From the NCBI GenBank assembly GCA_036555325.1, contig DATBLQ010000038.1, positions 38,623-102,622 of the forward strand: a stretch of 64,000 nt of DNA. Reading direction: 5' to 3'. This DNA comes from Aestuariivirgaceae bacterium (lineage in GTDB: Bacteria > Pseudomonadota > Alphaproteobacteria > Rhizobiales > Aestuariivirgaceae). The notes beneath the pieces are model-generated. The model made no database searches and was not told the DNA's origin. It saw nothing but the letters and a program-made list of their open reading frames with translations. Below, one piece after another: positions 1 to 64,000 of the stretch; positions within the stretch are counted from its first letter, which is position 1; each line of letters starts with the position of its first letter. The translations under genes and the position numbers were made by a program.

Positions 1-1
1 G

Positions 2-160
2 GAAGTCGACGTGGTTATGGAGCATGCGAAGCGCGCGGGCGCAAAAATCGTCAAACCTGCTCAGGATACGTTCTGGGGAGGCTATGCCGGCTACTTCAAG
101 GACCCCGATGATCATCTGTGGGAGATCGCCTGGAATCCGGCGGCGATTCCAGAGGACTAG
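2..160 (+). CDS. VOC/glyoxalase family protein, C-terminal fragment (5' end outside window)
   Basis: Frame open from the window edge to TAG 158-160. Translation ...AKIVKPAQDTFWGGYAGYFKDPDDHLWEIAWNPAAIPED carries the typical C-terminal GYFxDPDxHxWEI motif of glyoxalase/bleomycin-resistance proteins. Confidence 0.6.
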   Translation, partial: EVDVVMEHAKRAGAKIVKPAQDTFWGGYAGYFKDPDDHLWEIAWNPAAIPED

Positions 161-187
161 GTGAAGCGGTCTGGCGAATGTCGCCGT

Positions 188-1183
188 TCATTTGGTCATC
201 GACTTCGATCGCTTCGACCGCGAAAGGGATGGATTCTGCGCCAGTAGTTTAAGCTCCTCCATCGAAACATCGACTGTCGCAGCAGAGGGTGCCGGGAAAC
301 CATGATCAGAGACCTCGGACATGATCCATTCTCGGAAGTGCCTGACCTTGGGCCGCTTCAACGCTTCCGGCGGATAGACCAAATAGTAGGCGAGCCCAGC
401 AGATAAGCGGAATTCAAACGGCCGAACGAGGCGGCCTGCTGCAATGTCATCGTCGACAAGCGAACTGCGGCCCAGCGCGACCCCTTCGCCTTGCACGGCG
501 GCTTGGACGACATGTTCGGAGGCATAGAAGCTCGGTCCCCGGTGGGCGTCTACTCCTTCCACCCCAGCCATTTTCAGCCACATCGTCCAATCGATGGGGA
601 AATCATCATGGATGAGCGTGTGAAACTTGAGATCGGCAGGAGTGCGCAACGGATGTGGCCCTTCAAGCAGGGACGGGCTGCAGACCGGAGAAATGTCTTC
701 CTGCATGAGCAATTCGGTTTTGACGCCGGGATATTGTCCCCGACCGTATCTAATGGCGATCTCGATTCCGTCACTCACGAAATCGGCCAATTTGTCGGAG
801 GTGGAGAGCCTTATGTCAATATCGCCGTGCGCATGCCGGAACTTGAACAGCCGGGGCACGAGCCATTTGGACGCAAATGCGTCGAGAGTGCTTACCGTGA
901 GGACCGAGGACTGTTGTCCACTCGTCGCAAGGGTCGCTGCCGCCAGTTGGTCAAGAGACTGTCGCACCTCCGCAGCATAGGAGGCACCGATTGGCGTCAG
1001 ACTGACCGAGCGGGTTTTGCGCACAAAAAGCTGCACGCCGAGATGCGTTTCGAGATGACGAATTGCGCGGCTCACCGCACCATGGGTCACGTTCAGCTCT
1101 TCTGCGGCCTTGGAGAAACTCAAGTGACGGGCAGCCGCTTCAAAGCTTGGCAGTGAATTCAATGGAGGCAGCCGTCGTGGCAT
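188..1183 (-). CDS. LysR-family transcriptional regulator (GcvA-like)
   Basis: N-terminal wHTH LPPLNSLPSFEAAARHLSFSKAAEELNVTHGAVSRAIRHLE followed by a LysR substrate-binding domain. The track ORF starts at 1195, but the ATG at 1183 has GAGG 4 nt upstream, so the start is uncertain. Confidence 0.9.
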   Translation of the reverse strand: MPRRLPPLNSLPSFEAAARHLSFSKAAEELNVTHGAVSRAIRHLETHLGVQLFVRKTRSVSLTPIGASYAAEVRQSLDQLAAATLATSGQQSSVLTVSTLDAFASKWLVPRLFKFRHAHGDIDIRLSTSDKLADFVSDGIEIAIRYGRGQYPGVKTELLMQEDISPVCSPSLLEGPHPLRTPADLKFHTLIHDDFPIDWTMWLKMAGVEGVDAHRGPSFYASEHVVQAAVQGEGVALGRSSLVDDDIAAGRLVRPFEFRLSAGLAYYLVYPPEALKRPKVRHFREWIMSEVSDHGFPAPSAATVDVSMEELKLLAQNPSLSRSKRSKSMTK

Positions 1184-1391
1184 CTGACCTCGCATGAGTG
1201 ACAGGTTCTCACATATAGCAAGCCCACTGACCGGTTGTCATCAGTGGCGGAGGGAGTCACTATCTCCGAGGCAATAGATGGAATCTGAACAACAGCTGAG
1301 CGGGCCATTCATCGGCGGTCATGACCAGCCATGCAATAGGCAATTCTTTGAAAATGAATACCAAGATCGAGGCAAGTGAGGAGATGATGCG

Positions 1392-3026
1392 ATGAACAAG
1401 AGTTGGAAATATGCCGCAGCGGCGGCGCTCATCCTTGGTGTGACTCCAGTTAAGGCTCAATCCCCGGTAATGCTGTTCGAGGGACTGGGTGATCATCATC
1501 ATCCCATTTCGACCACCAGCACCGAGGCGCAGAAATTCTTCGACCAGGGTCTTATCCTGACCTTCGGGTTCAATCACGCCGAAGCAATCCGCTCCTTCGA
1601 GAAGGCGCATGAGCTGGATCCCAAATCCCCCATGCCGCTGTGGGGAAAGGCGCTGGCGCTTGGACCGAACTACAATATCGATGTGGACGCGGCGAGAGAA
1701 AAGCTTGCCCATGAAACGATCGAGGCGGCCCGCAAGCTTGCGCTCAATGCACCCGAGGGTGAGCGTGCCTATGTCGATGCGCTGGCAGTGCGCTATAGCG
1801 GCAAAGAAAACCCAGATCTCAAGCAACTGGCGCGCGACTATGCAGAGGCGATGGGCGAGTTGTCACGTCGCTTTCCCGACGATCTCGATGCCGCGACACT
1901 CTATGCCGAAAGCCTGATGAACCTGAAGCCATGGCAGTTGTGGAGTCTCGATCATCAGCCAGCCGAGGAGACGGCGCAAATCGTCAGCACTCTTGAATCG
2001 GTCCTGGCCCGGGATCCAAACCATCCAGGAGCCAACCATCTCTACATTCACGCGGTCGAGGCGTCGGCGCACCCGGAATGGGCGTTGCCATCGGCGCAGC
2101 GGCTGGGGTCCATATCACCGGCCGCAGGGCATCTCGTGCATATGCCATCGCACATCTACATGCTGGTTGGAGATTATGAAGCGGCTGCGACCAGCAACAA
2201 GATCGCGTCCCACATGGATCATAATTACATCGAAAAGGAACAGGTGAAGGGCGTCTATCCGATGCTCTACTACCACCACAATCTGCACTTTAACGCTGCG
2301 GCCAATATCATGCTGGGGCGTCATGGTGAGGCAAAGGAGGCAGCCAAACAACTTACCGAGAGTGTCGAAAAGCATGCCGCGGATGTGCCTGATATGCAGA
2401 TCTACATCACCGAGTATTTCGGACCCTATCCGCTCTTCGTGGCTTTGCGCTTCGAAGACTGGCCGACGTTGCTTGCAACACCCCAGCCGGCGAGCAATCT
2501 GCCGGTTTCAAATGGGTTGTGGCACTACGCGCGAGGAGTGGCGTTCGTTCAAACCGGAGACCTGGCAAAAGCAGGGGAGCATCGCGCCGATTTGGCGAAG
2601 GCTATCGAAACTTTGCCGGAGGGCAGTCTTTACGGGCTGAATGCCGGCTCGGACATTCTGCAAATCGGTCTCTCGGTTCTCGATGGCCGCATAGCAGCTG
2701 CCAAAGGCGATCGCAAAGCCGCTGTCCAACATCTGGAGGCGGCTGTGACGGTGCAAGACAAGATCGCCTACAACGAGCCTGCGGACTGGTACTATCCGGT
2801 GCGCGAGACGCTTGGCGCAACGTTGCTGCTCGATGGTCAGGCTGAGAAGGCGGAGGAGGTATTCCGTGCCGATCTCATGAAGACCAGACGCAACGCCCGC
2901 TCGCTGTTCGGCCTCTGGCACTCGCTGGTGGCTCAAGGCAAGACAACAGACGCGGAGCTCGTGCGCAGTCAGTTCGAGAAGGAATGGCGCCATAGCGAGA
3001 TCGAGCTGAAGCGGGAAACGATGTAG
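1392..3026 (+). CDS. Secreted TPR-like repeat protein, function unknown
   Basis: 544-aa ORF with GAGGAG upstream. It has a signal peptide (MNKSWKYAAAAALILGVTPVKAQ) and helical-repeat-like sequence. It is divergent from the LysR gene. Confidence 0.75.
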   Translation: MNKSWKYAAAAALILGVTPVKAQSPVMLFEGLGDHHHPISTTSTEAQKFFDQGLILTFGFNHAEAIRSFEKAHELDPKSPMPLWGKALALGPNYNIDVDAAREKLAHETIEAARKLALNAPEGERAYVDALAVRYSGKENPDLKQLARDYAEAMGELSRRFPDDLDAATLYAESLMNLKPWQLWSLDHQPAEETAQIVSTLESVLARDPNHPGANHLYIHAVEASAHPEWALPSAQRLGSISPAAGHLVHMPSHIYMLVGDYEAAATSNKIASHMDHNYIEKEQVKGVYPMLYYHHNLHFNAAANIMLGRHGEAKEAAKQLTESVEKHAADVPDMQIYITEYFGPYPLFVALRFEDWPTLLATPQPASNLPVSNGLWHYARGVAFVQTGDLAKAGEHRADLAKAIETLPEGSLYGLNAGSDILQIGLSVLDGRIAAAKGDRKAAVQHLEAAVTVQDKIAYNEPADWYYPVRETLGATLLLDGQAEKAEEVFRADLMKTRRNARSLFGLWHSLVAQGKTTDAELVRSQFEKEWRHSEIELKRETM

Positions 3027-3123
3027 TTCATTCGCTCGGGCTCTCCCGTGTACAAGTGCTTGCAGGCGGCGAAACCGCAGGCATAATCGGCGTTGCCAAT
3101 GGGGCGGCTCGAGCGAAGAACTG

Positions 3124-4134
3124 TTGTTGACTGATGAGGCGGTTGTGACTGGCGGACTGGGACCGGGGGCGCTCATAGCGATAACGGGAGCAACCGGCTT
3201 CATCGGCCGGCACCTTCTTCGCGAATTGCCGAAGCGCGGGTATCGTTGTCGCGTCCTGTTGCGCCGTCCCATTGAAATGCAGCTCGATTGCGCCAGTGCC
3301 GTGATCGGCGATCTTTCGCGCCCACAGAATTTGTCGGCGGCGCTCGAGGGAATCGACGCCGTCGTCCATTCAGCTGGCGCGCCGCCCGGCGTATCGGGAA
3401 TTCCGGAAGCCGATCATCGACTCCTTGACGTGGAGGGAACGAGACAGCTGGCGCGCGCAGCGCAGCGTGCGCGGGCGAAACGGTTCATCTTTCTCTCCTC
3501 CATTCGGGCGCAGTGCGGCCCGATGACCGATGACATCATCACTGAAAAAATGACACCGGCTCCGACCGACACCTATGGGAAATCGAAACTGGAAGCCGAA
3601 CAGGGCCTGGCGGAGCTTGAACTCGACTGGGTGGCATTGCGGCCGGTCCTGGTTTATGGGCCAGGCATGAAAGGCAACTTCGCAACGCTCGTGAACCTGG
3701 CTCGTTCCCCCTATCCATTACCATTTGGCGCCTTGAAGGCTAGGCGATCGCTTCTGTCGCTGGATAACTTGGCCGAAGCAGTGGCAAGCGTTCTTTCCAC
3801 TCAAGTGGTGCTTCGCCGACCACTGATCGTTGCCGATCCAGACGCGCTGACAGTCTCCGACATGGTCTCCGCAATGCGCGAGGGGTTGGGTCGAAGACCG
3901 GGAATAATCACGGTGCCTGCGCCAATCCTGAAGCTGGCGCTTAAGGCCGCGGGCCGGGGGGAGTGGTATGATCGCCTAGCGGGTCCGCTGGTTGTCGATC
4001 CCGCCGCTCTACGCGGAATTGGCTGGACTCCGAAATTTTCTACCCGGGAAGGACTTCGGAGGCTGATCACTGATAGTGTCCAGTCAGATGCAATGACGCA
4101 TTCATCCAATATCCACAGAGAAAAGATTGTTTAA
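3124..4134 (+). CDS. NAD-dependent epimerase/dehydratase (extended SDR)
   Basis: Rossmann motif ITGATGFIGRHL and an YGKSK catalytic motif. The start is uncertain (TTG 3124 or in-frame GTG 3145). Confidence 0.85.
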   Translation: MLTDEAVVTGGLGPGALIAITGATGFIGRHLLRELPKRGYRCRVLLRRPIEMQLDCASAVIGDLSRPQNLSAALEGIDAVVHSAGAPPGVSGIPEADHRLLDVEGTRQLARAAQRARAKRFIFLSSIRAQCGPMTDDIITEKMTPAPTDTYGKSKLEAEQGLAELELDWVALRPVLVYGPGMKGNFATLVNLARSPYPLPFGALKARRSLLSLDNLAEAVASVLSTQVVLRRPLIVADPDALTVSDMVSAMREGLGRRPGIITVPAPILKLALKAAGRGEWYDRLAGPLVVDPAALRGIGWTPKFSTREGLRRLITDSVQSDAMTHSSNIHREKIV

Positions 4135-4136
4135 GC

Positions 4137-5927
4137 ATGCTGAAGACCTGGTTTGAGTCGGCTGCGCGACTAATCGACGTGGCAGTCGGAAGAACACCGG
4201 CAGATACCGTCATTCGCAATGGCCGGTGGGTAAATGTTCATTCGGGCGAAATCATTCCGCGCACCGACGTCGCAATAGCGGACGGGAGGTTCGCGGTCAT
4301 CGATTCTGATGCTTCGCGCTGCGTAGGGGGATCGACGCAAGTGATCGATGCTGCCGGACGCTATCTCGTACCCGGTTTGTGCGATGGCCACATGCACGTC
4401 GAAAGCGGAATGGTGACAGTAAGTGAATTTGCGCGGGCGGTGATTCCACATGGTACGACGACGATGTTCATCGACCCACATGAAATCGCCAATGTGCTGG
4501 GGCTTCCGGGCGTCAAGCTCATGCACGATGAGGCAGAAAAGCTTCCGATAAACGTCATGGTGCAAATGCCCAGTTGCGTTCCCAGCGCACCGGGCCTGGA
4601 AAATTCGGCCGCAGTGCTCGGCGTGGAAGACGTAAAGCAAGCGATGAACTGGCCCAACATCATCGGGCTCGGAGAGGTAATGAATTTTCCCGGCGTGGCT
4701 GGCAAGGACGAGCGGATGCTGGGTGAAATTGCCGCAACTCAGTTCGCAGGCAAAACGGTGGGAGGTCATTACGCTTCGCCCGATCTTGGTGCGCTGTTCC
4801 ACGGCTATGTCGCGGGTGGACCGGCAGACGATCATGAAGGGACACGGGTCGAGGACGCGATCGCCCGCGTGCGTCAGGGCATGCGCGCAATGCTGCGGCT
4901 CGGCTCGGCCTGGTATGATGTCGCTGAGCAGATAAAGGCCATCACCGAAAGGGGGCTCGATCCGCGCAATTTCATTCTTTGTACGGATGACAGCCATTCC
5001 GGAACGCTGGTTTATGAAGGCCATATGAATCGCGTTGTCCGCCACGCCATCGCTCAAGGCGTCAAACCCGTTGTGGCCATTCAAATGGCGAGCCTGAATA
5101 CGGCGCAACATTTCGGACTGGAGAGGGAACTCGGCTCGATCACGCCCGGGCGGCGAGGCGATCTGATCATAAGCTCCGATCTCGTGACACTGCCAATTGA
5201 GATGGTGATCGCGCGAGGGCGAGTTGTCGCGGAGAACGGCAGGCTAACGACCACCATTCCGGCCTACGCGTATCCGCCGGAGGCTCGGACCACCGTCAAA
5301 CTAGGCCGCAAGCTGAGGGCGGAGGATTTCGATATTTCGGCGCCGAAAGGGGCTCGTGAGGTGACCGCACGGGTGATCGGGGTCATCGAAAATCAAGCGC
5401 CGACGAGGGCGCTTGAACGAAAACTACGCGTCAGCGGAAGTGTGGTGGAGATGGACCGGCAGGGTGATGTTTGCCAAATTGCGTTGGTTGAACGGCATCG
5501 AGCCACCGGTAAGGTCACCAACGGGTTCGTCTCCGGCTTCGGCTATGACACCGATTGCGCGGTGGCGAGCACGGTTGCGCATGACAGTCATCACATGATC
5601 GTCGTTGGGACCGACAAGGCAGATATGGCGTACGCCGCCAACAAGCTCGCGGAAGTGGGCGGCGGGATCGTGGTGGTGAGCCTAGGCAAGGTTCTGGCCC
5701 TTGTGGAACTTCCAATCGCAGGGCTCATGTCAGACGAACCCGCCGAAGCGGTGGCGGCAAAGGCAAGCCAGATGGTCGAAGCCATGCGTCGGTGCGGCTG
5801 CAGGATGAACAACGCATACATGCAACATTCGCTGCTGGCGCTCGTGGTCATCCCCGAATTGCGCATCTCGGACGTCGGTCTCATCGATGTCAGGCGCTTC
5901 AAGAAAACGGATTTGTTCGTTACCTAA
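4137..5927 (+). CDS. ade: Adenine deaminase (amidohydrolase superfamily)
   Basis: 596 aa. Metal-binding motif LVPGLCDGHMHVESG plus HGTTTMFIDPHEIANV and the C-terminal adenine-deaminase domain (VAHDSHHMIVVG). ATG lies 2 nt after the upstream stop. Confidence 0.85.
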   Translation: MLKTWFESAARLIDVAVGRTPADTVIRNGRWVNVHSGEIIPRTDVAIADGRFAVIDSDASRCVGGSTQVIDAAGRYLVPGLCDGHMHVESGMVTVSEFARAVIPHGTTTMFIDPHEIANVLGLPGVKLMHDEAEKLPINVMVQMPSCVPSAPGLENSAAVLGVEDVKQAMNWPNIIGLGEVMNFPGVAGKDERMLGEIAATQFAGKTVGGHYASPDLGALFHGYVAGGPADDHEGTRVEDAIARVRQGMRAMLRLGSAWYDVAEQIKAITERGLDPRNFILCTDDSHSGTLVYEGHMNRVVRHAIAQGVKPVVAIQMASLNTAQHFGLERELGSITPGRRGDLIISSDLVTLPIEMVIARGRVVAENGRLTTTIPAYAYPPEARTTVKLGRKLRAEDFDISAPKGAREVTARVIGVIENQAPTRALERKLRVSGSVVEMDRQGDVCQIALVERHRATGKVTNGFVSGFGYDTDCAVASTVAHDSHHMIVVGTDKADMAYAANKLAEVGGGIVVVSLGKVLALVELPIAGLMSDEPAEAVAAKASQMVEAMRRCGCRMNNAYMQHSLLALVVIPELRISDVGLIDVRRFKKTDLFVT

Positions 5928-6072
5928 AGTCCGCCTCATTTCATCTGTGATCCCAAGGAGGACCTGATTGGCATCTTGATGACGCAGCGGGTGTGGGATT
6001 CACCCGTTGCTCCCGCGGTTCAGGCCGACTTCTGGACTTCAACCTACCAGACGATCGATGATTGAGAGGAGG

Positions 6073-6148
6073 TGGTGACCCCGGCAGGATTTGAACCCAC
6101 AACCCTCTGGTCCGAAGCCAGATGCTCTATCCGTTGAGCTACGGGGCC
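6073..6148 (-). tRNA. tRNA-Arg, anticodon UCG, CCA encoded
   Basis: The reverse complement GGCCCCGTAGCTCAACGGATAGAGCATCTGGCTTCGGACCAGAGGGTTGTGGGTTCAAATCCTGCCGGGGTCACCA folds by hand as a 76-nt cloverleaf. Stems are 7/4/5/5 bp, the anticodon loop is CTTCGGA, A20 and A73 fit Arg identity, and the T-loop is TTCAAAT. Confidence 0.9.
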
Positions 6149-6297
6149 TTGAGTGAGGCTGGAATGACTGTTCATCCCCCGGGAGAATTGTCTTGCCCGG
6201 AATTGCCGTCATACCCTTTATACCAGGACGCAGCAACTGGATTGCGGCGATAGAGGTCTCTGGGGTGCTGGTTCTGCGGAATAAGTCCGGCTCTTGA

Positions 6298-7539
6298 ATG
6301 ATCAAGCGAGGCGAGTGCGACTGTTGCATCGTCGGCGGGGGTCCCGCCGGTCTCATGCTGGGACTGTTGCTAGCGCGCGCCGGATGCTCGGTCAGCGTGC
6401 TTGAGAAACACGCCGATTTCCTGCGCGACTTCCGTGGCGATACGATCCATCCCTCAACGATGGAAGTCATGTACGAGCTTGGCCTGCTCGAACGGTTCAA
6501 ACAACTTCCGCAGCAAAAAGTCACTACACTCGCCGGCATGTTCGGCACCGAGCGAATCCAGATTGCAGACTTTTCGCATTTGCCAGTGCAGGCTCCCTAC
6601 ATCTCGCTCATGCCGCAATGGGATTTTTTAAATTTTCTGGCGCGTGAGGCACAGCGCTATTCCAAGTTTGAGTTGCACATGCAACAGGAAGCGACGGGTC
6701 TCATCGAGCACGACGGTGTTGTCAAAGGCGTGCGCGTTCAAACAGGCGACGGGGAGAGCGAGGTGCTGGCGCGACTCACCGTTGCCGCGGATGGACGGAG
6801 TTCGAGGATGCGCGAGCTCGCCGGGCTCAAGGTTCGAAATCTCGGCGCACCAATGGATGTGTTGTGGTTCCGACTCACTCGACTTGCGGAGGATCCGGAG
6901 GAAACCTTCGGACGGTTCGAGGCAGGCGGAATCATCGTCATGCTCAACCGCGGCACGTATTGGCAATGTGCCTTTGTTATTCCGAAGGCGGGACTTGATG
7001 CAATAAAAGAGGCAGGGCTGCCGGCATTTCGCAAGACTCTCGAACGGCTTCTTTGCCTGCCCGCCGATCGAGTTTCAGAGATCACCTCTTGGGATCAGAT
7101 CAAACTTCTCACTGTATTGGTTGATCGGCTGGAAAATTGGTCGAAGCCCGGGCTGCTGTGCATCGGAGATGCCGCTCATGCGATGTCGCCGATTGGCGGG
7201 GTTGGCATCAATCTGGCGGTGCAAGACGCCGTGGCGGCGGCAAATTTGCTCGCCGGGCCGCTGAGGAAGAGCAGTTTCGACCAAGATTTGCTCCGACGTG
7301 TGCAAGAGCGGCGCGAATGGCCAACACGGGTTACGCAACGACTGCAGCTCTTGATCCAAAACAACGTCATCGTTCCCATGCTGGAGGCGAGGCAGCAACG
7401 TCGGCCGCCGTTGTTTGTCCGGTTACTGGCGCGCTCGCCCTGGCTTCGCCGCCTTCCTGCGCGGTTTATCGGCCTGGGTGTGCGACCGGAGCACGTGAAT
7501 CTTGAGATTCAGAACGCTGGCCGACGAGATATGCGCTGA
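6298..7539 (+). CDS. FAD-dependent monooxygenase/oxidoreductase (UbiH/PHBH-like)
   Basis: Dinucleotide fold CCIVGGGPAGLMLGLLLARAG and the later GDAAHAMSPIGGVGINLAVQDA motif typical of flavoprotein aromatic hydroxylases. Confidence 0.85.
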   Translation: MIKRGECDCCIVGGGPAGLMLGLLLARAGCSVSVLEKHADFLRDFRGDTIHPSTMEVMYELGLLERFKQLPQQKVTTLAGMFGTERIQIADFSHLPVQAPYISLMPQWDFLNFLAREAQRYSKFELHMQQEATGLIEHDGVVKGVRVQTGDGESEVLARLTVAADGRSSRMRELAGLKVRNLGAPMDVLWFRLTRLAEDPEETFGRFEAGGIIVMLNRGTYWQCAFVIPKAGLDAIKEAGLPAFRKTLERLLCLPADRVSEITSWDQIKLLTVLVDRLENWSKPGLLCIGDAAHAMSPIGGVGINLAVQDAVAAANLLAGPLRKSSFDQDLLRRVQERREWPTRVTQRLQLLIQNNVIVPMLEARQQRRPPLFVRLLARSPWLRRLPARFIGLGVRPEHVNLEIQNAGRRDMR

Positions 7540-7558
7540 ATAATAATTCGAATCGCGC

Positions 7559-8782
7559 CTATCCCACGACACCGGCTTTTCTTAGCTTCGCAATTTCCAT
7601 TTGGTTGAGACCGAGGATCGAGGCCAAGATTTCATCGGCATCGGCATTGAGCGATGGAGCCGGCCGCTCGTAAGTGATTGCCGTTTTGGAGAATCTAATT
7701 GGATTGGCGAGGCCCGGCGTCTTTACTCCGTCGTCCCGATACAGATCGAGTTGCATCCCTCGATGACGCACTTGCGGATCGGCGAAAACTTGATCGATGG
7801 AATTCATAGGTCCGCAGGGCACCGCCGCCGCTTCGAGCGCTTCAACCCATTCCTTGGTCGTTCGCCCAAGCATGGCAGGAGAGAGGAGGCTCACGAGAGC
7901 GTCACGATTTTCGACGCGTGTGCGATTGTTGAGAAATCGCGGATCGTCGGGAAGGCCCGGTAATTCTGCGATGCGACATAGCTCGCGGAACTGACGGTCG
8001 GTTCCGACTGCGAGGATGACATGACCATCCCGGGTGGCGAAGCTTTGATAGGGAACAATGTTAGGATGGGCGTTGCCGAGGCGGGGAGGCGGCCTGCCGC
8101 TCACCAAGTAATTCAACGCTTGATTGGCGAGCACGGCGACCTGTGTATCGAGCAGGGCCAGGTCGATGTGTTGCCCTTCGCCGGTTCGCTCACGGTGGAC
8201 AAGTGCAGCCAGTATGCCTGCAACCGCATAGAGGCCGGTGAACAAATCGGCAAACGCTACGCCGCATTTCACCGGCCCGCCACCGGGCTCCGTATCGGGC
8301 TTGCCGGTGATGCTCATGATTCCGCCCATCGCCTGAATTATGAAATCGTAACCCGCGCGCTGGGCGTAGGGGCCGTCCTGGCCAAAGCCGGTTACCGAAC
8401 AGTAGATTAATGACGGGTTCTGTCCTTTAACCGTCTGGTAATCGAGGCCGTATTTCTTAAGCCCACCCACCTTGAAGTTTTCTAGCAGGATGTCCGAGCG
8501 AGCCGCGATTTTTCTTATAAGATCCTGCCCTTCAGAAGCAGTGATATCTATGGCAAGAGATTTCTTGCCCCGGTTGGTCGACAAATAATAGGCCGCATCC
8601 CCTCGGGACCCATCGGCATTCGTAATAAAGGGCGGGCCCCAGCCGCGGGTATCGTCGCCTTCACCCGGACGCTCTATCTTAATCACTTCGGCCCCGAAAT
8701 CTGCGAGCATTTGACCCGCCCAGGGAGCAGCGAGCACCCGAGACAGGTCCAAAACCCGAATGTGACCCAATGGGCCAGGCAT
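7559..8782 (-). CDS. Family III CoA-transferase (CaiB/BaiF)
   Basis: N-terminus GHIRVLDLSRVLAAPWAGQMLADFGAEVIKIERPGEGDDTRGWGPP is the signature start of CaiB/BaiF transferases. 407 aa. Confidence 0.9.
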   Translation of the reverse strand: MPGPLGHIRVLDLSRVLAAPWAGQMLADFGAEVIKIERPGEGDDTRGWGPPFITNADGSRGDAAYYLSTNRGKKSLAIDITASEGQDLIRKIAARSDILLENFKVGGLKKYGLDYQTVKGQNPSLIYCSVTGFGQDGPYAQRAGYDFIIQAMGGIMSITGKPDTEPGGGPVKCGVAFADLFTGLYAVAGILAALVHRERTGEGQHIDLALLDTQVAVLANQALNYLVSGRPPPRLGNAHPNIVPYQSFATRDGHVILAVGTDRQFRELCRIAELPGLPDDPRFLNNRTRVENRDALVSLLSPAMLGRTTKEWVEALEAAAVPCGPMNSIDQVFADPQVRHRGMQLDLYRDDGVKTPGLANPIRFSKTAITYERPAPSLNADADEILASILGLNQMEIAKLRKAGVVG

Positions 8783-8928
8783 TTGTGCACTCCTTGTTCA
8801 AACCTTTGTCCGGGCTTCTATCGGTCCCATGGGCAAAGCGCAAACGCTTGCCCGCCCAGCATCGAGAGCGCAATTTGGGGTTGGGCTGGCCCGAAAGAAA
8901 GCGGGTCGGCCATTATCGCCATTGCCCG

Positions 8929-9002
8929 CTGTCATCGAAACGTCATACTATCCGCCCACCCAATCAGAAACTGGATGAAACCAGACGTCATAAACCTGTC
9001 GT
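8929..9002 (+). promoter_or_regulatory. Two Pho-box-like sites upstream of the ABC importer
   Basis: CTGTCAT-cgaa-ACGTCAT (8929-8946) and ACGTCAT-aaac-CTGTCGT (8985-9002). Each is a pair of 7-bp direct repeats with a 4-bp spacer, as in the PhoB consensus CTGTCAT-N4-CTGTCAT. The second box ends 53 nt before ATG 9056. Confidence 0.5.
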
Positions 9003-9055
9003 GCCAAGGTGAGACCTACCCTCGACCGGGGGCAAAACCGTATCCTCGGAGGAAT

Positions 9056-10240
9056 ATGATAATGAGTAGAAGTAAAGCTTCGGCCCGCTCAAGCTTTGAA
9101 ACGATGCTGGCGGCGAGGCGCTTTAGCCGCCGAACCGTACTCAAGGCTGGCGCTGCTGCCGGTGCCATCACGATTGCTGGTCCGGCTTTTGTCAAGAACG
9201 CCCTTTCGGCTTCGGGACAGCTTAACCTTCTGATGTGGTCGGACGAATTTCCCGACCCAGTTGTTCCGAACTTCGAAAAAGCGACGGGCATCAAAGTCAA
9301 CATGACGCCGTTCTCGCAGAACGAAGAGCAGATCAACAAGCTGCAAGCCACAGGGGGCGAAGGGTTCGATCTTTGCCAACCCACGCGCGACCGCGCTCCT
9401 CAGTTCAAGGACCTGGGCGTTCTTGCGCCGTTCGACATGAACAAGGTGAAGAACACCGGAAACCTCATACCGGCAATGCTCGAAGGTTCCACCAGCCTGT
9501 GGACCTGGGAAGACGGGCTCTATCACTTGCCGCATTGCTGGGGGAGTGAGGCAATCTCTTGGCGCACCGACAAATGGCAACCCAAGGATGCCTCGCAGCT
9601 CAGCTACGGAGATTTGTGGAACGAAGAAGTGAAAGGACATGTCCAAGGGCGGCCACACTCGATGCTGCTCGGTATCGGCCTGTTTTGGGACGGGTCGGGC
9701 AAGCTGCCGTCGAACCGTATGCTCGATGCATTCAAGGATCCCGAGACCTTCAAGAAGATCTACGATCAGATTCTGCCGTTTGCCATCGAGCACAAGGCCT
9801 GGATCAAGCAATTCTGGGACTCGGCCGATAACACCAAGTCGGGACTCCTGGAGAATGACGTGTGGATTGGTCAGACTTGGGACGGCCCGGCGCTGTCGTT
9901 GAAGAAGGACGGCAAACCGGTCAACTACCAGGCTCCCAAGGAGGGTGCGATCACATGGCTCGATGGTCTTTCGATGCCGAAGGCTGCCAAGAACGTCGAC
10001 CAGATCTATGAGTTCATCAACTACCTGCACACACCGGAAGCGTCCGCAGCCGTGGCTGAGGGCTCAGGATACAATCCGGTCGTTACGGGTGCTGATGCCC
10101 TTCTGTCAGATGTGGCCAAGAAGAACTTCGCTGAAGCCTATCCTGGCGATTCGTTGAAGAACCTCTGGCATCGTCCGCCTGAGTCTTCCTGGCTTGGCGA
10201 TCTGAAGCTTGAATACGCCGATAAATTCAAGTCGGCATAA
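9056..10240 (+). CDS. ABC transporter periplasmic substrate-binding protein, PotD/PotF family, Tat signal. Putative 2-aminoethylphosphonate binding protein by context.
   Basis: GGAGGA precedes ATG 9056. Twin-arginine leader ARRFSRRTVLKAGAAAGAITIAGPAFV, then a PotD-like body. The upstream 115 codons of track ORF 8711.. cover the promoter and Pho boxes and are rejected. Confidence 0.85.
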   Translation: MIMSRSKASARSSFETMLAARRFSRRTVLKAGAAAGAITIAGPAFVKNALSASGQLNLLMWSDEFPDPVVPNFEKATGIKVNMTPFSQNEEQINKLQATGGEGFDLCQPTRDRAPQFKDLGVLAPFDMNKVKNTGNLIPAMLEGSTSLWTWEDGLYHLPHCWGSEAISWRTDKWQPKDASQLSYGDLWNEEVKGHVQGRPHSMLLGIGLFWDGSGKLPSNRMLDAFKDPETFKKIYDQILPFAIEHKAWIKQFWDSADNTKSGLLENDVWIGQTWDGPALSLKKDGKPVNYQAPKEGAITWLDGLSMPKAAKNVDQIYEFINYLHTPEASAAVAEGSGYNPVVTGADALLSDVAKKNFAEAYPGDSLKNLWHRPPESSWLGDLKLEYADKFKSA

Positions 10241-10260
10241 CCGGAAAGAAGTGAATGCCA

Positions 10261-10291
10261 GTCCGGCCCCGGCTTAGCTCCGGGGCCGGAC
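10261..10291 (+). terminator. Intercistronic perfect 12-bp GC stem-loop after the binding-protein gene (attenuator or mRNA stabiliser)
   Basis: GTCCGGCCCCGG-cttagct-CCGGGGCCGGAC, 21 nt after the stop codon. There is no T-tract, so it is probably partial termination or 3' protection rather than a full terminator. Confidence 0.5.
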
Positions 10292-10355
10292 AATTGCATT
10301 GGCGGCCGCAGGCGTATAGAAATTTCAAGTTGATCCGAGTGAGGTAGAATGGGGT

Positions 10356-11441
10356 ATGAGCGCAGACGTCGAACTTGATCACGTCACCATCAGGTTTGGC
10401 AATTTCACCGCGGTGAAGGGCGCCACGCTAAGAATCAACAACGGCGAGTTTTTCTCGTTTCTGGGACCGTCGGGCTGCGGCAAGACTACGATCCTGCGGA
10501 CCATCTCCGGGTTCCTGGAACCTTCACAAGGAACAGTCCGCATCGGCGGACAGAACATGGCCGGGATCGGCCCGAACAGGCGGCCAACGGCCCTGATTTT
10601 CCAAAATCTTGCACTGTTTCCGCTAATGAGTGTTGCGGAAAACATCACCTACGGGCTGCGCGTGCGCGGTGCGTCAAGAGAGGACCGTAAACGGCGCGGT
10701 GCCGAGTTGTTGAGCCTTATTGCTCTGCCGGATCAGGGCGACAAGCTTGTCAGCGAACTATCGGGCGGGCAGCGGCAGCGGGTTGCAATCGCCAGGGCTC
10801 TGTGCGTCGAACCCAAGGTTCTGCTGCTCGACGAGCCCCTGTCGGCGCTCGACTTGAAGCTTCGCCAGCACATGCGCAACGAGTTGCGCAACATTCAGAA
10901 ACGAGTAGGCATCACCTTCATCTACATCACGCACGATCAGGGTGAAGCGCTTACGATGTCGGACCGTATTGCGGTGATGAATGAGGGCATCATCGAGCAA
11001 ATTGGCGATGGGAAGACGATCTATGACCATCCGGAAACGGCTTTCGTCGCCAGCTTTGTTGGCGAGAACAATCCGTTCCTGGGCAAGGTCGCGCGAGCCA
11101 CTCAAAGCGAGGTTGTCATCGAGACCAAATTCGGACCGTTGCGAGGTCGAAATCCGAAGAATCTGTCGAAGGGTGACCGAGGGATACTGTTCATAAGGCC
11201 CGAGCTGTTGAGACTTGGGAACGGCACCGCCGATTCCACCCTGGAATCAACGGTTCTGAACATAGCGTTCGAAGGAAACGCCAGCCACATATTCCTCAAG
11301 GGGGCGGGCAGCAAGGAGATTACGCTGACGGTCGGCAGGCACGAGGGCGGTGCAATGCCGGAGCAGGGTGGCACTGCCAAAATTTCCTTCGACCCCTCCA
11401 TGGCCCTGGTGCTGCCGGAAGGGAAGATGGCTCGTGAATAA
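10356..11441 (+). CDS. ABC transporter ATP-binding protein (PotA-like, C-terminal TOBE-type domain)
   Basis: Walker A GPSGCGKTT, signature [15 protein letters not shown], Walker B LLLDEPLSALD, H-loop YITHDQ. Confidence 0.9.
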   Translation: MSADVELDHVTIRFGNFTAVKGATLRINNGEFFSFLGPSGCGKTTILRTISGFLEPSQGTVRIGGQNMAGIGPNRRPTALIFQNLALFPLMSVAENITYGLRVRGASREDRKRRGAELLSLIALPDQGDKLVSELSGGQRQRVAIARALCVEPKVLLLDEPLSALDLKLRQHMRNELRNIQKRVGITFIYITHDQGEALTMSDRIAVMNEGIIEQIGDGKTIYDHPETAFVASFVGENNPFLGKVARATQSEVVIETKFGPLRGRNPKNLSKGDRGILFIRPELLRLGNGTADSTLESTVLNIAFEGNASHIFLKGAGSKEITLTVGRHEGGAMPEQGGTAKISFDPSMALVLPEGKMARE

Positions 11442-12435
11442 TCGCCTGATCGTCTTCTTCATCCCGGCGGCGATTGTCATCGCTTACTTTCTGATGGCAA
11501 TGATCGAGCGGCGCGTCCTCGCGGACTCCCGCCCGACGGGGTTCGTTCAGCGCAATGGGGCGGCACTGTCACTGTTCTTTGTCGTTGCCGTTGGTTTCTG
11601 GACATTGTTCATGGTGACGCTGCCCTATCTCTACATGTTCCAGGAATCCTTCCATCCGACGCTGTGGCCGAAGGATCGCGGAGGGCCCAAAGATACGCTC
11701 ACGCTCGAGCATTACCGTTTCTTTCTGTATGGCAGTGATGGACTTGGCAACTTCACACACCTGCGGGCCTTCGTTCTAACCATCTTCATCAGCCTGTGTG
11801 TGACAATCGCCAATTTCATCCTGTGCTATCCGCTTGCCTATTACATGGCGCAATCGGCGACGACGCAAAAGGTGCGGGTTCTTCTACTGGCGCTGATAGT
11901 TCCCTATTGGGTCAACGAGATTCTACGTGCCTTCGCGTTGCGAGTCCTGCTTGCCAGCGGAGGCTTGATCAACACTGCGCTGCTGGGCATGGGCCTCATC
12001 AACGAACCCTTTGATTTTCTCGGCGCCAATATCGGCCTCTACGTGGGTCTTTCCTATGCCTATCTGCTGCTGATGGTGTTCCCTCTGTACAATGCTATCG
12101 AGAGTCTCGATCCCAATCAGATTGAAGCCGCCCGCGATCTAGGGGCCCCCTGGTGGCGCATACACAAGGACATCGTCATACCGCACGCAAAACCCGGCAT
12201 TGCATCGGGCTGTACGATGGTGTTCATGCTCTCGGCGGGCGCGCTCGCCGCGCCGCAATTCTTGGGCGGGCCGAAGACCCTGTGGTTCACTTCCATCGTT
12301 TATGATTTCTTCTTCCAGTCGTTCAATTGGGCGCGGGGATCGGCATATGCCCTGATTCTGCTGGCGGCGTGCATACTCTTCGTGATGCTGATGCTTCGCC
12401 TGTTCAAGGTGAGCCTAGGGGAAACAATCCGATGA
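11434..12435 (+). CDS. ABC transporter permease (PotB-like)
   Basis: Multi-TM protein with an EAA-type loop (IEAARDLGAPWWRIHKDIVIPHAKPG). A GTG at 11434 overlaps the ATPase stop. The track start at 11350 lies inside the ATPase gene. Confidence 0.85.
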   Translation: MNNRLIVFFIPAAIVIAYFLMAMIERRVLADSRPTGFVQRNGAALSLFFVVAVGFWTLFMVTLPYLYMFQESFHPTLWPKDRGGPKDTLTLEHYRFFLYGSDGLGNFTHLRAFVLTIFISLCVTIANFILCYPLAYYMAQSATTQKVRVLLLALIVPYWVNEILRAFALRVLLASGGLINTALLGMGLINEPFDFLGANIGLYVGLSYAYLLLMVFPLYNAIESLDPNQIEAARDLGAPWWRIHKDIVIPHAKPGIASGCTMVFMLSAGALAAPQFLGGPKTLWFTSIVYDFFFQSFNWARGSAYALILLAACILFVMLMLRLFKVSLGETIR

Positions 12436-13325
12436 GCTCGAAGTTCGTGATGCGGGCAATGATCGGATTTTATCTTGTGATCTTCTTCGCCTACCTGTTC
12501 GGCCCACTGTTTTTCATGAGCGTCACCGCATTCAACACGCCGAACTATCCGACCGCCTATCCTTTCGAACAGTTCACCTGGAAGTGGTTCGACGCCCTGT
12601 TCAAGGACCGGGACATGATGGACGGTCTACTCAATTCGGTCATCATCGGATTGGGAGTGGTTGCGCTTTCGGTGCCGATCGGCCTGGCGGCCTCGATTGT
12701 CATGCAACAGATTTATTGGCGCGCACGCGCCCTGTACTACCTCGTCACCGTATCACCGGTGTTGACGCCCGGCGTCATCATTGGCATCTCGACGGTCATC
12801 TTCTGGAAGGATTTCAGTGAGGCGATAGGACTCAAACCCTACCTGTACAAGGGGATCATTCTGGCCATCATCGGTCAATCAAGTTTTATCTGCGCTTATT
12901 GCATGCTGATCATCATGGCGAGACTTCAAAGATTCGACCGTTCACAGGAGGAAGCAGCGCTCGATCTTGGCGCCAGCTATCCGCAGGTATTCTGGCATAT
13001 TCTGGTTCCGTTCCTGAAACCGGCACTTCTTTCGGCGGCAGTCATTGCATTCCTGTCGTCGTTCGAGAACTACAACACCACGACGTTCGCAATACTGGCG
13101 GATAAAACTCTGGTGACTGTGCTGGCGGGGCGCGTTCGGCAGGGCACCACACCGGCGCTGTCGGCTTTGGCGGTCATCATTATTGCCATCTCGCTGGCAG
13201 GGGCGATTGTCTATGAACTCTTGAAACGGCGCGAAGAGCAACGGGCAGCGCGCGCCAAGGAGCAGGCGCGTCTGGCGGAACGCAGTGGAGTAGCCGCGGT
13301 GCCGGCGCTCGCGCCGGCGCGCTGA
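12432..13325 (+). CDS. ABC transporter permease (PotC-like)
   Basis: ATG 12432 overlaps the preceding TGA (ATGA). EAA loop EEAALDLGASYPQVFWHILVPFLKPA and six predicted TM helices. Confidence 0.85.
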   Translation: MSSKFVMRAMIGFYLVIFFAYLFGPLFFMSVTAFNTPNYPTAYPFEQFTWKWFDALFKDRDMMDGLLNSVIIGLGVVALSVPIGLAASIVMQQIYWRARALYYLVTVSPVLTPGVIIGISTVIFWKDFSEAIGLKPYLYKGIILAIIGQSSFICAYCMLIIMARLQRFDRSQEEAALDLGASYPQVFWHILVPFLKPALLSAAVIAFLSSFENYNTTTFAILADKTLVTVLAGRVRQGTTPALSALAVIIIAISLAGAIVYELLKRREEQRAARAKEQARLAERSGVAAVPALAPAR

Positions 13326-13363
13326 ACCGCCGATGCGTCATGGGAGGTGGCGGTTCGGATTGG

Positions 13364-14170
13364 TCAATACCAATTGCCACGTTCGTCCTGAATTGACATT
13401 GCCGCAGGTTTGCGATCGAGGAATGCATCCAGATGCACGATGGTCCGATCGCCTGCCGCAACGACGACCGCATACATGGCCGGTTCGATGCTATAAACGG
13501 TCGGCACCGACCCACCGACCAGCGGCACCTGATGGTTGAGCGATGGCGGAGCAGCAAAAGGGATGCCGCGCCACATTCCGCTGAGCGGCCGATGCGCATG
13601 TCCAAAAAACAAATGCCGGATATTGTGATCCCTTATCGTCTGATGAAACGATTCGGGATCCTCGAGCTTGATCAAGTCCATGAGGCTGTGGCCGATGTCG
13701 AACGGCGGGTGGTGCATGAACAAATAGATCTGTCCCGCGCGTGTAGTCTCAAGCTGGCGACTTAGCCATCTGCGGCGCTTTTCACAATAGATTCCCGCTG
13801 AAGTGTTGCCGCCCTTGAAGGTATCAAGAAAGATGCACTGAATGTCGTCCACTGTGTGGGACGACTGGATAAATCCGTTGTCGTCGCAATATGCTCTACC
13901 GAAACTGCTTCTGAACACCTCCCGATCGTCGTGGTTGCCGATCAGCAGGAATGTCTTGAGCGGAAAGCGAGCGAGCCTCGACTTCAGCCCCTGATAAGAC
14001 GCAGGCTCTGCAATATCCGACAAGTCGCCGGCAATAACGCAAAAGGAAGCGTCGGCGTGATGGCGCTCGATGTCGGCAAGACACTTGTCGAAGCGATCGA
14101 GGGGATCCAAACCCCAAACCGTCGCACCGGGGACTGTCAAGTGAAGGTCGGCAATCAGGATGAACTTCAT
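13364..14170 (-). CDS. Metallophosphoesterase (class III phosphodiesterase, CpdA/GpdQ-like)
   Basis: All calcineurin-like motifs are present: ADLHL (DxH), AGDLSD (GD), GNHDD (GNHD/E), MHHPP, GHAHR (GHxH). Its ATG overlaps the stop of the upstream transporter (ATGA). Confidence 0.85.
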   Translation of the reverse strand: MKFILIADLHLTVPGATVWGLDPLDRFDKCLADIERHHADASFCVIAGDLSDIAEPASYQGLKSRLARFPLKTFLLIGNHDDREVFRSSFGRAYCDDNGFIQSSHTVDDIQCIFLDTFKGGNTSAGIYCEKRRRWLSRQLETTRAGQIYLFMHHPPFDIGHSLMDLIKLEDPESFHQTIRDHNIRHLFFGHAHRPLSGMWRGIPFAAPPSLNHQVPLVGGSVPTVYSIEPAMYAVVVAAGDRTIVHLDAFLDRKPAAMSIQDERGNWY

Positions 14171-15855
14171 ATGGTTTTCCTGTTCGCCGCCTTAAGTCGC
14201 GACTTTCGCAAGAGGCCGGCCGCGTCGACGATCGGATATGCAGCGGAAACGACATGCGAGTTGATCGTATGGAAATCGCGGATCAAGTCGACAAACAGGG
14301 CGCCGCGCCTCAACGACCGTCCTTTCGGACCGGGGGCGCGGAATTGGTCGCGGATGATTTTGTTCTCGATTGTCCGAAACAATCCTTTCTGCTCGATCAA
14401 CCGCCTGGCGCCGGCAATGTCACCGGAACCAAACACCCCCGATGCGAGCTTGAGGCTTTCGCACACTAAGTCGGCGAGTTTGTCCAGAGCAGCGCTTTCG
14501 GCGGGCGAAAAGCTTATGTTCTCCTTGATCTTCGACTTCACTCGGTCGGCGAGGCTCAAATGGATGATGTCGCCGGCATGCTCCAGGTTGCTCACATAAA
14601 GCATTGTTTCGAGTGCCCGCTTGCTATCTTCCGCCGAGAGTTCATTTCGAGTCAGCTCCGCCACATAGGCCTGAATGTCGCTTTGATAGCCATTGAGCCG
14701 CTCGTCGAGCAGTCGAATGCTTTTGAGACCATCAACCTTGTTGGCCTTGAGTGCTTCTACCGCGGTGCGGAACATGCGATCGAGCAATTCGGCCATGCGA
14801 ACAGTCTCCAGGGAGGCGTTCGATAGCGCAACGCTTGGGGAGTCAAATGCGCCACGATCCAGATAGCGTGGCTTGATAAGCGGATCTTCGGCGGCCTTCT
14901 TGTCAGGCAAAAGCTTTTCTGTGGCTTTTACGATCAAGCCGAGAAATGGGAGGCAAGCGACCGCCAGGCAGATATTGAAGGCAAGATGGGCGACGAGAAC
15001 CCGATGCACCGGATCGCCGGACATCGTATCGATCGAGGCTGAGATTTGCGGCAGAAAGGGGAGCAGCACTCCGGCGCCAATGGCGCGGCAAATCAGATTT
15101 GCCAGCGGCATGCGTCGAGCCGCGGGCTCAAACTCCATGGTGGACATCATTGCGGGCAGTCCACCGCCAAAATTGACACCGAGCACGAACGCCATGGCAC
15201 CGGCAACCTCCAGACTGCCGTTGGCCACGAACGAGGCAATCAAGAGGATGATTGCGAGGCTGGAATAGCTGAGCCAGGTGACAAGTGCGCCGATCAGGAA
15301 GGCCAGCAAGTGCTCTGATCCAAGGGTGGATAATACATTGTGGAACAGAGTTGCCTCGCGCAGCGGCGAAGTGGCGGAGGTAACAAGCTTGAGGGCCAAC
15401 AACATGAGTCCGAGGCCCATGAGGATGCGGCCGATATTGCGGAGCTTGAAGTCGCTTGAAGCGCTGAACAGCACATAGCCGGCAAACAGCAGCAGGGGCG
15501 ATAGCCAAAGTGACAAGATGGCGCCACCGGTCGCGAAGGCAGCCGATACTATGGCCGAACCAACGTCGGAACCGAGCAGCACCGCCAGGCCCCGCGCCGC
15601 CTCCAGAGTGCCTGCGGCTGCGAGTCCGGTGATGATTAGCGCCGTCGCGGTGCCGCTTTGTAACAGAACCGTTGCACCAATACCTGCAAGGAGCGAGGTT
15701 AGCCGGTTGGTCAGGTGAGTCTCGATAAACCGCTTCAGACGTTCTCCCCACGCCCGCAAGATGCCGGTGCGCACCATGCGTACGCCCCACAAAAGCAGTG
15801 TTACGCTGCCTAGCAAATTAACGATGACAAGTGTGCCGGGGCTTAGGAGATCCAT
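14167..15855 (-). CDS. Na/Pi-cotransporter family protein with C-terminal PhoU-like repeats (YjbB/NptA type)
   Basis: The N-terminal half is polytopic (LLGSVTLLLWGVRMVRTGILRAWG...). The C-terminal half is soluble and helical with PhoU-like repeats (NLEHAGDIIH). AGGAAA lies 5 nt before ATG 15855. The track start at 15900 would overlap phnY. Confidence 0.85.
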   Translation of the reverse strand: MDLLSPGTLVIVNLLGSVTLLLWGVRMVRTGILRAWGERLKRFIETHLTNRLTSLLAGIGATVLLQSGTATALIITGLAAAGTLEAARGLAVLLGSDVGSAIVSAAFATGGAILSLWLSPLLLFAGYVLFSASSDFKLRNIGRILMGLGLMLLALKLVTSATSPLREATLFHNVLSTLGSEHLLAFLIGALVTWLSYSSLAIILLIASFVANGSLEVAGAMAFVLGVNFGGGLPAMMSTMEFEPAARRMPLANLICRAIGAGVLLPFLPQISASIDTMSGDPVHRVLVAHLAFNICLAVACLPFLGLIVKATEKLLPDKKAAEDPLIKPRYLDRGAFDSPSVALSNASLETVRMAELLDRMFRTAVEALKANKVDGLKSIRLLDERLNGYQSDIQAYVAELTRNELSAEDSKRALETMLYVSNLEHAGDIIHLSLADRVKSKIKENISFSPAESAALDKLADLVCESLKLASGVFGSGDIAGARRLIEQKGLFRTIENKIIRDQFRAPGPKGRSLRRGALFVDLIRDFHTINSHVVSAAYPIVDAAGLLRKSRLKAANRKTI

Positions 15856-15887
15856 CCGAGTTTCCTGGTCAGACCTGCTTAGATCAT

Positions 15888-17348
15888 CTAAGCCGGCCAT
15901 GGCAATGAATAGGTCTTCACGTTGGTGAAGAACTTCATCGCTTCCAGTACTCCTTCTTTTACACCATTGCCTGAATCCTTAATGCCGCCGAAGGGCGACA
16001 TCTCGGTGCGATACCCCGGCACTTCCCATATGTTGACGCTGCCCACGTTGAGGCAGTCGACATAGCGTGTAATTCGATCCAGGCGGTTGGTGCATACTCC
16101 CGATGAAAGTCCGAAAGAGGTCGAATTGGAGATTCTTATGACCTCGTCGTCGTCGCCCGCCACCCGTATCATCGGTATGACCGGACCAAAAGTCTCCTGA
16201 AGGACGAGTTCACAATCATAAGGTACGTGATCGAGGGTGATTGGGGGGAGAATCGCTCCCTTGCGTCCAGGATGGTAGAGGATTTTGGCGTCATGCCTGG
16301 CTGCATCCTCCACCCGCCGCTCGATGGCAATGGCCGCCTTTTCGTCCACGACGGTGCCGAGATCGGTGTGCGGATCCATTGGATCGCCGAATTTTATGTC
16401 CTTGGCTTTTTGCAGTACGTGGCGGGCGAACTGGTCGGCAACTTTCTGCATGACGAGGATGCGTTTCACCGCAGTGCAACGCTGTCCGGAATTCTTCGTT
16501 GCGCCTTTCACCGCAAGGTCGGCGGCCCTTTCCAAATCCTCCGGAGAAAGATCATCGCACACTATCAGCGGATCATTGCCGCCCAGCTCGAGAGCGGCCC
16601 GCTTATACCCTGCCTTGTTGGCGATGATTTTCCCAACGCTTACGCCACCTGTGAAGGTGATAACCTCGACATGGGGATTGGTGACCATCTCGTCGCCGAT
16701 GTCACTCGGCCAACCGGTGACCACCTGAAACATCTCAGGCGGCAGTCCCGCTTCGTAGAGGATATCGGCCAGCGCCAAGGCCGTGAGGGGAGTGGCTTCG
16801 GCGGGCTTGCATACCACGCAATTGTTGGTGGCGATGGCAGGAGCCACCTTGTGAGCCACCATGTTGAGCGGATGGTTAAAGGGTGTGATGGCTGAAATCG
16901 TCTGCACCGGATGGCGTTTTGTATAGATCTTCCGCGCCTTTCCGTGAGGCGTCACATCACAGGAAAAAATCTGACCATCGTCGAGGATTGCAAGTTGACC
17001 TGCAAGAGTGAACACGTCATGGGCGCGGCCGCACTCGTAGAGCGAGTCCTTTTTCGATATGCCAAGTTCAAGCGTGATGAGATCGGATAACGCCTCCTTG
17101 CGTTGTTCGATGAACTCAGCCGTCTTGAACAGGATGCGCTGGCGCTCGTAACGTGAAAGTTTCGATCTAAATCCGGCGGCGATGGCGAAGGCACTGCGCA
17201 CATGCTCCGGCCTCCCGGCGGGAACGGTGCCGACCATTTCATTGGTATATGGATAGAACACGGGAATGACTGCTTCGGCAGTTACCTTCTTGCCGCCAAC
17301 CCGCATGGATTCCGTAAGAACGGTGCGCTTAGGCTCGATCCGGCTCAT
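15888..17348 (-). CDS. phnY: Aldehyde dehydrogenase, probable phosphonoacetaldehyde dehydrogenase
   Basis: ALDH superfamily motifs (ELGGNDP, catalytic [17 protein letters not shown]-like QETFGPV). It lies 9 nt downstream of phnA in the phnW-phnA-phnY order. Confidence 0.8.
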
Positions 17349-17357
17349 GCGTCCTGC

Positions 17358-18626
17358 CTATTCCGCGGCTGCGGCGAATTCCGCAATGTGGTTGCAGCCA
17401 ATAGCAAATGCATCGAAATTGCGAAGATTTTTGTGCAAACCGACAGTCTTACGGTTGGTGATAATCGGAATTTCCTGTTCGCTCAGTCCGCCGTGCGATC
17501 GAAGCGGCTCTGTCAGAGCCGACAGATTGTGGTTGGTGCGCCGCGATCCAATAACCTTGGTTGCCGAGGCGCCACCAGATATTACGACAAGATCTCCGAT
17601 ACGATCTTCGGGCAAATCGAACCGCCGGCTGGCCGACTTGCGGTCCAGCACCACATCAATTCCTTGCATGTGCCTCACCGCTGCCGCCACTTCATCGAGC
17701 TGCACGCCCTTGAGATAAACGGTGGCAAACGACCCGAGTGCCCCGTGATGCAATACATAAGGATCGGTGATGGGTAAGATGACCTGGGTGGTGTCACTGC
17801 CGAACAGCTTGTCCAACTCGTCCTGCAGATAAAGGACATCCGGTTCCCCATTGGCAAGATGCTTGTCCTTCATGCCGTGATCGGCGGTGATGACGACTAC
17901 GGCGCCCGCCTCGTCGAGCTGGCATAGATAACGATCAAGCATCAGGTAGAATTCATTGGCGCCCGCAGAACCCGGCGGAAATTTGTGTTGAATGTAGTCC
18001 GTGGTGGAAAGATACATGAGATCGGGGCGCTTCAGCCTGAGCAATTTCACTCCGGCAGCGAGCACGAACTCGGAAAGCCCGGCGGAATAAACTTCCGGCA
18101 CCGGCATGCCGGCAAATTCGCACACATCGGCGATGCCGTTGGCGGTCATGGTTGCTTTGTTCGCCTGCTCGGAGGAAAAGCAAATGGCCGTCCCATCGAA
18201 CACAAGCCCTTTTCCAAGCAGCAGCCGCAATTTGTCTTTGGCGGTGATCACCGCCACCGTGGCGCCGGCTTGCTGAAATTCCGCAAATATCGTCGGCGCG
18301 CGCAGCCACTTCGGATCGTTCATCATGACTTCATGGCCGGTCTGCGGATCGATGAAATAGTTCCCGCAAATACCGTGCCATGATGGCGGCCGTCCGGTGA
18401 CGATCGACAGATTGTTGGGGTTGGTGAAACTCGGCATTGCTGACGTGCCGCGCAGATTTTCACCACTAGCGATGATATTCCGCAAATTGGGCATGAGCCC
18501 GGCGTCCATGGCCAATTCCATGTAAGCGGGCTCGCTGCCATCGCAGCACACAACGACAAGAGGCTGAGCGGGCCAGCGGTAATCACGGCCGTTCACGGTT
18601 ACGGTTCTTGGTTTCTGTCTGGCCAT
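17358..18626 (-). CDS. phnA: Phosphonoacetate hydrolase (alkaline-phosphatase superfamily)
   Basis: Motifs I recall from characterised PhnA enzymes: VVVCCDGSEPAY, PSFTNPNNLSIVTGRPPSWHGICGNYF, MYLSTTDYIQHK, ITADHGM, LPITDPYVLHHGALGSFATVYL, RFDLPEDRIGDLVV, PLRSHGGLSEQEIP. Confidence 0.9.
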   Translation of the reverse strand: MARQKPRTVTVNGRDYRWPAQPLVVVCCDGSEPAYMELAMDAGLMPNLRNIIASGENLRGTSAMPSFTNPNNLSIVTGRPPSWHGICGNYFIDPQTGHEVMMNDPKWLRAPTIFAEFQQAGATVAVITAKDKLRLLLGKGLVFDGTAICFSSEQANKATMTANGIADVCEFAGMPVPEVYSAGLSEFVLAAGVKLLRLKRPDLMYLSTTDYIQHKFPPGSAGANEFYLMLDRYLCQLDEAGAVVVITADHGMKDKHLANGEPDVLYLQDELDKLFGSDTTQVILPITDPYVLHHGALGSFATVYLKGVQLDEVAAAVRHMQGIDVVLDRKSASRRFDLPEDRIGDLVVISGGASATKVIGSRRTNHNLSALTEPLRSHGGLSEQEIPIITNRKTVGLHKNLRNFDAFAIGCNHIAEFAAAAE

Positions 18627-18629
18627 TCG

Positions 18630-19751
18630 CTATTCGTCAGAGACAGCCGGCGTCATGTCTCTAACGCCCATCTCACGCAAACAATCACGCACGGCATCGA
18701 CCAGCGCTTGCATGACTTTCGGATCAACCTGGCCGATATTGCCTATCCTGAAGCTCGGTCGCTGAGTGAGTTTTCCGGGATAAATTACGAAACCGCGCGA
18801 TTTCAGCCCATCGTAGAAGCGCTGAAAGTCGAACTTGCGATCGCGGGGGGTAAGGAACGTTTGGATGATCGGACCCGCATCTTCAGGCGCAAGAAGGGTA
18901 TGAAAGCCGAGACGCCGCATACCGGCAATGAGGGTGTCGCGATTTCTCACATAGCGGGCCAGGCGACCGGCAAGCCCGCCCTCCTTATCGTGCTCTTTCA
19001 GTGCTTGGTAAAAGGCAACCAAGGTATGGGTCGGCGGCGTGTAACGAAACTGGCCGGTCTTCTCCATATGTTGCCATTGATCGAACAGATCGAGAGACAA
19101 TGAATGGCATCGATCCTTCGATGCCTTCAGCAAGTCCCACCGGCTCAATACATAAGCGAAACCCGGCACACCCTCGAGACACTTATTGGCCGAGGAAACC
19201 ACCACGTCGATTCCAAGCGCGGCTGTTTCAATCGGTATGGCACCGAATGAGCTCATGGCATCGAGGATCAGAGTGCGGTCGTGTTTCTTGACAGCGGTAG
19301 CTATGTCCCGCATCGGATTGACCAGACCGGAGGTCGTTTCACAGTGAACAAGAAAAACCATCGATATGCCTGGATCATCCTCCAGCGCGTGTTCAATATC
19401 TGCTAGCTTTGGCCTTTCGTCGTCGGCATATCGCAGCACGACGTGCGGTCGGTTCAACCGCTCCATGATCTTGATGGCACGCTCTCCATAGGCGCCATTG
19501 CTGATCATCAGCAGCTTGCGTCTGCCGATCGGGGCAAAACCTCCCAGAGCTGCTTCAATTGCGAAGGTTCCGGAACCTTGCATGAGCACACAGGTGTAAT
19601 TCTCATCGCAACCAGCCAACTTCAAAAGGCGACGGCGGATATCGGATACGATAAATTTCAGTTCCTGGTCCCAGGAGCCCCAATCAGCCAACATGGCGAA
19701 CTTGACCCCGCGGGAGGTGGTGAGCGGCCCAGGAGTAAGAAGATAGGGCAT
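18630..19751 (-). CDS. phnW: 2-aminoethylphosphonate--pyruvate transaminase
   Basis: N-terminus MPYLLTPGPLTTSRGVKFAMLADWGSWD and a class-V aminotransferase body (SSANKCLEGVPG PLP-lysine region). An alternative upstream ATG at 19811 adds 20 aa that are probably not conserved. Confidence 0.9.
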   Translation of the reverse strand: MPYLLTPGPLTTSRGVKFAMLADWGSWDQELKFIVSDIRRRLLKLAGCDENYTCVLMQGSGTFAIEAALGGFAPIGRRKLLMISNGAYGERAIKIMERLNRPHVVLRYADDERPKLADIEHALEDDPGISMVFLVHCETTSGLVNPMRDIATAVKKHDRTLILDAMSSFGAIPIETAALGIDVVVSSANKCLEGVPGFAYVLSRWDLLKASKDRCHSLSLDLFDQWQHMEKTGQFRYTPPTHTLVAFYQALKEHDKEGGLAGRLARYVRNRDTLIAGMRRLGFHTLLAPEDAGPIIQTFLTPRDRKFDFQRFYDGLKSRGFVIYPGKLTQRPSFRIGNIGQVDPKVMQALVDAVRDCLREMGVRDMTPAVSDE

Positions 19752-19852
19752 ATCTTCCTGGCCTTCGGGGCCGGTAACTTTGCGCTTAGGTGGCCGAACG
19801 ACTACAACCATTGGTTTTTCCGATTCGAAACTCCATATGCGGTTTCCGGACT

Positions 19853-19890
19853 TTATAAGTCAAATCGGTTCTGATTATGTATTATATAAG
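19853..19890. promoter_or_regulatory. AT-rich candidate LysR-binding region between phnW and the LysR gene
   Basis: TTATAAGTCAAATCGGTTCTGATTATGTATTATATAAG contains an imperfect dyad (ATAAGTCA...TGATTAT) and repeated TATAAG, in the only AT-rich stretch of the divergent spacer. Confidence 0.3.
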
Positions 19891-19904
19891 CTAGGCAGAT
19901 ATAT

Positions 19905-20762
19905 ATGAGTTACGCACAGCTGAAAGCATTCCATGCCGTTGCCGCGAGCGGCGGATTTTCCAAAGCGGCCCACAAACTCAATGTGACTCAACCGGCTCTA
20001 TCCGACCATGTGCGCAAGCTGGAATCAGCCTATGGGGTGGAACTTTTCTCACGTACGAGGCGAAAGGTGGATCTTACCGATCTCGGTCGGCAGCTTTTTG
20101 CTCTCACGGAGCGCCAATTCGAGGCTGAGGCGCAGGCCATCGAACTCCTAAGTCGCGCGCAAGGTCTCAGGCAGGGGCTCATCTCGATTGGCGCGGATGC
20201 GGCTGTCCATGCCTTGCCGCTTATCAAGAGATTCAACGAGCGCTATCCGCGCGTCGAACTCAAGCTGATTACGGGCAATACGGTCCGCCTTATCAACCAG
20301 CTAGAGAAACTGGAGATCGATTTCGCCGTGGTGGCGGAGGTGCCATCTTCGGAGATCTTCTTTGCCTGCAAGGTCCGAGAAGACCCACTTGTGTGCATAC
20401 TGGCGCAAAATCACCCGCTGTCGCGAAGGAAAAAACTTCTGTTTGATGACCTGTTGCAAACCGCACTGGTCCTGCGCGAAAGAGGTTCGGTCACGCGCGC
20501 CCTTTTTGAAGGCGAGGCAAGCAGACGCGGAGCACGGCCCAGACAGGTAATTGAAATTGAGGGCAGGGAAGCCGCAAACGAGGCGGTAGCCCAAGGACTC
20601 GGCGCCGGCATCGTATCGCGCGGAGAGCTGCCGCATGACGAAAGACTGCGCGCAATCGCCGTGGCGGATTGGCGCGAAACAATGCAGGAATGGCTCGTAT
20701 GCCTTAAGGCGCGCGCCGATCTTCATATCATGCGTGCATTCTTGCAGTTGCTGGCATCTTGA
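19905..20762 (+). CDS. LysR-family transcriptional regulator, divergent from phnW (PhnR-like by position)
   Basis: wHTH MSYAQLKAFHAVAASGGFSKAAHKLNVTQPALSDHVRKLE plus a LysR effector domain. Confidence 0.9.
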   Translation: MSYAQLKAFHAVAASGGFSKAAHKLNVTQPALSDHVRKLESAYGVELFSRTRRKVDLTDLGRQLFALTERQFEAEAQAIELLSRAQGLRQGLISIGADAAVHALPLIKRFNERYPRVELKLITGNTVRLINQLEKLEIDFAVVAEVPSSEIFFACKVREDPLVCILAQNHPLSRRKKLLFDDLLQTALVLRERGSVTRALFEGEASRRGARPRQVIEIEGREAANEAVAQGLGAGIVSRGELPHDERLRAIAVADWRETMQEWLVCLKARADLHIMRAFLQLLAS

Positions 20763-20793
20763 GAACAGATCATCGGTTGGCTATCCTCGACCC

Positions 20794-21639
20794 ATGGCAA
20801 ATGCATTCATAGCTGCCTGTGTCCAGAACTCGGCGACCCCCGATATCCATAAGGATATTGCAACTTGTCTGCGGCTGATCGAGCGAGGAGCCGCGGCAGG
20901 AGCGAATTTCATCGCGCTTCCGGAATACTGTGTCGGCCTAAACACCAAGGATGGGCTTCTCTATCCGTTGGCGTTTGAAGAGCGAAAGCACCCCGCCATC
21001 CCCGCCTTTGCGGAAGCGGCCCGCAAATATGGATGCTGGCTGCTCATAGGGTCAATTGCGGTGAAGGCTTCTGACGGACGCATCTTGAACCGTGCGCTCA
21101 TGCTCGACAAAGAGGGCACAATCATCGCGCGCTACGACAAGCTGCACCTGTTCGATGTCAACTTGGGAGAAGGCCAAGTCTACCGCGAGAGCGCCACCAT
21201 CGCTCCCGGCAGCCAAGCCGTGCTGTCGCCTTGCATGGGAAGCGTTATCGGCCTGTCAATTTGCTACGACTTGCGGTTCGCAGCACTTTACCGCGCCTAT
21301 GCGCAGGCCGGGGCGGAGCTGCTGGCGATACCGGCAGCCTTCACGAAGACGACGGGAGAAGCCCACTGGCATGTGCTGAATCGCGCGCGTGCCATCGAAA
21401 CCGGCAGCTTTGTGATCTCTCCATGCCAGTATGGAACGTTGGCGGGGGGCTCCCAGTGCTACGGGCATTCGCTGATCGTCAATCCCTGGGGGCGAATTCT
21501 TGCCGACGGCGGAGACGGCGAGGGTGTGATCACGGCCGACATCGATCTTCGCATGGTGGTTGAAACGCGAAAGCGCATTCCTTCGCTCCTGCATGACCGC
21601 CCGTTCACCCTTGCATCGTTACAGCAAGCGGCGGAGTGA
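20794..21639 (+). CDS. Carbon-nitrogen hydrolase (nitrilase superfamily)
   Basis: Glu-Lys-Cys triad contexts ALPEY, YDKLHLFD and LSICYDLRF. ATG 20794 gives MANAFIAACVQN. The track start at 20635 overlaps the LysR gene. Confidence 0.85.
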   Translation: MANAFIAACVQNSATPDIHKDIATCLRLIERGAAAGANFIALPEYCVGLNTKDGLLYPLAFEERKHPAIPAFAEAARKYGCWLLIGSIAVKASDGRILNRALMLDKEGTIIARYDKLHLFDVNLGEGQVYRESATIAPGSQAVLSPCMGSVIGLSICYDLRFAALYRAYAQAGAELLAIPAAFTKTTGEAHWHVLNRARAIETGSFVISPCQYGTLAGGSQCYGHSLIVNPWGRILADGGDGEGVITADIDLRMVVETRKRIPSLLHDRPFTLASLQQAAE

Positions 21640-21654
21640 TCATGCCGGAGGCAG

Positions 21655-22647
21655 CTATAGAGCACCTACGCCGCCGTACATGAAGCCACATTTCTTCGGG
21701 ACCAGGCGATTGCGCAGGGGCTTTCCGAAAGCCGCCATTTCTATTTCAAACACGTCATCAGGCGCTGTCCTTATTCCGTCGGCGACACTCAGCGTCGCGG
21801 TGCCGAAGAAATGGATGTGCACATCACCCGGGCGGCGAAAAAGATCGTATTTGAAATGGTGGAATTCCAGGTTGGCGATGGCGTGAGACATGTTCGCTTC
21901 ACCGCTTAAGAACGGCTTTTGCCACAACATCTTGCCGTTGCGGATGATGCGGCTTTCCCCGGCAAGATGATCGGGCAGGGGCCCCGGTCTTAGCTCCGGC
22001 CCAATCGAGCAGGCTCTAAGCTTTGAATGGGCGAGAAAGAGGTAGTTCTGCCGTTCCATGATGTGATCGGAATACTCGTTGCCGAGCGCGAAGCCGAGCC
22101 GCCACGGCTGGCCATCCGGGCCTATCACATAAAGACCGGCGATCTCGGGCTCTTCTCCGCCGTCGAGCGCAAATTCGGGTAACGGCAGATCTCCGCCAGG
22201 GTGAACCAGGAATGTGCCATCCCCCTTGTAGAACCACTCCGGTTGCACGCCCTGACCGCCGCCCCGCGGCTTGCCGCCCTTGAGGCCCAGGTTGAACATC
22301 TTGATCGAGTCGGTCTCGTCCCCGGTCGCAGCTGCGGCCTTGCGATGCATCTCATCGCGCGCGGCTGCACTTCCTAGGTGGGTGAGCCCAGTGCCGGTGA
22401 TAAAGCAGTGGGCGGGGTCGGGATGGTTCAAGGGACACCTAACTTCGCCTGCCGCCAGCAAGGAGGAATAGGAGTAGGTTTCCCCGGCCCCGAGCTCCTC
22501 CACGGCCTCTTCGAGTTTCATTCCGTTGCGGATGGCGTACTGCGCAAGCTCGTTCATGCGTGTGACAGTGCGGACGGCGATGGCGCTGTCCTCCTGGATT
22601 TTGGCCACGGCGCCGATGCCGTTTTTCTCAAATTGAATTAGATTCAT
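21655..22647 (-). CDS. Fumarylacetoacetate-hydrolase-family protein (GguC-like)
   Basis: 330 aa starting MNLIQFEKNG, with HPDPAHCFITGTGLTHLGS and a C-terminal FAH-type fold sequence. The subfamily call is from memory only. Confidence 0.7.
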   Translation of the reverse strand: MNLIQFEKNGIGAVAKIQEDSAIAVRTVTRMNELAQYAIRNGMKLEEAVEELGAGETYSYSSLLAAGEVRCPLNHPDPAHCFITGTGLTHLGSAAARDEMHRKAAAATGDETDSIKMFNLGLKGGKPRGGGQGVQPEWFYKGDGTFLVHPGGDLPLPEFALDGGEEPEIAGLYVIGPDGQPWRLGFALGNEYSDHIMERQNYLFLAHSKLRACSIGPELRPGPLPDHLAGESRIIRNGKMLWQKPFLSGEANMSHAIANLEFHHFKYDLFRRPGDVHIHFFGTATLSVADGIRTAPDDVFEIEMAAFGKPLRNRLVPKKCGFMYGGVGAL

Positions 22648-22785
22648 GACATGCCCACCCGCCTGCAGGTTGCGTCTTATTCTTCCAGGAAAATCACCGG
22701 GCGCAAGCACTCCGGTGGCATTTGGCAACTGGCTACGCTACTTTCCTGTGTCCAAGTTTACAATTTTAGATTTCATCATAAACGT

Positions 22786-22794
22786 TGGTATAAT
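22786..22794 (+). promoter_or_regulatory. Extended -10 promoter element (TGGTATAAT)
   Basis: A perfect TATAAT preceded by TGn, inside the most AT-rich stretch of this part of the window and 50 nt upstream of ATG 22844. There is no good -35. Confidence 0.35.
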
Positions 22795-22843
22795 TTTTGA
22801 GTGTAGCACATGGTAGGAAACACTCTGACCGGAGGCATGCGCT

Positions 22844-23047
22844 ATGCTCAAACAATCCTACTCAATGTCTGGTCGCCTTCTTCCTAGTTTGACCCTTCTG
22901 GCGGTCGTCGCCTCGTTGGCGGTTGGATATGCGCTGAATGCCCAAGCGACGGGTTCCGGCACTTCGTCAGGTCAGTCCTCGTCTGACCGGCAGTCGATAA
23001 AAGATTCTGCAAAAAACTCCGGCAATTGGAATAAGACGCCGCGCTAG
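22844..23047 (+). CDS. Small secreted protein (67 aa), function unknown
   Basis: GGAGG lies 8 nt upstream. The signal peptide LLPSLTLLAVVASLAVGYALNAQA is followed by a Ser/Gly-rich mature part of about 31 aa (TGSGTSSGQSSSDRQSIKDSAKNSGNWNKTPR). Confidence 0.5.
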   Translation: MLKQSYSMSGRLLPSLTLLAVVASLAVGYALNAQATGSGTSSGQSSSDRQSIKDSAKNSGNWNKTPR

Positions 23048-23055
23048 AGCGGTCG

Positions 23056-23919
23056 CTAGCTTGTGGCCCTGCCGTTCCTGACATATCCATCGAGCCAGGG
23101 GGTGCGGTAGCCGTCGCTCCGCCAGAGCACGGGAAAATAGCTCTCCTCCATTTCGACAGACCCCATTTTCTTGTAGCGGCTGTAGATATAGCCGACATGA
23201 GTGGGATGGAACCGGGCGTCAGAAGAAATGCAATGCGCGATGACTGCACGGCGAGGCTTGTCGCCCCTGTTGTCACGTGATCCGTGCCATACCCGGCCGT
23301 GATGAAAAACCGCAGATCCGGCCTTTATCTGGATTGGCACGATCTCGTACTTCGTCGCGCTGGCAGCTTCTGCCGCGGGATAGAGGTCGCTCAAGGGATC
23401 GTCGGGTGCATGAAATTGCTTGATGGGCGGGGCGATCGGCCACAGGTGCGAGCCCTGCACATATTCAATGGTCCCCTGGTGGGCCTTGGTATCGTCGAGC
23501 GTGATCCAACAGGTGAGCATTTCCGGAGGTTCAAGCCATTTGTTGTAGCTGTCATCCTGATGAAAGCCCAAGGGCCGCGCACCTGGCGGCTTCCAGATGA
23601 TGTTGTCCTGACCGAGGCGAGCACCCGGCCAGCTGCGAAGTTTGGCCGCCGCTTCGCCAATGTCGGCGCGCAGGGCTATCGAAGCGATGGTGAGATCGGA
23701 CTTCCACGCGTTGCAGATCTGGCGAGTCAGATCCTCGCGGTCGCGGCCCATCCTCCAGTTCCACTCGTCGGGATAAAGGCCAGTCTCAAACTTGCCGGAA
23801 AACAGCGGCTCGAAGCAGTTGCGGGCAGCTTCGACCGTCGAGGCGTCGAGGACGTTGGCGACGGTAACAAATCCATTGCGCTGAAACTCGCCAATCTGGT
23901 CTTCCGTGAGGGAGATCAT
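23056..23919 (-). CDS. Fe(II)/2-oxoglutarate dioxygenase, phytanoyl-CoA dioxygenase (PhyH) family
   Basis: Facial-triad contexts LGFHQDDSY (HxD) and VFHHGRVWHGSRDN. ATG 23919 directly abuts the stop of the upstream EamA gene. Confidence 0.85.
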   Translation of the reverse strand: MISLTEDQIGEFQRNGFVTVANVLDASTVEAARNCFEPLFSGKFETGLYPDEWNWRMGRDREDLTRQICNAWKSDLTIASIALRADIGEAAAKLRSWPGARLGQDNIIWKPPGARPLGFHQDDSYNKWLEPPEMLTCWITLDDTKAHQGTIEYVQGSHLWPIAPPIKQFHAPDDPLSDLYPAAEAASATKYEIVPIQIKAGSAVFHHGRVWHGSRDNRGDKPRRAVIAHCISSDARFHPTHVGYIYSRYKKMGSVEMEESYFPVLWRSDGYRTPWLDGYVRNGRATS

Positions 23920-24782
23920 GCAGTTGCCTGTTCTAGCAGGGTTAGCGCTGCGACGCCGGCAAAAGTTAAAACTATGCCGACCCACCTCAGCGGCGCAACA
24001 CGCTCGCCAAGAAACAGCCAGGCGAGAAGTATTGCAATAACTCCGGCCGCCGATGCCGTGACGATCGCGAGCTCGGGCTGAGGGGTATGGCCGCCGAGAT
24101 TGAGCATTGAAAGGGCAAGCACGTCGAGCCCGCCCATCAGGAGTAGAAATGGCAGCCAGACTGATGGAAAGTGCAAGGGCCTCTCAGCCGCCAACAGAAC
24201 GAGCGCCACGATCGCTGCGCTGCCGCCAATGCGAGACAGCCAAGTTGCGGGAATAGCGCCGTAGATGGTGGCTGCATACTGGCCGATGAAGTTTCCTATG
24301 GCAAAGGCGAAATGCGACAACAGCGCGAAGCCAATGGCGCGAGTGGAGTTGTGAGACGCGAGCTTCTGCTCCTGACCGGTCTTCGCAACCACCACAACTC
24401 CCGCAATCACCAGTGCTGCGCAAAGGATTTGCCACACAGTCGGCGGTCGGCCTGCAAGTGCGCCAAAAATGAGGGACGTAGCGGGGTAAGACATGACGAT
24501 GGGAAGGGCAAGGGAGACAGAGCCGCTGGTCATGGCCGCAAACAACCAAATAGTGGCGACTGCCAACAGGACCCCCGATAAAAGCGGTAACCACATCTGA
24601 GCGGTGGATGCTGAAGGGAAAGTGCCGGCAATCGCGATCCACAGGCTGAGGAGAAACAGCCCAAAAACCGTAACCGCGGCGGCGGTCTTAAGCGCACCAA
24701 TGCGGGAACTCGCCTGCGCTCCGATGACATCATGAACCCCCCAGGCCATCGCGGCGATAAGTCCAAGCAAACCGGGGTTCAT
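23916..24782 (-). CDS. EamA/DMT-family transporter
   Basis: 288 aa, about 10 hydrophobic helices in two EamA-like halves. Confidence 0.85.
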   Translation of the reverse strand: MNPGLLGLIAAMAWGVHDVIGAQASSRIGALKTAAAVTVFGLFLLSLWIAIAGTFPSASTAQMWLPLLSGVLLAVATIWLFAAMTSGSVSLALPIVMSYPATSLIFGALAGRPPTVWQILCAALVIAGVVVVAKTGQEQKLASHNSTRAIGFALLSHFAFAIGNFIGQYAATIYGAIPATWLSRIGGSAAIVALVLLAAERPLHFPSVWLPFLLLMGGLDVLALSMLNLGGHTPQPELAIVTASAAGVIAILLAWLFLGERVAPLRWVGIVLTFAGVAALTLLEQATA

Positions 24783-24821
24783 CTATTGCGACTTTCCGCC
24801 ATGGGCATAGGCTGGAAGCAA

Positions 24822-25568
24822 TCAGGAGTCTTCAGCGCCGAGGAGATCCTGGCGCGCAGTTTCCAGATGTTTCGTGATGCGATCGACGGCAGCCGCCACA
24901 TCGCGGTTGCGGAGGGCGTGATAGATAGCGCGATGCTGCTCATTGTAGGAGCGGATTTTCGCGGGGGACAGAATGACCCGTTTCATTCGCTCCCATTGCG
25001 CTTGAGAACGGACATCGTTGATCTCCTGATAGATGTGCAGGATGAGCGGATTGCGCGAACAGCGGGCAAGCTGAAGGTGAAATTCCGAATCCCAACGGGT
25101 GAACCTGTCCTGGTCGGTCGATGCCGCTTCCAGCTGTTCGAGACAGCTCTCAATGCTGTCGAGGTCCTTTTGGGTCGCATGAATTGTTGCAAGCCTGGTC
25201 ATGTAGGGCTCAACGCCCAGCCGCGTTTCAATAAGCTGAAGCGGGCTGATGAGATCTGCGACATCCCCTGCAGTCGACTGCAGAGGGCCGGCGAAATTGA
25301 CGAATGTGCCGCTGCCGACGCGGCGAACGACAAGCCCCTTCTGTTCGAGCTGATCGAGAGCCTTCCTTATCGTTGAGCGTGCAGTGCCGAGGGCCACGGC
25401 AAGCTGCCGCTCCGGCGGCAGCTGATCCCCATCGGCAAAGACGCCACTCTCAATGGCGTGCCGCAAACGTGCAATGATGGCGTTGGCGCTCTTGGCAGGC
25501 ACGAAACCCAACGCTTCGGCATCGCCGCTATTGCCGAGCTGCTCCTCCAAGGCTTCCTTCACATCCAT
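24822..25568 (-). CDS. GntR-family regulator (FadR/FCD subfamily)
   Basis: wHTH GDQLPPERQLAVALGTARSTIRKALDQLEQKGLVVRRVGSGTFV plus an all-helical FCD domain. ATG 25568 gives MDVKEALEE. Confidence 0.9.
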   Translation of the reverse strand: MDVKEALEEQLGNSGDAEALGFVPAKSANAIIARLRHAIESGVFADGDQLPPERQLAVALGTARSTIRKALDQLEQKGLVVRRVGSGTFVNFAGPLQSTAGDVADLISPLQLIETRLGVEPYMTRLATIHATQKDLDSIESCLEQLEAASTDQDRFTRWDSEFHLQLARCSRNPLILHIYQEINDVRSQAQWERMKRVILSPAKIRSYNEQHRAIYHALRNRDVAAAVDRITKHLETARQDLLGAEDS

Positions 25569-25585
25569 GGCATACCTTTGGACTT

Positions 25586-25615
25586 GAATTGGTTTGAAAT
25601 GGGAAAGAATTGGTT
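25586..25615. promoter_or_regulatory. Direct repeat GAATTGGTT x2 (21-bp phasing) in the GntR / flavoprotein divergent spacer
   Basis: GAATTGGTT at 25586-25594 and 25607-25615, i.e. two helical turns apart and 18-47 bp upstream of the GntR start. Confidence 0.3.
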
Positions 25616-25745
25616 GCAATCGGTACGAAAAACGTCGCATTATGCGCCCACTATCCGGGCAGCCGTCAAGCGTTTCAGCCGGACGCACACAGGCAAAGTG
25701 CCGAAGAGCACGCTCGCCCGCCGCGAAGGCAGAGGAAGGTCAGCC

Positions 25746-27092
25746 ATGGCTGCTCCTGCAGGTGTGAAGTACGCGATCATCGGCGCGGGCATTCATGGAC
25801 TGAGCACCGCCTATCATTTGGCGCGGGAGCTGAAATCACGGGGCAAAGGCTCAGGGGCCGACATCCTAGTGGTCGACAAGACGGGGATTGCGGCTGGAGC
25901 CTCGGGAATTGCGTGCGGTGTCGTGCGGAACAACTATTTCCAGCCGGCGATGCGCGAGCTCATGGCGCATTCGGTCGAGGTGTGGGAAAGCGACCCCAAG
26001 GCCTACAGCTACCATCCGGTGGGCTACATGCAGATTTCCCCAGAAGTCATGCACGAAGGGTGTGCTTCGATTTATCAGCAGCAAAGATCCATCGGCTATC
26101 CTTCCACCTTCGTCGAAGGCGAAAAAGACTCGATGCGCTACATGAAGGGGCTGTTCGACGATTGGCAGGCGCAGGGCATCACATCGGTCCTGCATGAGAA
26201 AAAGGGCGGCTACGCGAATAACACTGCATCTATCCACGGTCTTGCGGCGAAGGCCGAGAGGGAAGGCGTGCAGATCACCGCCGGGATCGAGGTAGAGGCG
26301 TTCGAGTTCGGCGGTAACAGTCGTGCTGTGACTGCGCTTCTGACCAACCAGGGCCGCATCGCCTGCGATTATGTGGTGGTCGGGGTCGGCCCCTGGGTCA
26401 ACAGGTTGTGGAACCTGCTCGAGCTGCCGAAGTCAATCTCAATAAAGGGGCGCGACGGGACAGTGCATAGCGGCGTTCGCATGTGGAAATACTGGTGTCT
26501 CGAGGAGGGTACGCTCGGCGTCGATCCCGGTATGCACAAGACGAACGACGGGAAAATGCCGCCCGTCATTCACGTCGACACGGATGCGCCGCTCTATTCC
26601 GATGTCGACGGGAGCCTGATCACCGACACGCTTTGGGGTCTTTATTACAAGCCGGATTTCAATTTCGGCGGGGTGCAAGGGGGTTCATCGCCTTATGTCG
26701 TCGAAGAGGATCCGGATGAAGTTGCGGTCGACCCCTATGGTCCCGACAGTCCGGACTTCATCGTCGGCGACGATTTCATTCGAAACTGGTGCTCGATGCT
26801 TGCTCATTGCCAAAAGCGATTCGAGGGTAAAATCAGCGCCTACAAGCGCGATGAAAGATCGGGCGGCCTCGGCTGCTTCACGCCGGACAGTTTTCCCGTG
26901 TTCGACGAATTCCGGGACAATGTGTTCATCATAGCGGATTCAAATCACGGCTATAAAATGCTCGGTGTCGGCAAGCTGGTCGCGCAGGAACTGGTCGGCG
27001 AGAAATCGCGCCTTCTTGAGCCCTTCAGATTCTCCCGCTTCGCGGAAGGGAAGCTGCATCCGGTTTCCAAGAGCCCGTTTCCTTGGAGTTGA
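25746..27092 (+). CDS. FAD-dependent oxidoreductase, DAO family (sarcosine-oxidase-beta-like)
   Basis: AGAGGAAGG precedes ATG 25746. Motif KYAIIGAGIHGLSTAYHLA and a DAO-type body, 448 aa. The track start at 25458 overlaps the divergent GntR gene. Confidence 0.85.
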   Translation: MAAPAGVKYAIIGAGIHGLSTAYHLARELKSRGKGSGADILVVDKTGIAAGASGIACGVVRNNYFQPAMRELMAHSVEVWESDPKAYSYHPVGYMQISPEVMHEGCASIYQQQRSIGYPSTFVEGEKDSMRYMKGLFDDWQAQGITSVLHEKKGGYANNTASIHGLAAKAEREGVQITAGIEVEAFEFGGNSRAVTALLTNQGRIACDYVVVGVGPWVNRLWNLLELPKSISIKGRDGTVHSGVRMWKYWCLEEGTLGVDPGMHKTNDGKMPPVIHVDTDAPLYSDVDGSLITDTLWGLYYKPDFNFGGVQGGSSPYVVEEDPDEVAVDPYGPDSPDFIVGDDFIRNWCSMLAHCQKRFEGKISAYKRDERSGGLGCFTPDSFPVFDEFRDNVFIIADSNHGYKMLGVGKLVAQELVGEKSRLLEPFRFSRFAEGKLHPVSKSPFPWS

Positions 27093-27186
27093 ACCGGAAA
27101 GGGGAGGGTTGTCTAGGTTGGTTCGGGGTTGGTAGCATCTCAGGTACCGCGAGCAAGAAAGAACAATCAAATTTTAGGGAGAGCAT

Positions 27187-28662
27187 ATGTCCACCGACCT
27201 AGAGAAATTCACCAGCACGCCCGGCCGCGACGATCTCATCAAACAGGTGCGTAAGAAGATCGATTCGCTCGGCATCGAATATCTGTACCTGCAATTCATT
27301 TCAGTAACCGGCCGGATCATGGGCAAGGGCATTCCCGCCGAACACTGGGAGAATGTCGCCAACGGTGGATTCCAGCTCGTGTACGGCGCGACCATGAATC
27401 TCTTTCTCAATCGCCACGGAGAGTACATGGGCTATGGCCCGGAAGCGGCGGAACTGGTGGGTATCCCTGAGCCCGAGACCTTTATGCAGCTTCCCTGGGA
27501 CAAGCGCGTGGCTCGCATGTGGTGCACGCTTTTCCGCAACCGCGAGGAGCGTGAAAATCCTGGAGGATATCTTACCGCCGACTGTCGCGGCAATCTTCGC
27601 CGCATTCACGACGAATTCGAACGCACCCACGGGCTTCGCATGCGCCACGGCACGGAGCCGGAAATGATGTGGCTGAGGAAAGGAGACGATGGCAAGGCAA
27701 AGGGCGGCTATTCCAATCCCTACTGCTATCACATAGATCAGTTCGAAAGCCTGAGACCAGTCTACATGCGCGTCATCGAGTATGGGCGCAAGATGGGGCT
27801 GGACATGATCCAAGGAGATCATGAGGATTCACCCGGGCAGCTAGAATTGAATTTCAACTTTGACGATGCGCTGAAGACAGCCGACCGCCTTTCAACCTAC
27901 CGGCAGATCTGCGCGCAAGTGGCACGCGAGTTCAATATCATCGCGTGTTTCATGTGCAAGCCCTTCATGGGAGTTTCGGCGAACGGCTGCCACCATAACA
28001 TCTCGCTGTGGGCGGAAGGGAAGGATGAGTTCAAGCCCCTGGGAAACGATCCCAAGAATCTTCCGGGCCTTGAGCACAACTACATGTATCTGCGCGGAGG
28101 AAAGAATACGTTTCTGCCGGAAGGCAAGGACGTGCAGATGCCGGGGAAGATCGGCCTCTACACCATCGGCGGCATCGTCAAGCATCTCGCTGGATTGACC
28201 GCCATCGGCTGCTCCACGGTGAATTCCTACCGTCGGCTATGGGATACCGGTTTCTGGGCTCCGGTGTTTGCCGACTGGGGATACCAAAATCGGACGACGG
28301 GCTTGCGCTTGTCGGCGCCGGGCAGATTTGAGTATCGCGCGGTCGATTCGATGGTGAATCCGCACCTCATGGCTGCGGGGATCCTGAAAGCGGCGGATGA
28401 CGGCATCAAGAACAAGATCGATCCGGGGAAGCCCGAGGAACGCAACATCTACGTTGCCATGGAAGCAGGCAAGCAAGTGAAGAAGCTGCCCATGACGCTG
28501 GGTGATGCGCTCGAGGCCCTTAAAAAGGACGAGGTCATCAAATCGGCGCTGCCGGGGGAAATGTACCGGCTGTATGATGAATATAAGCGTGATGAATGGG
28601 AACGGTTCCTTCACACCGCGACCGAGTGGGACATCAAGATGTACATGGATTGCTTGCCGTAA
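27187..28662 (+). CDS. Glutamine-synthetase-family protein (gamma-glutamyl-amide synthetase-like)
   Basis: GS catalytic-domain motifs CHHNISLW, NSYRRLWDTGFWAP and NRTTGLRLSAPGRFEYRAVDSMVNPHL. 491 aa. Confidence 0.85.
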   Translation: MSTDLEKFTSTPGRDDLIKQVRKKIDSLGIEYLYLQFISVTGRIMGKGIPAEHWENVANGGFQLVYGATMNLFLNRHGEYMGYGPEAAELVGIPEPETFMQLPWDKRVARMWCTLFRNREERENPGGYLTADCRGNLRRIHDEFERTHGLRMRHGTEPEMMWLRKGDDGKAKGGYSNPYCYHIDQFESLRPVYMRVIEYGRKMGLDMIQGDHEDSPGQLELNFNFDDALKTADRLSTYRQICAQVAREFNIIACFMCKPFMGVSANGCHHNISLWAEGKDEFKPLGNDPKNLPGLEHNYMYLRGGKNTFLPEGKDVQMPGKIGLYTIGGIVKHLAGLTAIGCSTVNSYRRLWDTGFWAPVFADWGYQNRTTGLRLSAPGRFEYRAVDSMVNPHLMAAGILKAADDGIKNKIDPGKPEERNIYVAMEAGKQVKKLPMTLGDALEALKKDEVIKSALPGEMYRLYDEYKRDEWERFLHTATEWDIKMYMDCLP

Positions 28663-28680
28663 GCAAAAAGGAGATACGCA

Positions 28681-29616
28681 ATGTGTGGCATTGCAGGGCT
28701 GATTCACCGCGACGGCATCGGTAACATAGGCGCCGAAATGACCGCGATGCTCCAGTCGCTCAAACATCGAGGTCCCGATTCGACCGGTTATGCGATTTAC
28801 GGAACGCCGGGACGCAACGAGTTCGTGATGCGGTTCAAGGTCGCTGAACAGGAGGACACGAAGAAGGGCTTTGAAATTCACGAAGAGATCAAGCGTCGCC
28901 GGACAACTGTCGAAGATCGGCTGAAGCAGCTTGGGGTGACCGTCATCGATCGAGACGAGGTGACCGAATATGCCTTTCGATATCGCATTCAATACGACGG
29001 CGAGATGAAGAAACTTGCCGATTATGTGGAGGATGTAAAAGGCACGGAAATCTTGTCGATGGGCAACGCGCTGGAGCTCATCAAAGATCTCGGAGATGCG
29101 AAGTTAGTTTCATCGCAATACAAACTTGACGGATTCAAGGGAACGCACGGCATCGGCCATACGCGGATGGCAACCGAATCGGATGTCGACATTCGCTCGG
29201 CCCACCCCTATTGGGCCTACCCCTATAACGACATTGCAGTGGTGCACAACGGCCAGCTGACCAACTACTGGCAGATGAGACGCGAGTTCGAGCGCCGCGG
29301 ACACCGCTTCATGTCGAACTGCGACAGCGAACTTCTGGCTGTCTATACCGCGTATAATCTCGAGCACGGCGCCACGCTGGAGGAGTCGCTCAAACAGTCG
29401 GTGCGGGAGATCGACGGAGTGTTCACATACCTAATCGCCACCAAGGATGCCCTTGGCATGGCAAAGGACGCCATGGCCGCCAAACCGATGGTGCTCTACG
29501 AGAGCGACAACCTCGTTGCGCTTGCTTCCGAAGAAGTGGCCATACGCGCGGTCATCCCGCACGAAATCGAAACCTGGGACCCTTACGATGAAGAGGTTCG
29601 CGTATGGCGGGCGTAA
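28681..29616 (+). CDS. Class-II glutamine amidotransferase (GlxB / MgsA-like)
   Basis: N-terminal nucleophile MCGIAGL plus HTRMATES and an Ntn-type body. Confidence 0.9.
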   Translation: MCGIAGLIHRDGIGNIGAEMTAMLQSLKHRGPDSTGYAIYGTPGRNEFVMRFKVAEQEDTKKGFEIHEEIKRRRTTVEDRLKQLGVTVIDRDEVTEYAFRYRIQYDGEMKKLADYVEDVKGTEILSMGNALELIKDLGDAKLVSSQYKLDGFKGTHGIGHTRMATESDVDIRSAHPYWAYPYNDIAVVHNGQLTNYWQMRREFERRGHRFMSNCDSELLAVYTAYNLEHGATLEESLKQSVREIDGVFTYLIATKDALGMAKDAMAAKPMVLYESDNLVALASEEVAIRAVIPHEIETWDPYDEEVRVWRA

Positions 29617-30461
29617 CACCGGCTTCGAAAGACCATCTCTCGCATGAGATGGGAATGCATACGGAAAGCCTTCGCGGCCGCACTCAGCAGCGCTTTTTCG
29701 ACGTTTCTGAAGAGAATGTCGGCTTCGGCTATCCGGATGCACTCGACGTCGATTTTAACAAGCGCGCCGAGATCGACGCGGAGGCGCTGAATACGCGCCA
29801 GATCAACAACGAGCTCCGCGATCTCATGAAACGGGGTTATGGCACGATCGTGCTAAAGAATCCCGGAGCCAAACATTCGCTGGCCGTCGGCATACTGAAC
29901 CGCCTCAATCTCTATATCGAAGGCAGTTGCGGCTATTTCGCCTGCGGCCTCCTGGATGGCCCGAATGTCCGCATCAAGGGCCGAGTGGGTTGGGCGTGCG
30001 GTGAAAATATGCTGGCTGGGACAATCGTCATCGAGAAGAACGCCGGTTCCCAGTTCGGTGCAGCGCTGCGCGGGGGAGATCTGGTTTGCAAAGGTTCGGT
30101 CGGTTCACGTACCGGCATCGATCAAAAGGGAGGTACGATCATCGTCGGCGGCGATACGGGTTCTTTCTCGGGCTTCATGATGCAGCGCGGCCGCATGGTC
30201 ATCTGCGGGAACGCGGGCAAGAATCTTGGCGACAGCATGTATGACGGGACCATCTACATCGGCGGGGAACCACGAAGCCTGGGAGTGGACGCCGTATGGT
30301 CGGAGATGACCGACCTTGATCGGCAGTGGTTGTCGCGCAAACTGCGTATGTACGAAATGTTGCCCGACCAGGGACTTATGCATTTCCGCAAGATCGTGGC
30401 CGGCAAGCAGCTGTGGAATTATGACAATCTCGAACCAAGCGAAAAGAAACTCGTGCTGTAG
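29604..30461 (+). CDS. GXGXG-motif protein (glutamate synthase alpha C-terminal-domain-like, GlxC / MgsB-like)
   Basis: Repeated beta-helix G-x-G pattern (GSCGYFACGLLDGPNVRIKGRVGWACGENMLAGTIVIEKNAGSQFGAALRGGDLVCKGSVGSRTG). It overlaps the upstream gene by 13 nt. Confidence 0.85.
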   Translation: MAGVTPASKDHLSHEMGMHTESLRGRTQQRFFDVSEENVGFGYPDALDVDFNKRAEIDAEALNTRQINNELRDLMKRGYGTIVLKNPGAKHSLAVGILNRLNLYIEGSCGYFACGLLDGPNVRIKGRVGWACGENMLAGTIVIEKNAGSQFGAALRGGDLVCKGSVGSRTGIDQKGGTIIVGGDTGSFSGFMMQRGRMVICGNAGKNLGDSMYDGTIYIGGEPRSLGVDAVWSEMTDLDRQWLSRKLRMYEMLPDQGLMHFRKIVAGKQLWNYDNLEPSEKKLVL

Positions 30462-30503
30462 CCCAGACCGCTTGCGCAGCGAATGAGCAAAAAGGGGTAA
30501 TCG

Positions 30504-31976
30504 ATGGCAAGAAGACCGGCAAAGAAGGTCGCCAGGAGCAAACGGGCGCGGAAAACGGCCGTCACCACTAAGAAGTCCCGAACGGACAGCCTGCTGTTTG
30601 GCCGCACGGCCGCGGGTCTCGCGGCCCTTTCACGCGCTCCGGCCGAAAGCAAAAAGTATGTCCTCGGCAGCTCACATATCTTCACGCCCGAGGTCATGAA
30701 CGACATCCACATAAAGTCGGAGCTCGGCCGCTACCGCATGCGCGGTTTCTCGCTGTTCAAGAAGATTCCTCACTGGGACGACCTGACTTTTCTTCCCGGC
30801 ACGCTCACGCGGTTCGTTATCGAGGGATACCGCGAGAAATGCGACACGGCCACCATCATCGGTCCGCGGGCGAAACGACCGATGGTGCTCGACATTCCCG
30901 TTTACGTGACGGGCATGAGCTTCGGCGCGCTGTCATATGAGGCGAAGATCGCGCTGGCACGCGGAGCGACAATGGCAGGCTCGGCGACGTGTTCCGGCGA
31001 AGGGGGAATGATTCCAGACGAACGGCGTTATTCGGAGAAGTGGTTCTACCAGTGCATCCAGTCGCGGTATGGATTCAATCCACATCACTTGCGGCTGGCC
31101 GACGCGTGCGAATTCTTCATCGGCCAAGGATGCAAGGTCGGGCTGGGCGGTCATCTGATGGGCCAAAAGGTTACCGATCAAGTGGCTGAAATGCGCTCAT
31201 TGCCCGCAGGGATAGATCAGCGTTCGCCGGCCCGCCATCCGGATTGGCTCGGACCCGATGATCTGGCGCTCAAGATCCAGGAAGTTCGCGAGGCGACAAA
31301 CTGGGAAATTCCGATTCAGCTGAAGCTCGGCGCCGCGCGCGTCTACGACGATGTTCGCATGGCGGTGAAATGCGATCCGGACTCGATTTACATCGATGGA
31401 ATGGAAGGCGGCACCGGCGCTGGTCCACATATTGCCACCGAAGATACCGGAGTGCCCGGAATCGCAGCCATCCGCGAGGCCAGGCGGGCGATCGACGAGC
31501 TGGGCAAGAAAGACCAGATTTCGCTCGTCTATGCCGGCGGAATTCGCAATGGCGGAGATGTCGCCAAGGCGCTGGCACTGGGGGCCGATGCCATTGCCAT
31601 CGGGCATTCGGTGTTGATGGCGCTCAACTGCAACAAGCATCTACCGGGAATAACCGACTATCCGGCTGAGATCGGCGTGGAGGCCGGATACTGCTACCAC
31701 TGCCACACCGGCCGCTGTCCGGTCGGCATAACCACACAGGACCCGGTTCTGCGCCAACGACTCGATCCCGACAAGGGGGCGGAGCGTGTCTATAATTTTC
31801 TCCATACGCTGACCATGGAGGCGCAAATGCTCGCCCGCGCCTGCGGGAAGACGAACATACATTCCCTTGAACCGGAAGATCTTGCGGCCCTTACCATGGA
31901 AGCTTCCGCGATGTGCAAAATTCCCCTCGCCGGCACAAACTACACGGTCGGTGTTGAGGACTATCACAAGTACTGA
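30504..31976 (+). CDS. FMN-binding glutamate-synthase-family protein (GlxD / MgsC-like) with a Lys/Arg-rich N-terminal extension
   Basis: GltS FMN-domain motifs (IGQGCKVGLGGHL, DGMEGGTGAGP, YAGGIRNGGDVAKALALGADAIAIG) and a CxxC cluster YCYHCHTGRCPVGI. AAAGGGG precedes ATG 30504. Confidence 0.9.
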   Translation: MARRPAKKVARSKRARKTAVTTKKSRTDSLLFGRTAAGLAALSRAPAESKKYVLGSSHIFTPEVMNDIHIKSELGRYRMRGFSLFKKIPHWDDLTFLPGTLTRFVIEGYREKCDTATIIGPRAKRPMVLDIPVYVTGMSFGALSYEAKIALARGATMAGSATCSGEGGMIPDERRYSEKWFYQCIQSRYGFNPHHLRLADACEFFIGQGCKVGLGGHLMGQKVTDQVAEMRSLPAGIDQRSPARHPDWLGPDDLALKIQEVREATNWEIPIQLKLGAARVYDDVRMAVKCDPDSIYIDGMEGGTGAGPHIATEDTGVPGIAAIREARRAIDELGKKDQISLVYAGGIRNGGDVAKALALGADAIAIGHSVLMALNCNKHLPGITDYPAEIGVEAGYCYHCHTGRCPVGITTQDPVLRQRLDPDKGAERVYNFLHTLTMEAQMLARACGKTNIHSLEPEDLAALTMEASAMCKIPLAGTNYTVGVEDYHKY

Positions 31977-31991
31977 TCCCAGGAGGACGTC

Positions 31992-32405
31992 ATGGCGGGT
32001 ACGAGTTACAAAGGGTCGGACATCCGAGACGTCGACCAGTTCATCAACGACCGCGCAGGCCTCGGATCAGCGCGCGAAAAGGAGATCGGCCAGCACATCG
32101 GCTATCGATATGACGTCAATCTGCTGCCCGACTATTCTCGCCTCACGCCGTTTCTGTCGGACTATATGGAATTCATGGGCTGGGACGATCTAAACTGGCT
32201 TGAGGACGTCCATATGGGCTACGAGGAGGGCCTGCCCGCCATCTTCGACCGGAATATCAATGGCTGGGTTCGAATCCCGCAGGGCATGAAGCTCCCTGAC
32301 AATCAGCAAGACCGGGATATGCTTGCCCGTGAGCTGCTCATCAAGTTCCAGATGAGTCCAAACCACCCGATGGTGCAACTCAACCGGGCTTACAGAAAAA
32401 TCTGA
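31992..32405 (+). CDS. Hypothetical protein (137 aa), last gene of the GS/Mgs-like operon
   Basis: AGGAGGA lies 5 nt before the ATG, 15 nt after the upstream stop. I recognise no motif. Confidence 0.7.
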   Translation: MAGTSYKGSDIRDVDQFINDRAGLGSAREKEIGQHIGYRYDVNLLPDYSRLTPFLSDYMEFMGWDDLNWLEDVHMGYEEGLPAIFDRNINGWVRIPQGMKLPDNQQDRDMLARELLIKFQMSPNHPMVQLNRAYRKI

Positions 32406-32410
32406 TGTGC

Positions 32411-32752
32411 CTAAGCTTTCTGGCCAGCCGGCCGGAAGCTCTTCATCACCGACTTGGCCTTCTCCATTGCCTTCATAGCGTCTTTGGATGTGACGGCCAT
32501 CGTGGTTTTTAGATCGGTAACTCCGCCCGTCGCCCCCGCGGTGAAGAGCGCCGCCATCGTATCGGTTACCGGCCGGTCTGATTCCAGAATCACCAGGAAA
32601 TCGTATTCGCCGAAGGTAATGTAGTGGCCAATCAGTTTGGCTCCGACGGCATCACAGAGCGCCTTGACGGCCTGTCCCCGATCTTCAGGCTTGTTGAGCA
32701 TTCCCTGAATGGCTTCACGCGTGTAGCGTCCCTGCGAGATATAAATCGCCAT
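32411..32752 (-). CDS. GYD-domain protein
   Basis: MAIYISQGRYT...FGEYDFLVI matches the GYD family signature. GGAGG lies 6 nt before ATG 32752. The track start at 32758 is TTG. Confidence 0.85.
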   Translation of the reverse strand: MAIYISQGRYTREAIQGMLNKPEDRGQAVKALCDAVGAKLIGHYITFGEYDFLVILESDRPVTDTMAALFTAGATGGVTDLKTTMAVTSKDAMKAMEKAKSVMKSFRPAGQKA

Positions 32753-32831
32753 GACCAACCTCCATCCTGCCGCCCGGATGCGCTGATTGTGTACCTCTCG
32801 GTCTTTTCTTGCAAAGAGGCTTCAACAGCGA

Positions 32832-33467
32832 TCAATCTGGACGGCAATCTTCTGGGGGCATGGGGTCGGCGTAAGCATTCTTCCAATCGGGCCTGAAGCC
32901 AAGGATAACCGCATCGTTCGGTACATCGGGGCTGAAGATCCGGTTATGCCAAAGCGTCGCCTGGTGAACCGGCTCTCTTGCGTGAAGCCGCCGGATTCGG
33001 CAGAACATCGTAAAGCGCTGGGAATATTGCTCGAAATCGAGGAGGCATTCCCGAAGCCTCACCATCAATTCGGCAACCTTGGAGCCGGCCCCGAAAAGGG
33101 CGGTCATCTCGTCGCTGAAGGAGTCGGGGTGCTGAAAATATTCCGCACCTAGATATTTCACACCCTCTTCATACGCCCGCCGATGCTCGAAGGTGCGTTC
33201 TAACTGAAACTTGAGATAGGCGGTGCTCTCTTTAGGTTTCTTGGGAACAATCAGCACAGTCATTGCCTGCATCAGTGTATCGCCTGAACGCTCCAGGGCG
33301 CGCGGCCGCATGCCGGGCGTTGGCGCGCCGCCGTGGCTGCGAAGGCTGATCTGCCGAATGCGGCACTGCCAGGCCAGAAAATAGGATCGAAGATTGCTGT
33401 TGGACAGGTTTCGCAAGCTCGAACTCCCGAACGGAATGTTTTGACAAATTGGCCTGCCATTGGCCAA
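32832..33467 (-). CDS. Hypothetical protein (up to 211 aa), start uncertain
   Basis: Long ORF on the same strand as the GYD gene and divergent from the ACAD-like gene. The track start is TTG without an SD, and internal ATGs exist (MRPRA, MQAM, MTVL). I recognise no motif. Confidence 0.5.
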   Translation of the reverse strand: MANGRPICQNIPFGSSSLRNLSNSNLRSYFLAWQCRIRQISLRSHGGAPTPGMRPRALERSGDTLMQAMTVLIVPKKPKESTAYLKFQLERTFEHRRAYEEGVKYLGAEYFQHPDSFSDEMTALFGAGSKVAELMVRLRECLLDFEQYSQRFTMFCRIRRLHAREPVHQATLWHNRIFSPDVPNDAVILGFRPDWKNAYADPMPPEDCRPD

Positions 33468-33526
33468 ATAAGGGTTCTCATTGGTATGCGCAAGCTGCGC
33501 ATCGGGCCTAGCTACAAGGGTGGATC

Positions 33527-34927
33527 ATGTCGCAAAAGAAATGGGGAAAAGAGGATTTTTGGGGCCTGGGCTTCGAGTGGGACCCGCAATGGATCTTGAG
33601 CGATCGACAAAAGAAACTGCAGGAAACCCTCATTTCGTTGTGCGAACAGGAAATGCGGGCCAATGCTGTGGAGAGCGACAAGAAACTACTCTTCCCGCGA
33701 AAGAATTTTCAGCTTTTGGCCAAACACGGATTCCTCGGGCTTCTGGTGCCGAAATCGCTTGGCGGCATGGGGGAAAACCATGTGAGCGCCGCCATGGCGG
33801 TGGAAACCATAGCGCGCTACGGGTGCCCATCGACGGCGATGTGCTACACGATGCATCTCGGAGCCATTGCCGCCGCCTTGTTCCGTCATCATGACTCCAA
33901 GCCCATCCAAGATATCATGCGGCGTATCGACAAAGACTGCCTCGTCGGTACCCTGTCCTATTCCGATCCCGAGACCGGGTCACACTTCTGGTATCCGATA
34001 TCGTCTGGTGCCGAAGAAACGGGCAACGGATGGAAAGTTCGCAAGAAAGCATCCTGGACGACCTCGGGCGGTTTCGCCGACTGGTATATCGTGCAAACCA
34101 CTTCGCCCGGCTTCAACGGCAATTATTCCGATCTGTCGTGCTTCCTGGTGCTGGGCAACGAGGTGAAAGCCGATCCGGCGAGCTGGGATGGACTTGGATT
34201 GCGCGGAAATCAGTCGGGCCCCATCGAAGTGGACACGACACTGCCGAAGGACCGGCTGGTCGGCCCGGTGAGCGATGGCGCGTCGTCGAACGATGAATGC
34301 GTCGATCCGTTCTTTCTTTTGTGTTCCTCAGCCTGCTGGAACGGCATCTCCATGGCGCTCGTCGACATCGCCAAGCGGCATACGACGGGCAAGACACACA
34401 AGGATGTGGGAATGCGCGTCGCGGACTACCCCACCATCCAGGACTATGTCGGAGAAGCGATCATCGACACCAACAGTTGCCGTGCCTTCAATTTCCTGAT
34501 GGCGCAGGCAATGGACAGCGTGACGAACAATTGCGACTGGTCGATCCACCGCGATCTCAAGGCATTGCCGCGTGCCCAGTTTCTTTCGTGGATGTGGCAG
34601 GTTAAATTCGCTGCGGCGAAGAACGTTGCGCATGTCACCGACAAGATGCTGCATGCGTGCGGCGGTACCGGCTACAAACCTCAACCACTCGAGATCGAGC
34701 GGTATCTGCGCGACGGTAAAGCCGGCTGGGTGATGGGACCGACCAACGAGGTGCTTCGCCAGTTCGTTGGAAAGGCGGCACTCCTCGGCTTTGGCACACT
34801 CGATTACTGGAATCAGACCATCAACGAGCGGCTGCTCAACAACGAAGTGAAAAAGATGTCTGCCAAGGAGAGGAGGGCTTTTGCGGAGAAACTTCTGGCG
34901 GAAGCCAAGAGCGAAGCAGCTGCTTGA
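33527..34927 (+). CDS. Acyl-CoA-dehydrogenase-family flavoprotein (466 aa, with a charged C-terminal tail)
   Basis: ACAD-like N-terminal helical domain (FPRKNFQLLAKHGFLGLLVPKSLGGMG) and C-terminal motif CGGTGYKPQPLEIERYLRDGKAGWVMGPTNEVLRQ. Confidence 0.85.
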   Translation: MSQKKWGKEDFWGLGFEWDPQWILSDRQKKLQETLISLCEQEMRANAVESDKKLLFPRKNFQLLAKHGFLGLLVPKSLGGMGENHVSAAMAVETIARYGCPSTAMCYTMHLGAIAAALFRHHDSKPIQDIMRRIDKDCLVGTLSYSDPETGSHFWYPISSGAEETGNGWKVRKKASWTTSGGFADWYIVQTTSPGFNGNYSDLSCFLVLGNEVKADPASWDGLGLRGNQSGPIEVDTTLPKDRLVGPVSDGASSNDECVDPFFLLCSSACWNGISMALVDIAKRHTTGKTHKDVGMRVADYPTIQDYVGEAIIDTNSCRAFNFLMAQAMDSVTNNCDWSIHRDLKALPRAQFLSWMWQVKFAAAKNVAHVTDKMLHACGGTGYKPQPLEIERYLRDGKAGWVMGPTNEVLRQFVGKAALLGFGTLDYWNQTINERLLNNEVKKMSAKERRAFAEKLLAEAKSEAAA

Positions 34928-35038
34928 CTCCAGAATGGCAGGGAAACCCTTTTCATGAGCAAATCTCTAAGGTCAGCCCGGTAATCAAGAAAATTATCAG
35001 TTGTGTTCAGCCCTCCAGGACTCGTGCAATAACTCTGC

Positions 35039-35662
35039 ATGCCCTGGAATCACCACCGCCGAGGCTATCATCATGGCAATCTGCGCGAGGCGCTGACCAA
35101 AGCAGCGCTCGACTTGATCGCAGAAAAAGGGCCCACTGGCTTCAGTTTTGCCGAGGCCGCGCGGGTGGCGGGGGTGAGCCCTGCTGCGCCGTACCGGCAC
35201 TTTCGCGACCGCGAAGCGCTGATGGCGGAGGTCGCCACCCGGGGCTTTGAAAAATTCACGGCAGACCTCAGCCGCGCCTGGAATGAGGGGAGACCTCATC
35301 CCTTTGCCGCTTTCATCGAACTTGGCCGCGCATATCTTGCCTTTGCGCGGGCCGAGCCCGCCTTTTACGCTGCAATGTTCGAAGGAGCATTGCCGCGCGA
35401 CTCCCATCCTGAACTCGAAGAGGCAGGTCAAGGTGCGTTCAACGTGCTGCGGCAGGCGAGCCAAGCACTTTGCGCCCTGGCACCCAACGGCAAACGGCCG
35501 CCCGCGCTGATGGTGAGCCTGCATATCTGGTCGATGGCCCATGGCACGGCGGCGCTCTTTGCGCGCGGTGATGCAAGCCGGCGTCCGATCCCCATGTCGG
35601 CTGAAGATCTGCTCGAAGCGCAGGTCCGTATCTATCTGAGCGGCCTTGGGATTGAGGGCTGA
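35039..35662 (+). CDS. TetR/AcrR-family regulator
   Basis: HGNLREALTKAALDLIAEKGPTGFSFAEAARVAGVSPAAPYRHFRDREALMAEV is a canonical TetR HTH. Confidence 0.9.
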   Translation: MPWNHHRRGYHHGNLREALTKAALDLIAEKGPTGFSFAEAARVAGVSPAAPYRHFRDREALMAEVATRGFEKFTADLSRAWNEGRPHPFAAFIELGRAYLAFARAEPAFYAAMFEGALPRDSHPELEEAGQGAFNVLRQASQALCALAPNGKRPPALMVSLHIWSMAHGTAALFARGDASRRPIPMSAEDLLEAQVRIYLSGLGIEG

Positions 35663-35726
35663 TCAACAATAATTGTAGCGAGGCAATTGACTCCGTCTTG
35701 ACAGGACTGCAAGGCGTCCGCATATA

Positions 35727-35749
35727 TGTTAATGTTAATAACATTCACA
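35727..35749. promoter_or_regulatory. Palindromic operator candidate (TetR-type)
   Basis: Perfect 7-1-7 palindrome AATGTTA-A-TAACATT (35731-35745) inside a 23-bp imperfect dyad TGTTAATGTTAATAACATTCACA. It lies 65 nt after the TetR stop and 12 nt before the DUF2852 start. Confidence 0.5.
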
Positions 35750-35760
35750 TGAGGCGCTTC

Positions 35761-36174
35761 ATGCAGCTCGTGGAAAAGCTCGACGACTACGGAAAACCGG
35801 CCTGGATCGCGGTGATGATCGTGAGTTTCATCATCTTCTGGCCCATTGGCCTCGCAATCCTTCTTTATTTGATATGGAGCGGACGCATGGGATTTTGGAG
35901 AGACGCAGGTAAATATCGTGTTGGCGGACAGACACGCGGCTGCGGTTGGCACAGGGCATTCGGTGGCCCGCCGTCCTCCGGGAATCACGCTTTCGATGAG
36001 TATCGTGCCGAGGCCCTTCGACGGCTTGAAGAGGAACAGAAGGAGTTCACCGAATTTCTGGATCGACTCCGCAAGGCGCGGGACAAGACCGAGTTCGACC
36101 AGTTCATGGCCGAGCGCCAGGCAAGGCGTGATGTTCCCGACACCGGCTCACCGGAACCGAAGCCCGCGGGTTGA
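35761..36174 (+). CDS. DUF2852-family small membrane protein
   Basis: One TM segment (WIAVMIVSFIIFWPIGLAILLYLIW) followed by a charged coiled tail (FDEYRAEALRRLEEEQKEFTEFLDRLRKARDKTEFDQFM). GAGG lies 6 nt before ATG 35761. Confidence 0.75.
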   Translation: MQLVEKLDDYGKPAWIAVMIVSFIIFWPIGLAILLYLIWSGRMGFWRDAGKYRVGGQTRGCGWHRAFGGPPSSGNHAFDEYRAEALRRLEEEQKEFTEFLDRLRKARDKTEFDQFMAERQARRDVPDTGSPEPKPAG

Positions 36175-36230
36175 CATCGCGGATTGTCATGCGCCGGTGA
36201 TCGCTCGCGCATGACGGCAGCACCATCGTC

Positions 36231-36262
36231 ATGGCCGGACCTCGATCCGGCCATCTTCTTTT
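36231..36262 (+). terminator. Rho-independent terminator
   Basis: ATGGCCGGA-cctcga-TCCGGCCAT followed by CTTCTTTT. A second perfect 9-bp hairpin, GTCATGCGC...GCGCATGAC, lies at 36186-36215. Confidence 0.7.
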
Positions 36263-38631
36263 CAGCTGCGGACCCGCTTCTTTTCCGGATCGTAGTGCGG
36301 GAATTTGCTGACGCGGCCAGGCAGGCGCTTCTGATGACCATCAAGCTTGCCTACTTCAACCTCGGTCCCAGGGGTTGAATGAATCAAGTCGATCCGTGCG
36401 AGAGCAATGTTCTTGCCGAGGATGGGCGAGCGGACGCTGCTCGTTACGGTTCCAATCTGTGCGCGGCCGACATGGATGCAATCGCCGCGGCCCACGGCTT
36501 CATTTGAATCGATCTCGAGCCCGACAAGTATGTTTTGCGGATGCTCCTTGCGGCGCAGGAGGGCAGCGCGACCGATAAAATCATCGGGCTTGGTCTTCAG
36601 CGGCACCGTGAAGCCAATACCGGCTTCAAATGGATCGGTTTGATCGGTGAACTCAGAATTGGCGAAAACAAGACCAGCCTCGATGCGGACCATATCGAGC
36701 GCTTCCAGGCCCATGGGCTTTAGACCGTGTTTTTCTCCTGCGGACCATACGGCGTCGAAGAGCTGAACCGCATCCCTGGGATGGCAGAAAATTTCGTACC
36801 CCAGTTCACCGGTATAGCCGGTGCGCGAGACGACAAGTGGTGCTCCCTCGAAATGACCGATCCTGCCGATGGCAAAGCGAAACCAGTCGAGTTCGCCGAT
36901 CGAAGGCTGAGCCGGAGACGTCCAGATGATTTCCTTTAGGATGTCGCGGCTCTTCGGTCCCTGCACCGCAATGTTGTGCAGCTGATCGGTCGAGGAGCGA
37001 ACCCAGGCCCTGAACCCCATCTTCTCGGCTTGTTGCCTCAGCCACAGGCCGCTGTAGTCGATGCCGCCAATCCAGCGAAAGTTGTTTTGCGCCAATCGGA
37101 ACACCGTACCGTCATCGATCATTCCGCCGTGCTCGTAACACATTGCCGTATATGCCACCTGCCCGGTGGACAGCTTGCGCATGTCGCGTGTCACGCAGTA
37201 CTGCATGAGCGGTTCCGCATCCGGCCCGGTGACTTCAAATTTGCGCAATGGCGAAAGATCCATAACCACTGCCCGTTCTCGGCATGCCCAATATTCCTCG
37301 ATTGGTCCTTCATTGTTGAACCGTTGCGGCAGCCAATAGCCTCGATAGTTGGTGAAGTTTCTGGTCAACCGTGAGAACCGCGGGTGGAACGCAGTTTCCC
37401 GGGTAAGCTCTGCTTCTGCATCAGGAGTCATTCGATAGGCCACTGCTCGTGAGAACTTTTCCTCCGCCCCATAGGTGCGCACCTGAATGTCGGTGGGGTT
37501 CCAGCCATTGGCGGCATCGATGTCGTCGGGACAGGCTGAGGAAACACATACCAGATCCGTCAGCGCCCGCATCAAAATGTAGTCGCCGGGTCGCGACCAC
37601 GGTTCATCGAGATAAAGCTGGTTATTCTGGTCGATGTTCGTGTTGTAGAAATAGTTGAGTGCTTCCCAGCCTTTGCGCGGAGCGACACCGAAGGGCAGAA
37701 GAGCCTTGTTGAAATTCTCCGAGCAATTGACATGGCCGGGATAGCCCATGTCGTCGTAGTAGCGCGGGTTGCAGGCGGTAGCGAAGGCGTCGTGCCGCCC
37801 GCACGTATCTTGAACGATCTCAACCAGCGGTTCGAACTCCCGGTCGAAGGCTTTCGAAGGCAGGCCGGGCGTTGGATAACTGCGACCGGTCAGCGTTCGC
37901 GTGATCGTCCAGTCGAGCGAGAGATCCTTCCGCTTATCGAGCTTGCGTACCGCGAAAGCCTGAAAGTCCGAACATTGACGGCCGGAAACGTCGATGACCT
38001 GGATGTACTCGCCGGGCTTGACCACATAGGCGACTGCAGTTGATGCGTTGATGCGGATGTCCTGCAGGGGATCGCGCAACGGTTCCGGCAAAACCTCTTC
38101 GCCTGGGTTGCGGATGCTGCGTCGCTCGATGAAAAGCTCGATCGGTGTAGAGGTTTCCTGCGAGGCCGGGTCCATGGGTGAGCCGGGAGCCGCAACGATG
38201 ACAATGCCGTCACGCGCGACGCGAAACCTTGCCGTGTCACCGGCTGCGGAAGCAGCGCCGAAAATTCGGATCGACTCTGCAGCGGCAAGATCGATGCCGC
38301 GTCGTTTGAGCGCATGCTTGGTGCGCTCGGCACTTTCGCTATTGTTGCCGATAACAGACTTGAGGCCTTCCGCACGGTTGGTTGCCCTTTCGCCCAACAC
38401 CGTGGCGTCGAATCGGCCGCTCTTGTCCGCGTGCGCGATCTCGCAGGGTTGTTGTCCCTCGACATCCCTGACAACGAGTGTATCGCCAGCTTCCACGGCA
38501 ACGACAATCGAACCGCCGCCGGAAATTCGATACCGCTCCGTTCCCGGCGGCAGGGTCGGAATGCCGGGCCGCAAGATGACGCTTGGCCGAGCCTGCAAGG
38601 ACCCAGGAAAGGGGCGTGGCGTATCGAGCAT
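36262..38631 (-). CDS. Fusion protein: two DUF1989-like modules plus a GcvT-type aminomethyltransferase (folate-binding) domain
   Basis: The C-terminal ~400 aa carry GcvT motifs (VVMDLSPLRKFEVTGPDA, SRTGYTGELGYEIF, ALDMVRIEAG). The N-terminal ~400 aa contain two copies of the DUF1989-type strand motif (VAVEAGDTLVVRDVEGQQPCEI and YVVKPGEYIQVIDVSGRQCSDFQAF). ATG 38631 gives MLDTPRP. Confidence 0.85.
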   Translation of the reverse strand: MLDTPRPFPGSLQARPSVILRPGIPTLPPGTERYRISGGGSIVVAVEAGDTLVVRDVEGQQPCEIAHADKSGRFDATVLGERATNRAEGLKSVIGNNSESAERTKHALKRRGIDLAAAESIRIFGAASAAGDTARFRVARDGIVIVAAPGSPMDPASQETSTPIELFIERRSIRNPGEEVLPEPLRDPLQDIRINASTAVAYVVKPGEYIQVIDVSGRQCSDFQAFAVRKLDKRKDLSLDWTITRTLTGRSYPTPGLPSKAFDREFEPLVEIVQDTCGRHDAFATACNPRYYDDMGYPGHVNCSENFNKALLPFGVAPRKGWEALNYFYNTNIDQNNQLYLDEPWSRPGDYILMRALTDLVCVSSACPDDIDAANGWNPTDIQVRTYGAEEKFSRAVAYRMTPDAEAELTRETAFHPRFSRLTRNFTNYRGYWLPQRFNNEGPIEEYWACRERAVVMDLSPLRKFEVTGPDAEPLMQYCVTRDMRKLSTGQVAYTAMCYEHGGMIDDGTVFRLAQNNFRWIGGIDYSGLWLRQQAEKMGFRAWVRSSTDQLHNIAVQGPKSRDILKEIIWTSPAQPSIGELDWFRFAIGRIGHFEGAPLVVSRTGYTGELGYEIFCHPRDAVQLFDAVWSAGEKHGLKPMGLEALDMVRIEAGLVFANSEFTDQTDPFEAGIGFTVPLKTKPDDFIGRAALLRRKEHPQNILVGLEIDSNEAVGRGDCIHVGRAQIGTVTSSVRSPILGKNIALARIDLIHSTPGTEVEVGKLDGHQKRLPGRVSKFPHYDPEKKRVRS

Positions 38632-38760
38632 TAGTGGCTCCCCAATAGGGCAACATAAGCTGGATTGGCGCAACGTAAGGGAGGGTTACCAACAAATCAA
38701 GGAAATGGTCCCCTTTGGAATCTCGTGCTATTTGACTGCTCCTTAGGGACTTGCGAGCAG

Positions 38761-39243
38761 ATGACCACCGCCATTAACCCCTACGAATTTCGCCGCGCGC
38801 TTGGTTCATTTCTCACGGGCGTGACTATCATCACCACCCGCGATCATCGGGGAGAACTCATCGGGAATACGGCGAATTCCTTCAATTCCGTATCCCTCGA
38901 ACCGCCTCTAATTTTGTGGAGTCTTGGCCGTCACGCTCACAGCATGCGAGTCTACCTGTCCTGCGAATTCTTCGCCGTCAACATACTGCGCGAAGGACAA
39001 GAGGAGCTTTCCACCCGCTTTGCAAAGCAGCTCATCAACAAGTGGGAGGGCATCGACTACGAAATCGGGAAAACGGGATGTCCGATTTTGCCAAGCGCCC
39101 TTGCGGTGTTTGAATGCAAGATCGTGCACACCTATGTGGGTGGAGATCACGTCATCTTCGTGGGTGAGGTGATCCACGCCGACTATGACCCCGCTGGCAA
39201 GCCGCTGGGGTTCTTTCGTGGCGGGTATTCGAAAATCGGCTAG
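38761..39243 (+). CDS. Flavin reductase-domain protein (NAD(P)H:flavin oxidoreductase)
   Basis: FRRALGSFLTGVTIITT...NSFNSVSLEPPLILWSL is the typical flavin_reduct domain. ATG at 38761. Confidence 0.85.
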   Translation: MTTAINPYEFRRALGSFLTGVTIITTRDHRGELIGNTANSFNSVSLEPPLILWSLGRHAHSMRVYLSCEFFAVNILREGQEELSTRFAKQLINKWEGIDYEIGKTGCPILPSALAVFECKIVHTYVGGDHVIFVGEVIHADYDPAGKPLGFFRGGYSKIG

Positions 39244-39953
39244 GTCTCGCCCAAATAATCCCGTAGCGCTGGGATATCGCGGGATTTGAACAGCTCTTCC
39301 GTCTTGCGTTTTGCCAGAATTCGACCCCGATGGATGAAGGCGGTATGGCTGGCTGCCACCTTCGCATCGAGGGGGTCGTGCGTCACCAGCAGTATGGTAA
39401 GGCCAAGTTCGACCTGCAATTCTTTGACGAGTTCAATCATCTCCTTTTTCAGTGCGGGACCGAGCGCAGCGAAAGGCTCATCAAGCAGCAGCAACGGCTT
39501 TCTGCGCACCAGAATGCGGGCAAGCGCGGCGCGCTGGCGCTCACCGCCCGAGAGCTCTCCGGGCAGGCGCGCCGCGTATGAGGTGAGACCGACGCGGCCA
39601 ATCGCCGTTGCCACGACCTTGCGCTGCTCGTCGTTGAGTTTGGCCGAGGGCGAAATGCCAAGCGCAACATTGGTAAAGACGTCAAGGTGAGCGAACAGAT
39701 TATTGTCTTGGAAAAGGATCGAAAGCGGCCGGTCCGCCGGCCGCCAGGTGCTGATATCCGTTCCCTCCCAAACTACTCTGCCGGCGAGCGGCTTCTCAAA
39801 GCCGGCAATGAGTGAAAGCAGCGTCGATTTACCGGCGCCGCTCGGACCCATCACTGCAACGAACTCGCCCCGCTCAACGTCCAGATCGAAGCACATCTGC
39901 ATATCTTCGTAGCGGAAGGTGAGGGCAACGATCTGCAGAACTGCATTCGTCAT
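39240..39953 (-). CDS. thiQ: Thiamine ABC transporter ATP-binding protein
   Basis: Walker A GPSGAGKST, signature LSGGERQRAALARIL, Walker B LLLDEPFAALG. About 237 aa with no extra domain. Third gene after thiB-thiP, downstream of a TPP riboswitch. Confidence 0.85.
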   Translation of the reverse strand: MTNAVLQIVALTFRYEDMQMCFDLDVERGEFVAVMGPSGAGKSTLLSLIAGFEKPLAGRVVWEGTDISTWRPADRPLSILFQDNNLFAHLDVFTNVALGISPSAKLNDEQRKVVATAIGRVGLTSYAARLPGELSGGERQRAALARILVRRKPLLLLDEPFAALGPALKKEMIELVKELQVELGLTILLVTHDPLDAKVAASHTAFIHRGRILAKRKTEELFKSRDIPALRDYLGET

Positions 39954-41560
39954 GCAGGGGGCCTGGTAGCGAATAACATCTTTCTCTCAATCAGCAAGGA
40001 AAGAGCAAGGCACAAAAGCAGGAGAATGAGTGCAACGCCGGCAGCATCGTTGAACCTGTAACTCCCGATCCGCTGGTAGAGGAGCAGGGGTAAAGTGATC
40101 AACCGCTCGCTACCAAAAAAAGCTATGACGCCAAACTCGCCAAGCGAGATGAGGACCGTAGCCAGAAACGCCAGCGCAAAGGAGGGCTTGAGCGTTGGCC
40201 ACTCGATGAGTCGGAAGCGCGAAAAGCCTCTCATGCCCAGACTCGCAGCCAGCCTCTCGTGAGTCTCAAAGGATGTACGAAAGGCCGGCTCGAGCACCGG
40301 AAGCGCAAAGGGGAGGGCCATCATTGCGTTTATGATAATCACGGCGAAAAGGGCAGATTTCTGCGGGTCGAAGTTCTGATGCACGATGAGGAACGCTCCC
40401 GCAGCAAGAATAAGTGGCGGAATAAGCAGCACCAGATTCCCCGCCAACCGGAAAACACTTGCACGACGTGCGTCGGAGCGGGCGATCGCCTGTGCCAAGG
40501 TTGCCGCGGCAGTTGTCGCCAGCAACGCTGCCGTCAGGGCGATAACCGTACTCCAGCCTGCTGCGCGCCATAAGGTTTGGTCGCCAAGTAGCCGACCGAA
40601 GTCTGCTCCAAGACCATCGCTCAAAACAGCGCCTATCGGCATTGCCACAAACAGGCCGCCCAGAAGTATCGCCAGCGCATCGAACAGCCGACCGTGGCTG
40701 TCGTCGCCGTCCGGACGCATGACAGATATCCTCAGCCTTGGGGGAGTGGCCACGCTCACGGAGAACCTCTGCAGGAGGAGCAGCAATAGTGCGCACAGGG
40801 CAATCTGCAGGCCGGCCAGACGAGCAGCGAGGGCAGGATCGAAATCGAAGCGAAGCGCCTGATAGATCGCCACCTCCAAAGTTGTGGCCTGGGGCCCCCC
40901 GCCAAGCGTCAAAACGATGGTAAAGCTCGTCACGCACAGCATGAAAATCAATGAAAAGACACCCGGCAGCGCCAAGCGCATATTCGGCCATTCGAGATGA
41001 CGGAAATAGTCCACAGGGCGGAAGCCGAGACTGGCGGCAAGACGCCAGTTCTCCTGCGGAACGGTTTCGAGCCGTGCCAGCAAGAATCTCACGGCCATGG
41101 GAAAATTGAAGAAGACGTGCGCCAGCAGGATTCCCTTGAGGCCGAATACAGCGGGGAGCAACGGCAGCGCGGCTGCCGCCAGTAAGTCATTCAGCAAGCC
41201 TTCTTTTCCGTACACTGAGATGATGCCCAGGACCGCGATGAGCTGGGGAAGGCCAAGCGGTACGGCAAACAGCTTGAGCAACAGTTCACGGCCGGGAAAG
41301 TGCTGACGCTTTGCCAGTGCCCGAGCCACGGGAATGGCCAGGGCGGCCGATAGAACGGCCGACAGGGTTGCTTGCATCAGGGTAAAGCGGAGAATGCCGA
41401 GGATGTAGGGCTCGAACAGCGACATCGCGCCTGGTGAATCAAATGACGTTGCCAATCGCAGCAACGGCACCACCGCGATAGCGGCAATCGCGAACGTTAC
41501 CACCCAGGCTGCGACAATGGCGGTTCGATGACCGTCTACTGGCTCGTCGCGTTGAGCCAT
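39950..41560 (-). CDS. thiP: Thiamine ABC transporter permease (duplicated 12-TM type)
   Basis: About 536 aa with two permease halves, each with an EAA-type loop ([19 protein letters not shown] and [19 protein letters not shown]). The ATG at 41560 is preferred over the track's TTG at 41572. Confidence 0.85.
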
Positions 41561-42528
41561 TCGTCTGTCCAAGCCTTGCGATTGCGGGCAACCGTCTCGG
41601 GATCAAGCATCAAACTTTTCTCGGGTTTGATGAGCAAATCGAACGCCTTCGGCAGAGGCTTCGATGTTTTTCCCGCCGGCCACATCCAGTTGGAGGTCGG
41701 AATTACGTCCTGGAAACCCGGCTGCAGCATGAAATCCATGAACTTGCGGGCGAGCTTTTGGTTTTTTGAACTTTGGATCATGCCGGCGACTTCGATCTGA
41801 ACATAGTGGCCTTCGGAAAATTTGGCGGCCTTGTAGCGGTCGGTTTTCTCTTCGATCATGTGATAGGCGGGCGAAGTGGTATAGCTCAGCACCATCGGCG
41901 CTTCGCCCTTGGTGAACAGGCCATATGCCTCGCTCCATCCAGGCGTTACGGTAAGAATGCGCGGTCGCAAAGTTTTCCACGCCTCGCTGGCCCTGTCGCC
42001 AAAAACGACCTTCATCCACAGGAGAAGACCCAATCCGGGCGTCGATGTCCGAGGGTCTTCAATTATGATTTTCTCCTTTGCACCTCCTTCGACAAGTTCG
42101 GCAAGGCTTTCCGGTGGCTTCTTGAGGCTGTCGCTGTCGTAGACAAATGCGAAGTGGCCATAGTCGTAGGGCATGAATACGTCGTCGGTCCAGCCTGGTG
42201 CCGAATGTCCTGCCGGGTCCAACCCATGGGGGGCAAAAAGCTTCAGGGCCTTCGCTTCTGCGACGAGATTCGTATCAAGACCCAACACCACGTCGGCCGC
42301 GGTGGAAGCTCCTTCAAGCTTGAGACGATTGAGAATTGCCACTCCGTCCTGGATGGCAACGAATTTGACGGTGCAGCCGCACTGCTTCTCGAAATTGGAT
42401 TTGATCTTCGGCCCCGGACCCCAATCCGTGACGAAGCTTTCATAGGTGTAGATCGTAAGAGTACCGGCGGCCGCCGACAGGCACATCAGCCATAAGATCA
42501 GTGCAGTCAGCGACAGAAAGCGGGTCAT
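41536..42528 (-). CDS. thiB: Thiamine/TPP ABC transporter periplasmic binding protein
   Basis: Signal peptide [22 protein letters not shown], a PotD/iron-type SBP fold, and a position directly downstream of the TPP riboswitch. GGAGG lies 9 nt before ATG 42528. Confidence 0.85.
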
Positions 42529-42579
42529 ATGAGTCATCCTCCATGCTTGGTCATGTCGGATGAAGTTGGCGGGCTTGAG

Positions 42580-42672
42580 CTCCCAATCCCTCCGCCGGCA
42601 TGATCCGGATCAGGTTCGTCGGGTTGGTGCATCAGCACCTCTCAGCCCTGCTGGGCACCCCGTAAGAGTGTC
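42580..42672 (-). promoter_or_regulatory. TPP (THI-box) riboswitch
   Basis: The minus strand reads GGGGTGCCCAGCAGGGCTGAGAGGTGCTGATGCACCAACCCGACGAACCTGATCCGGATCATGCCGGCGGAGGGA. It contains the invariant CTGAGA, ACCTGATCCGGATCATGCCGGCG and GGGA elements. Confidence 0.9.
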
Positions 42673-42756
42673 CTAAATCTAGAAACGGAAGGCCGTCGTT
42701 GCAAGCACAAATGCCCGCTTCTGGTCTTTGAGGCCGAACTGGGCTAGGGCAAGGCC

Positions 42757-43404
42757 ATGACGGCATTCACAATACTCCTTAACGGGCCAATCAAAGTGAC
42801 GCGCAGGCTCAAGGAGCAAGCAAGCGGAAGTCGTGCCATTGCCGCGGACGCCGGCATTGCTCATGCGGGGCCGCTGGGCCTCAAGGTTGAACTCTGGGTC
42901 GGCGATTTCGATTCGACAACCAAAGTCTTGGCGGCGCTTCATGAGCAAGTTCCGCGACAAACGTTCCCGGTCGCGAAAGACAAGACCGACGGCGAACTCG
43001 CTGCCGAAGAAGCGCTTAAGCGTGGTGCAACCTCGCTGCTTCTCGTGGGCAGCTTCGGAGGCCAGGCAGATCATGCGCTTGGTCACTCCGCCTTGGCATT
43101 GAAATTGGTCCGCGCCGGCGTGAGAACCGTACTGACGAGCGGGGAAGAGGAAGCCCATCCTGTTCTTCCGGGAAAAACAGAGCTCGACCTGCCAAGCGAC
43201 AGCAGGCTCAGCCTTATCGCCTTGGCGGATCTTTCCGGTCTTACCTTACGAGGAACGCACTGGACGTTGGATAAGGCCGAAATTGAGCTGGGCAGCACAC
43301 GGACGATCTCCAACATAACCACTGGAAAGGTGGAGATTGTTCTTGCTTCCGGCTATGGCATGCTGATTGTCTATCCCAAGGCCGACTTAGCGCATGAAGA
43401 ATAG
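42757..43404 (+). CDS. thiN: Thiamine pyrophosphokinase
   Basis: 215 aa, with the GDFDS catalytic motif and a C-terminal thiamine-binding beta domain. Divergent from thiB. Confidence 0.8.
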   Translation: MTAFTILLNGPIKVTRRLKEQASGSRAIAADAGIAHAGPLGLKVELWVGDFDSTTKVLAALHEQVPRQTFPVAKDKTDGELAAEEALKRGATSLLLVGSFGGQADHALGHSALALKLVRAGVRTVLTSGEEEAHPVLPGKTELDLPSDSRLSLIALADLSGLTLRGTHWTLDKAEIELGSTRTISNITTGKVEIVLASGYGMLIVYPKADLAHEE

Positions 43405-44266
43405 GGATTTATCGAAACCGTGGGTCACGGTTTTGTTTTGGACAATCTGGCACAGCATTCGGCTTCTGCCTTTGCCCGTCGCATCGGCGGTGCTTTCAAC
43501 ATTCATGGAGGTTTTTTCCGCCCGTGTTACTCGTCAGTCGGCAATCGTAGATAATCTCAGCAAGGCATTTCCGGAAATGCCTGCGCAGAAAGTTTACAAA
43601 ATCGCAAGGAAAGCAAGTGGTCATTTGGGTGTAGTTGCGGCGGAGCTCTGTCACATCGAGCGCTTTCTTGGCGGATCGGCGAAGGGCATTTTTACTTACG
43701 ACGGGAGTCACCAGCTTGAGCTCGCCAAGAAAGGTCCGGTAATTTTCGTTGGCCCACACCAAGGAAATTGGGAGTTGGTGCCGATCCTCGGCACGGAGCA
43801 TGGTATCAAGATCACCAGTATCTATGCACGATTTGGAAATGCCCTCATCGATCGCACCATCTTTGCTCAGCGCCAGAAGACAGGGGCCAGCTATGTGGAG
43901 AAAAGACGCGCGGTCCGGGCGCTGATGAAGGCGCTGGAAAGCGGTGAGTCACTCGCTTTCCTGATGGACCAAAGAGTGCGGTCCGGCGTGCGGGTTAAAT
44001 TTTTCGGCAGAGATACGCCCATGACGCCGGTTCCGGCGCGACTAGCGATTCGCTATCAGTGCCCGATCGTACCGGCGGATATAGAAAAACGTCGCGACGG
44101 GACCTATCACGTGACCTTTCACTCGCCCATCTATCCTCCGGCGCAAGGAGGATGGGAGGCTGAGAGGGAGATGACGCAATTGGCTGCCAAACAACTGGAG
44201 CAGACCATCCGCCGGGCGCCGGAAACCTGGTTTTGCAACAAAAGGCGCTGGCCCGACGGGAAATGA
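43394..44266 (+). CDS. Lysophospholipid/lipid A acyltransferase (LpxL/HtrB family)
   Basis: N-terminal TM segment and the acyltransferase motif VGPHQGNWELV. 290 aa. Confidence 0.8.
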   Translation: MKNRDLSKPWVTVLFWTIWHSIRLLPLPVASAVLSTFMEVFSARVTRQSAIVDNLSKAFPEMPAQKVYKIARKASGHLGVVAAELCHIERFLGGSAKGIFTYDGSHQLELAKKGPVIFVGPHQGNWELVPILGTEHGIKITSIYARFGNALIDRTIFAQRQKTGASYVEKRRAVRALMKALESGESLAFLMDQRVRSGVRVKFFGRDTPMTPVPARLAIRYQCPIVPADIEKRRDGTYHVTFHSPIYPPAQGGWEAEREMTQLAAKQLEQTIRRAPETWFCNKRRWPDGK

Positions 44267-44270
44267 TCGA

Positions 44271-44843
44271 CTAGTCCTTCGCACGCTCAACATAGGAGCC
44301 GTCGTCGGTCATGACGACTATTCGCGTCCCCGCGGTCACATGCGGAGGGACCATGGTCCGCACGCCATTGGACAGTGAAGCCGGCTTGAATGAGGACGAG
44401 GCCGTTTGCCCGCGGACAACAGGCTCGGTATCAACGACCTCCAAAACCACCCGCTGCGGCAGCTCGATCGAGATCGGCACGCCGTTGTGCAGACTGATCT
44501 GAACCTCCATGTTCTCAGCAAGATAGATGGCCTGGTCGCCCATCATGTCGGAGTCCAGCGACAATTGCTCAAAACTGGTGGGATCCATGAAGACGTAATG
44601 ATCGCCATCCTGGTAGAGATAGTTGAAGGGTTTCGATTCGACGTAGGCGCGCTCGACCGTGTCTGTTGTCTTGTGGCGCTCGTTAACCTTCACTCCGTCG
44701 CTGATGCGGCGCATCTCAACCTGCGTCACGGGAGTACCTTTACCGGGGTGAAAATTTTCGGCACTGAGAACGACATAAAGTCGACCTTGTTCATCCTCGA
44801 CGATGTTGCCTTTGCGCAAGCTGCTGGCGATGACTTTAGCCAA
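44271..44843 (-). CDS. efp: Elongation factor P
   Basis: (M)[45 protein letters not shown]... is near-canonical rhizobial EF-P. The inferred start is TTG at 44843 (AAGGGGA upstream), giving 190 aa. The track ATG at 44972 would add 43 non-homologous residues. Confidence 0.95.
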
Positions 44844-44958
44844 TCCTATCCCCTTCGTCAGGAGCGGCTGGAGACCGCATGATATCTGGCAGGTGATGGT
44901 CTCATAGCAGGGGCAATCTGAAAGGCCAAGGCGTAACGAAGCCCTATGGAGGGACGCT

Positions 44959-45999
44959 TTGACACAGCGCAAATGGTGGGACCGAGACCTCCATCAGGAG
45001 AGACGACCGATGCTTTTGGCGCGCAATGCCGTCGCTGCCAAGGCGCGGGAATATTTCGCCAGCCGCGATTTTGTCGAGGTGGATGCGTCTGCTATCCAAA
45101 TCTCGCCAGGCAACGAAACCCACATTCACGCCCTGGCAGTCAACCTGCATAGGCCGGATGGAGTGTGCGTGCCGCGCTATCTTCATACATCGCCCGAGTT
45201 TGCCATGAAGAAACTTCTGGCTGCCGGAGAGGAGCGGATTTTCTACTTGGGACATGTCTTCCGCGATCGGGAGCAGGGGTCTCGGCACGCATGTGAATTC
45301 ACTATGCTGGAATGGTATCGAAGCGGGGAAACATTCGAGGAGGTCATCGACGACTGCATTCGATTGGTGCAACTCGTCGCCCGACAAGTCAAAACATCCT
45401 TGCTGCGATACCGCGAGCACACTGCCGATCCGTTCAAATCGGTGCAACGGCTTACGGTGGCGAACGCCTTCAAAAAATATGCCGAGATCGATCTGCTCGC
45501 TACGTGCGGAGAGGATGGCTCCACCGATCGTGATTGTTTTGCCCGGGCGGCACAAAAAGCGGGCCTCAAAGTGGGCAAGGCCGACAGCTGGTCGGATATA
45601 TTCAGCCGGCTTCTGGTATCGCTGATTGAGCCGAAAATCGCCGGAGAGGGTCTATGCATCCTGTACGAATATCCGCGTAGCGAGGCCGCCTTGTCGTCAG
45701 TCAATAAACGCGATCCGCGGGTGGCGGACCGTTTTGAGCTTTATGCCTGCGGGGTTGAACTCGCGAACGGTTTCCGTGAGCTGACCGATGCGAGGGAACA
45801 AAGACGCCGTTTTGAAGCGCAAATGGACGAAAAGCAGCGGATATACGGCGAACGCCATCCTTTAGATGAAGATTTTCTTGCGGCGCTGGAAAGAATGCCG
45901 GCGGCGAGCGGGGTGGCTTTGGGTTTCGATCGGCTGATCATGTTGGCCACCGGCGCGCCCGACATCAATCAAGTCGTCTGGACACCGATCACCCTCTAA
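44959..45999 (+). CDS. epmA: EF-P--(R)-beta-lysine ligase (truncated LysRS paralogue, PoxA/GenX)
   Basis: Class-II aaRS core without an anticodon domain ([40 protein letters not shown]). Start is either TTG 44959 or ATG 45010, both with good SD sequences. Confidence 0.9.
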
Positions 46000-46023
46000 A
46001 TCGGCTTGCGCGGAAGTTACAGG

Positions 46024-46203
46024 TTACACTCCCGTTGGGTCGTCATGGCGCGCGTCAGTGGCGGTTTCCATCTCGTCGCTGTTACGATAGCCGAGCTTTG
46101 TGCGAAGCGCCGGCCCTTCATCGCTTTCGACGCTGCCGCGCAATTTGACGGGATCGGGCTTCTGCTTAGGTGCATGGGGTTGCTTCGGTATGCTGTGCTG
46201 CAT
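46024..46203 (-). CDS. Small hydrophilic protein (59 aa), below the ORF-track cutoff
   Basis: GGAGGGAGG lies 4 nt before ATG 46203. Translation is MQHSIPKQPHAPKQKPDPVKLRGSVESDEGPALRTKLGYRNSDEMETATDARHDDPTGV, with TAA at 46024-46026. Confidence 0.45.
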   Translation of the reverse strand: MQHSIPKQPHAPKQKPDPVKLRGSVESDEGPALRTKLGYRNSDEMETATDARHDDPTGV

Positions 46204-46408
46204 TGCCTCCCTCCAAGATCACGACAACGCGCAATAGGGGTGGGAGTTCCGACCGGCAAGGAGGTGACCCGATCGGCCCTCGGTGGCAGATATGCGGTTC
46301 AAGCCAACGTCAGAGGACGCCCGCGCCGGCATCTTGCGAAGTGTTGAAAGCTGAGTTGTGGGGTTGGCATTTGACTCGGAGGGGAATGCCCAATAGCGTG
46401 CCGTTGGA

Positions 46409-46427
46409 TGGTATGAAAGGTATACCA
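46409..46427. promoter_or_regulatory. GntR-type operator candidate overlapping the regulator's own start codon
   Basis: TGGTAT-N7-ATACCA inverted repeat with an embedded perfect palindrome GGTATACC (46419-46426). It fits the GT-N-AC core of GntR/FadR operators. Confidence 0.35.
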
Positions 46428-47146
46428 TGACCGCTGTCCGCCGACGCAAGCTTTATGAGGATATCGCCGAACGCGTCGAGCAGCGGATTATCGATGAAGA
46501 GATCGCTCCCGGTGCAAGGTTGCCATCGGAGCGACAGCTGATGCGAGAATTCGGCGTGGGCCGCCCCGCTGTCCGCGAGGCATTGTTCCATCTCAACAGG
46601 ATGGGTCTCGTTGAACTCCGTTCCGGCGAGCGGGCCCGGGTGGCAGAACCAACTCCGAAGGTTGTTTTCGAAACCCTGTCGGGAGCTGCCCGCTATTTTC
46701 TCGCAGCGCCGGGTGGGGTCAAATATTTCCAAAAGGCGCGGACGTTTTTTGAAGTGGGTCTTGCCCGATTTGCCGCGCAGAATGCGACCAAAGCGGAACT
46801 CGAGGATCTGCAAGCCGCTTTGGAAGCGAACCGGCTGTCGATCGGCGACATGCGGAAGTTTGGCGAAACGGATGTGGCCTTCCATTACCAGCTCGCCGTA
46901 ATTCCAAAGAACCCGATTTTCTGCGCGATGCATGCCGCAATCATCGAATGGCTGGTGGAGCAGCGGCTGGCGACCCTAAGCATTCCGGGGCAGAATCGAA
47001 TTGCCTATGAAGCTCATGCCGCAATCTACAAGGCGATCCGCCATGGCGATGCGGACGAAGCGGAGCGGCAGATGCGGGCGCATCTGGAGCAGGTGGCGGA
47101 ACAGTATGCAAAAGTGAAAAGCGGGAAAGCATGGAAGCCTATGTGA
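46427..47146 (+). CDS. GntR-family regulator (FadR/FCD subfamily)
   Basis: wHTH RLPSERQLMREFGVGRPAVREALFHLNRMGLVELRSGERARV plus an FCD domain. Confidence 0.9.
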   Translation: MTAVRRRKLYEDIAERVEQRIIDEEIAPGARLPSERQLMREFGVGRPAVREALFHLNRMGLVELRSGERARVAEPTPKVVFETLSGAARYFLAAPGGVKYFQKARTFFEVGLARFAAQNATKAELEDLQAALEANRLSIGDMRKFGETDVAFHYQLAVIPKNPIFCAMHAAIIEWLVEQRLATLSIPGQNRIAYEAHAAIYKAIRHGDADEAERQMRAHLEQVAEQYAKVKSGKAWKPM

Positions 47147-47445
47147 TCATCGTCGACTTCCAAATTAAACCGGGCAGCAAGGCTCAATTCCGGCAATTGG
47201 TGGACGCCAATGCCCGGGACTCGTGCCGTAATGAGCCGGGTTGTCGGCGGTTCGACGTGCTGGAAGTTCCAGAGGATGCCAACAGGGTTCTGCTCTATGA
47301 AATCTACAATGACCGAGAGGCATTCGAGGCGCATGTGCAAACAGCGCATTTCGCAATTTTCAACAAGGCAAGCGCCCTGCATGTAACCCAGAAGAAGGTC
47401 GTTGCCTGCAATCTCGTATATGAAGGATCGGCGGGAGGCATTTGA
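47131..47445 (+). CDS. Antibiotic-biosynthesis-monooxygenase (ABM) domain protein
   Basis: 104 aa ferredoxin-like fold signature (VIIVDFQIKPG...EPGCRRFDV...LYEIYNDREAFEAHVQTAHF). Confidence 0.8.
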   Translation: MEAYVIIVDFQIKPGSKAQFRQLVDANARDSCRNEPGCRRFDVLEVPEDANRVLLYEIYNDREAFEAHVQTAHFAIFNKASALHVTQKKVVACNLVYEGSAGGI

Positions 47446-47469
47446 TTGTCCATGAGCAGGGAGTGAAAC

Positions 47470-48270
47470 ATGGGGGCTGCAGGTCTAAAGGCGATGACCC
47501 GTACGAGAGATCTCAAACTCGGTCATTTCATCGTGGAGTTCGCAACGCCGGGGATCGGCCACATCATGAAGTCTGCCGGATGCGAGTTTGCGCTTTTCGA
47601 CATGGAGCATTCGGGCTTCGGTTTCGAAACGGTGAAGAGCGCCATCCGCTATTTGGAAGCAGGCGGAGTTGCCCCGATCGTCCGGGTGCCATCCAAGGAA
47701 TATCACCATATCGCTCGCGCCTGCGACATGGGGGCGGAAGGGTTGATGGTGCCTATGGTCAACAGCGCCGCGGAAGCGCGGACGATCGTCGACTGCATGA
47801 AGTACCACCCCCTTGGACGACGCGGGGTGGCGTTGCAGGTGGCGCATGACCGATACCGCGCGGGCGCTGTGGCGGAAAAGCTCGCAAGCGCAAACAAGAC
47901 GACCACGCTTTTCTGCCAAATCGAAACAGCCGACGGTGTAGCCAACGCCGACGCCATTGCGGCGATCGAGGGAGTTGATTGCCTGTGGGTGGGGCATTTC
48001 GACCTCTCGGTATCGCTGGGCATTCCGGGCGAGTTCGCACATCGCAAGTTCAAGTCATCGATTGACAAGGTCATCTCAGCAACCCGCAAGCACAACAAGG
48101 CGCTTGGCCGTCTGGTGCCGACGGTCGACCAGGGAGCGGAATTCTTTGCGCAAGGTTTCGATTTCATCTGTTATTCTGGAGATGTCTGGGTTTTGCACAA
48201 CGCGCTTTCAGACGCCGTCTCTGCCTTGCGGGCGAGGTGCAAACCGAAATTGAAGCGAGAGCGGACGTGA
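47470..48270 (+). CDS. HpcH/HpaI-family 2-keto-3-deoxy-acid aldolase
   Basis: Motifs FALFDMEHSGF, IVRVPS, GLMVPMVNSAAEA and ETADGVANADAIAAIEGVDCLWVGHFDLS. Confidence 0.85.
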   Translation: MGAAGLKAMTRTRDLKLGHFIVEFATPGIGHIMKSAGCEFALFDMEHSGFGFETVKSAIRYLEAGGVAPIVRVPSKEYHHIARACDMGAEGLMVPMVNSAAEARTIVDCMKYHPLGRRGVALQVAHDRYRAGAVAEKLASANKTTTLFCQIETADGVANADAIAAIEGVDCLWVGHFDLSVSLGIPGEFAHRKFKSSIDKVISATRKHNKALGRLVPTVDQGAEFFAQGFDFICYSGDVWVLHNALSDAVSALRARCKPKLKRERT

Positions 48271-49325
48271 TGGACAAGTTTCGCGTGGCCCTTTCAGGAG
48301 ATTTCAAAAAGCCGGACGGATCCCCGACCTTTCCTGATTTCGACTTAGGACCGCTCGCATCCGCGCGTGGTATCGAAATGGCGTTCCTTGAGGACGCCAA
48401 CCCGATCGAAGCTCGGCAAATCGCGGATTTCGATGCGCTGATCCTTCTTGTTCCTCGCTTTGCCCGCGAAAGCATTCATCCCAACGGCCGACTTTCGGTC
48501 GTGGCGCGTTTCGGTGTCGGTTACGATAACGTCGATGTCGGCGCTCTGACCGAGGCGGGCATTCCACTGGTCATCACTCCAGATGGCGTTCGCCGCCCGG
48601 TTGCTGTTTCCATTCTCACGCTGATGCTGGCGCTCACCGGGAAACTGCTGATCAAGGACCGGCTGACCCGCATGGGTCCCGAAGGCTTCAACCAGCGCGC
48701 CAAATTCATGGGTGTGGGGCTGGTCGGCCTCACGCTCGGTTCCGTGGGCATCGGCAATATCGGAGCCGAAATGTTCAGGTTGGCCAAACCGCTGGACATG
48801 AAGTTCATTGCCCACGATCCTTATGCCGATCCGAAAGTGGCGGCGGAGCTCGGGGTGGAACTGGTGGGCTTGAGCGATGTCTTTCGCCGGGCCGACGTCG
48901 TTACTGTCAATTGTCCGCTATCGCCTGAAACGCATCATCTGGTCAACGCCGAACGTCTCGCGCTGATGAAACCCACGGCCTACCTTATCAATACTGCGCG
49001 CGGACCTATCGTCGACCAGAAAGCCTTGACTGCAATACTGAGCGAACGGCGCATAGCAGGAGCGGGTTTGGATGTGCTTGAGGCCGAGCCGCCTTCAGCC
49101 GACGATCCAATATTGAAACTCGACAATGTGATTCTTACACCTCATGCCCTGTGCTGGACCAACCAATGTTTCGCGGGAATCGGTGTGGCGGACGTGAGGG
49201 CGGTGACCGACCTTCAACATGGTCGCGTACCGAACGGCGTGGTCAATCGGGAGGTGCTGAACGATCCGCGTTTTCGCGCGCGGCTTAGCAAATTCAGGGA
49301 GAAGTTTGCGGCTTTGGCACAGTGA
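48270..49325 (+). CDS. D-isomer-specific 2-hydroxyacid dehydrogenase
   Basis: NAD motif GLTLGSVGIGNIGAEM, INTARGPIVD, and catalytic His context LTPHALCWT. ATG 48270 overlaps the upstream TGA. Confidence 0.9.
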   Translation: MDKFRVALSGDFKKPDGSPTFPDFDLGPLASARGIEMAFLEDANPIEARQIADFDALILLVPRFARESIHPNGRLSVVARFGVGYDNVDVGALTEAGIPLVITPDGVRRPVAVSILTLMLALTGKLLIKDRLTRMGPEGFNQRAKFMGVGLVGLTLGSVGIGNIGAEMFRLAKPLDMKFIAHDPYADPKVAAELGVELVGLSDVFRRADVVTVNCPLSPETHHLVNAERLALMKPTAYLINTARGPIVDQKALTAILSERRIAGAGLDVLEAEPPSADDPILKLDNVILTPHALCWTNQCFAGIGVADVRAVTDLQHGRVPNGVVNREVLNDPRFRARLSKFREKFAALAQ

Positions 49326-49382
49326 CAGGCAACGGCCGAAGCGAATGGAAGTGCGTATAATAATTTCAGGGAGGAATGCATC

Positions 49383-51041
49383 ATGAATAGCCGTCAAAGA
49401 CGTGATTTTGAAGCCGGGCTGGCCGCAGATGTCGATGCCTGGCTAAGGGGCAAACCAACTCGCCGTGAGTTCATAAAGAAGTTCGGGCAACTGACAGGCA
49501 TGCTGGCGATCGGCGGGGGTATTCTGCCAGCCTTTACTCAGCATCTGCTTGCTCAAGCGGCTACCGATCTTGCCGATCCGTCGACGCCCTTGGGCCAAGC
49601 GCAAGCGCTGGCGGTCAAGGCATCGACCGAAGGTCCGACGGACGGGTCAGCCTATCGGGCCACTCAGGCGGCCAAGCAATATTCCGGCATTACCATCAAC
49701 ATGACCTACGAGGTGGGTCTGCAGGCTCTCGATCCGCGGAACTTCTCGGGCCCGCTGTGGGAGCAACTCACCGGCATCAAATCGAACGTGGTTGAACTCA
49801 CCAATCCCGATCAATATTCAAAGCCGGTGGCCGAGCACATCGCCGGTTCGGGAGCCTATGACGTGCTTGATGTATCACCAGGCTGGACACCGTCGCTTGC
49901 CGATGGCGGCGTGATAGCACCCCTTGATGACTACATCGCCAAATACATGAACACGGCGGATCTGGAAGACTACCATCCGCTGTATCGCGCGCTCCCCACC
50001 TACAAGGGCAAGGTTTGGGGTTTCTTCGATGATGGCGACATGTTCGCCCTCTATTATCGCAAGGATATCTTCGAGGATGCGAAACTGAAGGAGGCCTATC
50101 AAGCCAAGTTCAGCAAGGCCCTGGAGGTGCCGAAGACGTGGGAAGACTACGCCCAGGTGGCGCAATTCATCACGGACCAGATGGCGCCCAATGTGTATGG
50201 CGCCGGCCATTTCCGCAAAGCCGGCAATCCGGGCAACCAGTTCGATTTTCTGCAGCAGTTCCGGGCAAACAACGGGGAATTCTTCAATAACGAAATGAAA
50301 GCGCAGCTGGCTTCCGACGCGGGCGTGAAAACCCTGCAGAATATGATAGCTGCCAATGCGGCATCGATACCGGGCAACAACGAGCTCGATGCCGTGTCGT
50401 TGTGGGTTGCCTGGCTGCAAGGCAAGGTGGCGATGATCTATTCCTGGCCGCCGACGGGGCGCATGACTGCCGGCTATTCGCAGAGCGACAAGGCGATCAA
50501 CTTCGTTCCGCAGTCGACAATAGCAGACAAGGTCGGCTACGCCGTCGTGCCGGGCAATCCGGAACATGCCGCCGGTTACAACAAAGCGCTCGCGGCAGAT
50601 TCGAGCAATCCCGACGCTGCATTCCTATTCATGCAGTGGGCGACATCGCCGCCGGTGTCGTTGGCCCGTGTCATGTTGCCTTATGCGCTGCGGGATCCCT
50701 ACCGGCTTTCGCATTTCAAGTCGGAGCTCTACGGACAGCTTTTCCCCACCGCGAAAGAGTACCTGCGCAACCTCAATAACTCGGCCAACGTCGGGGTGCT
50801 CGACATGATCATGCCGGGGGCACAAGACTACGGACTGAGTCTCGATCGGATGTGCACGGCGGTATGGGCTGGTGCCGATCCCAAGTCTTCGCTTGAGACA
50901 GCGGCGGCGGAATGGGACGCAACGACCGAGCGTTTGGGCGTTGATTCGCAAAGGGCCTTCTATCAGGAATTCCTGAAGCTTCCGGGGGCGACCGCGGCGA
51001 ACACGGTGGAAAAACTCGGTATGGCCGTCAAGCTCGACTAG
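49383..51041 (+). CDS. ABC transporter substrate-binding protein (family 1 / CUT1-like, unusually long, Tat signal)
   Basis: Twin-arginine leader PTRREFIKKFGQLTGMLAIGGG. 552 aa sugar-type SBP body. Confidence 0.85.
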   Translation: MNSRQRRDFEAGLAADVDAWLRGKPTRREFIKKFGQLTGMLAIGGGILPAFTQHLLAQAATDLADPSTPLGQAQALAVKASTEGPTDGSAYRATQAAKQYSGITINMTYEVGLQALDPRNFSGPLWEQLTGIKSNVVELTNPDQYSKPVAEHIAGSGAYDVLDVSPGWTPSLADGGVIAPLDDYIAKYMNTADLEDYHPLYRALPTYKGKVWGFFDDGDMFALYYRKDIFEDAKLKEAYQAKFSKALEVPKTWEDYAQVAQFITDQMAPNVYGAGHFRKAGNPGNQFDFLQQFRANNGEFFNNEMKAQLASDAGVKTLQNMIAANAASIPGNNELDAVSLWVAWLQGKVAMIYSWPPTGRMTAGYSQSDKAINFVPQSTIADKVGYAVVPGNPEHAAGYNKALAADSSNPDAAFLFMQWATSPPVSLARVMLPYALRDPYRLSHFKSELYGQLFPTAKEYLRNLNNSANVGVLDMIMPGAQDYGLSLDRMCTAVWAGADPKSSLETAAAEWDATTERLGVDSQRAFYQEFLKLPGATAANTVEKLGMAVKLD

Positions 51042-51095
51042 CTAAGCAAGGGGCGGGCCGCATACGGCCCGCCGACCTTTTGAGCAACGGGTGAA

Positions 51096-52040
51096 ATGGC
51101 CAATACCGCACTCCCCAGAAAAATGGCAGCCGCCAACGGAGCGCGGCGGGCGGCGGCGTTTTCGGAATGGAGCGATCGGCATTTCAAATGGCTGCTCGTG
51201 GCGCCCGCCGTAATCCTCATCCTGGCGCTTTCGATCTATCCCTTGATTTTCTCACTGGTTGTTTCGTTCATCAATTATGACTTTCAAATTCCTGGCCATG
51301 CTTTTGTCGGTCTGAAAAACTTTCGCCAAGTGGTTTTCGATCCGGTGGCGCGCTGGTCAATTGTGTTAACGGCAATGCTGGCGGCGGCGAATGTGACCAT
51401 CGAGTTTCTCCTGGGCCTCATCCTGGCGCTTCTCATGGTGAAACACTTCCGCGGCCGCGGCTTGTTCATATCGATCTTCATCATACCGCTGTTCATCAGT
51501 CCGGTTATCGTTGGCCAGGCGTGGGCGCTGCTTCTTCAGCGTCCGTTCGGCCCAACCAACTATATCCTCAGCCAACTCCTCGGTTACGATGTGAAGATCA
51601 GCTGGCTGACGGAAAGCCCATGGCTCTATTTCGCTATCATCGCCGCGGATGTTTGGCAGTGGACGCCTTTCATGTTCGTCATTCTACTTGCCGGCCTGAC
51701 GGCCATTCCGCAAAATCTCTACGAAGCGGCAGAGCTCGACGGGGTGGGCGGGTGGCGCGCATTCTGGGCGATAACAGTACCGCATCTTGCCCCGATGATG
51801 CTGCTGGCAATCACGCTCAGGCTGCTCGACACGACGAAGCTCTTTGACACCATTTTCATCATGACAGGCGGTGGACCGGGCACCAAGACCTATACGGCAT
51901 CCTTCTATCTTTACACGGTAGGTTTCGCCCAATTTCACATTTCGATGGCGACGGCGGGAAGCTGGATTTTTCTCGTTCTCACGCTGATCGTCGTCACGTT
52001 TCTTGTGCGGCGATTGCTGAAGGCGGAGCAAACGGCATGA
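51096..52040 (+). CDS. Carbohydrate ABC transporter permease
   Basis: MalF/UgpA-like, with EAA loop YEAAELDGVGGWRAFWAITVPHLAP. Confidence 0.9.
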   Translation: MANTALPRKMAAANGARRAAAFSEWSDRHFKWLLVAPAVILILALSIYPLIFSLVVSFINYDFQIPGHAFVGLKNFRQVVFDPVARWSIVLTAMLAAANVTIEFLLGLILALLMVKHFRGRGLFISIFIIPLFISPVIVGQAWALLLQRPFGPTNYILSQLLGYDVKISWLTESPWLYFAIIAADVWQWTPFMFVILLAGLTAIPQNLYEAAELDGVGGWRAFWAITVPHLAPMMLLAITLRLLDTTKLFDTIFIMTGGGPGTKTYTASFYLYTVGFAQFHISMATAGSWIFLVLTLIVVTFLVRRLLKAEQTA

Positions 52041-52888
52041 GCGCAGCAGTGACGCGCCAGTTGCGACGACGCCATCGCCCTACCGGGATTGGCCGCTTTC
52101 TGATCCTCGGTCTGTTTGTCCTGTTTGTGCTGGCACCGCTCTACTGGATGTTCATCACTTCGATCAAGCCGAGCGACGACTATCTGGCGGTGCCGCCGGT
52201 ATGGTTTCCCGAGAAACCGACGCTTATCCACTATACCGTTTCGCTATTTGCCTATCGTGGTCTCAAAGGATTGATCAACAGCCTCATTATCTCGCTTGCC
52301 GCAACATTTCTCTCGGCGCTGTTCGGCTCGCTGATGGCATACAGTCTCGCCCGCTTCAATACGGGGGGAAAACACCTCTCATTCTGGGTACTTTCACAGC
52401 GGTTTCTTCCGCCGGTGGCAATCGTGCTGCCGGTATTTTTGATCTATCGCTATGTCAAGCTGCACGACACCCATATTGGGCTGATCATTGCGTACACGGT
52501 CTTCACACTGCCGGTGTCGGTGTGGATGATGTATGCCTATTTTCGCCAGTTGCCGAGATCGATGGAAGATGCGGCACTGGTCGACGGCTGTACGCGCTGG
52601 CAGGCCCTCTGGCGGGTCGCTTTGCCCTTGGCTGCGCCGGGAATTGTTGCCGCAGCCGTATTCGCATTCATTGCGTGTTGGACCGAATTCTTCTTCGCGC
52701 TGGTTCTCACCAGCCGCGATTCCTTTACTCTGCCGACGGTGTTCCGAGCTTTTATCGGCTTTCAAGGAGCCCTGTATGGTGAAGCGAGCGCTTTGGCCAT
52801 AGTCTCGCTTGCTCCATCGATCGCGCTGGGCATCCTCGTTCAGCGCCATCTTGTGCGCGGGCTGACACTCGGTGCGTTGCGGGGATGA
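52037..52888 (+). CDS. Carbohydrate ABC transporter permease
   Basis: MalG/UgpE-like, with EAA loop [27 protein letters not shown] 4-nt overlap with the upstream gene. Confidence 0.9.
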
Positions 52889-52907
52889 ACCTAGCGATGG
52901 CAAATCG

Positions 52908-53999
52908 ATGGCGAACGTAAGCATCAATAAATTGCAAAAGCGCTATGGCGGGGTCGAGGCGCTCAGTGGCATCGATCTGGAAATCGCGGATGGTGAATTC
53001 GCGGTTCTGGTTGGGCCATCGGGTTGCGGCAAGAGCACGCTTTTGCGTACCATCGCGGGGCTCGAGGACATTACCGAAGGTACCATCGCCATCGGCGGCG
53101 AAGTGGTGAACAACATGCGGCCGCGGGACCGCGACGTCGCCATGGTGTTCCAGGACTACGCCCTCTATCCGCACATGACAGTCTACAACAACATCGGTTT
53201 TGGCCTTATGGCGCGGAAATTTCCGAAAGCGGATGTCGAAAAAAGGGTGAAGGCCGCAGCAAAAATGCTCGGCATCGAGGGACTGCTTAGCCGTTACCCC
53301 AGGCAGCTCTCCGGAGGCCAGCGCCAGAGAGTCGCCATCGGACGCGCAATCGTTCGCAATCCGCAGATATTTCTGTTCGATGAGCCGCTAAGCAATCTCG
53401 ATGCTCAATTGCGCGATGAAATGCGCAGCGAGATCAAGCGCCTGCATCAGGAGTTGGGCACCACGATGATCTATGTGACTCATGATCAGATCGAGGCGAT
53501 GACGCTTGCCGACAGGATCGTGCTCCTGCGCGACGGCAAGATTGAGCAGGCGGGCACGCCGCTTGAGCTTTACGAGCGACCGGAGACGCATTTCGTCGCC
53601 GGCTTCCTGGGCTCGCCGCAGATGAACTTCATTGCCGCGAAACTGTCGGGCTCCAAGGGCAAGTTCAGCATCGAGCTCGACGGCGGAGAGACCCTGCCGA
53701 TCGTCAAGGACATGTCGACCCCGGCGGAAACACGCGACATCATCGTAGGCTTGCGACCGCAGCACATCACGCGTGCACACGGCACCACCATTCGCAATGG
53801 CCACGCATACGTGAGCGCAAAGGTTGAACTCGTACAGCCGACAGGATCGCGCTCCTACATCACCTTTCCCTTGGGCGGCACCTCGGTTGTCGCGGAGCTC
53901 GATCCGCATGACGTGCACCGCCCGGGAGAGGCTATCGAACTGGATTTCAATATGAACCGGGCGATACTCATCGATCCGAATACGGAACGGGTTATTTAA
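52908..53999 (+). CDS. Carbohydrate ABC transporter ATP-binding protein (MalK/UgpC type)
   Basis: Walker [36 protein letters not shown] and a C-terminal TOBE/regulatory domain. ATG 52908 gives [11 protein letters not shown]. Confidence 0.9.
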
Positions 54000-54012
54000 G
54001 TGAGGAAACGCA

Positions 54013-55983
54013 ATGGCAGCAAGGAAGCCCAAACGTGCCATCAAGCTGTTCGGAACAGAAATAACGGATAGCAAGGGCAAGGAACTTCGCGCCGGTCCGA
54101 TTTCGGTCATGCTCGACAACGGTGCGCTGCGCTATATCAAACTTTCCGATGTCGAAGTGCTGCGCGCCATTGCTTTTCTCGTGCGCGATGAAAATTGGGG
54201 CACCTACACTCCGGAAATCACTAACCAGAAAATAAAGCAGTCGCGAGAAGGCTTCACCGTGTCGTATGACGCCAGGTGCGGCGAAGCGGAAAAAGCACTC
54301 AAGTATCATGCGGAAGTCTCGGCGTCGGCGGATGGAAAGCTGTCGTTTGTCGCCAATGCGACGCCGGAAAGCGATTTCCGCACCAACCGGACAGGGTTCA
54401 TCGTTCTGCATCCGCTAAAGGGGGTTGCGGGCTGTCCGGTTGAAATCGAACATGTGGATGGAAAGCGGGCGAAAGACAGATTTCCAGCCATCATCGATCC
54501 AGTGCAACCCTTCATGAATGTTAGGGCAATGCGGCACAAGGTTATGCCGGGCGTTTTCGCAAGTTGCCGAATGGAGGGAGATGCGTTCGAAACCGAGGAT
54601 CACCGCAACTGGACGGATGCCTCATTCAAAACCTATGTCCGGCCCTTAGAGCTGCCCTGGCCTTATACATTGCGCGGAGGCCAGTCCTTTACGCAATCCG
54701 TGACGCTAACCTTCTCTGGAAAACTTCCCAAAGGAAAAGCGGCGGGACGGGCGAAAGCGGCAACGATAACCCTTGGCCGCGGTGCGGGAAGACTGCCAGA
54801 CATTGCTGTTGCCGTTTCCGCCGCGTTGGCAAAGGATGCAGTGGCGCAGGCGCAGCTTCTGAAGCAAGCAAAGCCAAGCCGGCTCCTCTGCGAAATTGAC
54901 GCGAGAGAGGCGAACGTCGCTGAATTGGCCAAGACTTACCGTGAGCTCTCGGCTCTGACCGGGGCTTCTGTGACGTTGGAAATCATTTTGCCAGGCGTAG
55001 GCGACCCGGCTTCCGAGATCAAACCGGTGGGAGAGGCGGTCAGAGCAAGCGGTCTCAAACCCGAAGCTGTCGTTGTGTCTCCCGCCGTCGATCTCAAGGC
55101 CATATTGCCCGGCAGCGAAGGCTCGGGAGCAGCGCCATTGGATCAGATTTATCGGGCCGCACGCGCTGCGTTTCCCAATGCCAAGCTCGGCGGAGGCATG
55201 TTCTCGTTCTTCACCGAGCTCAACCGCAAGCGTCCGCCGGCGGAGCTGCTCGATTTCGTCACCCACACCACGTGTCCAATCGTTCACGCCGCCGACGACA
55301 TTTCAGTCATGGAGACGCATGAAGCATTGCCGTATGTAGTGCAATCGACACGGGCGATCATAGGGAAGGACAAACCCTATCATGTCGGCCCAAGCACCAT
55401 TGCGGCACGCTTCAATCCGTACGGGCCGTCAACGGCAAGCAATCCACATAATGGCCGCGTCTGCCTTGCGGACTCCGACCCGAGGCACAGGGGACTTTAC
55501 GGTGCGGCCTGGACCCTCGGTTATGTGACAGCCCTTGCCTACAGCGGCATCGATCAAGTGAGCGCCAGCGCAGCAACCGGCCCGAGGGGTCTTATTCCTC
55601 GGCGATCCGACCGTGGCCAGCCTTATTTCGACTCCTTGCGCGGAAGCGCAGTATTTCCGCTTTATCATGTGATCGCTGGGCTGGCGCGGGCACGCGGGGC
55701 CAAACTGACCGCCGTCAAAAATTCCGATGGCGGTATCGCTGCACTGGCCTATGGGTCTGGTAAAACCCGGACGCTCTGGCTGGCGAACATGTCGGGAGAC
55801 AAGACGAAAATCAAAATAAGCGGCTTCGATGGTCGCGCGCACCTGCATCTGCTCGATGAATCCTCGTTTGAGGCCTCCACAACGGACCCGGCATTCTTCG
55901 ACAAGGGCGGCAAGGTGCTGAAACGGGTTTCAACCATCGAGCTTGGACCTTATGCAGTTGCCAGGCTTAGTGCGGAGGCTTGA
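54013..55983 (+). CDS. Conserved-looking hypothetical protein, 656 aa, cytoplasmic, two-domain. Last gene of the sugar-type ABC operon.
   Basis: GAGGAA precedes the ATG, 13 nt after the ATPase stop. There is no signal peptide or TM segment. A beta-rich N-terminal region of ~230 aa, an Ala/Lys/Gly linker, and a C-terminal region of ~400 aa. I cannot assign a family. Confidence 0.75.
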   Translation: MAARKPKRAIKLFGTEITDSKGKELRAGPISVMLDNGALRYIKLSDVEVLRAIAFLVRDENWGTYTPEITNQKIKQSREGFTVSYDARCGEAEKALKYHAEVSASADGKLSFVANATPESDFRTNRTGFIVLHPLKGVAGCPVEIEHVDGKRAKDRFPAIIDPVQPFMNVRAMRHKVMPGVFASCRMEGDAFETEDHRNWTDASFKTYVRPLELPWPYTLRGGQSFTQSVTLTFSGKLPKGKAAGRAKAATITLGRGAGRLPDIAVAVSAALAKDAVAQAQLLKQAKPSRLLCEIDAREANVAELAKTYRELSALTGASVTLEIILPGVGDPASEIKPVGEAVRASGLKPEAVVVSPAVDLKAILPGSEGSGAAPLDQIYRAARAAFPNAKLGGGMFSFFTELNRKRPPAELLDFVTHTTCPIVHAADDISVMETHEALPYVVQSTRAIIGKDKPYHVGPSTIAARFNPYGPSTASNPHNGRVCLADSDPRHRGLYGAAWTLGYVTALAYSGIDQVSASAATGPRGLIPRRSDRGQPYFDSLRGSAVFPLYHVIAGLARARGAKLTAVKNSDGGIAALAYGSGKTRTLWLANMSGDKTKIKISGFDGRAHLHLLDESSFEASTTDPAFFDKGGKVLKRVSTIELGPYAVARLSAEA

Positions 55984-55996
55984 AAATAAATGCTCG

Positions 55997-56024
55997 CTGG
56001 CTTCGGCGTGATCGCTGAAGCCAG
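55997..56024 (+). terminator. Hairpin after the 656-aa gene (weak terminator candidate)
   Basis: CTGGCTTC-ggcgtgatcgct-GAAGCCAG, with further inner pairing possible. No T-tract. Confidence 0.3.
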
Positions 56025-56152
56025 TCAAACTTGACCCACCAGAGCATCGCTGATTAAATCGACTTGGCCGGATGACCGCGCAAACGGCGGTTTCGAAGTA
56101 GAACCAAAAACCCGGCGTATCTAGAGTGGAACACCTAGCACAGGGCACAATC

Positions 56153-57304
56153 ATGAGCGACTCGAAGACTTTTCTTGACGCTGCAGTTGCACTTTCACGA
56201 ACGTCATCGCTTTCTCGTCGGCAGCTTGTTGCCGGCGCTGCCGTGCTGGGTGGCGTTGCCACGCTGGGACTAGGGCCGCGGCCTGCAAAGGCGGCAACGA
56301 CCATGACGTGGATGGGCTGGCAAGGTTATGAGACACCGATCAAGGCCGGCTCCTTTTTGAAGGACAACGACATCGACTTTCAGCCCACCTTCATCTCCTC
56401 AAACGAGGAGATTATCACCAAGCTGCAGGCGGGAGGGGTTGGCAAAACCGACCTCATCACCATGTACTTCGGCTATCTGCCGCTGATGGCCGAAGGCAAC
56501 TTGCTCGAACCCCTCGATCCAGCGCGCATCGAGCAGTTTGGCGATCTCATTCCGCAGTTCACCGCTCAGGAAGTCATTCGCAAGGACGGCAAGCTGTATG
56601 GAGTGCCATGGAACTGGGGATCGTTGCCGTTGATGTACGACCCCGCCCAGGTCGCCGCGCCCCCCGAGAGCTGGCTTGACCTGATGAAACCGGAATTCAA
56701 AGGCAAGGTTGCGATGGTCGATGACCCCTTGGGCAATCTGCTGATATGGGGAACGGTCGTTACCGGAAAGCCGATGGGCACGCTCCTGACACGGGAAGAG
56801 CTGAAGAAGGTCATCGATACGCTGATCGACCTCAAGAAGAACCAGGCGCGAGCGTTCTTTGCTTCCTATGGCGACATGGCGGATGCCTTTGCCCGCAACG
56901 AAGTATCGGCAAGTGCCATCGGCTGGGAGGCGGTAGCAGTTTGGACTCAAGGTAAGGGAAAGACCATCAAGTACACGATACCGAAGGAGGGCACCGGCAT
57001 GTTCATGGACTGCTTGTGTATTCCCAAGGATTGCCCGCACGTGGACCTGACCTACAAGATGATCAATCACATCATTTCACCGGAACCGCAGAAGATATTT
57101 GCAGTCGAGCAGAGCGCCGGCATCACCAACTTGAAAGCAGTGCCATTGCTCCCGGCCGAACTCGCGCAGTCCTACAACTATTCCGATCTCGACAACTTCA
57201 TGAAGAAAGCCAGGCTGCAACCCGTCCCCCCGACGGAGTATGACGGCACGATCGCGACCTACGATGATTTTCTGCAGGAGTATGCTCGGCTGCAGAAGGC
57301 CTGA
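56153..57304 (+). CDS. ABC transporter substrate-binding protein, PotD/PotF family, Tat signal
   Basis: Leader SLSRRQLVAGAAVLGGVATLGLGPRPAKA, then a PotD-like body. Confidence 0.85.
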   Translation: MSDSKTFLDAAVALSRTSSLSRRQLVAGAAVLGGVATLGLGPRPAKAATTMTWMGWQGYETPIKAGSFLKDNDIDFQPTFISSNEEIITKLQAGGVGKTDLITMYFGYLPLMAEGNLLEPLDPARIEQFGDLIPQFTAQEVIRKDGKLYGVPWNWGSLPLMYDPAQVAAPPESWLDLMKPEFKGKVAMVDDPLGNLLIWGTVVTGKPMGTLLTREELKKVIDTLIDLKKNQARAFFASYGDMADAFARNEVSASAIGWEAVAVWTQGKGKTIKYTIPKEGTGMFMDCLCIPKDCPHVDLTYKMINHIISPEPQKIFAVEQSAGITNLKAVPLLPAELAQSYNYSDLDNFMKKARLQPVPPTEYDGTIATYDDFLQEYARLQKA

Positions 57305-57313
57305 CTTGTTGCT

Positions 57314-58174
57314 GTGCGGATCGTCGCTCGTTCCAAAAGGGGAGCGCCATCGCACGTGCTGCCGGTGGTGCCGGCGGTGCTGGCATGGATCTTTCTCTTT
57401 GCCGGACCGTTAGCCTATTTCCTGGTGATCAGCTTCTGGTCGGTGAAAGCGCGCATCATGCGTCCCGACTTCACGGCCAAGAATTACGTGGCAGCGATAA
57501 CCGAGTATGGCGATGTTTTGGTGCACACCCTGGTGATAGGGCTGGTCATCGCAACGGTGACAACTATCCTCGCTTACGCCTTTGCTTTTGCAATACGCTT
57601 TCGCGCCGGCCGTTTTGGCGATGCGCTGCTGTTGCTGACGCTGATAACGCTCTTTGGCGGGTATCTGGTGAAAATCTATGCCTGGAAAAGCATCCTGGGC
57701 CGCGATGGCATCATCAATGGAGTTCTAAGGGGACTGGGAGTAATCGAAGAGCCGCTTTCGTTCTTTATCTACAGTGCGAATGGAGTGATCATCACGCTCA
57801 CTTATTTCCTGCTGCCGTTCGCCGTATTGCCGATCTACGGCAGCATGCGGGCTATCCCCGACAGCTTGATCGAAGCGGCGCGCGATCTCGGGGCGGGAGC
57901 GTTCCGTGCCTCTTGCGACATTGTCCTGCCGATGAGCGAGCGCGGCCTGGCAGCCGCATTCCTGCTAACCTTCCTGATATCGGTGGGGGATTACGTCACT
58001 CCGCGCTATGTCGGCGGGGGGACCTCGATGATGGGTCACTTCATCGAAACGCAGTTTTCATTCGGCTTCAACTGGCCAATGGGAAGCGCCATGGCGTTTA
58101 CGCTCATGGCCGCATCGCTTCTCATGTTCGCAGCCTGCCGGTTCATGTTCCGGCAAGTTATTCAGGGCAGATAA
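57314..58174 (+). CDS. ABC transporter permease (PotB-like)
   Basis: GTG start 9 nt after the SBP stop. EAA loop IEAARDLGAGAFRASCDIVLP. Confidence 0.85.
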   Translation: MRIVARSKRGAPSHVLPVVPAVLAWIFLFAGPLAYFLVISFWSVKARIMRPDFTAKNYVAAITEYGDVLVHTLVIGLVIATVTTILAYAFAFAIRFRAGRFGDALLLLTLITLFGGYLVKIYAWKSILGRDGIINGVLRGLGVIEEPLSFFIYSANGVIITLTYFLLPFAVLPIYGSMRAIPDSLIEAARDLGAGAFRASCDIVLPMSERGLAAAFLLTFLISVGDYVTPRYVGGGTSMMGHFIETQFSFGFNWPMGSAMAFTLMAASLLMFAACRFMFRQVIQGR

Positions 58175-58953
58175 TGGGGCGAGTGGCGCAAGCGTCGTGG
58201 GCATGCTTCATAGGCCTCATCGTAGTGTTCCTCACCTTCCCACTCTTCCTAGTCGTCCTGTTCAGCTTCAACGTATCGGCGCTAACGAGTTTTCCGCTGA
58301 CAGGCTTCACGCTCGGGTGGTATCAACGTCTCCTCGAAAACGAAAGTTTCTGGCCAGCACTGCGAGCCAGCCTGACAGTGGGGATGGTGGTGTCGGTACT
58401 TTCCGTTACCATCGGAACGCTCGCCGCCCTCGGCTTGGCTCGCATGAGACAACGGTGGGTGATGATCGTCATGACAGCGCTCATGGCGCCAATGATGCTG
58501 CCTGCGCTCATCATCGGTGTTGCGCTGCTTTCCTATTTCGTTCGCTTTCTGGGTGTGCCGCTGGGGCTTCCTACCGTTATTCTCAGTCATCTGGTGATCG
58601 TCGAGCCGTTTGTGATCGCAATCGTATATTCGCGGCTCGTGTCGTTCGACTGGTCGCTGGTGGAATCGGCGCAAGACCTCGGTGCTTCTGCAGTTCGCAC
58701 CTTCTTCACGATAACGCTGCCGATCATTCAGCCGACGATCGTGGGGGCTGCTCTCGTGGCTCTCTCCCTTTCGCTCGACGATTTCGTGATAACCTTTTTC
58801 ACCATCGGCAGCGGCAATACGTTGCCGACGATGGTTTGGGGGATGGTGCGCACATCACTCGATCCGTCGATCAATGCGATCGCGACTCTCTTGATATTGT
58901 TAAGCATTGGATCTACGGCACTGGCGCTCTCGATCAGCAAGTATCGCGGCTAG
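58174..58953 (+). CDS. ABC transporter permease (PotC-like)
   Basis: ATG 58174 overlaps the upstream TAA. EAA loop VESAQDLGASAVRTFFTITLPIIQP. Track ORF 57385..58953 is this gene plus a spurious out-of-frame extension across the previous permease. Confidence 0.85.
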   Translation: MGRVAQASWACFIGLIVVFLTFPLFLVVLFSFNVSALTSFPLTGFTLGWYQRLLENESFWPALRASLTVGMVVSVLSVTIGTLAALGLARMRQRWVMIVMTALMAPMMLPALIIGVALLSYFVRFLGVPLGLPTVILSHLVIVEPFVIAIVYSRLVSFDWSLVESAQDLGASAVRTFFTITLPIIQPTIVGAALVALSLSLDDFVITFFTIGSGNTLPTMVWGMVRTSLDPSINAIATLLILLSIGSTALALSISKYRG

Positions 58954-58954
58954 T

Positions 58955-59722
58955 ATGATTCGATTCGACTATACCGGCAAAACAGTGCTGGTGACGGGCG
59001 CGGGACGGGGGCTAGGCTTCGCCATTGCGCAGGCTTTCGCTAAAGCGAGGGCTACCGTGATTCTCAACGATCGGACGCCGGAGAAAGTGGAGGTTGCTAT
59101 TCGCCGGCTCGGCGACAGCGGGATGGTGATTGGAGCACCTGCTGATCTGTCGAGCCCGCAAGGCAGCGCGCAAGCGATCGCTCCGGCTTTGGGCAAGGGC
59201 TCGCTCGATGTGCTCGTAAACAATGCGGCCGTCAATATCGAGCGATCGATCGAAAACACGAGTGATGCTCATTGGGATGAACATATCGGAGTGGTGCTCG
59301 GCGCTCCGTTCTTTACCGCGAAAGCTGCGTTGCCGCTTCTGATCCAATCACAGGGATGTATCATCAATATAGCATCCGAGCTCGGTCTTCATGCAATCGC
59401 AAACAATGTTGCCTATGTTTCGGCCAAGCACGGTTTGTTGGCTCTTACTCGGGCGCTCGCCATCGAACTTGCTCCACACAAGGTAAGGGTCAATGCTCTG
59501 TGTCCGGGAACCATGGATACCGAGCTGATGCAGGAGTGTGCCGCCGACAGCGGCGACCCAGAGGCGTACTACAGAGATTTCCGGGCTTATCATCCCTTGA
59601 ACAGACTGGCACGGCCTGAAGAAGTGGCGGAGTTCGTGCTCTGCCTAGCATCGCCCGCTGCGGCCTTCATGACGGGCGCGGCCGTCGTTCTGGATGGCGG
59701 CAGCACGGCTGGGCGAATGTGA
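58955..59722 (+). CDS. Short-chain dehydrogenase/reductase
   Basis: Motifs TGAGRGLGFAIA, NNAA and YVSAKHG (YxxxK). Starts 1 nt after the permease stop. Confidence 0.9.
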   Translation: MIRFDYTGKTVLVTGAGRGLGFAIAQAFAKARATVILNDRTPEKVEVAIRRLGDSGMVIGAPADLSSPQGSAQAIAPALGKGSLDVLVNNAAVNIERSIENTSDAHWDEHIGVVLGAPFFTAKAALPLLIQSQGCIINIASELGLHAIANNVAYVSAKHGLLALTRALAIELAPHKVRVNALCPGTMDTELMQECAADSGDPEAYYRDFRAYHPLNRLARPEEVAEFVLCLASPAAAFMTGAAVVLDGGSTAGRM

Positions 59723-60484
59723 ATGGCAGACAAGTTTGCAAATCGGCGAATTTTGATTACCGGTTCCACACGCGGACTGGGCTACGCTGCGGCGCAGGAG
59801 TTTCTGGAGCAGGGCGCAGAGGTTGTCATTCATGGCAAGGATGAGTCGCGGGTAAGAAAAGTTACATCGGAGTTGGCAAACGCTTATCGCGCAAGGGCGC
59901 GTGGTTTTGCCGCCGACCTTAACAGCCGGACTGAACAGGATCGCCTTGCGGAGTTCGCCGGCGAGCTCGATGTGCTGGTGAATTGCGCCGGTGTCTATGA
60001 AGAAAGATTTTGTGCCGACGCCACGGAAAATCACTGGAAAGACACCATCGAAATCAACCTCACCGCTGCGTGGCGGCTTGCGCGAGCGCTGTCTCCGGGG
60101 CTGAAGGCGAGGAACGGCGTCATCGTGAATATCGGTTCCGATTCGGCGCTCTTGGGATTTGCCGGCTCGGTTGCCTATTGCGCTTCCAAGGGGGCGTTGG
60201 TGGGGCTTACGCGAGCGTTGGCAGTCGAGCTTGCGCCGCACGTCCGAGCGCTGTGCGTCTGCCCCGGTCCGGTGGACACCGACATGATGCGCAACAGCGT
60301 TGCCGCTCAACCCGACCCAGTTGCCGCCCGTAGGCAGTGGGAGTCCTTTCCGATTCTGAAGCGCGTTGCAACTCCGAAGGAGATTGCAGAGGCAATCCTG
60401 TTTGCCGCATCGCCCACGTGTAGTTTCCAGACGGGCAGCCTGATTGTCGTCGATGGTGGAACAACTGCAGGTCGTATCGTCTAG
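59723..60484 (+). CDS. Short-chain dehydrogenase/reductase (paralogue of the preceding gene)
   Basis: Motifs TGSTRGLGYAAA, NCAG and YCASKGA (YxxxK). The ATG directly abuts the upstream TGA. Confidence 0.9.
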   Translation: MADKFANRRILITGSTRGLGYAAAQEFLEQGAEVVIHGKDESRVRKVTSELANAYRARARGFAADLNSRTEQDRLAEFAGELDVLVNCAGVYEERFCADATENHWKDTIEINLTAAWRLARALSPGLKARNGVIVNIGSDSALLGFAGSVAYCASKGALVGLTRALAVELAPHVRALCVCPGPVDTDMMRNSVAAQPDPVAARRQWESFPILKRVATPKEIAEAILFAASPTCSFQTGSLIVVDGGTTAGRIV

Positions 60485-60649
60485 GAGAACCCCTAGGCCT
60501 CTTTTGCATTCCGCGCAGCCCTCAATTCATCGCAACCCGGCGCGCCACTGGCGCATTGCCACAGCGGTGGCAGGTGGCACCATGAGGAGGGGGCATGTCA
60601 TATTGAGCCAAGGGCCTTCTCACTCCGGGCATGGATGCGTTGCAATTTC

Positions 60650-63160
60650 ATGAGCAGTCTCAAAGCATATCGTGAAAAGCGTGATTTCCGAAAGACGACG
60701 GAGCCTGCTCCGCGACGCACCCGCAAAGGCGGGAACCAGTTCGTTGTTCAGAAGCACGACGCGCGCCGCCTGCATTTCGATCTCCGGCTTGAACTCGACG
60801 GTGTGCTGAAGAGCTGGGCCATCACCCGCGGACCGAGTCTGGTGCCGGGAGAAAAACGCTTGGCCGTGCAGACAGAGGATCACCCCATGGAATATCTCGA
60901 GTGGGAGGGAGTGATTCCCAAAGGCGAATACGGCGGCGGCACGATGATCGTTTGGGATCGCGGCACTTGGGCGCCCGACGGCGATCCTCACACGGGATTG
61001 GCGAAGGGAAAGCTCGATTTTTCACTCGCGGGGCAGCGGCTCAAGGGCAGGTGGCACCTGGTGCGCATGCGACGCCGACCCTCAGACAGCAAAGATCAGT
61101 GGCTTCTCATCAAAGGGTCCGATGAATTTGCAAGGCGTTCCGGCGAACCTGAGATTGTCGAGGAGGAACATTCCTCCATTCTTTCCGATCGAACAAACGC
61201 CGATCTGGCAGCGGAGGGGACAATCCGGCCCGATCATGCGGCACGGCGAGCGAAGACGGCTCGAGGGGTGAAATGGTCGCCCATCGTGTCCAAGCTCAAA
61301 GGAGCGCGCAAGGCCATTCTGTCGGTGTTCGTGGAGCCGAGCCTTGCGGTACTGAAGGAGCAACCGCCCAACGGCAAGAAATGGATCCACGAGATCAAGT
61401 TCGACGGATACAGGATACAAGCCCGAATCGACGGAAGCCGGCTGCAGCTTTTGACGCGCAAAGGCCTCGATTGGACGAAGCGCTTCCCGGCAGTTTCGCG
61501 TGCGCTGAAGGAGGTGCCGCTTGGCTCTGCACTCATCGATGGGGAGGTGATCGTACAGGATGAGCGTGGGCTATCCAGCTTCAGCGGGTTGCAAACTGAT
61601 CTCAAATCCGGCCGGCATGATCGGATGGCCTATTTCGTTTTCGACCTCCTCTATTGCGAGGGTGTGGATATCCGGGGCGTGGATCTGGCGGAGCGACGAA
61701 AGGTATTGCGGGACGTTCTCGAAGCATTGCCGGCCGATTCGATCGTGAAATTCAGCGACCATCTCGAAGGCGACGGCAAGGAGGTGTTGGCTCATGCTTG
61801 CAAGCTCGGACTGGAGGGCATTGTTTCAAAACGAATTGACCTTCCCTATATCTCGGGGCGCGGGGAGCACTGGATAAAGGCCAAATGCGTATTGGGACAG
61901 GAGTTGGTCGTCCTGGGGTATGTCCCATCAACTGCCCTGCGAGGTGCCATAGGATCGCTGGTGCTTGGCTATTATGACGGCAAGGACCTTGTCCACGCAG
62001 GACGATCGGGCACCGGTTTTTCAGCCGACCAGGCGGTGGCTCTGCGCAAGCAGTTTGATGAGCTTCCGCGCGTCACACCTAATTTCAGAGCGCAACCAAC
62101 TAAAGCCTCGATGAAAGATGTGAAGTGGATCGAGCCGCGCTATATCGCCGACGTAGAGTTTCGAGGCTGGACGAACGATGGCCTGCTGCGCCAGGCAGCG
62201 TTCAAAGGATTGCGCGAAGACAAAGCACCAACCGAGGTGCGGCTCGAAACGGCGCGGGGCCAGCCCAGCCGCACTCCTGTGCGGCCCGAGGTGCGTCTTA
62301 CCCATCCGGAACGGATTCTTTGGGAGCGCGAGGGAATTACGAAGCAGGGGCTTGCCGATTTCTACACGGCAATCGCATCGTGGATTCTTCCTCACGTAAC
62401 CGAGCGCGTGCTGAGCCTCGTAAGATGCCCCTCGGGAATCGAAGGGCAATGCTTTTACGCCAAACACGCCTGGGGCGGGTTAAGCGAGCATTTGCACCGC
62501 ATCGATGTCGGGGAAGACAAGCCGATGCTGGCCATCGACGATCTAGAGGGCTTGATTTCTCTGGTGCAGGCTGGCGTGGTGGAGATCCACCCTTGGGGAT
62601 CACCGATCCGCGACCTAGAGCGTCCAGATCGTTTGATTTTCGATCTCGACCCCGGAGAAGAGGTTGATTGGAGCAGCGTGATCACCGCCGCTTTCGAAAT
62701 CCGTGACCGCCTTGAGCGACATGGGCTCAAGAGCTTCGTGAAGACTACCGGCGGCAAAGGTCTGCACGTGGTCGCGCCGATCAGGCCTCGAGCGAGCTGG
62801 GACGATGTCAAGAGCTTCACGAAGATTGTTGCCGAGGACATGGTTGCCGACAACCCGGAGCTCTATGTGGCAAAGATGACCAAGCGCCTTCGCTCGGGGA
62901 GAATCTTCGTCGACTACCTGCGCAACAGCAGAGGTGCCACGGCAATCGCCGCCTATTCCACCAGAGCAAGGCCAGGCGCACCCGTCTCGACTCCGCTTGC
63001 CTGGGACGAACTCTCCACCGCCATCAGATCGAACCACTATACGGTTGCCAATCTGCAGCAGCGCCTCGACCATTTGAGCAGCGATCCGTGGGAGGGGTTC
63101 TTTTCGCTGCGTCAGTCTCTGCCACCCGCATCCAAGCGCGGACAGCGAAGGCCGAACTAG
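60650..63160 (+). CDS. ligD: Multidomain ATP-dependent DNA ligase D (phosphoesterase - ligase - polymerase/primase)
   Basis: N-terminal PE domain (FVVQKHDARRLHFDLRLELDGVLKSWA), ligase motif I EIKFDGYR, and a C-terminal LigD-Pol domain (DLDP, KTTGGKGLHVV, VDYLRN). Confidence 0.9.
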   Translation: MSSLKAYREKRDFRKTTEPAPRRTRKGGNQFVVQKHDARRLHFDLRLELDGVLKSWAITRGPSLVPGEKRLAVQTEDHPMEYLEWEGVIPKGEYGGGTMIVWDRGTWAPDGDPHTGLAKGKLDFSLAGQRLKGRWHLVRMRRRPSDSKDQWLLIKGSDEFARRSGEPEIVEEEHSSILSDRTNADLAAEGTIRPDHAARRAKTARGVKWSPIVSKLKGARKAILSVFVEPSLAVLKEQPPNGKKWIHEIKFDGYRIQARIDGSRLQLLTRKGLDWTKRFPAVSRALKEVPLGSALIDGEVIVQDERGLSSFSGLQTDLKSGRHDRMAYFVFDLLYCEGVDIRGVDLAERRKVLRDVLEALPADSIVKFSDHLEGDGKEVLAHACKLGLEGIVSKRIDLPYISGRGEHWIKAKCVLGQELVVLGYVPSTALRGAIGSLVLGYYDGKDLVHAGRSGTGFSADQAVALRKQFDELPRVTPNFRAQPTKASMKDVKWIEPRYIADVEFRGWTNDGLLRQAAFKGLREDKAPTEVRLETARGQPSRTPVRPEVRLTHPERILWEREGITKQGLADFYTAIASWILPHVTERVLSLVRCPSGIEGQCFYAKHAWGGLSEHLHRIDVGEDKPMLAIDDLEGLISLVQAGVVEIHPWGSPIRDLERPDRLIFDLDPGEEVDWSSVITAAFEIRDRLERHGLKSFVKTTGGKGLHVVAPIRPRASWDDVKSFTKIVAEDMVADNPELYVAKMTKRLRSGRIFVDYLRNSRGATAIAAYSTRARPGAPVSTPLAWDELSTAIRSNHYTVANLQQRLDHLSSDPWEGFFSLRQSLPPASKRGQRRPN

Positions 63161-63270
63161 CGCACCCTCGGTTGTGGGGGAACCTTCTTCACCTGAAAAG
63201 CCTCTTGGTTTGCGCTTTTGTTCCAGCCCGGCTATCAGGCAATGGGTGGGGGAACCGAAAAAGGACAAAG

Positions 63271-64000
63271 ATGACGCATCCATTGGACCCATTGGGCCCC
63301 GAAGAAATCGCCCGGACGGCAGACATCATCCGCAAAGAGGGAGGGCTCAGCGAACAGGCTTGGTTTGAGACCATCGCGCTTCACGAACCGGCAAAGGATG
63401 CGCTTAGGTCGGGACACACGCGTCGAGAGGCCTTTGTCTGTTGTTACGATCCGAAAAGCGGGGAGACGTGGGACGGAACCGTGGATATCGCCGGCCGGAA
63501 GACTGCGGGGTGGCATCACGTGAAGGGGGCGCAAGCACGCATCGTCGCGGATGAATTCATGATGGGCGGAGACATCGCCAAGGCCGACCCCCGGTTCATT
63601 GAGGCGTGCCGCAAGCGTGGCATCACCGACATGGGGGAGGTGCTGGTCGAGCCCTGGGCGGCGGGGCATTTCGGCGTGCCGGAGGAAGAGGGAGAGCGCC
63701 TGGCGTATGGCCATTGTTGGGTACGCAACAGCGCCGGAGACAATCCCTATGCGCGTCCCATCGGTAATCTCCATCCGGTGGTCGATCTGCGCCGCAGGAA
63801 AGTCGTTCGGGTCGATGACTTCGGCGTCGTGCCGCTGCCGCCCGAGGGCACTTCCATCGTGCACCCCAAACCGCGGACGGATTTGAAGCCCCTGGAGATC
63901 ACCCAGCCACAAGGGCCAAGCTTCACAGTGGAAGGAAATCTGGTGCGCTGGCAGAAGTGGCAGTTCCGGATCGGCTTTCACGTGCGCGATGGGCTTGTTC
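63271..64000 (+). CDS. Copper-containing primary-amine oxidase, N-terminal part (3' end outside window)
   Basis: An open frame not in the ORF track because it runs off the window. MTHPLDPLGPEEI...NPYARPIGNLHPVVDL...ITQPQGPSFTVEGNLVRWQKWQFRIGFHVRDGLV matches the N2/N3 and start of the catalytic domain of bacterial copper amine oxidases. Confidence 0.85.
   Translation, partial: MTHPLDPLGPEEIARTADIIRKEGGLSEQAWFETIALHEPAKDALRSGHTRREAFVCCYDPKSGETWDGTVDIAGRKTAGWHHVKGAQARIVADEFMMGGDIAKADPRFIEACRKRGITDMGEVLVEPWAAGHFGVPEEEGERLAYGHCWVRNSAGDNPYARPIGNLHPVVDLRRRKVVRVDDFGVVPLPPEGTSIVHPKPRTDLKPLEITQPQGPSFTVEGNLVRWQKWQFRIGFHVRDGLV

Follow-up and report, generated by a model that had tools for sequence, protein, structure and literature searches.

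A 2-aminoethylphosphonate operon of an Aestuariivirgaceae bacterium with genes for a YjbB-type transporter and a GpdQ-like phosphoesterase

What do a Na/Pi-PhoU transporter and a metallophosphoesterase contribute at the end of an operon for the use of 2-aminoethylphosphonate (AEP)? The question is raised by a 64,000-nt stretch of contig DATBLQ010000038.1 (the window) from a soil or freshwater bacterium, whose open reading frames include five tightly packed minus-strand genes: phnW, phnA, phnY, the transporter gene and the phosphoesterase gene. A sequence-only reading had proposed that these genes form one transcript and represent an extended version of the described pathway, to which both distal genes are additions.

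Results

The core pathway and its control

The three pathway enzymes were correctly named in that reading, each exceeding its curated NCBIfam cut-offs. Specifically, the first gene, phnW (18630..19811, minus strand), encodes a 2-aminoethylphosphonate:pyruvate transaminase that scores 508 bits against NF010006 (cut-off 296) and 479 against TIGR02326 (cut-off 401) and carries the Pfam Aminotran_5 domain of class V aminotransferases. The phosphonoacetate hydrolase gene phnA (17358..18626, minus strand) covers 405 of the 408 profile positions of TIGR02335, scoring 513 bits (cut-off 408), and contains PF01663 (Phosphodiest) of the alkaline-phosphatase superfamily; its product is 100% identical to the "phosphonoacetate hydrolase" of an Aestuariivirgaceae MAG. 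Finally, phnY (15888..17348, minus strand) encodes a phosphonoacetaldehyde dehydrogenase matching TIGR03250 over its full length (767 bits, cut-off 636). Family membership shows the predicted route, in which PhnW would convert AEP to phosphonoacetaldehyde, PhnY would carry this on to phosphonoacetate and PhnA would release acetate and phosphate.

Coordinates and all junctions of the five-gene array are as the earlier reading gave them. Three nucleotides (cga) separate the phnW TAG from the phnA ATG, and nine (gcaggacgc) the phnA TAG from the phnY ATG. The phnY TAG occupies 15888-15890, such that the transporter gene either overlaps it by 13 nt (ATG 15900) or follows after a gap of 32 nt (ATG 15855); the latter start has an AGGAAA Shine-Dalgarno sequence 6 nt upstream and corresponds to the 562-aa product picked by gene callers in identical contigs. 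An ATGA at 14167-14170 is common to the transporter stop and the phosphoesterase start, which implies co-expression of these two genes.

On the opposite strand, a divergent LysR-type regulator gene of the AEP-catabolism-associated type (19905..20762, plus strand) encodes Pfam HTH_1 and LysR_substrate domains. Its best model is TIGR03339 (phn_lysR) at 311 bits, under the cut-off of 341, with the runner-up model at 163; domains, divergent position and a conserved intergenic dyad agree in identifying it as the regulator that had been proposed. Divergent LysR genes were detected at 47 of the 80 phnA loci in our neighbourhood survey. PhnW has a 20-residue N-terminal extension with a clade-conserved GP.GQED motif, and the long phnW start, ATG 19811, is on sequence grounds the real start, leaving only 93 nt between phnW and lysR. 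Alignment of 12 intergenic regions from the clade delineates a putative operator/promoter block here (19854..19891), consisting of a CTTAT-N7-ATAA(G) dyad of the T-N11-A type and then an invariant CGATTTGAC. The latter includes a TTGAC -35-like element oriented toward phnW, and a related AACGATTTTACA block is also present in loci of Rhizobiaceae and Rhodobacterales. Inside the unit, promoter- and terminator-like sites are not clearly above the level of shuffled sequence. A single transcript, as originally suggested, is thus likely, given the tight junctions, the conserved gene order, the dyad and promoter-like block 5' of phnW and the lack of a clear excess of internal sites.

Conservation of the unit and its neighbours

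The linkage of the distal genes to phnWAY is neither accidental nor unique to one strain. Many Hyphomicrobiales genomes share this gene order (52-70% protein identity), which is complete in eight loci (L007, L008, L016, L018, L022, L093, L094 and L104) and visible as phnY, transporter and phosphoesterase genes in L103, which begins within phnY. Chance does not account for the arrangement. The two distal genes also occur apart, with the phosphoesterase gene alone in L021 and the transporter gene alone in L017, L019 and L024, and therefore do not form an obligate pair.

The phnWAY locus on pSymB of Sinorhizobium meliloti 1021, in which the pathway was elucidated, resembles the window in its divergent LysR gene, its phnW-phnA-phnY order (identity 62% for PhnA, 69% for PhnY and 53% for PhnW), the presence of a YjbB-type Na/Pi-PhoU gene in the operon and an ABC importer nearby. 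The S. meliloti transporter gene, however, comes first, before phnW, rather than fourth; the ABC system there is of a different type and co-directional rather than convergent; and that locus has neither of the phosphoesterase and nitrilase genes found in the window.

The nitrilase-family gene (20794..21639, plus strand) encodes a Nit1/Nit2-type carbon-nitrogen hydrolase (Pfam CN_hydrolase, 176 bits) whose best PDB match is the Nit2 omega-amidase 2w1v (E 3e-44). Assignment as a deaminated-glutathione amidase/omega-amidase equivalog was rejected, the scores being 177 for NF043013 (cut-off 500) and 139 for NF033621 (cut-off 355). Its suggested membership of the unit is uncertain: the gene does start 31 nt after the LysR stop, but it adjoins the LysR gene in only 6 of the 80 species, within part of the closest clade, and nothing ties it functionally to the pathway. 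Among the clade loci, L001, L007, L014-L019 and L094 have it beside the LysR gene, and L008, L020-L022 and L093 lack it.

Converging on the operon is a candidate PotABCD-like ABC importer (9062..13325, plus strand), recognized by ATPase and binding-protein profiles and comprising a PotD-like binding protein (9062-10240), an ATPase (10356-11441) and two permeases (11434-12435 and 12432-13325). The ATPase matches best PhnT2, a putative AEP ABC ATPase, with 344 bits, under the cut-off of 458. The importer is syntenic in L007, L017-L019, L022, L092, L094 and L103, and is thus often, but not always, beside the operon in the clade.

A YjbB-type transporter already present in known phn operons

The transporter (14167..15855, alternative ATG 15900; minus strand; 562 aa) is a Na/Pi-cotransporter-PhoU fusion with two PF02690 (Na_Pi_cotrans) repeats and PF01895 (PhoU). 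It scores 128 against NF037997 (cut-off 50) and 197 against TIGR00704, below the cut-off of 210. Its full-length BLASTP match to Escherichia coli YjbB (31% identity over 537 residues, E 1e-80), named a putative inorganic phosphate export protein in RefSeq, extends to equal length, both repeats and the C-terminal PhoU, whereas yjbB is a stand-alone gene and the window gene lies within a catabolic operon. Na/Pi cotransporters of the SLC34 type have a QSSS motif in both repeat units. The window protein has QSGT (QSGTAT) in repeat 1 and SYSS (SYSSLA) in repeat 2, and YjbB has QSSN (QSSNAT) and SYSS (SYSSLA); an SLC34-type importer was accordingly rejected as an assignment.

The claim that this transporter lies outside the described system does not stand. 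A homologue (35% identity over the full length, E 5e-90) is encoded directly upstream of phnW on S. meliloti 1021 pSymB, and in 32 of the 80 phnA species one is encoded no more than 10 kb from phnA. With the coverage threshold relaxed, the transporter was counted at 33 loci in 1.43 Mb, against 1 in control loci totalling 535 kb (Poisson P roughly 1e-24). Section 2.2 of a 2023 review (PMC10574752, citing Borisova et al. 2011) already describes a putative Na-dependent symporter together with an ABC transporter in the S. meliloti operon, a co-occurrence kept in related species, and the review suggests AEP uptake for the symporter. The PhnW-less clusters L036 and L058 (Fe-alcohol dehydrogenase, phnA and phnY) also carry the transporter gene, which therefore tracks the phosphate-releasing steps and not AEP itself.

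A GpdQ-like phosphoesterase as the true addition

Of the two distal genes, only the last is an extra, so that the proposed five-gene extension holds for the phosphoesterase alone. This gene (13364..14170, minus strand) encodes a class III metallophosphoesterase of 268 aa (Pfam PF00149), for which GpdQ is the best hit in a PDB sequence search (E 9e-19), followed by Rv0805. The AlphaFold2 model (pLDDT 85.7) adopts a GpdQ-like fold including the cap domain, with GpdQ (3d03) again the best Foldseek match (TM 0.84/0.82 over 265 columns) and Rv0805 the next. Class III phosphodiesterases share the motif D-(X)n-GD-(X)n-GNH[E/D]-(X)n-H-(X)n-GHXH (PMC4222275), and D8/H10, G48-D49, G78-N79-H80-D81, H153-H154 and GHAH190-193 are invariant among 34 homologues. 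All ligands of the binuclear site of Enterobacter aerogenes GpdQ (PDB 2dxl, 2zo9 and 3d03) are kept, although identity to GpdQ is only ~22% while the structural match spans the whole chain and cap. The N-terminus opens directly with the metal-binding strand and hence has no signal peptide; the protein is, as judged from these features, a GpdQ-type diesterase that, like GpdQ, would be cytoplasmic.

Genomic settings differ across the family. Unlike GpdQ with its ugp-type setting, the window protein is encoded after a Na/Pi-PhoU gene in a phosphonate operon. Homologues with 38-47% identity follow Ugp-like ABC importers in ~20 metagenome loci, as well as in Tistrella, Delftia, Agrobacterium pusense and on Phaeobacter plasmids; others adjoin GDPD, and one (L115) lies ~2.5 kb from GlpD- and GlpK-like genes, assigned from N-terminal sequence only, and a Na/Pi-PhoU gene. 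In Variovorax and L130, an SBP5-type ABC importer, the phosphoesterase and an NPP-like enzyme are encoded beside phnA and phnY, and in two low-GC marine contigs (L151 and L157) genes for the phosphoesterase and an EamA transporter come after phnW-phnA-phnY. Counting that of the window, there are thus at least three separate layouts in which the family has joined phnA/phnY clusters. Near phnA it was found in only 4 of the 80 species, all in the closest clade, and its absence from the other 76 phnWAY clusters indicates that AEP use as such does not require it. Our literature searches found no report of a GpdQ-like phosphodiesterase in such operons.

Discussion

We tentatively read the locus as a LysR-controlled AEP operon supplemented with a phosphate-exporting YjbB-type protein and a phosphoesterase that cleaves AEP esters, a combination that may well hold. 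The operon would be substrate-inducible. The transporter would most likely release excess phosphate when the phosphonate serves as carbon or nitrogen source, its fused PhoU domains possibly sensing cytoplasmic phosphate. Phosphate export has been measured during phosphate-insensitive growth on AEP, in a paper that assigns no exporter (PMC8316502). The phosphoesterase, in turn, would most likely act on AEP esters after their import, cutting their single P-O ester bond; one example is glycero-AEP, which comes from deacylated phosphonolipids and is the phosphonate counterpart of glycerophosphoethanolamine. Which substrate a class III phosphodiesterase prefers is not readable from its sequence (PMC4222275), and glycerophosphodiesterase or phosphonate-monoester hydrolase activity is suggested here by the gene contexts of relatives only; release of aminoethylphosphonate from phosphonate esters is our best inference.

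A different division of labour, somewhat unlikely in our view yet deserving serious attention, has the Na/Pi-PhoU protein importing AEP or a related phosphonate or ester, driven by Na+ or H+, with the phosphoesterase hydrolysing the cargo in a module like Ugp-GpdQ. Conserved co-occurrence led the review cited above to propose AEP uptake (PMC10574752), and relatives of the phosphoesterase are almost always encoded directly after transporter genes, whether for Ugp-like ABC, SBP5-type ABC or EamA transporters. Moreover, the end of the transporter gene overlaps or abuts the start of the phosphoesterase gene in the clade, and the first repeat motif of the sister clade has G in place of Q, which could mean an altered substrate. 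Against uptake stand the architecture and repeat motifs, shared with a protein regarded as a phosphate exporter (E. coli YjbB), and the PhoU domains, which suggest phosphate sensing. The PhnW-less clusters carrying the transporter gene are presumably fed by hydroxyethylphosphonate, making AEP-specific uptake, though not the import of phosphonates in general, unlikely. Furthermore, with an ABC ATPase gene within 8 kb as a proxy for an ABC importer, 23 of 27 loci with the transporter already have one, compared with 17 of 28 loci without it: the transporter is no substitute for an ABC importer. Phosphate export seems to us more probable than the phosphonate uptake suggested in print.

It is more doubtful still that the phosphoesterase is a passenger, that is, a 2',3'-cNMP/cAMP or general diester phosphodiesterase that in one lineage became established at the end of the operon. 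SpdA and CpdA are its best NCBIfam models, with SpdA scoring highest, and Rv0805 and SpdA are comparably close relatives (39% identity to SpdA versus 38-45% for the Ugp-linked ones). The S. meliloti 2',3'-cNMP phosphodiesterase SpdA shares the class III motif set (PMC4222275); its gene, however, lies at the signalling locus cyaD1/clr, and the window protein belongs to a separate clade. Both equivalog assignments were rejected, the scores (231 bits against a cut-off of 400 for SpdA and 68 against 225 for CpdA) falling far under the curated thresholds. The rarity of the gene among phnA neighbourhoods and the unrelated contexts of two close relatives (L108 and L110, 51-54% identity) would fit a passenger, but the linkage holds down to 52-60% protein identity though flanking genes differ, related phosphoesterases joined phnA/phnY clusters on independent occasions (Variovorax and L130; L151 and L157), and the ATGA overlap points to co-expression.

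Very unlikely is a phosphate-homeostasis module in which the transporter handles phosphate flux and the phosphoesterase acts on a regulator or store that contains phosphate (for example at a pyrophosphate-type bond, or at a nucleotide-anhydride bond such as that of CMP-AEP). In its favour, translation of the distal genes is coupled both in the window and in its closest relatives, L109 has the pair followed by unrelated (carB-like) genes (its upstream side lying beyond the contig end), and some metallophosphoesterases, such as LpxH, which is among the distant Foldseek matches, cleave anhydride bonds. Against it, each distal gene also occurs singly, the nearest relatives are diesterases tied to glycerophosphodiester-type importers, and no precedent is known.

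The ester-cleaving reading has a parallel in the Pbf ancillary enzymes of AEP clusters, namely the PbfA lyase, the PbfB-D oxidoreductases, the PbfF racemase and the PbfG dehydrogenase (PMC8154272, PMC10590968, PMC12366243, PMC13576164), four papers that mention no phosphoesterase or phosphodiesterase. The logic would be the same, a recurring extra enzyme of hydrolytic phosphonate clusters supplying a pathway intermediate from a related compound found in nature; Pbf enzymes work on the carbon skeleton, whereas the window phosphoesterase would attack an ester bond. Because it would free AEP for PhnW, it would be an upstream feeder enzyme like them. If this is true, the phosphoesterase would open natural phosphonate esters to the AEP pathway.

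A conserved five-gene phn unit

The seven open reading frames described by the sequence-only reading are all in place and its junctions are exact: phnW and phnA are separated by 3 nt, phnA and phnY by 9 nt, and the divergent LysR gene and the nitrilase-family gene by 31 nt; the transporter and phosphoesterase genes share an ATGA stop/start, and phnY and the transporter gene either overlap by 13 nt (start at ATG 15900) or are 32 nt apart (ATG 15855). ATG 15855 is the better start, because an AGGAAA Shine-Dalgarno sequence lies 6 nt upstream of it and gene callers choose it, giving a 562-aa product on identical metagenome contigs (such contigs are present in several metagenomes). The enzyme identities also hold, with PhnW, PhnA and PhnY all exceeding their NCBIfam equivalog cut-offs (508 versus 296, 513 versus 408 and 767 versus 636 bits, respectively), and the exact match of PhnA is a protein named from an Aestuariivirgaceae metagenome-assembled genome. 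The LysR protein has as its best model the subfamily associated with 2-aminoethylphosphonate (AEP) catabolism, below the cut-off (311 versus 341). The transporter comprises two Na_Pi_cotrans repeats and a PhoU domain, and the phosphoesterase is a PF00149 metallophosphoesterase.

Translation of phnW (18630-19811, minus strand) begins at the long ATG 19811, since the N-terminal extension that this start adds carries a conserved GP.GQED motif; the alternative start at M21, where the profile match begins, was rejected given the conservation of that extension. Throughout the clade, PhnW proteins have such an extension of about 20 residues with the motif at its end, a stretch lying outside the NCBIfam PhnW profiles. 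The 93-nt region between phnW and the LysR gene contains a clade-invariant block, a CTTAT-N7-ATAA(G) dyad followed by CGATTTGAC, which has the form of a LysR-type operator beside a -35-like element. Within the unit, a consensus scan against shuffled sequence found no clear excess of promoter-like sites (5 versus 3.7 expected) or terminator-like sites (16 versus 9.7 +/- 3.8, every one within coding sequence), so that a single transcript is likely.

On long contigs, phosphoesterase homologues with 54-60% identity (L007, L008, L093 and L094) are placed identically in all cases. Three of these loci share the order of a divergent LysR gene, then phnW, phnA, phnY, the Na/Pi-PhoU gene and the phosphoesterase gene, and L093 has the five genes in the same order but without an adjacent LysR gene. 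The 4-nt overlap between the transporter stop and the phosphoesterase start recurs in all four, and the outer flanks are unlike among them (L008 being an Aestuariivirga sp.). The five-gene unit is, on this comparative evidence, real and conserved. Against plasmids, megablast with the whole region as query gave only short phnA/phnY matches of 71-80% identity and no close relative.

A 24-kb metagenome contig (JGI 3300056388; the P0009 locus) encodes a phosphoesterase 68% identical to that of the window and lacks phnA, phnY and the LysR gene; there, the nitrilase gene is divergent from phnW, which is followed by a 41-aa remnant and then by the genes for the transporter and the phosphoesterase, in that order. 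It looks like a deletion variant retaining phnW and the distal pair. Aestuariivirga-like genomes carry a conserved set of genes downstream of phn, encoding a class III aminotransferase, an acetyltransferase and an NAD-binding dehydrogenase (L008, L014, L016, L020, L021 and L093), joined in all of these except L093 by a histone-deacetylase-like amidohydrolase gene; the set is confirmed by Pfam in L008 and L093 and read elsewhere from ORF sizes and N-termini. In L017 (14469-16486), a clade member without the GpdQ-like gene, the Na/Pi-PhoU gene precedes an enolase-superfamily (MR_MLE) gene, after which a different Metallophos-family protein of 289 aa is encoded on the opposite strand. In L019 the gene after Na/Pi-PhoU is likewise MR_MLE-like, judged by a matching N-terminus and size, and L022 has such a gene after that for the phosphoesterase.

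Unequal linkage of the two distal genes to phnA

A neighbourhood survey seeded with PhnA (one genome per species; 80 loci, each with flanks of up to 10 kb) indicates that neither distal gene is a peculiarity of this strain. PhnY is encoded near phnA in 75 of the 80 loci, PhnW in 61 and a divergent LysR regulator in 47; a Na/Pi-PhoU homologue lies within 10 kb in 32, the nitrilase in 6 and the phosphoesterase in 4. Flanks of 8 kb or more are available on both sides for 55 loci, of which 27 contain the Na/Pi-PhoU homologue. Its gene directly follows phnY in 10 cases, directly precedes phnW in 5, lies further downstream on the same strand in 11 and elsewhere in 6. With a looser coverage threshold, it was found at 33 loci in 1.43 Mb versus 1 in 535 kb of unrelated control loci, a marked enrichment (rough Poisson P ~1e-24). 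The phosphoesterase-bearing survey loci (L016, L018, L021 and L022) all belong to the closest clade, with PhnA at least 69% identical. The distal genes are also found apart, as in L021 versus L017, L019 and L024.

The claim of an extended five-gene version is partly supported. The phosphoesterase part appears to be a new, clade-restricted form of a known operon, with recurrent parallels elsewhere. The transporter, proposed as an addition to the described system, is not a new extension, because a homologue (35% identity over the full length) is already part of the Sinorhizobium meliloti 1021 pSymB locus, ordered LysR, Na/Pi-PhoU, phnW, phnA, phnY and then an ABC system, and a 2023 review (PMC10574752) states that this operon contains a putative Na-dependent symporter (WP_010975820) and an ABC transporter.

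The transporter and its proposed role in phosphate export

The same review notes that the co-occurrence of symporter and ABC transporter is retained in related species and proposes AEP uptake, so that the transporter would import phosphonates. Several comparative points favour instead a role tied to the product phosphate rather than to AEP: the gene occurs in PhnW-less clusters, it does not alternate with ABC importers and it encodes a PhoU domain. The PhnW-less clusters, which have an Fe-alcohol dehydrogenase gene with phnA and phnY (L036, also encoding a PhnD-type binding protein, and L058), are of a kind described as hydroxyethylphosphonate clusters (PMC13576164). Of 27 loci with the transporter, 23 also encode an ABC ATPase within 8 kb, as do 17 of the 28 that lack it (Fisher P = 0.07), and the transporter thus does not seem to substitute for an ABC importer. 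PhoU domains are phosphate-signalling modules.

The window protein aligns end to end with Escherichia coli YjbB (31% identity, E 1e-80), named in RefSeq a putative inorganic phosphate export protein, and its repeat-unit motifs are of the YjbB type. These motifs do not discriminate between phosphate and phosphonate, QSS[NT] and [YH]SS being common to phn-linked proteins and YjbB. In a sister clade (L008, L016-L019 and L022), the first repeat motif reads GS[SG]TAM versus QS[SG]TAT; by alignment, the glycine replaces a glutamine kept in E. coli YjbB and all other phn-linked homologues. Phosphate export has been measured during phosphate-insensitive growth on AEP, with the exporter not named (PMC8316502). 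Neither a Na/Pi nor a PhoU protein is mentioned in the proteomics supplements of Murphy et al. 2021. Considering the comparative points, the likeness to YjbB and the measured export together, phosphate efflux is favoured over phosphonate import.

A GpdQ-like phosphoesterase beside importers and phosphonate genes

By sequence, the closest solved relatives of the phosphoesterase are GpdQ (E 9e-19) and, next, Rv0805, and its AlphaFold model (pLDDT 85.7) superposes on GpdQ (3d03) over the whole chain with a TM score of 0.84. Its class III phosphodiesterase motifs are complete and do not vary among 34 homologues. The enzyme is predicted to be cytoplasmic, because the chain begins directly with the metal-binding strand. 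It falls below the curated cut-offs for SpdA (231 versus 400) and CpdA (68 versus 225); the S. meliloti homologue, 39% identical, is SpdA, encoded at the cyaD1 locus. Specificity within class III phosphodiesterases is not predictable from sequence (PMC4222275). In a small neighbour-joining tree, the phn/NaPi-linked phosphoesterases form a single clade, nearest to which are a Variovorax protein and Ugp-linked proteins of Delftia and Agrobacterium pusense.

Relatives were sought by plasmid tblastn, in annotated regions and in a phosphoesterase-seeded metagenome scan (80 loci, 68-37% identity). Where identity is at least 52% and upstream DNA is available, the Na/Pi-PhoU gene immediately precedes that for the phosphoesterase in L103, L104, L106 and L109; the exceptions, L108 and L110 (51%), have unrelated contexts. 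At 38-47% identity, about 20 metagenome loci have the phosphoesterase gene after a Ugp-like ABC importer, in some cases accompanied by a HAD hydrolase gene; this GpdQ-type arrangement is also present on Tistrella, Delftia, A. pusense and Phaeobacter plasmids. In L111 and L121 the phosphoesterase and GDPD genes are convergent. The order in L115 is glpD and glpK (both read from N-terminal sequences only), a Na/Pi-PhoU gene and, about 2.5 kb further downstream, the phosphoesterase gene. These contexts suggest that the family typically supplies a cytoplasmic diesterase encoded after an importer.

Phosphonate genes enter this picture repeatedly. In Variovorax paradoxus VAI-C (L095; CP063167.1, 2429888-2456649), genes for PhnA, an Fe-alcohol dehydrogenase, PhnY and an SBP5-type ABC importer are followed by those for a 45% identical phosphoesterase, an NPP-like Phosphodiest protein, a porin and PhoD; this large phosphorus-scavenging cluster also encodes MgtC and an acetyl-CoA synthetase. 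The module of ABC importer, phosphoesterase and NPP-like protein recurs in L130 (with PhnA and PhnW), L132 and L138, and L142 and L156 have importer and phosphoesterase genes with no NPP-like gene detected. Among low-GC marine loci, L151 encodes PhnW (587 versus 401), PhnA (477 versus 408) and a PhnY-like protein (619 versus 636), followed by the phosphoesterase and an EamA fragment; in L157, the phosphoesterase and EamA genes are convergent with those for PhnY (783 versus 636) and PhnA (515 versus 408). PhnA/PhnY clusters have thus taken up the family in three or more separate layouts. The phosphonate-cluster literature, as far as it was searched, makes no mention of a phosphoesterase. An EamA (DMT) gene follows the GpdQ-like gene in five low-GC marine loci (L117, L118, L122, L151 and L157), two of them beside phnWAY or phnAY, and Aminobacter sp. 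MSH1 (L010) has an EamA-type gene after phnY.

Nitrilase and PhyH-family neighbours

The nitrilase-family gene had been considered a possible member of the unit. Its adjacency to the LysR gene stands and is shared by part of the clade (L001, L007, L014-L019 and L094; absent from L008, L020-L022 and L093); no functional link to the pathway was found. The product resembles a Nit1/Nit2-type amidase, and this Nit2-like sequence suggests no identifiable role in phosphonate chemistry, such as feeding the pathway. A further 2.3 kb beyond, a PhyH-family Fe/2-oxoglutarate dioxygenase gene (23056-23985, minus strand, 309 aa) overlaps an EamA transporter gene; synteny of the pair (23056-24782) extends only to the close relatives L001 and the P0009 locus. 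The AEP hydroxylase PhnY* belongs to the same Pfam family as the dioxygenase. A PhnY*-type function for the dioxygenase was rejected: its PDB sequence matches, headed by SnoK, do not include PhnY*, and it is conserved in close relatives only.

Proposed roles of the distal genes

Natural AEP is mostly esterified, in phosphonolipids and glycans, rather than free. To our knowledge, free phosphonates are the starting point of each described hydrolytic route (PhnWX, PhnWAY and the Pbf feeder enzymes). The phosphoesterase could cut imported AEP esters at their single P-O ester bond, for example converting glycero-AEP from phosphonolipids to glycerol and AEP, and the free AEP would pass to PhnW, PhnY and PhnA, with the YjbB-type protein removing surplus phosphate. 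The joint reading would make the phosphoesterase a dedicated phosphonate-monoester hydrolase, recruited independently in at least three layouts as a gateway that admits esterified natural phosphonates, among them head groups of phosphonolipids and esters of phosphonoglycans, to the substrate-specific hydrolytic routes of C-P cleavage, and the YjbB-type protein the exporter behind phosphate release in phosphate-insensitive AEP mineralisation. We hold this combination only tentatively and consider it rather more apt to fail than to stand. Most phnWAY clusters lack the phosphoesterase, a caveat for ester cleavage, and the convergent PotABCD-like ABC system, whose ATPase best matches PhnT2 below the cut-off (344 versus 458), is only a candidate ester importer.

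Were the phosphoesterase a passenger and the transporter an importer, the locus would be merely a lineage-specific version of a well-known operon. Under the ester-cleavage proposal, a cytoplasmic diesterase recurring in phosphonate clusters would fill the missing de-esterification step with a concrete enzyme. The YjbB-type protein, widely tied to PhnA/PhnY clusters, is a candidate exporter that could account for the phosphate release measured during AEP mineralisation, a release that matters to marine and soil phosphorus cycling.

What the first reader, a model, noticed from the sequence alone, without database searches (positions are those of the whole stretch)
13364..14170. Metallophosphoesterase translationally coupled to the phosphonate operon: candidate phosphonate-monoester hydrolase
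Seen: a complete calcineurin-type motif set (DxH, GD, GNHD, HH, GHxH) and an ATGA overlap with the upstream gene.

Established: the related GpdQ glycerophosphodiesterase hydrolyses phosphodiesters and phosphonate monoesters. Natural AEP is largely esterified in phosphonolipids and phosphonoglycans.

Inference: this enzyme could release free AEP from deacylated phosphonolipid head groups (glycerol or ceramide esters of AEP) and so feed PhnW. I am not aware that this step has been assigned in the phnWAY route.
Basis: partly seen in the sequence, partly recalled or inferred. Interest (0 to 1): 0.65.

Follow-up and report, generated by a model that had tools for sequence, protein, structure and literature searches.

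The report
Phosphodiesterase gene appended to aminoethylphosphonate operon
A GpdQ/SpdA-type metal-dependent phosphodiesterase is the last, translationally coupled gene of an operon that breaks down 2-aminoethylphosphonate (AEP), and relatives sit in three other kinds of phosphonate operon, so it is a credible but untested candidate for freeing phosphonates from their natural esters.

Summary
Window 13364-14170 (minus strand) encodes a 268-aa calcineurin-like metallophosphoesterase. All class III phosphodiesterase motifs are present, and its ATG overlaps the stop of the upstream gene (ATGA). That upstream gene is a Na/Pi-cotransporter/PhoU gene, not a phosphonate enzyme. It lies inside a LysR-controlled phnW-phnA-phnY operon.

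The nearest solved structure is the glycerophosphodiesterase GpdQ (30% identity, TM 0.83, all seven metal ligands kept). The nearest characterised relative by sequence is SpdA of S. meliloti, a 2',3'-cyclic-nucleotide phosphodiesterase (39% identity). The protein fails the NCBIfam cut-offs for both SpdA and CpdA.

Among 80 related loci plus annotated plasmids, homologues adjoin bona fide phosphonate genes in four distinct arrangements:
- phnWAY(-NaPi)-MPE
- phnW-phnX-MPE
- phnA-Fe-ADH-phnY-ABC-MPE
- an Ugp-like ABC-MPE-kinase unit flanked by phnY, phnA and phnW

Elsewhere the gene ends ABC-importer operons, often followed by a HAD phosphatase gene.

This fits a cytoplasmic esterase for imported esters whose phosphorus product goes to the neighbouring enzymes. 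No sequence feature shows the substrate, and the archetypal S. meliloti operon lacks the gene.

The parts
13364..14170 (-). Class III (subclass A) binuclear metallophosphoesterase, GpdQ/SpdA-like, 268 aa, cytoplasmic. Candidate phosphonate-monoester / phosphodiester hydrolase.
   Evidence: Pfam PF00149 E = 3e-13. NCBIfam best hit SpdA at 231 bits, below the 400 cut-off; CpdA 68 bits, below 225. Best PDB sequence match GpdQ, E = 9e-19. AF2 pLDDT 83; Foldseek GpdQ TM 0.83/0.81. Metal ligands conserved.
14167..15900 (-). Na/Pi-cotransporter family + PhoU-domain membrane protein. Its stop overlaps the esterase start (ATGA). The likelier start is the ATG at 15855 (562 aa).
   Evidence: PF02690 E = 2e-37 and PF01895 E = 2e-16. 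NF037997 Na_Pi_symport 128 bits, above the 50 cut-off. AGGA lies 9 nt before the ATG at 15855, and the L089 orthologue is 561 aa. The same family is the first gene of the S. meliloti AEP operon.
15888..17348 (-). phnY, phosphonoacetaldehyde dehydrogenase
   Evidence: TIGR03250, 767 bits, above the 636 cut-off
17358..18626 (-). phnA, phosphonoacetate hydrolase
   Evidence: TIGR02335, 513 bits, above the 408 cut-off
18630..19811 (-). phnW, 2-aminoethylphosphonate--pyruvate transaminase
   Evidence: NF010006, 508 bits, above the 296 cut-off; TIGR02326, 479 bits, above 401
19905..20762 (+). Divergent LysR-family regulator of the AEP-catabolism-associated type
   Evidence: TIGR03339 phn_lysR, 311 bits, just under the 341 cut-off. 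The divergent position is conserved in related loci.
9056..13325 (+). Convergent PotD/PotF-type ABC importer: binding protein 9056-10240, ATPase 10356-11441, permeases about 11434-12435 and 12432-13325. Candidate importer of AEP or an amine-bearing ester.
   Evidence: Pfam and NCBIfam hits. The binding protein's best PDB matches are PotD/PotF, E = 3e-29. The synteny is conserved in L001, L002, L011, L015, L016, L018, L019, L023 and L089. Start coordinates.

Best explanation
The gene encodes a cytoplasmic, binuclear-metal phosphodiesterase of the GpdQ/SpdA/Rv0805 group (class III, subclass A). It has been recruited as an accessory 'front-end' enzyme of a LysR-controlled AEP catabolic operon.

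Proposed mechanism (inferred): small water-soluble esters of AEP are imported. Candidates are the glycerol ester left after deacylation of phosphonolipids, or sugar esters from phosphonoglycans. The convergent PotD-type ABC system is the likely importer here. The esterase uses its metal-bridged hydroxide to cleave the single P-O-C ester bond and releases free AEP and the alcohol. PhnW, PhnY and PhnA then convert AEP to acetate and phosphate. The co-translated Na/Pi-cotransporter/PhoU protein handles the phosphate, most simply by exporting it.

Shown: the fold, the complete catalytic site, operon membership with translational coupling, and recurrent linkage of the family to phosphonate genes and to ABC importers.

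Inferred: the substrate class, the direction of transport, and the identity of the alcohol.
For: 1. Catalytic competence. All motifs and all seven GpdQ ligand equivalents are invariant. The second-shell residues His81, His217 and Ser127 of GpdQ are also kept, as H80, H213 and S124. The AF2 model superposes on GpdQ over its full length, TM 0.83.

2. Operon membership. The gene overlaps its upstream neighbour by 4 nt with an internal Shine-Dalgarno sequence. The overlap is conserved in 10 of 13 loci. Gaps along phnW-phnA-phnY-NaPi-MPE are at most 32 nt.

3. Recurrent linkage to bona fide phosphonate genes in four arrangements:
(a) phnW-phnA-phnY-(NaPi)-MPE in 18 of 80 genome loci, plus L089 and L091.
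(b) LysR | phnW-phnX-MPE in L031, where PhnX scores 339 bits on TIGR01422, above the 220 cut-off.
(c) phnA - phosphonate-associated Fe-ADH (TIGR03405, 526 bits, above 424) - phnY - Opp-like ABC - MPE - alkaline-phosphatase-family protein in Variovorax, Acidovorax and a MAG.
(d) L061, where phnY and phnA on one side and phnW on the other (595 bits, above 296) flank an Ugp-like ABC-MPE-FGGY kinase unit.
These arrangements fall in at least three separate branches of a rough NJ tree.

4. Family logic. In other members the gene is the last gene of an ABC importer operon (Ugp-like, PotD-like or Opp-like), often followed by a HAD phosphatase gene. So the diesterase acts on an imported ester, and neighbouring enzymes deal with the phosphorus-containing product. 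In the phosphonate loci, PhnW/X/A/Y take that role.

5. Chemistry. GpdQ-type diesterases accept phosphonate monoesters (general statement and use of GpdQ in PMC9371700; Ghanem et al. 2007 from memory). AEP occurs mostly esterified in lipids and glycans (PMC3266647; PMC8316502).
Against: - There is no biochemical evidence for any member of this clade.
- The closest characterised homologue, SpdA (39% identity), is a 2',3'-cNMP phosphodiesterase (PMC4222275). That paper stresses that class III specificity cannot be read from sequence.
- The archetypal S. meliloti operon works without this gene. Of 120 plasmid records carrying phnA, the only case seen with the esterase beside phn genes was Variovorax. 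That count comes from the organism lists of the two searches and the regions I opened, not from a full cross-check.
- Most phnWAY-linked cases form one clade and may reflect a single recruitment that was inherited vertically.
- Close relatives nested inside that clade (L007, L010, L012, L013) have no phn gene within 10 kb.
- No residues distinguish phosphonate-linked members from the others.
- The binding protein of the adjacent ABC system is only generically PotD-like.
Confidence: 0.45

Rival explanations
1. It is a general cytoplasmic phosphodiesterase for ordinary phosphodiesters such as glycerophosphoethanolamine, glycerophosphocholine or dialkyl phosphates. It sits beside phosphonate genes only because all belong to a phosphorus/nitrogen scavenging neighbourhood, and it has no special role for phosphonate esters.
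For: Many family members lie in Ugp-like ABC operons with a HAD phosphatase gene and no phn genes. Others follow a dimethylglycine-dehydrogenase-like gene or a class III aminotransferase gene. In Variovorax the same operon carries PhoD and an alkaline-phosphatase-family gene. GpdQ's natural substrates are glycerophosphodiesters (from memory). Clade members L007, L010, L012 and L013 lack phn genes nearby.
Against: Four independent operon arrangements with bona fide phn genes are hard to get by chance. The window operon has a LysR, substrate-type regulator and tight translational coupling rather than loose clustering. It contains no monoesterase that could release phosphate from an ordinary diester's product.
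Confidence: 0.25
2. It is a cyclic-nucleotide phosphodiesterase, either 2',3'-cNMP like SpdA and Rv0805 or 3',5'-cAMP like CpdA, with a housekeeping or regulatory role unrelated to phosphonate supply.
For: The best NCBIfam model is SpdA (231 bits, full-length alignment). The protein is 39% identical to the SpdA gene beside cyaD1 and a Crp/Fnr-family regulator gene. SpdA hydrolyses 2',3'-cAMP and 2',3'-cGMP (PMC4222275). JGI names homologues CpdA or Icc.
Against: It scores below the equivalog cut-offs of both SpdA (231 against 400) and CpdA (68 against 225). SpdA branches at the far edge of the family tree. A cyclic-nucleotide role does not explain the placement at the end of ABC importer operons or inside four kinds of phosphonate operon. 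No adenylate cyclase or Crp-family gene was seen in the annotated part of the window.
Confidence: 0.12
3. It hydrolyses a phosphoanhydride-type phosphonate conjugate such as CMP-AEP (the nucleotide-activated form), in the way that Mn-dependent ADP-ribose/CDP-alcohol diphosphatases of the same superfamily act, and recycles AEP from activated intermediates.
For: CMP-activated AEP is the widespread biosynthetic donor (abstract of PMC6697681). Metallophosphoesterases with CDP-alcohol hydrolase activity exist (from memory). This would also link the enzyme to phosphonate operons.
Against: CMP-AEP is an intracellular biosynthetic intermediate and is unlikely to be imported. No phosphonate biosynthesis gene (ppm, ppd, pntC) was seen among the annotated genes of the window. 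The closest structural relatives are diesterases.
Confidence: 0.05

Closest known systems
GpdQ, glycerophosphodiesterase of Enterobacter aerogenes (PDB 2DXL, 2ZO9, 3D03)
   Same: Best sequence and structure match among solved structures (E = 9e-19; TM 0.83/0.81 over about 270 columns). All seven metal ligands are kept, as are the equivalents of His81, His217 and Ser127. The C-terminal cap region aligns. Both are cytoplasmic and about 270 aa. Family members, like gpdQ (from memory), sit with Ugp-type uptake genes.
   Different: Only 30% identity. Tyr19 is Trp and Asn53 is Asp. A clade-specific C-terminal tail PAxM....ERGNWY is present. Here the gene lies in an AEP operon, not an Ugp operon.
SpdA (SMc02179) of Sinorhizobium meliloti, a 2',3'-cyclic-nucleotide phosphodiesterase
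   Same: Closest characterised homologue by sequence: 39% identity, same length, NCBIfam NF050112 alignment over 2-250. Same five class III motifs (PMC4222275).
   Different: The score is below the equivalog cut-off (231 against 400). spdA lies beside cyaD1 and a Crp/Fnr-family regulator gene with no transporter or phosphonate genes. It branches at the base of the family tree.
Rv0805 / CpdA / Icc, class III subclass A cyclic-nucleotide phosphodiesterases
   Same: Same motif set and nearly the same spacing: 37, 28, 71 and 36 residues here, against the published 37-38, 28-32, 68-70 and 35-37 (PMC4320098). Rv0805 is the second-best structural match.
   Different: CpdA model scores 68 bits against a 225 cut-off. 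Sequence alignment to Rv0805 stops at residue 208 and does not cover the C-terminal cap.
Phosphonate monoester hydrolases of the alkaline-phosphatase superfamily (R. leguminosarum PMH, Burkholderia caryophylli PehA)
   Same: Same proposed reaction class, hydrolysis of a phosphonate monoester. PehA was found on glyceryl glyphosate (from memory). Genes annotated 'pmh' have been noted beside phnWX and phnWAY (PMC13608971).
   Different: Unrelated fold and mechanism: formylglycine nucleophile and sulfatase-like fold, against a binuclear calcineurin-like fold. The window protein has no alkaline-phosphatase or sulfatase family hit.
Ancillary 'Pbf' enzymes of AEP clusters (PbfA, PbfB-D, PbfF)
   Same: Same logic: non-core genes that recur in phnWX and phnWAY clusters and widen the range of compounds fed to the core pathway (PMC8154272, PMC12366243, PMC10590968).
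   Different: The Pbf enzymes modify free AEP analogues (hydroxy- or N-methyl-AEP). None is an esterase, and no metallophosphoesterase is mentioned in those papers.

Membership tests
Calcineurin-like metallophosphoesterase superfamily (PF00149) | Pfam model hit above the gathering score | tested here: met
   51.1 bits against 21.5, E = 3e-13, covering residues 1-195
Class III phosphodiesterase, subclass A | Signature DxH-(37-38)-GD-(28-32)-GNH[ED]-(68-70)-H-(35-37)-GHxH (PMC4320098) | tested here: met
   D8xH10-37-G48D49-28-G78NHD81-71-H153-36-G190HAH193. One spacer is a single residue longer than the published range.
GpdQ-like glycerophosphodiesterase | Seven metal ligands (D8, H10, D50, N80, H156, H195, H197) and second-shell H81 and H217 | tested here: met
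   Aligned to D8, H10, D49, N79, H153, H191, H193, H80 and H213. All are invariant in A1. Residue roles are taken from memory of the GpdQ literature.
GpdQ-like glycerophosphodiesterase | Same fold including the C-terminal cap domain | tested here: met
   Foldseek top hits 3d03, 2dxl and 2zo9, TM 0.82-0.83, about 270 aligned columns. phmmer alignment runs to residue 242 of 268. The model has low confidence at 215-227 and 254-268.
GpdQ-like glycerophosphodiesterase | Hydrolysis of glycerophosphodiesters and phosphonate monoesters; hexameric assembly | not testable with these tools
   Needs enzyme assays and biophysics
SpdA equivalog (NF050112, 2',3'-cNMP phosphodiesterase) | Score at or above the curated 400-bit cut-off | tested here: not met
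   231.1 bits; 39% identity to the S. meliloti gene
CpdA equivalog (NF008359, 3',5'-cAMP phosphodiesterase) | Score at or above the curated 225-bit cut-off | tested here: not met
   68.1 bits
Alkaline-phosphatase-superfamily phosphonate monoester hydrolase (PMH/PehA) | Sulfatase / alkaline-phosphatase fold | tested here: not met
   No such Pfam or NCBIfam hit; the fold is calcineurin-like
Accessory enzyme of hydrolytic AEP catabolic clusters | Recurrent, same-strand placement in clusters with bona fide phnW, phnX, phnA or phnY in unrelated lineages and arrangements | tested here: met
   Four arrangements. The Pandoraea case was excluded because its 'phnW' scores only 91 bits against a 361 cut-off.
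Accessory enzyme of hydrolytic AEP catabolic clusters | Its product is a substrate of the core pathway | not testable with these tools
   Needs a coupled assay with PhnW, or growth tests

The most novel reading that the evidence does not exclude
This subfamily of GpdQ/SpdA-like metallophosphoesterases is the missing 'step zero' of hydrolytic phosphonate catabolism. It would be a cytoplasmic phosphonate-monoester hydrolase that releases AEP, or hydroxyethylphosphonate in the Comamonadaceae operons, from imported glycerol or sugar esters. It would have been recruited independently into phnWAY, phnWX and phnA/Fe-ADH/phnY operons, so that bacteria can use the esterified phosphonate pool directly.
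Probability: 0.4. Interest if true: 0.65.

Novelty: new variant of a known kind. Interest (0 to 1): 0.5.

Why it matters
Most natural AEP is bound as an ester in phosphonolipids and phosphonoglycans. The described catabolic routes (PhnWX, PhnWAY, and the Pbf side enzymes) all start from free phosphonates. No enzyme that releases them is assigned in the literature I could search.

If this esterase does that job, it would explain how bacteria reach the esterified pool. It would add a marker gene for phosphonate-ester use in metagenomes. It would also give the large, poorly understood GpdQ/SpdA-like group a physiological substrate class.

The test is simple: one soluble 30-kDa enzyme and a few synthetic substrates. 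If instead it is a general diesterase or a cyclic-nucleotide phosphodiesterase, the finding is an ordinary accessory gene.

Tried and rejected
- Near-identical DNA in the plasmid collection: only weak phnA and phnY matches, so no annotated close relative of the window exists there.
- Specificity-determining residues shared by phosphonate-linked members of different clades but absent from Ugp-linked members and SpdA: the five candidate columns are also common in 'other' contexts, so they track clades, not function.
- Pandoraea 'MPE-phnW' pairs, first counted as a fifth arrangement: the neighbour is only a PhnW-like class-V aminotransferase (91 bits against a 361 cut-off). Dropped.
- The 'C7' aminotransferase that seemed to accompany the esterase in 11 loci is two unrelated groups (81-100% identity against about 30%), merged by loose clustering. 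The Aestuariivirga copy is convergent and sits with deacetylase, GNAT and dehydrogenase genes. It was not used as evidence.
- Promoter and terminator scans over 13200-20100: no more sites than in shuffled sequence, so nothing can be said about transcript ends.
- The binding protein of the adjacent ABC system against solved structures: only generic PotD/PotF similarity and no AEP-specific relative.
- Literature searches for phnW plus metallophosphoesterase, and for phosphonolipid plus glycerophosphodiester, found no paper assigning this step.
- My first greedy gene caller replaced the esterase with antisense ORFs in many loci. It was redone with a GC3-based score, and the esterase coordinates were taken from tblastn.

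Full report
**The feature.** The ORF at 13364-14170 lies on the minus strand and encodes 268 aa. It matches Pfam Metallophos (E = 3e-13). It carries D8xH10, G48D49, G78NHD81, H153H154 and G190HAH193, all invariant among 21 homologues of 54-70% identity. The motif spacing is that of class III phosphodiesterase subclass A (Rv0805, CpdA, PdeA), with one spacer a single residue longer than published (PMC4320098). Motif I begins at residue 8 and the model starts with a beta strand. There is therefore no signal peptide, and the protein is cytoplasmic.

**The operon.** On the minus strand the order is:
- phnW, 19811-18630
- phnA, 18626-17358
- phnY, 17348-15888
- a Na/Pi-cotransporter + PhoU gene, 15900 or more likely 15855, to 14167
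- the esterase, 14170-13364

PhnW, PhnA and PhnY pass their NCBIfam equivalog cut-offs. A divergent LysR gene of the AEP-associated type lies at 19905-20762 (311 bits against a 341 cut-off). The esterase ATG overlaps the transporter's TGA (ATGA), with an AGGA 7 nt upstream. The same overlap occurs in 10 of 13 related loci. A PotD/PotF-type ABC importer converges on the esterase at 9056-13325.

**Relatives of known function.**
- Among solved structures GpdQ is best by sequence (E = 9e-19, aligned 6-242), followed by Rv0805.
- An AlphaFold model (pLDDT 83, pTM 0.85) superposes best on GpdQ (TM 0.83/0.81, full length), then on Rv0805.
- The seven GpdQ metal ligands and the equivalents of His81, His217 and Ser127 are kept. 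Tyr19 becomes Trp and Asn53 becomes Asp. Identity is 30%.
- By sequence profile the closest named family is SpdA of S. meliloti (231 bits, cut-off 400). CpdA scores 68 against 225.
- The S. meliloti gene beside cyaD1 and a Crp/Fnr-family regulator gene is 39% identical. Purified SpdA hydrolyses 2',3'-cNMPs and bis-pNPP, and its authors stress that class III specificity cannot be read from sequence (PMC4222275).

The protein is therefore a member of the GpdQ/SpdA/Rv0805 group, but not an equivalog of any characterised enzyme.

**Distribution.** The window's own clade is mostly uncultured Hyphomicrobiales (Aestuariivirgaceae and Nordella-like MAGs). The best database protein is 99% identical, and the rest are 71% or less. 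In a library clustered at 50% identity, 220 clusters match at E <= 1e-30 and 1568 at E <= 1e-10.

**Genomic context of relatives.** I fetched 80 genome loci. I mapped the window's proteins onto them, clustered the neighbouring ORFs and annotated representatives. Four arrangements contain bona fide phosphonate genes.
1. phnW-phnA-phnY-(NaPi)-MPE occurs in 18 loci, plus L089 and L091 from metagenomes. L089 reproduces the window's synteny, including the CN-hydrolase, LysR and CoA-transferase genes.
2. L031 has LysR | phnW-phnX-MPE with gaps of about 30 nt. Its PhnX scores 339 bits on TIGR01422, above the 220 cut-off.
3. Variovorax paradoxus VAI-C, Acidovorax bellezanensis and a MAG carry one long same-strand run: phnA - phosphonate-associated Fe-ADH (TIGR03405) - phnY - Opp-like ABC - MPE - alkaline-phosphatase-family protein - porin - PhoD - MgtC - acs. 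This looks like a route for hydroxyethylphosphonate or its esters.
4. In L061 an Ugp-like ABC-MPE-FGGY kinase unit lies between phnY/phnA and phnW.

In a rough NJ tree without bootstrap support, arrangement 1 is one clade, 2 lies in its sister group, 3 is a Burkholderiales clade, and 4 sits among Ugp-linked members.

A fifth apparent case, Pandoraea MPE-'phnW', was discarded. The neighbour is only a PhnW-like class-V aminotransferase.

**Contexts without phosphonate genes.**
- Many members are the last gene of a LysR-controlled Ugp-like ABC operon, often followed by a HAD phosphatase gene. Examples are plasmids of Tistrella, Agrobacterium pusense and Phaeobacter, and an IS-flanked module on a Delftia IncP plasmid.
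- In Mesorhizobium album the gene ends a PotD-like ABC operon.
- Some follow a dimethylglycine-dehydrogenase-like gene or a PF04199 'cyclase' gene.

The common pattern is that an importer brings in an ester, the cytoplasmic diesterase opens it, and neighbouring enzymes handle the products. The neighbour that handles the phosphorus product is a HAD phosphatase in some loci and PhnW/X/A/Y in others. This parallel is the strongest argument that, in phosphonate operons, the product is a free phosphonate and the substrate a phosphonate monoester.

**Limits.**
- No member of the clade has been assayed.
- The S. meliloti AEP operon (LysR | NaPi-phnW-phnA-phnY, then an AEP ABC system) has the NaPi gene but no esterase.
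- Of 120 plasmid records with phnA, only Variovorax was seen to pair it with this esterase. This rests on the organism lists of the two searches and the regions I opened, not a full cross-check.
- The gene is therefore an occasional accessory.
- Four clade members lack phn genes within 10 kb (L007, L010, L012, L013).
- No convergent specificity residues exist.
- The C-terminal tail PAxM....ERGNWY is invariant only in the phnWAY-linked clade, and it is modelled with low confidence.
- The 80 loci are the closest relatives rather than an unbiased sample, and my gene calling was crude.

**Literature.**
- AEP is normally esterified in lipids and glycans (PMC3266647; PMC8316502).
- Systematic mining of AEP clusters has yielded PbfA, PbfB-D and PbfF, all of which act on free AEP analogues. 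No esterase is mentioned.
- No held paper links a metallophosphoesterase with phnW.
- A 2026 paper notes, from annotation only, 'pmh' genes next to phnWX and phnWAY in Roseibium, Phycocomes and Marivita, and cites the alkaline-phosphatase-superfamily enzyme for them (PMC13608971).
- Phosphate is exported when AEP is used as a nitrogen source (PMC8316502). This gives the NaPi/PhoU gene a plausible job.

**Verdict.** Membership of a phosphonate operon and recurrent, independent linkage make a role in phosphonate catabolism likely. Ester hydrolysis is the natural role for this fold. The substrate remains inferred, and SpdA-like or generic diesterase activities remain open. My estimates are:
- phosphonate-ester hydrolase feeding PhnW: about 0.45
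- generic diesterase: about 0.25
- cyclic-nucleotide phosphodiesterase: about 0.12
- CMP-AEP-type hydrolase: about 0.05

It is a new variant of a known kind: a known enzyme family in a known operon type, with a possibly new physiological step. It is moderately interesting because the hypothesis is specific and cheap to test.

Noticed in passing
window 14167-15900 (-); L093 4984-6654: A Na/Pi-cotransporter + PhoU-domain gene lies inside the phnWAY operon. The same family is the first gene of the S. meliloti AEP operon. Phosphate is exported during growth on AEP as a nitrogen source (PMC8316502), so it may be the phosphate exporter, or a phosphonate importer. The likelier start is the ATG at 15855, not 15900.
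   Followed up: partly
window 9056-13325 (+): A PotD/PotF-type ABC importer converges on the esterase, with only 38 bp between the two stop codons. The synteny is conserved in at least 9 related loci. In Mesorhizobium album (L010) a 38%-identical version lies directly upstream of the esterase in one operon. Its ligand is unknown.
   Followed up: partly
L021, L026, L029, L030, L036, around 9287-9985: A PF04199 'putative cyclase' gene sits 15-23 nt upstream of esterase homologues on the same strand (spacing measured in L029, L030 and L036). This is the Pfam family I take the 'cyclase-PTE' phosphotriesterase of PMC9371700 to belong to (assignment not checked). It may be a triesterase-diesterase pair.
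   Followed up: no
L083 (Variovorax paradoxus VAI-C, CP063167.1 2435396-2452691): A long same-strand run: phnA - phosphonate-associated Fe-ADH (TIGR03405) - phnY - Opp-like ABC - esterase - alkaline-phosphatase-family protein - porin - PhoD - MgtC - acetate-CoA ligase. No phnW is nearby. It looks like a route for hydroxyethylphosphonate or its esters, ending in acetyl-CoA.
   Followed up: partly
window residues 253-268 of the esterase (nt 13364-13414): The C-terminal tail PAxM....ERGNWY is invariant only in the phnWAY-linked clade and is absent from GpdQ, SpdA and the Ugp-linked members. It is modelled with pLDDT below 50. It could be an oligomer contact or an active-site lid.
   Followed up: partly
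window 27187-31976 and 36262-38673: A methylated-amine catabolism cluster. It has a glutamine-synthetase-like gene, then three genes resembling N-methylglutamate synthase subunits (GATase, GXGXG, FMN), and a TMAO demethylase (NF053776, 1244 bits, above the 1100 cut-off). The region is rich in routes for nitrogen-bearing head-group compounds.
   Followed up: partly
L092 (Delftia acidovorans IncP plasmid NZ_CP065667.1, 28916-34564): An IS-flanked cargo module on a conjugative IncP plasmid: HAD hydrolase - Ugp-like ABC - esterase homologue (44% identity). It shows that the importer-diesterase-phosphatase unit is mobile. It recalls the Delftia PdeA diethyl-phosphate diesterase (from memory; identity not checked).
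   Followed up: no
L043, L054, L055: A dimethylglycine/sarcosine-dehydrogenase-like gene (DAO + FAO_M + GCV_T) lies directly upstream of esterase homologues, with a 4-nt overlap in L054. This hints at a choline-type head group, such as glycerophosphocholine, for those members.
   Followed up: no
window 6073-6148 (-): A single tRNA-Arg (anticodon TCG) is the only tRNA in the window. No sign of an island boundary was examined.
   Followed up: no

What the first reader, a model, noticed from the sequence alone, without database searches (positions are those of the whole stretch)
14167..15855. Na/Pi-cotransporter-PhoU fusion embedded in a C-P cleavage operon
Seen: a polytopic NptA-like N-terminal half fused to a soluble PhoU-like helical half, placed between phnY and the phosphoesterase.

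Established: the same architecture occurs in E. coli YjbB, which has been reported to promote Pi export.

Inference: when AEP is used as a C or N source under LysR (not Pho) control, stoichiometric Pi is released, and a Pi overflow exporter would make sense. Alternatively it could import phosphonoacetate or Pi analogues. Either role would be a new accessory function for this pathway.
Basis: partly seen in the sequence, partly recalled or inferred. Interest (0 to 1): 0.6.

Follow-up and report, generated by a model that had tools for sequence, protein, structure and literature searches.

The report
Phosphate transporter inside a phosphonate-breakdown operon
A YjbB-type phosphate transporter with a built-in PhoU regulatory domain sits inside an operon that splits phosphate off 2-aminoethylphosphonate (AEP). 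Comparison with other genomes suggests it handles, and probably lets out, the freed phosphate rather than importing the phosphonate, but the direction of transport is untested.

Summary
Window 14167-15855 (- strand) encodes a 562-aa protein with two Na_Pi_cotrans repeats and a complete PhoU domain. It lies 32 nt after phnY and overlaps a metallophosphoesterase gene by 4 nt (ATGA). The operon is phnW-phnA-phnY-npt-MPE, divergent from a LysR gene.

The protein aligns end to end with E. coli YjbB (31% identity). It is the only SLC34-type gene in a 99.6%-complete genome that has pst-phoU-phoBR but no Pit.

Among 401 Alphaproteobacteria, 82% of phnA-positive genomes carry a homologue, against 15% of the rest. 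Homologues lie beside AEP genes in 9 family codes, in many different arrangements, and the tree needs at least 6-7 gains or losses of this linkage.

The same transporter type also sits in a phnW-phnX (phosphonatase) operon, beside inositol-monophosphatase genes, and in the agrocinopine-linked arc operon of Ti plasmids. In two small genomes without it, a split PhoU_div + Pit pair takes its place in the phn cluster. The shared element is phosphate, not AEP or phosphonoacetate.

The linkage was already noted for S. meliloti and read there as AEP uptake. Export is the best reading (about 0.5) but unproven. This is a new member of a known kind, of moderate interest.

The parts
14167..15855 (-). YjbB-type SLC34-related transporter fused to PhoU (562 aa)
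   Evidence: Pfam PF02690 x2 and PF01895. 31% identity end to end with E. coli YjbB. AlphaFold2 model with mean pLDDT 87.7. It is the only PF02690 gene in the genome.
14911..15855 (-). Membrane transport domain (residues 1-315), two inverted Na_Pi_cotrans repeats
   Evidence: Helices 6-315 in the model. Motifs are Q66-S-G-T / G95-S-D-V-G-S in repeat 1 and S196-Y-S-S-L / G226-V-N-F-G-G in repeat 2. Repeat 1 aligns to the QSSS hairpin of SLC34A2.
14221..14856 (-). Cytoplasmic PhoU domain (residues 334-545), six-helix bundle
   Evidence: Foldseek finds full-length PhoU crystal structures 1t8b, 1t72 and 4q25: TM 0.82-0.89 normalised to the target, rmsd 2-3 A over 204-217 columns. E425-x3-D429 is invariant and D523-x3-D527 is at least 90% conserved.
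13364..14170 (-). Metallophosphoesterase, translationally coupled (ATGA overlap) to the transporter gene
   Evidence: Pfam Metallophos. NCBIfam SpdA-like, 231 bits, under the cut-off of 400. It lies directly downstream of the transporter in L001-L003, L006, L098, L099 and L100.
15888..17348 (-). phnY, phosphonoacetaldehyde dehydrogenase
   Evidence: TIGR03250, 767 bits, cut-off 636. The stop codon is 32 nt before the transporter start.
17358..18626 (-). phnA, phosphonoacetate hydrolase (the step that releases Pi)
   Evidence: TIGR02335, 513 bits, cut-off 408.
18630..19811 (-). phnW, AEP-pyruvate transaminase
   Evidence: TIGR02326, 479 bits, cut-off 401.
19812..19904 (.). Divergent AT-rich control region between phnW and the LysR gene
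   Evidence: Sequence read. No Pho-box-like match here. No sigma-70 consensus hit and no convincing terminator inside the operon.
19905..20762 (+). LysR-family regulator of the AEP-catabolism-associated type
   Evidence: Best NCBIfam hit is TIGR03339 phn_lysR, 311 bits, under its cut-off of 341. A divergent LysR is conserved in L003, L006, L098-L100 and in most unrelated phn loci.
8711..13325 (+). PotD/PhnT2-like ABC importer (binding protein, ATPase, two permeases) convergent on the operon; the likely AEP importer
   Evidence: NCBIfam PhnT2 343.7 bits (under cut-off 457.7) and PotB/PotI/PotD-like. Conserved next to the operon in L002, L003 and L099.

Best explanation
The gene encodes a YjbB-family secondary phosphate transporter whose cytoplasmic PhoU domain gates it. 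It is co-transcribed with phnWAY from the LysR-controlled promoter.

When AEP is imported by the neighbouring ABC system and used as a nitrogen or carbon source, PhnA releases one Pi per AEP inside the cell. This happens whatever the cell's phosphorus need. The transporter then acts as an overflow valve that lets the surplus Pi out, and the PhoU domain opens or closes it according to cytoplasmic Pi.

Shown here: the domain architecture, the operon position, the conservation, and the repeated recruitment of this transporter type (or of a split PhoU_div + Pit pair) to operons that release Pi in the cytoplasm.

Inferred: Pi as the substrate, outward direction, gating by PhoU, and induction by AEP.
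For: 1. Operon structure. There are 32 nt between the phnY stop and the start codon, and an ATGA overlap with the next gene. No promoter or terminator consensus lies between them.

2. Conserved operon. The five-gene unit with divergent LysR is found at 75-78% identity (L002, L003) and at 55-58% identity in other genera (L006, L098, L099, L100).

3. Co-occurrence in 401 Alphaproteobacteria. 31 of 38 phnA+ genomes have a homologue, against 55 of 363 phnA- genomes (odds ratio 25, p 5e-17). By genus it is 22/28 against 42/280.

4. Physical linkage. Of 71 homologue loci, 13 lie within four genes of phnW, phnA or phnX, in 9 family codes and many gene orders: first gene, last gene, divergent, or directly after phnW. 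The tree needs at least 6-7 changes of the 'phn-linked' label, against 16.4 for shuffled labels.

5. Not specific to phosphonoacetate. L047 carries LysR / phnW-phnX-npt-phnS2T2U2, with PhnX at 307 bits (cut-off 220), in a genome without phnA.

6. Not specific to phosphonates. An inositol-monophosphatase-family gene lies next to the transporter in 7 chromosomal loci (one with IolG) and on a Leisingera plasmid. The Ti-plasmid arc operon, divergent from the agrocinopine acc operon (phosphodiesterase plus IMPase-family phosphatase), carries one. A NUDIX gene follows it in L101.

7. Replacement by an unrelated family. In two small phnA+ genomes that lack the gene, a PhoU_div (PF01865) + PHO4/Pit (PF01384) pair lies directly upstream of phnA (L090) or near phnW (L094).

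8. Transport-site motifs are the same in phn-linked and other members.

9. Published experiments. YjbB over-expression lowers polyP and activates PhoBR in Pi-rich medium, and YjbB does not support Pi uptake (PMC11389368 citing Motomura 2011; PMC13170248). Bacteria growing on 2AEP as N source export Pi, and no exporter is named (PMC8316502).

10. A separate ABC importer accompanies the operon here and in most linked loci.
Against: - No transport or expression data exist for this protein or any phn-linked homologue.
- The YjbB export evidence comes from over-expression. A close architectural relative, S. aureus NptA with a PhoU domain, is an importer (PMC13170248).
- This genome has no Pit, so the gene could also be its only low-affinity Pi importer.
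- One homologue is followed by a gene for PhoX, which I take to act outside the cytoplasm. That fits uptake.
- About 40 of 71 homologue loci show no phosphorus-related neighbour.
- The window's own clade sits on a long branch (1.28 changes per column) with altered core motifs (QSGT; Gln replaced by Gly in L006 and L042), so a changed specificity is not excluded.
- The published reading of the S. meliloti gene is AEP uptake.
Confidence: 0.5

Rival explanations
1. It is a PhoU-regulated Pi transporter that works mainly inward or in both directions, like Pit. Alternatively, its main role is signalling: the PhoU domain reports the Pi made from AEP to PhoR/PhoB so that the Pho regulon is tuned while organophosphorus is catabolised.
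For: - The genome has pst-phoU-phoBR but no Pit, so this is the only other Pi carrier.
- In S. aureus the PhoU domain of NptA modulates PhoPR, and NptA imports Pi (PMC13170248).
- A PhoX alkaline phosphatase gene follows a homologue in L021.
- The replacement module PhoU_div + Pit belongs to a family that I know as reversible carriers. The Salmonella study lists PitA among routes of Pi export.
Against: - Importing Pi while the same operon releases Pi in the cytoplasm has no obvious benefit.
- Across 401 genomes the gene is not a Pit substitute: Pit is present in 24 of 86 genomes with the transporter and in 98 of 315 without it.
- E. coli YjbB is reported as not sufficient for Pi import (PMC13170248).
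- The family has lost repeat-2 residues matching Ser434 and Thr465 of SLC34A2, and the TS-TNT/TTTT Na+-site motifs of the importers (the repeat-2 mapping is by motif analogy).
Confidence: 0.27
2. It is a Na+-coupled importer of AEP (the published suggestion for the S. meliloti gene), of phosphonoacetate, or of another Pi analogue.
For: - Review PMC10574752 states that co-occurrence with AEP genes 'strongly suggests' AEP uptake.
- Phosphonoformate binds the SLC34A2 Pi site as an inhibitor (preprint 10.64898/2026.05.25.727688), so phosphonates can occupy such a pocket.
- The window's clade has diverged core motifs.
Against: - The same transporter type is linked to operons with no phosphonate substrate: IMPase/IolG modules and the agrocinopine arc/acc region.
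- phn-linked members are scattered through the family tree and share the family-wide motifs.
- A Pit + PhoU_div pair replaces it in two phn clusters.
- Dedicated ABC importers are present in most linked clusters.
- Linkage to phnW-phnX without phnA rules out a role specific to phosphonoacetate.
- Phosphonoformate traps SLC34A2 in the outward-open state.
Confidence: 0.12
3. The position is a historical accident: a housekeeping YjbB-like gene that happens to lie in the operon, with no functional tie to the pathway.
For: About 40 of 71 homologue loci have no phosphorus-related neighbours. E. coli yjbB sits between metH and pepE.
Against: - Linkage appears in 9 family codes with different gene orders.
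- The chance that a given gene lies within 10 kb of another in a 3.5-4.5 Mb genome is about 0.5%. Ten or more of 30 such cases has p about 1e-15.
- Co-occurrence odds ratio is 25.
- The gene is translationally coupled within the operon.
Confidence: 0.04

Closest known systems
E. coli / Salmonella YjbB (b4020), 'putative inorganic phosphate export protein'
   Same: - Collinear two-repeat Na_Pi_cotrans domain plus C-terminal PhoU domain; 31% identity over 537 residues.
- The same degenerate second-repeat motif, S-Y-S-S-L-A.
- It falls inside the same family in the tree.
   Different: - YjbB is a stand-alone gene between metH and pepE. The window's gene is an internal member of a catabolic operon.
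- The first repeat reads QSGT here and QSSN in YjbB.
- The second PhoU motif is D-x3-D here and G-x3-D in YjbB.
Na/Pi cotransporter family gene of the S. meliloti pSymB phn operon ('putative sodium-dependent symporter' WP_010975820 in strain 1021; Borisova 2011, review PMC10574752)
   Same: The same protein family inside a LysR-controlled phnWAY cluster (L040, from strain ABS7: LysR< npt> phnW> phnA> phnY> phnS2T2U2>).
   Different: - Only 34% identical, and in a different clade of the tree.
- It is the first gene of the operon rather than the fourth, and no metallophosphoesterase follows.
- The literature reads it as an AEP importer and it has not been tested.
S. aureus NptA (SLC34-type Pi importer with a PhoU domain) and vertebrate SLC34A1-3
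   Same: Inverted-repeat Na_Pi_cotrans fold. Repeat 1 aligns to the QSSS hairpin of SLC34A2. A fused PhoU domain is also present in S. aureus NptA.
   Different: - The canonical QSSS is not kept in either repeat here. The Firmicute homologue L086, used here as a stand-in for the S. aureus type (my assumption, not checked), keeps both.
- The TS-TNT and TTTT Na+-site motifs of SLC34A2 are not recognisable.
- Similarity to SLC34A2 is only E 0.001 over 60 residues.
PitR (PhoU_div) + PitA pairs
   Same: The functional layout is the same: a secondary Pi carrier plus a PhoU-like regulator. Such a pair occupies the equivalent place in phn clusters L090 and L094.
   Different: An unrelated transporter fold (PHO4), with the regulator as a separate protein.
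AepP (GlpT-like carrier needed for Pi-insensitive growth on 2AEP in P. putida BIRD-1, related to organophosphate:Pi antiporters; PMC8316502)
   Same: A secondary carrier encoded with AEP catabolic genes. If it works as an antiporter, as its GlpT relationship suggests, it could also let Pi out during Pi-insensitive growth (my inference).
   Different: It belongs to the major facilitator superfamily and takes up AEP. No GlpT-like gene occurs in any of the loci examined here.

Membership tests
YjbB-type NptA-PhoU fusion (Na_Pi_cotrans x2 + PhoU) | Two PF02690 repeats in the membrane domain | tested here: met
   Pfam finds two stretches, 128.5 bits. Whole-genome search gives two hits in one frame, 97.4 and 45 bits.
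YjbB-type NptA-PhoU fusion (Na_Pi_cotrans x2 + PhoU) | Complete C-terminal PhoU domain (two three-helix repeats with E/D-x3-D motifs) | tested here: met
   PF01895 60.6 bits; TIGR02135 aligns over residues 361-518 of the 577-aa form. The model superposes on PhoU crystal structures, TM 0.82-0.89. E425-x3-D429 and D523-x3-D527 are conserved.
YjbB-type NptA-PhoU fusion (Na_Pi_cotrans x2 + PhoU) | End-to-end homology to E. coli YjbB | tested here: met
   31% identity over 537 residues, E 1e-80.
YjbB-type NptA-PhoU fusion (Na_Pi_cotrans x2 + PhoU) | Second-repeat motif H/Y-S-S-(L/V) in place of QSSS. This is a feature proposed here from the alignment, not an established criterion. | tested here: met
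   The window has S-Y-S-S-L-A, identical to YjbB. 77 of 80 family members have H or Y, or occasionally S, T, A or V, at this position. The Firmicute homologue has QSSS.
YjbB-type NptA-PhoU fusion (Na_Pi_cotrans x2 + PhoU) | NCBIfam TIGR00704 'Na/Pi-cotransporter II-related' above its cut-off | tested here: not met
   196.9 bits against a cut-off of 210.1. The broader NF037997 passes (128 against 50).
YjbB-type NptA-PhoU fusion (Na_Pi_cotrans x2 + PhoU) | Pi export activity | not testable with these tools
   Needs transport or polyP assays.
Canonical SLC34 / NptA Na+:Pi symporter (importer) | QSSS motif in both re-entrant hairpins | tested here: not met
   Repeat 1 is Q-S-G-T and repeat 2 is Y-S-S-L. 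The defining residues are taken from the SLC34A2 structure preprint.
Canonical SLC34 / NptA Na+:Pi symporter (importer) | Na+-site motifs TS-TNT (TM2) and TTTT (TM5) | tested here: not met
   The window has G-S-D-V-G-S-A-I-V-S-A and G-V-N-F-G-G-G-L-P at the matching places. The repeat-2 mapping is by motif analogy, not by structural superposition.
PhnWAY pathway operon (AEP to phosphonoacetaldehyde to phosphonoacetate to acetate + Pi) | PhnW, PhnY and PhnA equivalogs together | tested here: met
   All three score above the NCBIfam equivalog cut-offs.
PhnWAY pathway operon (AEP to phosphonoacetaldehyde to phosphonoacetate to acetate + Pi) | AEP-associated LysR regulator (TIGR03339) | tested here: inconclusive
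   It is the best hit, but 311 bits is under the cut-off of 341. The divergent LysR is conserved in relatives.
Known AEP transporters (PhnSTUV / PhnS2T2U2, AepXVW, AepSTU, AepP) | Homology to an ABC system or to a GlpT-like MFS carrier | tested here: not met
   The protein has only Na_Pi_cotrans and PhoU domains. No GlpT-like gene was found in any locus.

The most novel reading that the evidence does not exclude
PhoU-gated phosphate carriers may be a general, so far unrecognised accessory module of operons that release Pi from organophosphorus compounds inside the cell. They occur fused (SLC34-type YjbB family) or split (PhoU_div + Pit). The operons concerned are phnWAY, phnWX, IMPase/inositol modules and agrocinopine catabolism. 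These carriers would be the unidentified exporters behind the Pi release seen when bacteria mineralise AEP regardless of Pi supply.
Probability: 0.4. Interest if true: 0.7.

Novelty: new member of a known kind. Interest (0 to 1): 0.5.

Why it matters
Bacteria growing on 2-aminoethylphosphonate as a nitrogen source release phosphate to the medium. This is thought to regenerate phosphate in the ocean and in soil (PMC8316502). That paper names no exporter for organisms that lack the AepP carrier.

Bacterial phosphate export in general is poorly understood. YjbB is known only from over-expression experiments.

If the phn-linked YjbB-family genes are the outlet, they give a concrete gene to delete in tractable strains such as S. 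meliloti 1021. They also give a marker for 'phosphate-releasing' as opposed to 'phosphate-scavenging' phosphonate use in metagenomes. And they would correct the current annotation-level guess that these genes import AEP.

Tried and rejected
- **Borisova 2011.** The paper (JBC; PMC3121374) is not held. Its content is known only through the 2023 review.
- **S. meliloti locus tags.** A search for guessed tags found nothing.
- **Complementarity with AepP.** The idea was that clusters with a GlpT-like carrier should lack the gene. It could not be tested, because tblastn with E. coli GlpT found no such gene in any fetched locus.
- **Pit substitute idea.** Rejected as a general rule. Pit frequency is 28% in genomes with the transporter and 31% in those without.
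- **Fold search of the transport domain.** Only the PhoU half matched solved structures. The SLC34A2 entries (9z60 and others) found by sequence did not appear in the fold library, so repeat-2 residues were mapped by motif only.
- **Pho box.** No match in the phnW-lysR spacer. The window-wide count is no higher than chance: 5 found, 4.2 expected.
- **First home-made gene caller.** It picked antisense shadow ORFs in high-GC loci. It was replaced by a codon log-odds caller retrained on each locus. Key neighbours were confirmed with Pfam or NCBIfam.
- **Supplementary proteomics of PMC8316502.** These gave no usable entry for a Stappia homologue.
Full report
**1. What is in the window**

On the minus strand, five genes run head to tail:
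- phnW, 18630-19811 (TIGR02326, 479 bits, cut-off 401).
- phnA, 17358-18626 (TIGR02335, 513 bits, cut-off 408).
- phnY, 15888-17348 (TIGR03250, 767 bits, cut-off 636).
- The gene in question, 14167-15855.
- A metallophosphoesterase, 13364-14170.

A LysR gene (19905-20762) is divergent from phnW. Its best hit is the AEP-associated TIGR03339 model, at 311 bits against a cut-off of 341. A PotD/PhnT2-like ABC importer (8711-13325, + strand) converges on the operon end.

The longest ORF of the transporter starts at 15900. The ATG at 15855 is the real start. It has an AGGAAA motif 6-11 nt upstream, and all 120 listed homologues are 554-568 aa. That leaves 32 nt after the phnY stop, and the stop overlaps the next start as ATGA. 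No sigma-70 consensus or convincing terminator lies between the genes. Co-transcription is therefore likely, but it is not shown.

**2. What the protein is**

- Pfam finds two Na_Pi_cotrans repeats and a PhoU domain.
- An AlphaFold2 model built on 40 homologues has mean pLDDT 87.7. It shows a helical membrane domain (residues 6-315) and a helical C-terminal domain (334-545).
- The C-terminal domain superposes on full-length PhoU crystal structures: 1t8b, 1t72 and 4q25, TM 0.82-0.89, rmsd 2-3 A.
- The protein aligns end to end with E. coli YjbB, 31% identity over 537 residues. RefSeq calls YjbB a putative phosphate export protein.
- By sequence, the only solved relatives of the membrane half are the new SLC34A2 structures. 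The match is weak, E 0.001 over the first re-entrant hairpin.

The SLC34A2 preprint (10.64898/2026.05.25.727688) says Pi is held by the serines of two QSSS motifs plus Thr192 and Thr465. It says the Na+ sites use the TS-TNT and TTTT motifs. I compared these with an 80-sequence alignment:
- The alphaproteobacterial and E. coli family has QSST / GA(D/N)VGT in repeat 1.
- It has (H/Y)SS(L/V) / GANLGG in repeat 2.
- A Firmicute homologue keeps QSSS in both repeats.
- The window protein reads QSGT / GSDVGS and SYSSL / GVNFGG. The repeat-2 motif is identical to that of YjbB.

This places it on the YjbB side of the family, not with the canonical Na+:Pi importers. The repeat-2 residue mapping is by motif analogy only.

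**3. Genome background**

The assembly is 3.8 Mb and 99.6% complete. It has exactly one Na_Pi_cotrans gene, this one. It carries a phoR-pst-phoU-phoB cluster on contig 53 and has no Pit/PHO4 gene by tblastn or by HMM.

**4. Is the position conserved?**

Close relatives in Aestuariivirgaceae (75-78% identity) have the same gene order. So do four of five sampled homologues at 55-58% identity from other genera. Each has LysR / phnW-phnA-phnY-npt-Metallophos. The fifth has a NUDIX gene overlapping the transporter stop instead.

**5. How general is the link?**

In an even sample of 401 alphaproteobacterial genomes:
- 38 have PhnA.
- 86 have a homologue at E <= 1e-30.
- 31 have both. That is 82% of phnA+ genomes against 15% of the rest (odds ratio 25, p 5e-17). 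By genus it is 22/28 against 42/280.

I fetched 71 homologue loci and mapped the neighbours by tblastn and a gene caller, with Pfam or NCBIfam checks. The neighbours within four genes were:
- **phnW, phnA or phnX:** 13 loci, in 9 family codes and many orders.
  - Directly after phnA (L007).
  - Divergent from phnA (L008, L012).
  - After the LysR gene (L009, L011).
  - Directly after phnW, with phnA-phnY 12-19 kb away (L015, L017, L018, L022).
  - At the end of phnWAY-ABC (L010).
  - S. meliloti pSymB, fetched separately from the plasmid collection, has it as the first gene of the operon (L040).
- **Phosphonate-type ABC importers only (PhnS2T2U2 or PhnCDE-like):** 8 loci.
- **An inositol-monophosphatase-family gene:** 7 loci.
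- **A PehA-like ester hydrolase:** 2 loci.
- **PhoX:** 1 locus.
- **No phosphorus-related neighbour:** about 40 loci.

On a maximum-likelihood tree, the window protein lies in a well-supported clade of ten. Nine of these are phn-linked. The phn-linked label as a whole needs at least 6-7 changes, against 16.4 for shuffled labels. E. coli YjbB falls inside the same family.

**6. Which substrate does the context point to?**

Four observations separate the hypotheses.

(a) L047, from a genome without phnA, has LysR / phnW-phnX-npt-phnS2T2U2. PhnX scores 307 bits against a cut-off of 220. Phosphonoacetate is not an intermediate of that pathway.

(b) The transporter is also paired with cytoplasmic phosphatases that have nothing to do with phosphonates:
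- IMPase plus an ABC importer, in one case with IolG (447 bits against 355).
- IMPase-npt-ABC on a Leisingera plasmid.
- On nopaline-type Ti plasmids it is in the arc operon, next to sucrose phosphorylase and traR. That operon is divergent from the acc operon, which imports agrocinopines and encodes a glycerophosphodiester-type phosphodiesterase and an IMPase-family phosphatase.

(c) The transport-site motifs of phn-linked members are the family consensus.

(d) In two small genomes (1.4 and 1.6 Mb, different family codes) that have phnA but no homologue, the phn cluster instead carries a PhoU_div (PF01865, 80-81 bits) + PHO4/Pit (PF01384, 201-209 bits) gene pair. The pair lies 99 nt upstream of phnA in L090 and 1.2 kb upstream of phnW in L094.

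Two unrelated Pi-carrier families, each with a PhoU-type partner, occupy the same place. This is hard to explain unless the pathway needs a regulated phosphate carrier. The element common to all these operons is Pi produced in the cytoplasm.

**7. Direction**

Direction is inferred, not shown.

For export:
- YjbB over-expression depletes polyP and switches on PhoBR in Pi-rich medium. YjbB is listed with GlpT and PitA as an efflux route (PMC11389368, citing Motomura 2011).
- YjbB is reported as not sufficient for Pi import (PMC13170248).
- Bacteria growing on 2AEP as N source export Pi, including Stappia, which lacks the AepP carrier (PMC8316502).
- Importing Pi while releasing it inside makes little sense.
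- The family has lost several importer Na+-site motifs.

Against export:
- S. aureus NptA, which also has a PhoU domain, imports Pi.
- This genome lacks Pit.
- One homologue sits next to PhoX.

The gene is not a general substitute for Pit. Pit is found in 28% of genomes with the transporter and 31% without.

**8. Prior knowledge**

The 2023 review PMC10574752 states the following, citing Borisova et al. 2011. The S. meliloti 1021 phnWAY operon also encodes 'a putative sodium-dependent symporter (WP_010975820)'. This co-occurrence is retained in related species, 'strongly suggesting' AEP uptake. I confirmed that the pSymB gene is a Na/Pi cotransporter family protein.

The linkage is therefore known. 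The function has not been tested, and the evidence above favours phosphate over AEP. I found no paper that proposes these genes as the Pi outlet.

**9. Verdict**

- The protein is a new member of the YjbB family, sitting in a conserved five-gene AEP operon.
It rests on comparative genomics and on over-expression work in enterobacteria.
- The rival readings are a bidirectional or signalling Pi carrier (about 0.27), phosphonate uptake (about 0.12) and accidental position (about 0.04).
- Interest is moderate. The protein family and the linkage are known. The analysis turns an open question, who exports Pi during Pi-insensitive AEP mineralisation, into a one-gene deletion experiment.

Noticed in passing
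L090:7813-9544 and L094:1329-3050: A PhoU_div (DUF47, PitR-like) + PHO4/Pit gene pair lies inside phnA/phnW clusters of two small (1.4-1.6 Mb) alphaproteobacterial genomes that lack the SLC34-PhoU gene. It looks like a replacement by an unrelated family.
   Followed up: partly
L041:7992-9644 (A. tumefaciens pTi, NZ_CP048521.1): Nopaline-type Ti plasmids carry a YjbB-family gene in the arc operon (hypothetical gene, Na/Pi cotransporter, sucrose phosphorylase, traR). The operon is divergent from accR and the agrocinopine acc operon. 136 Agrobacterium plasmid records match the query.
   Followed up: partly
L060:8055-16117, also L062, L065, L068, L069, L083, L043: A recurrent module: an IMPase-family phosphatase next to the transporter, usually with a PhnS2T2U2-type ABC importer, and in L060 with inositol 2-dehydrogenase. 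The 'putative AEP' ABC family may import another organophosphate here.
   Followed up: partly
window 13364-14170; L094:5991-6782; L009:7551-8198: The metallophosphoesterase is co-conserved with the transporter throughout the window's clade. A homologue (35% identity) also sits in a phn cluster without the transporter. Its substrate is unknown; NCBIfam SpdA-like scores 231 bits, under the cut-off of 400.
   Followed up: partly
window 8929-9002: Two Pho-box-like sites (2 and 3 mismatches to CTGTCAT-N4-CTGTCAT), 56 bp apart, lie upstream of the likely true start of the ABC binding-protein gene. There are none in the phnW-lysR spacer. The window-wide count equals the chance expectation.
   Followed up: partly
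window 20635-21639; L003:2223-3065; L099:1050-1901: A carbon-nitrogen hydrolase (nitrilase-superfamily) gene lies directly beside the LysR gene in the window and in two relatives. Its role in the cluster is unknown.
   Followed up: no
L021:9690-11612; L101:8694-9179; L026, L027 and L013: Other phosphohydrolase genes lie directly next to homologues of the transporter: PhoX alkaline phosphatase (528 bits), a NUDIX hydrolase overlapping the stop codon, and PehA-like sulfatase-family esterases (596 bits, under the cut-off of 900).
   Followed up: no
L025, L028, L035: In three genomes of two family codes the transporter gene converges on or follows molybdate ABC genes. ModB was confirmed on the L025 representative (239 bits, cut-off 183).
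   Followed up: no
L006, L042 (residues matching Q66 of the window protein): In the Aestuariivirga sp. and Ensifer canadensis members of the window's clade, the Gln of the first QSSx motif is replaced by Gly (LGSSTAM / LGSATAM). The clade sits on a long branch of 1.28 changes per column.
   Followed up: no
L044:5123-9632 (Rahnella aquatilis plasmid): A YjbB-family gene lies directly downstream of mgtA (Mg2+ P-type ATPase). This is of interest given the published link between Pi assimilation and Mg2+ homeostasis.
   Followed up: no
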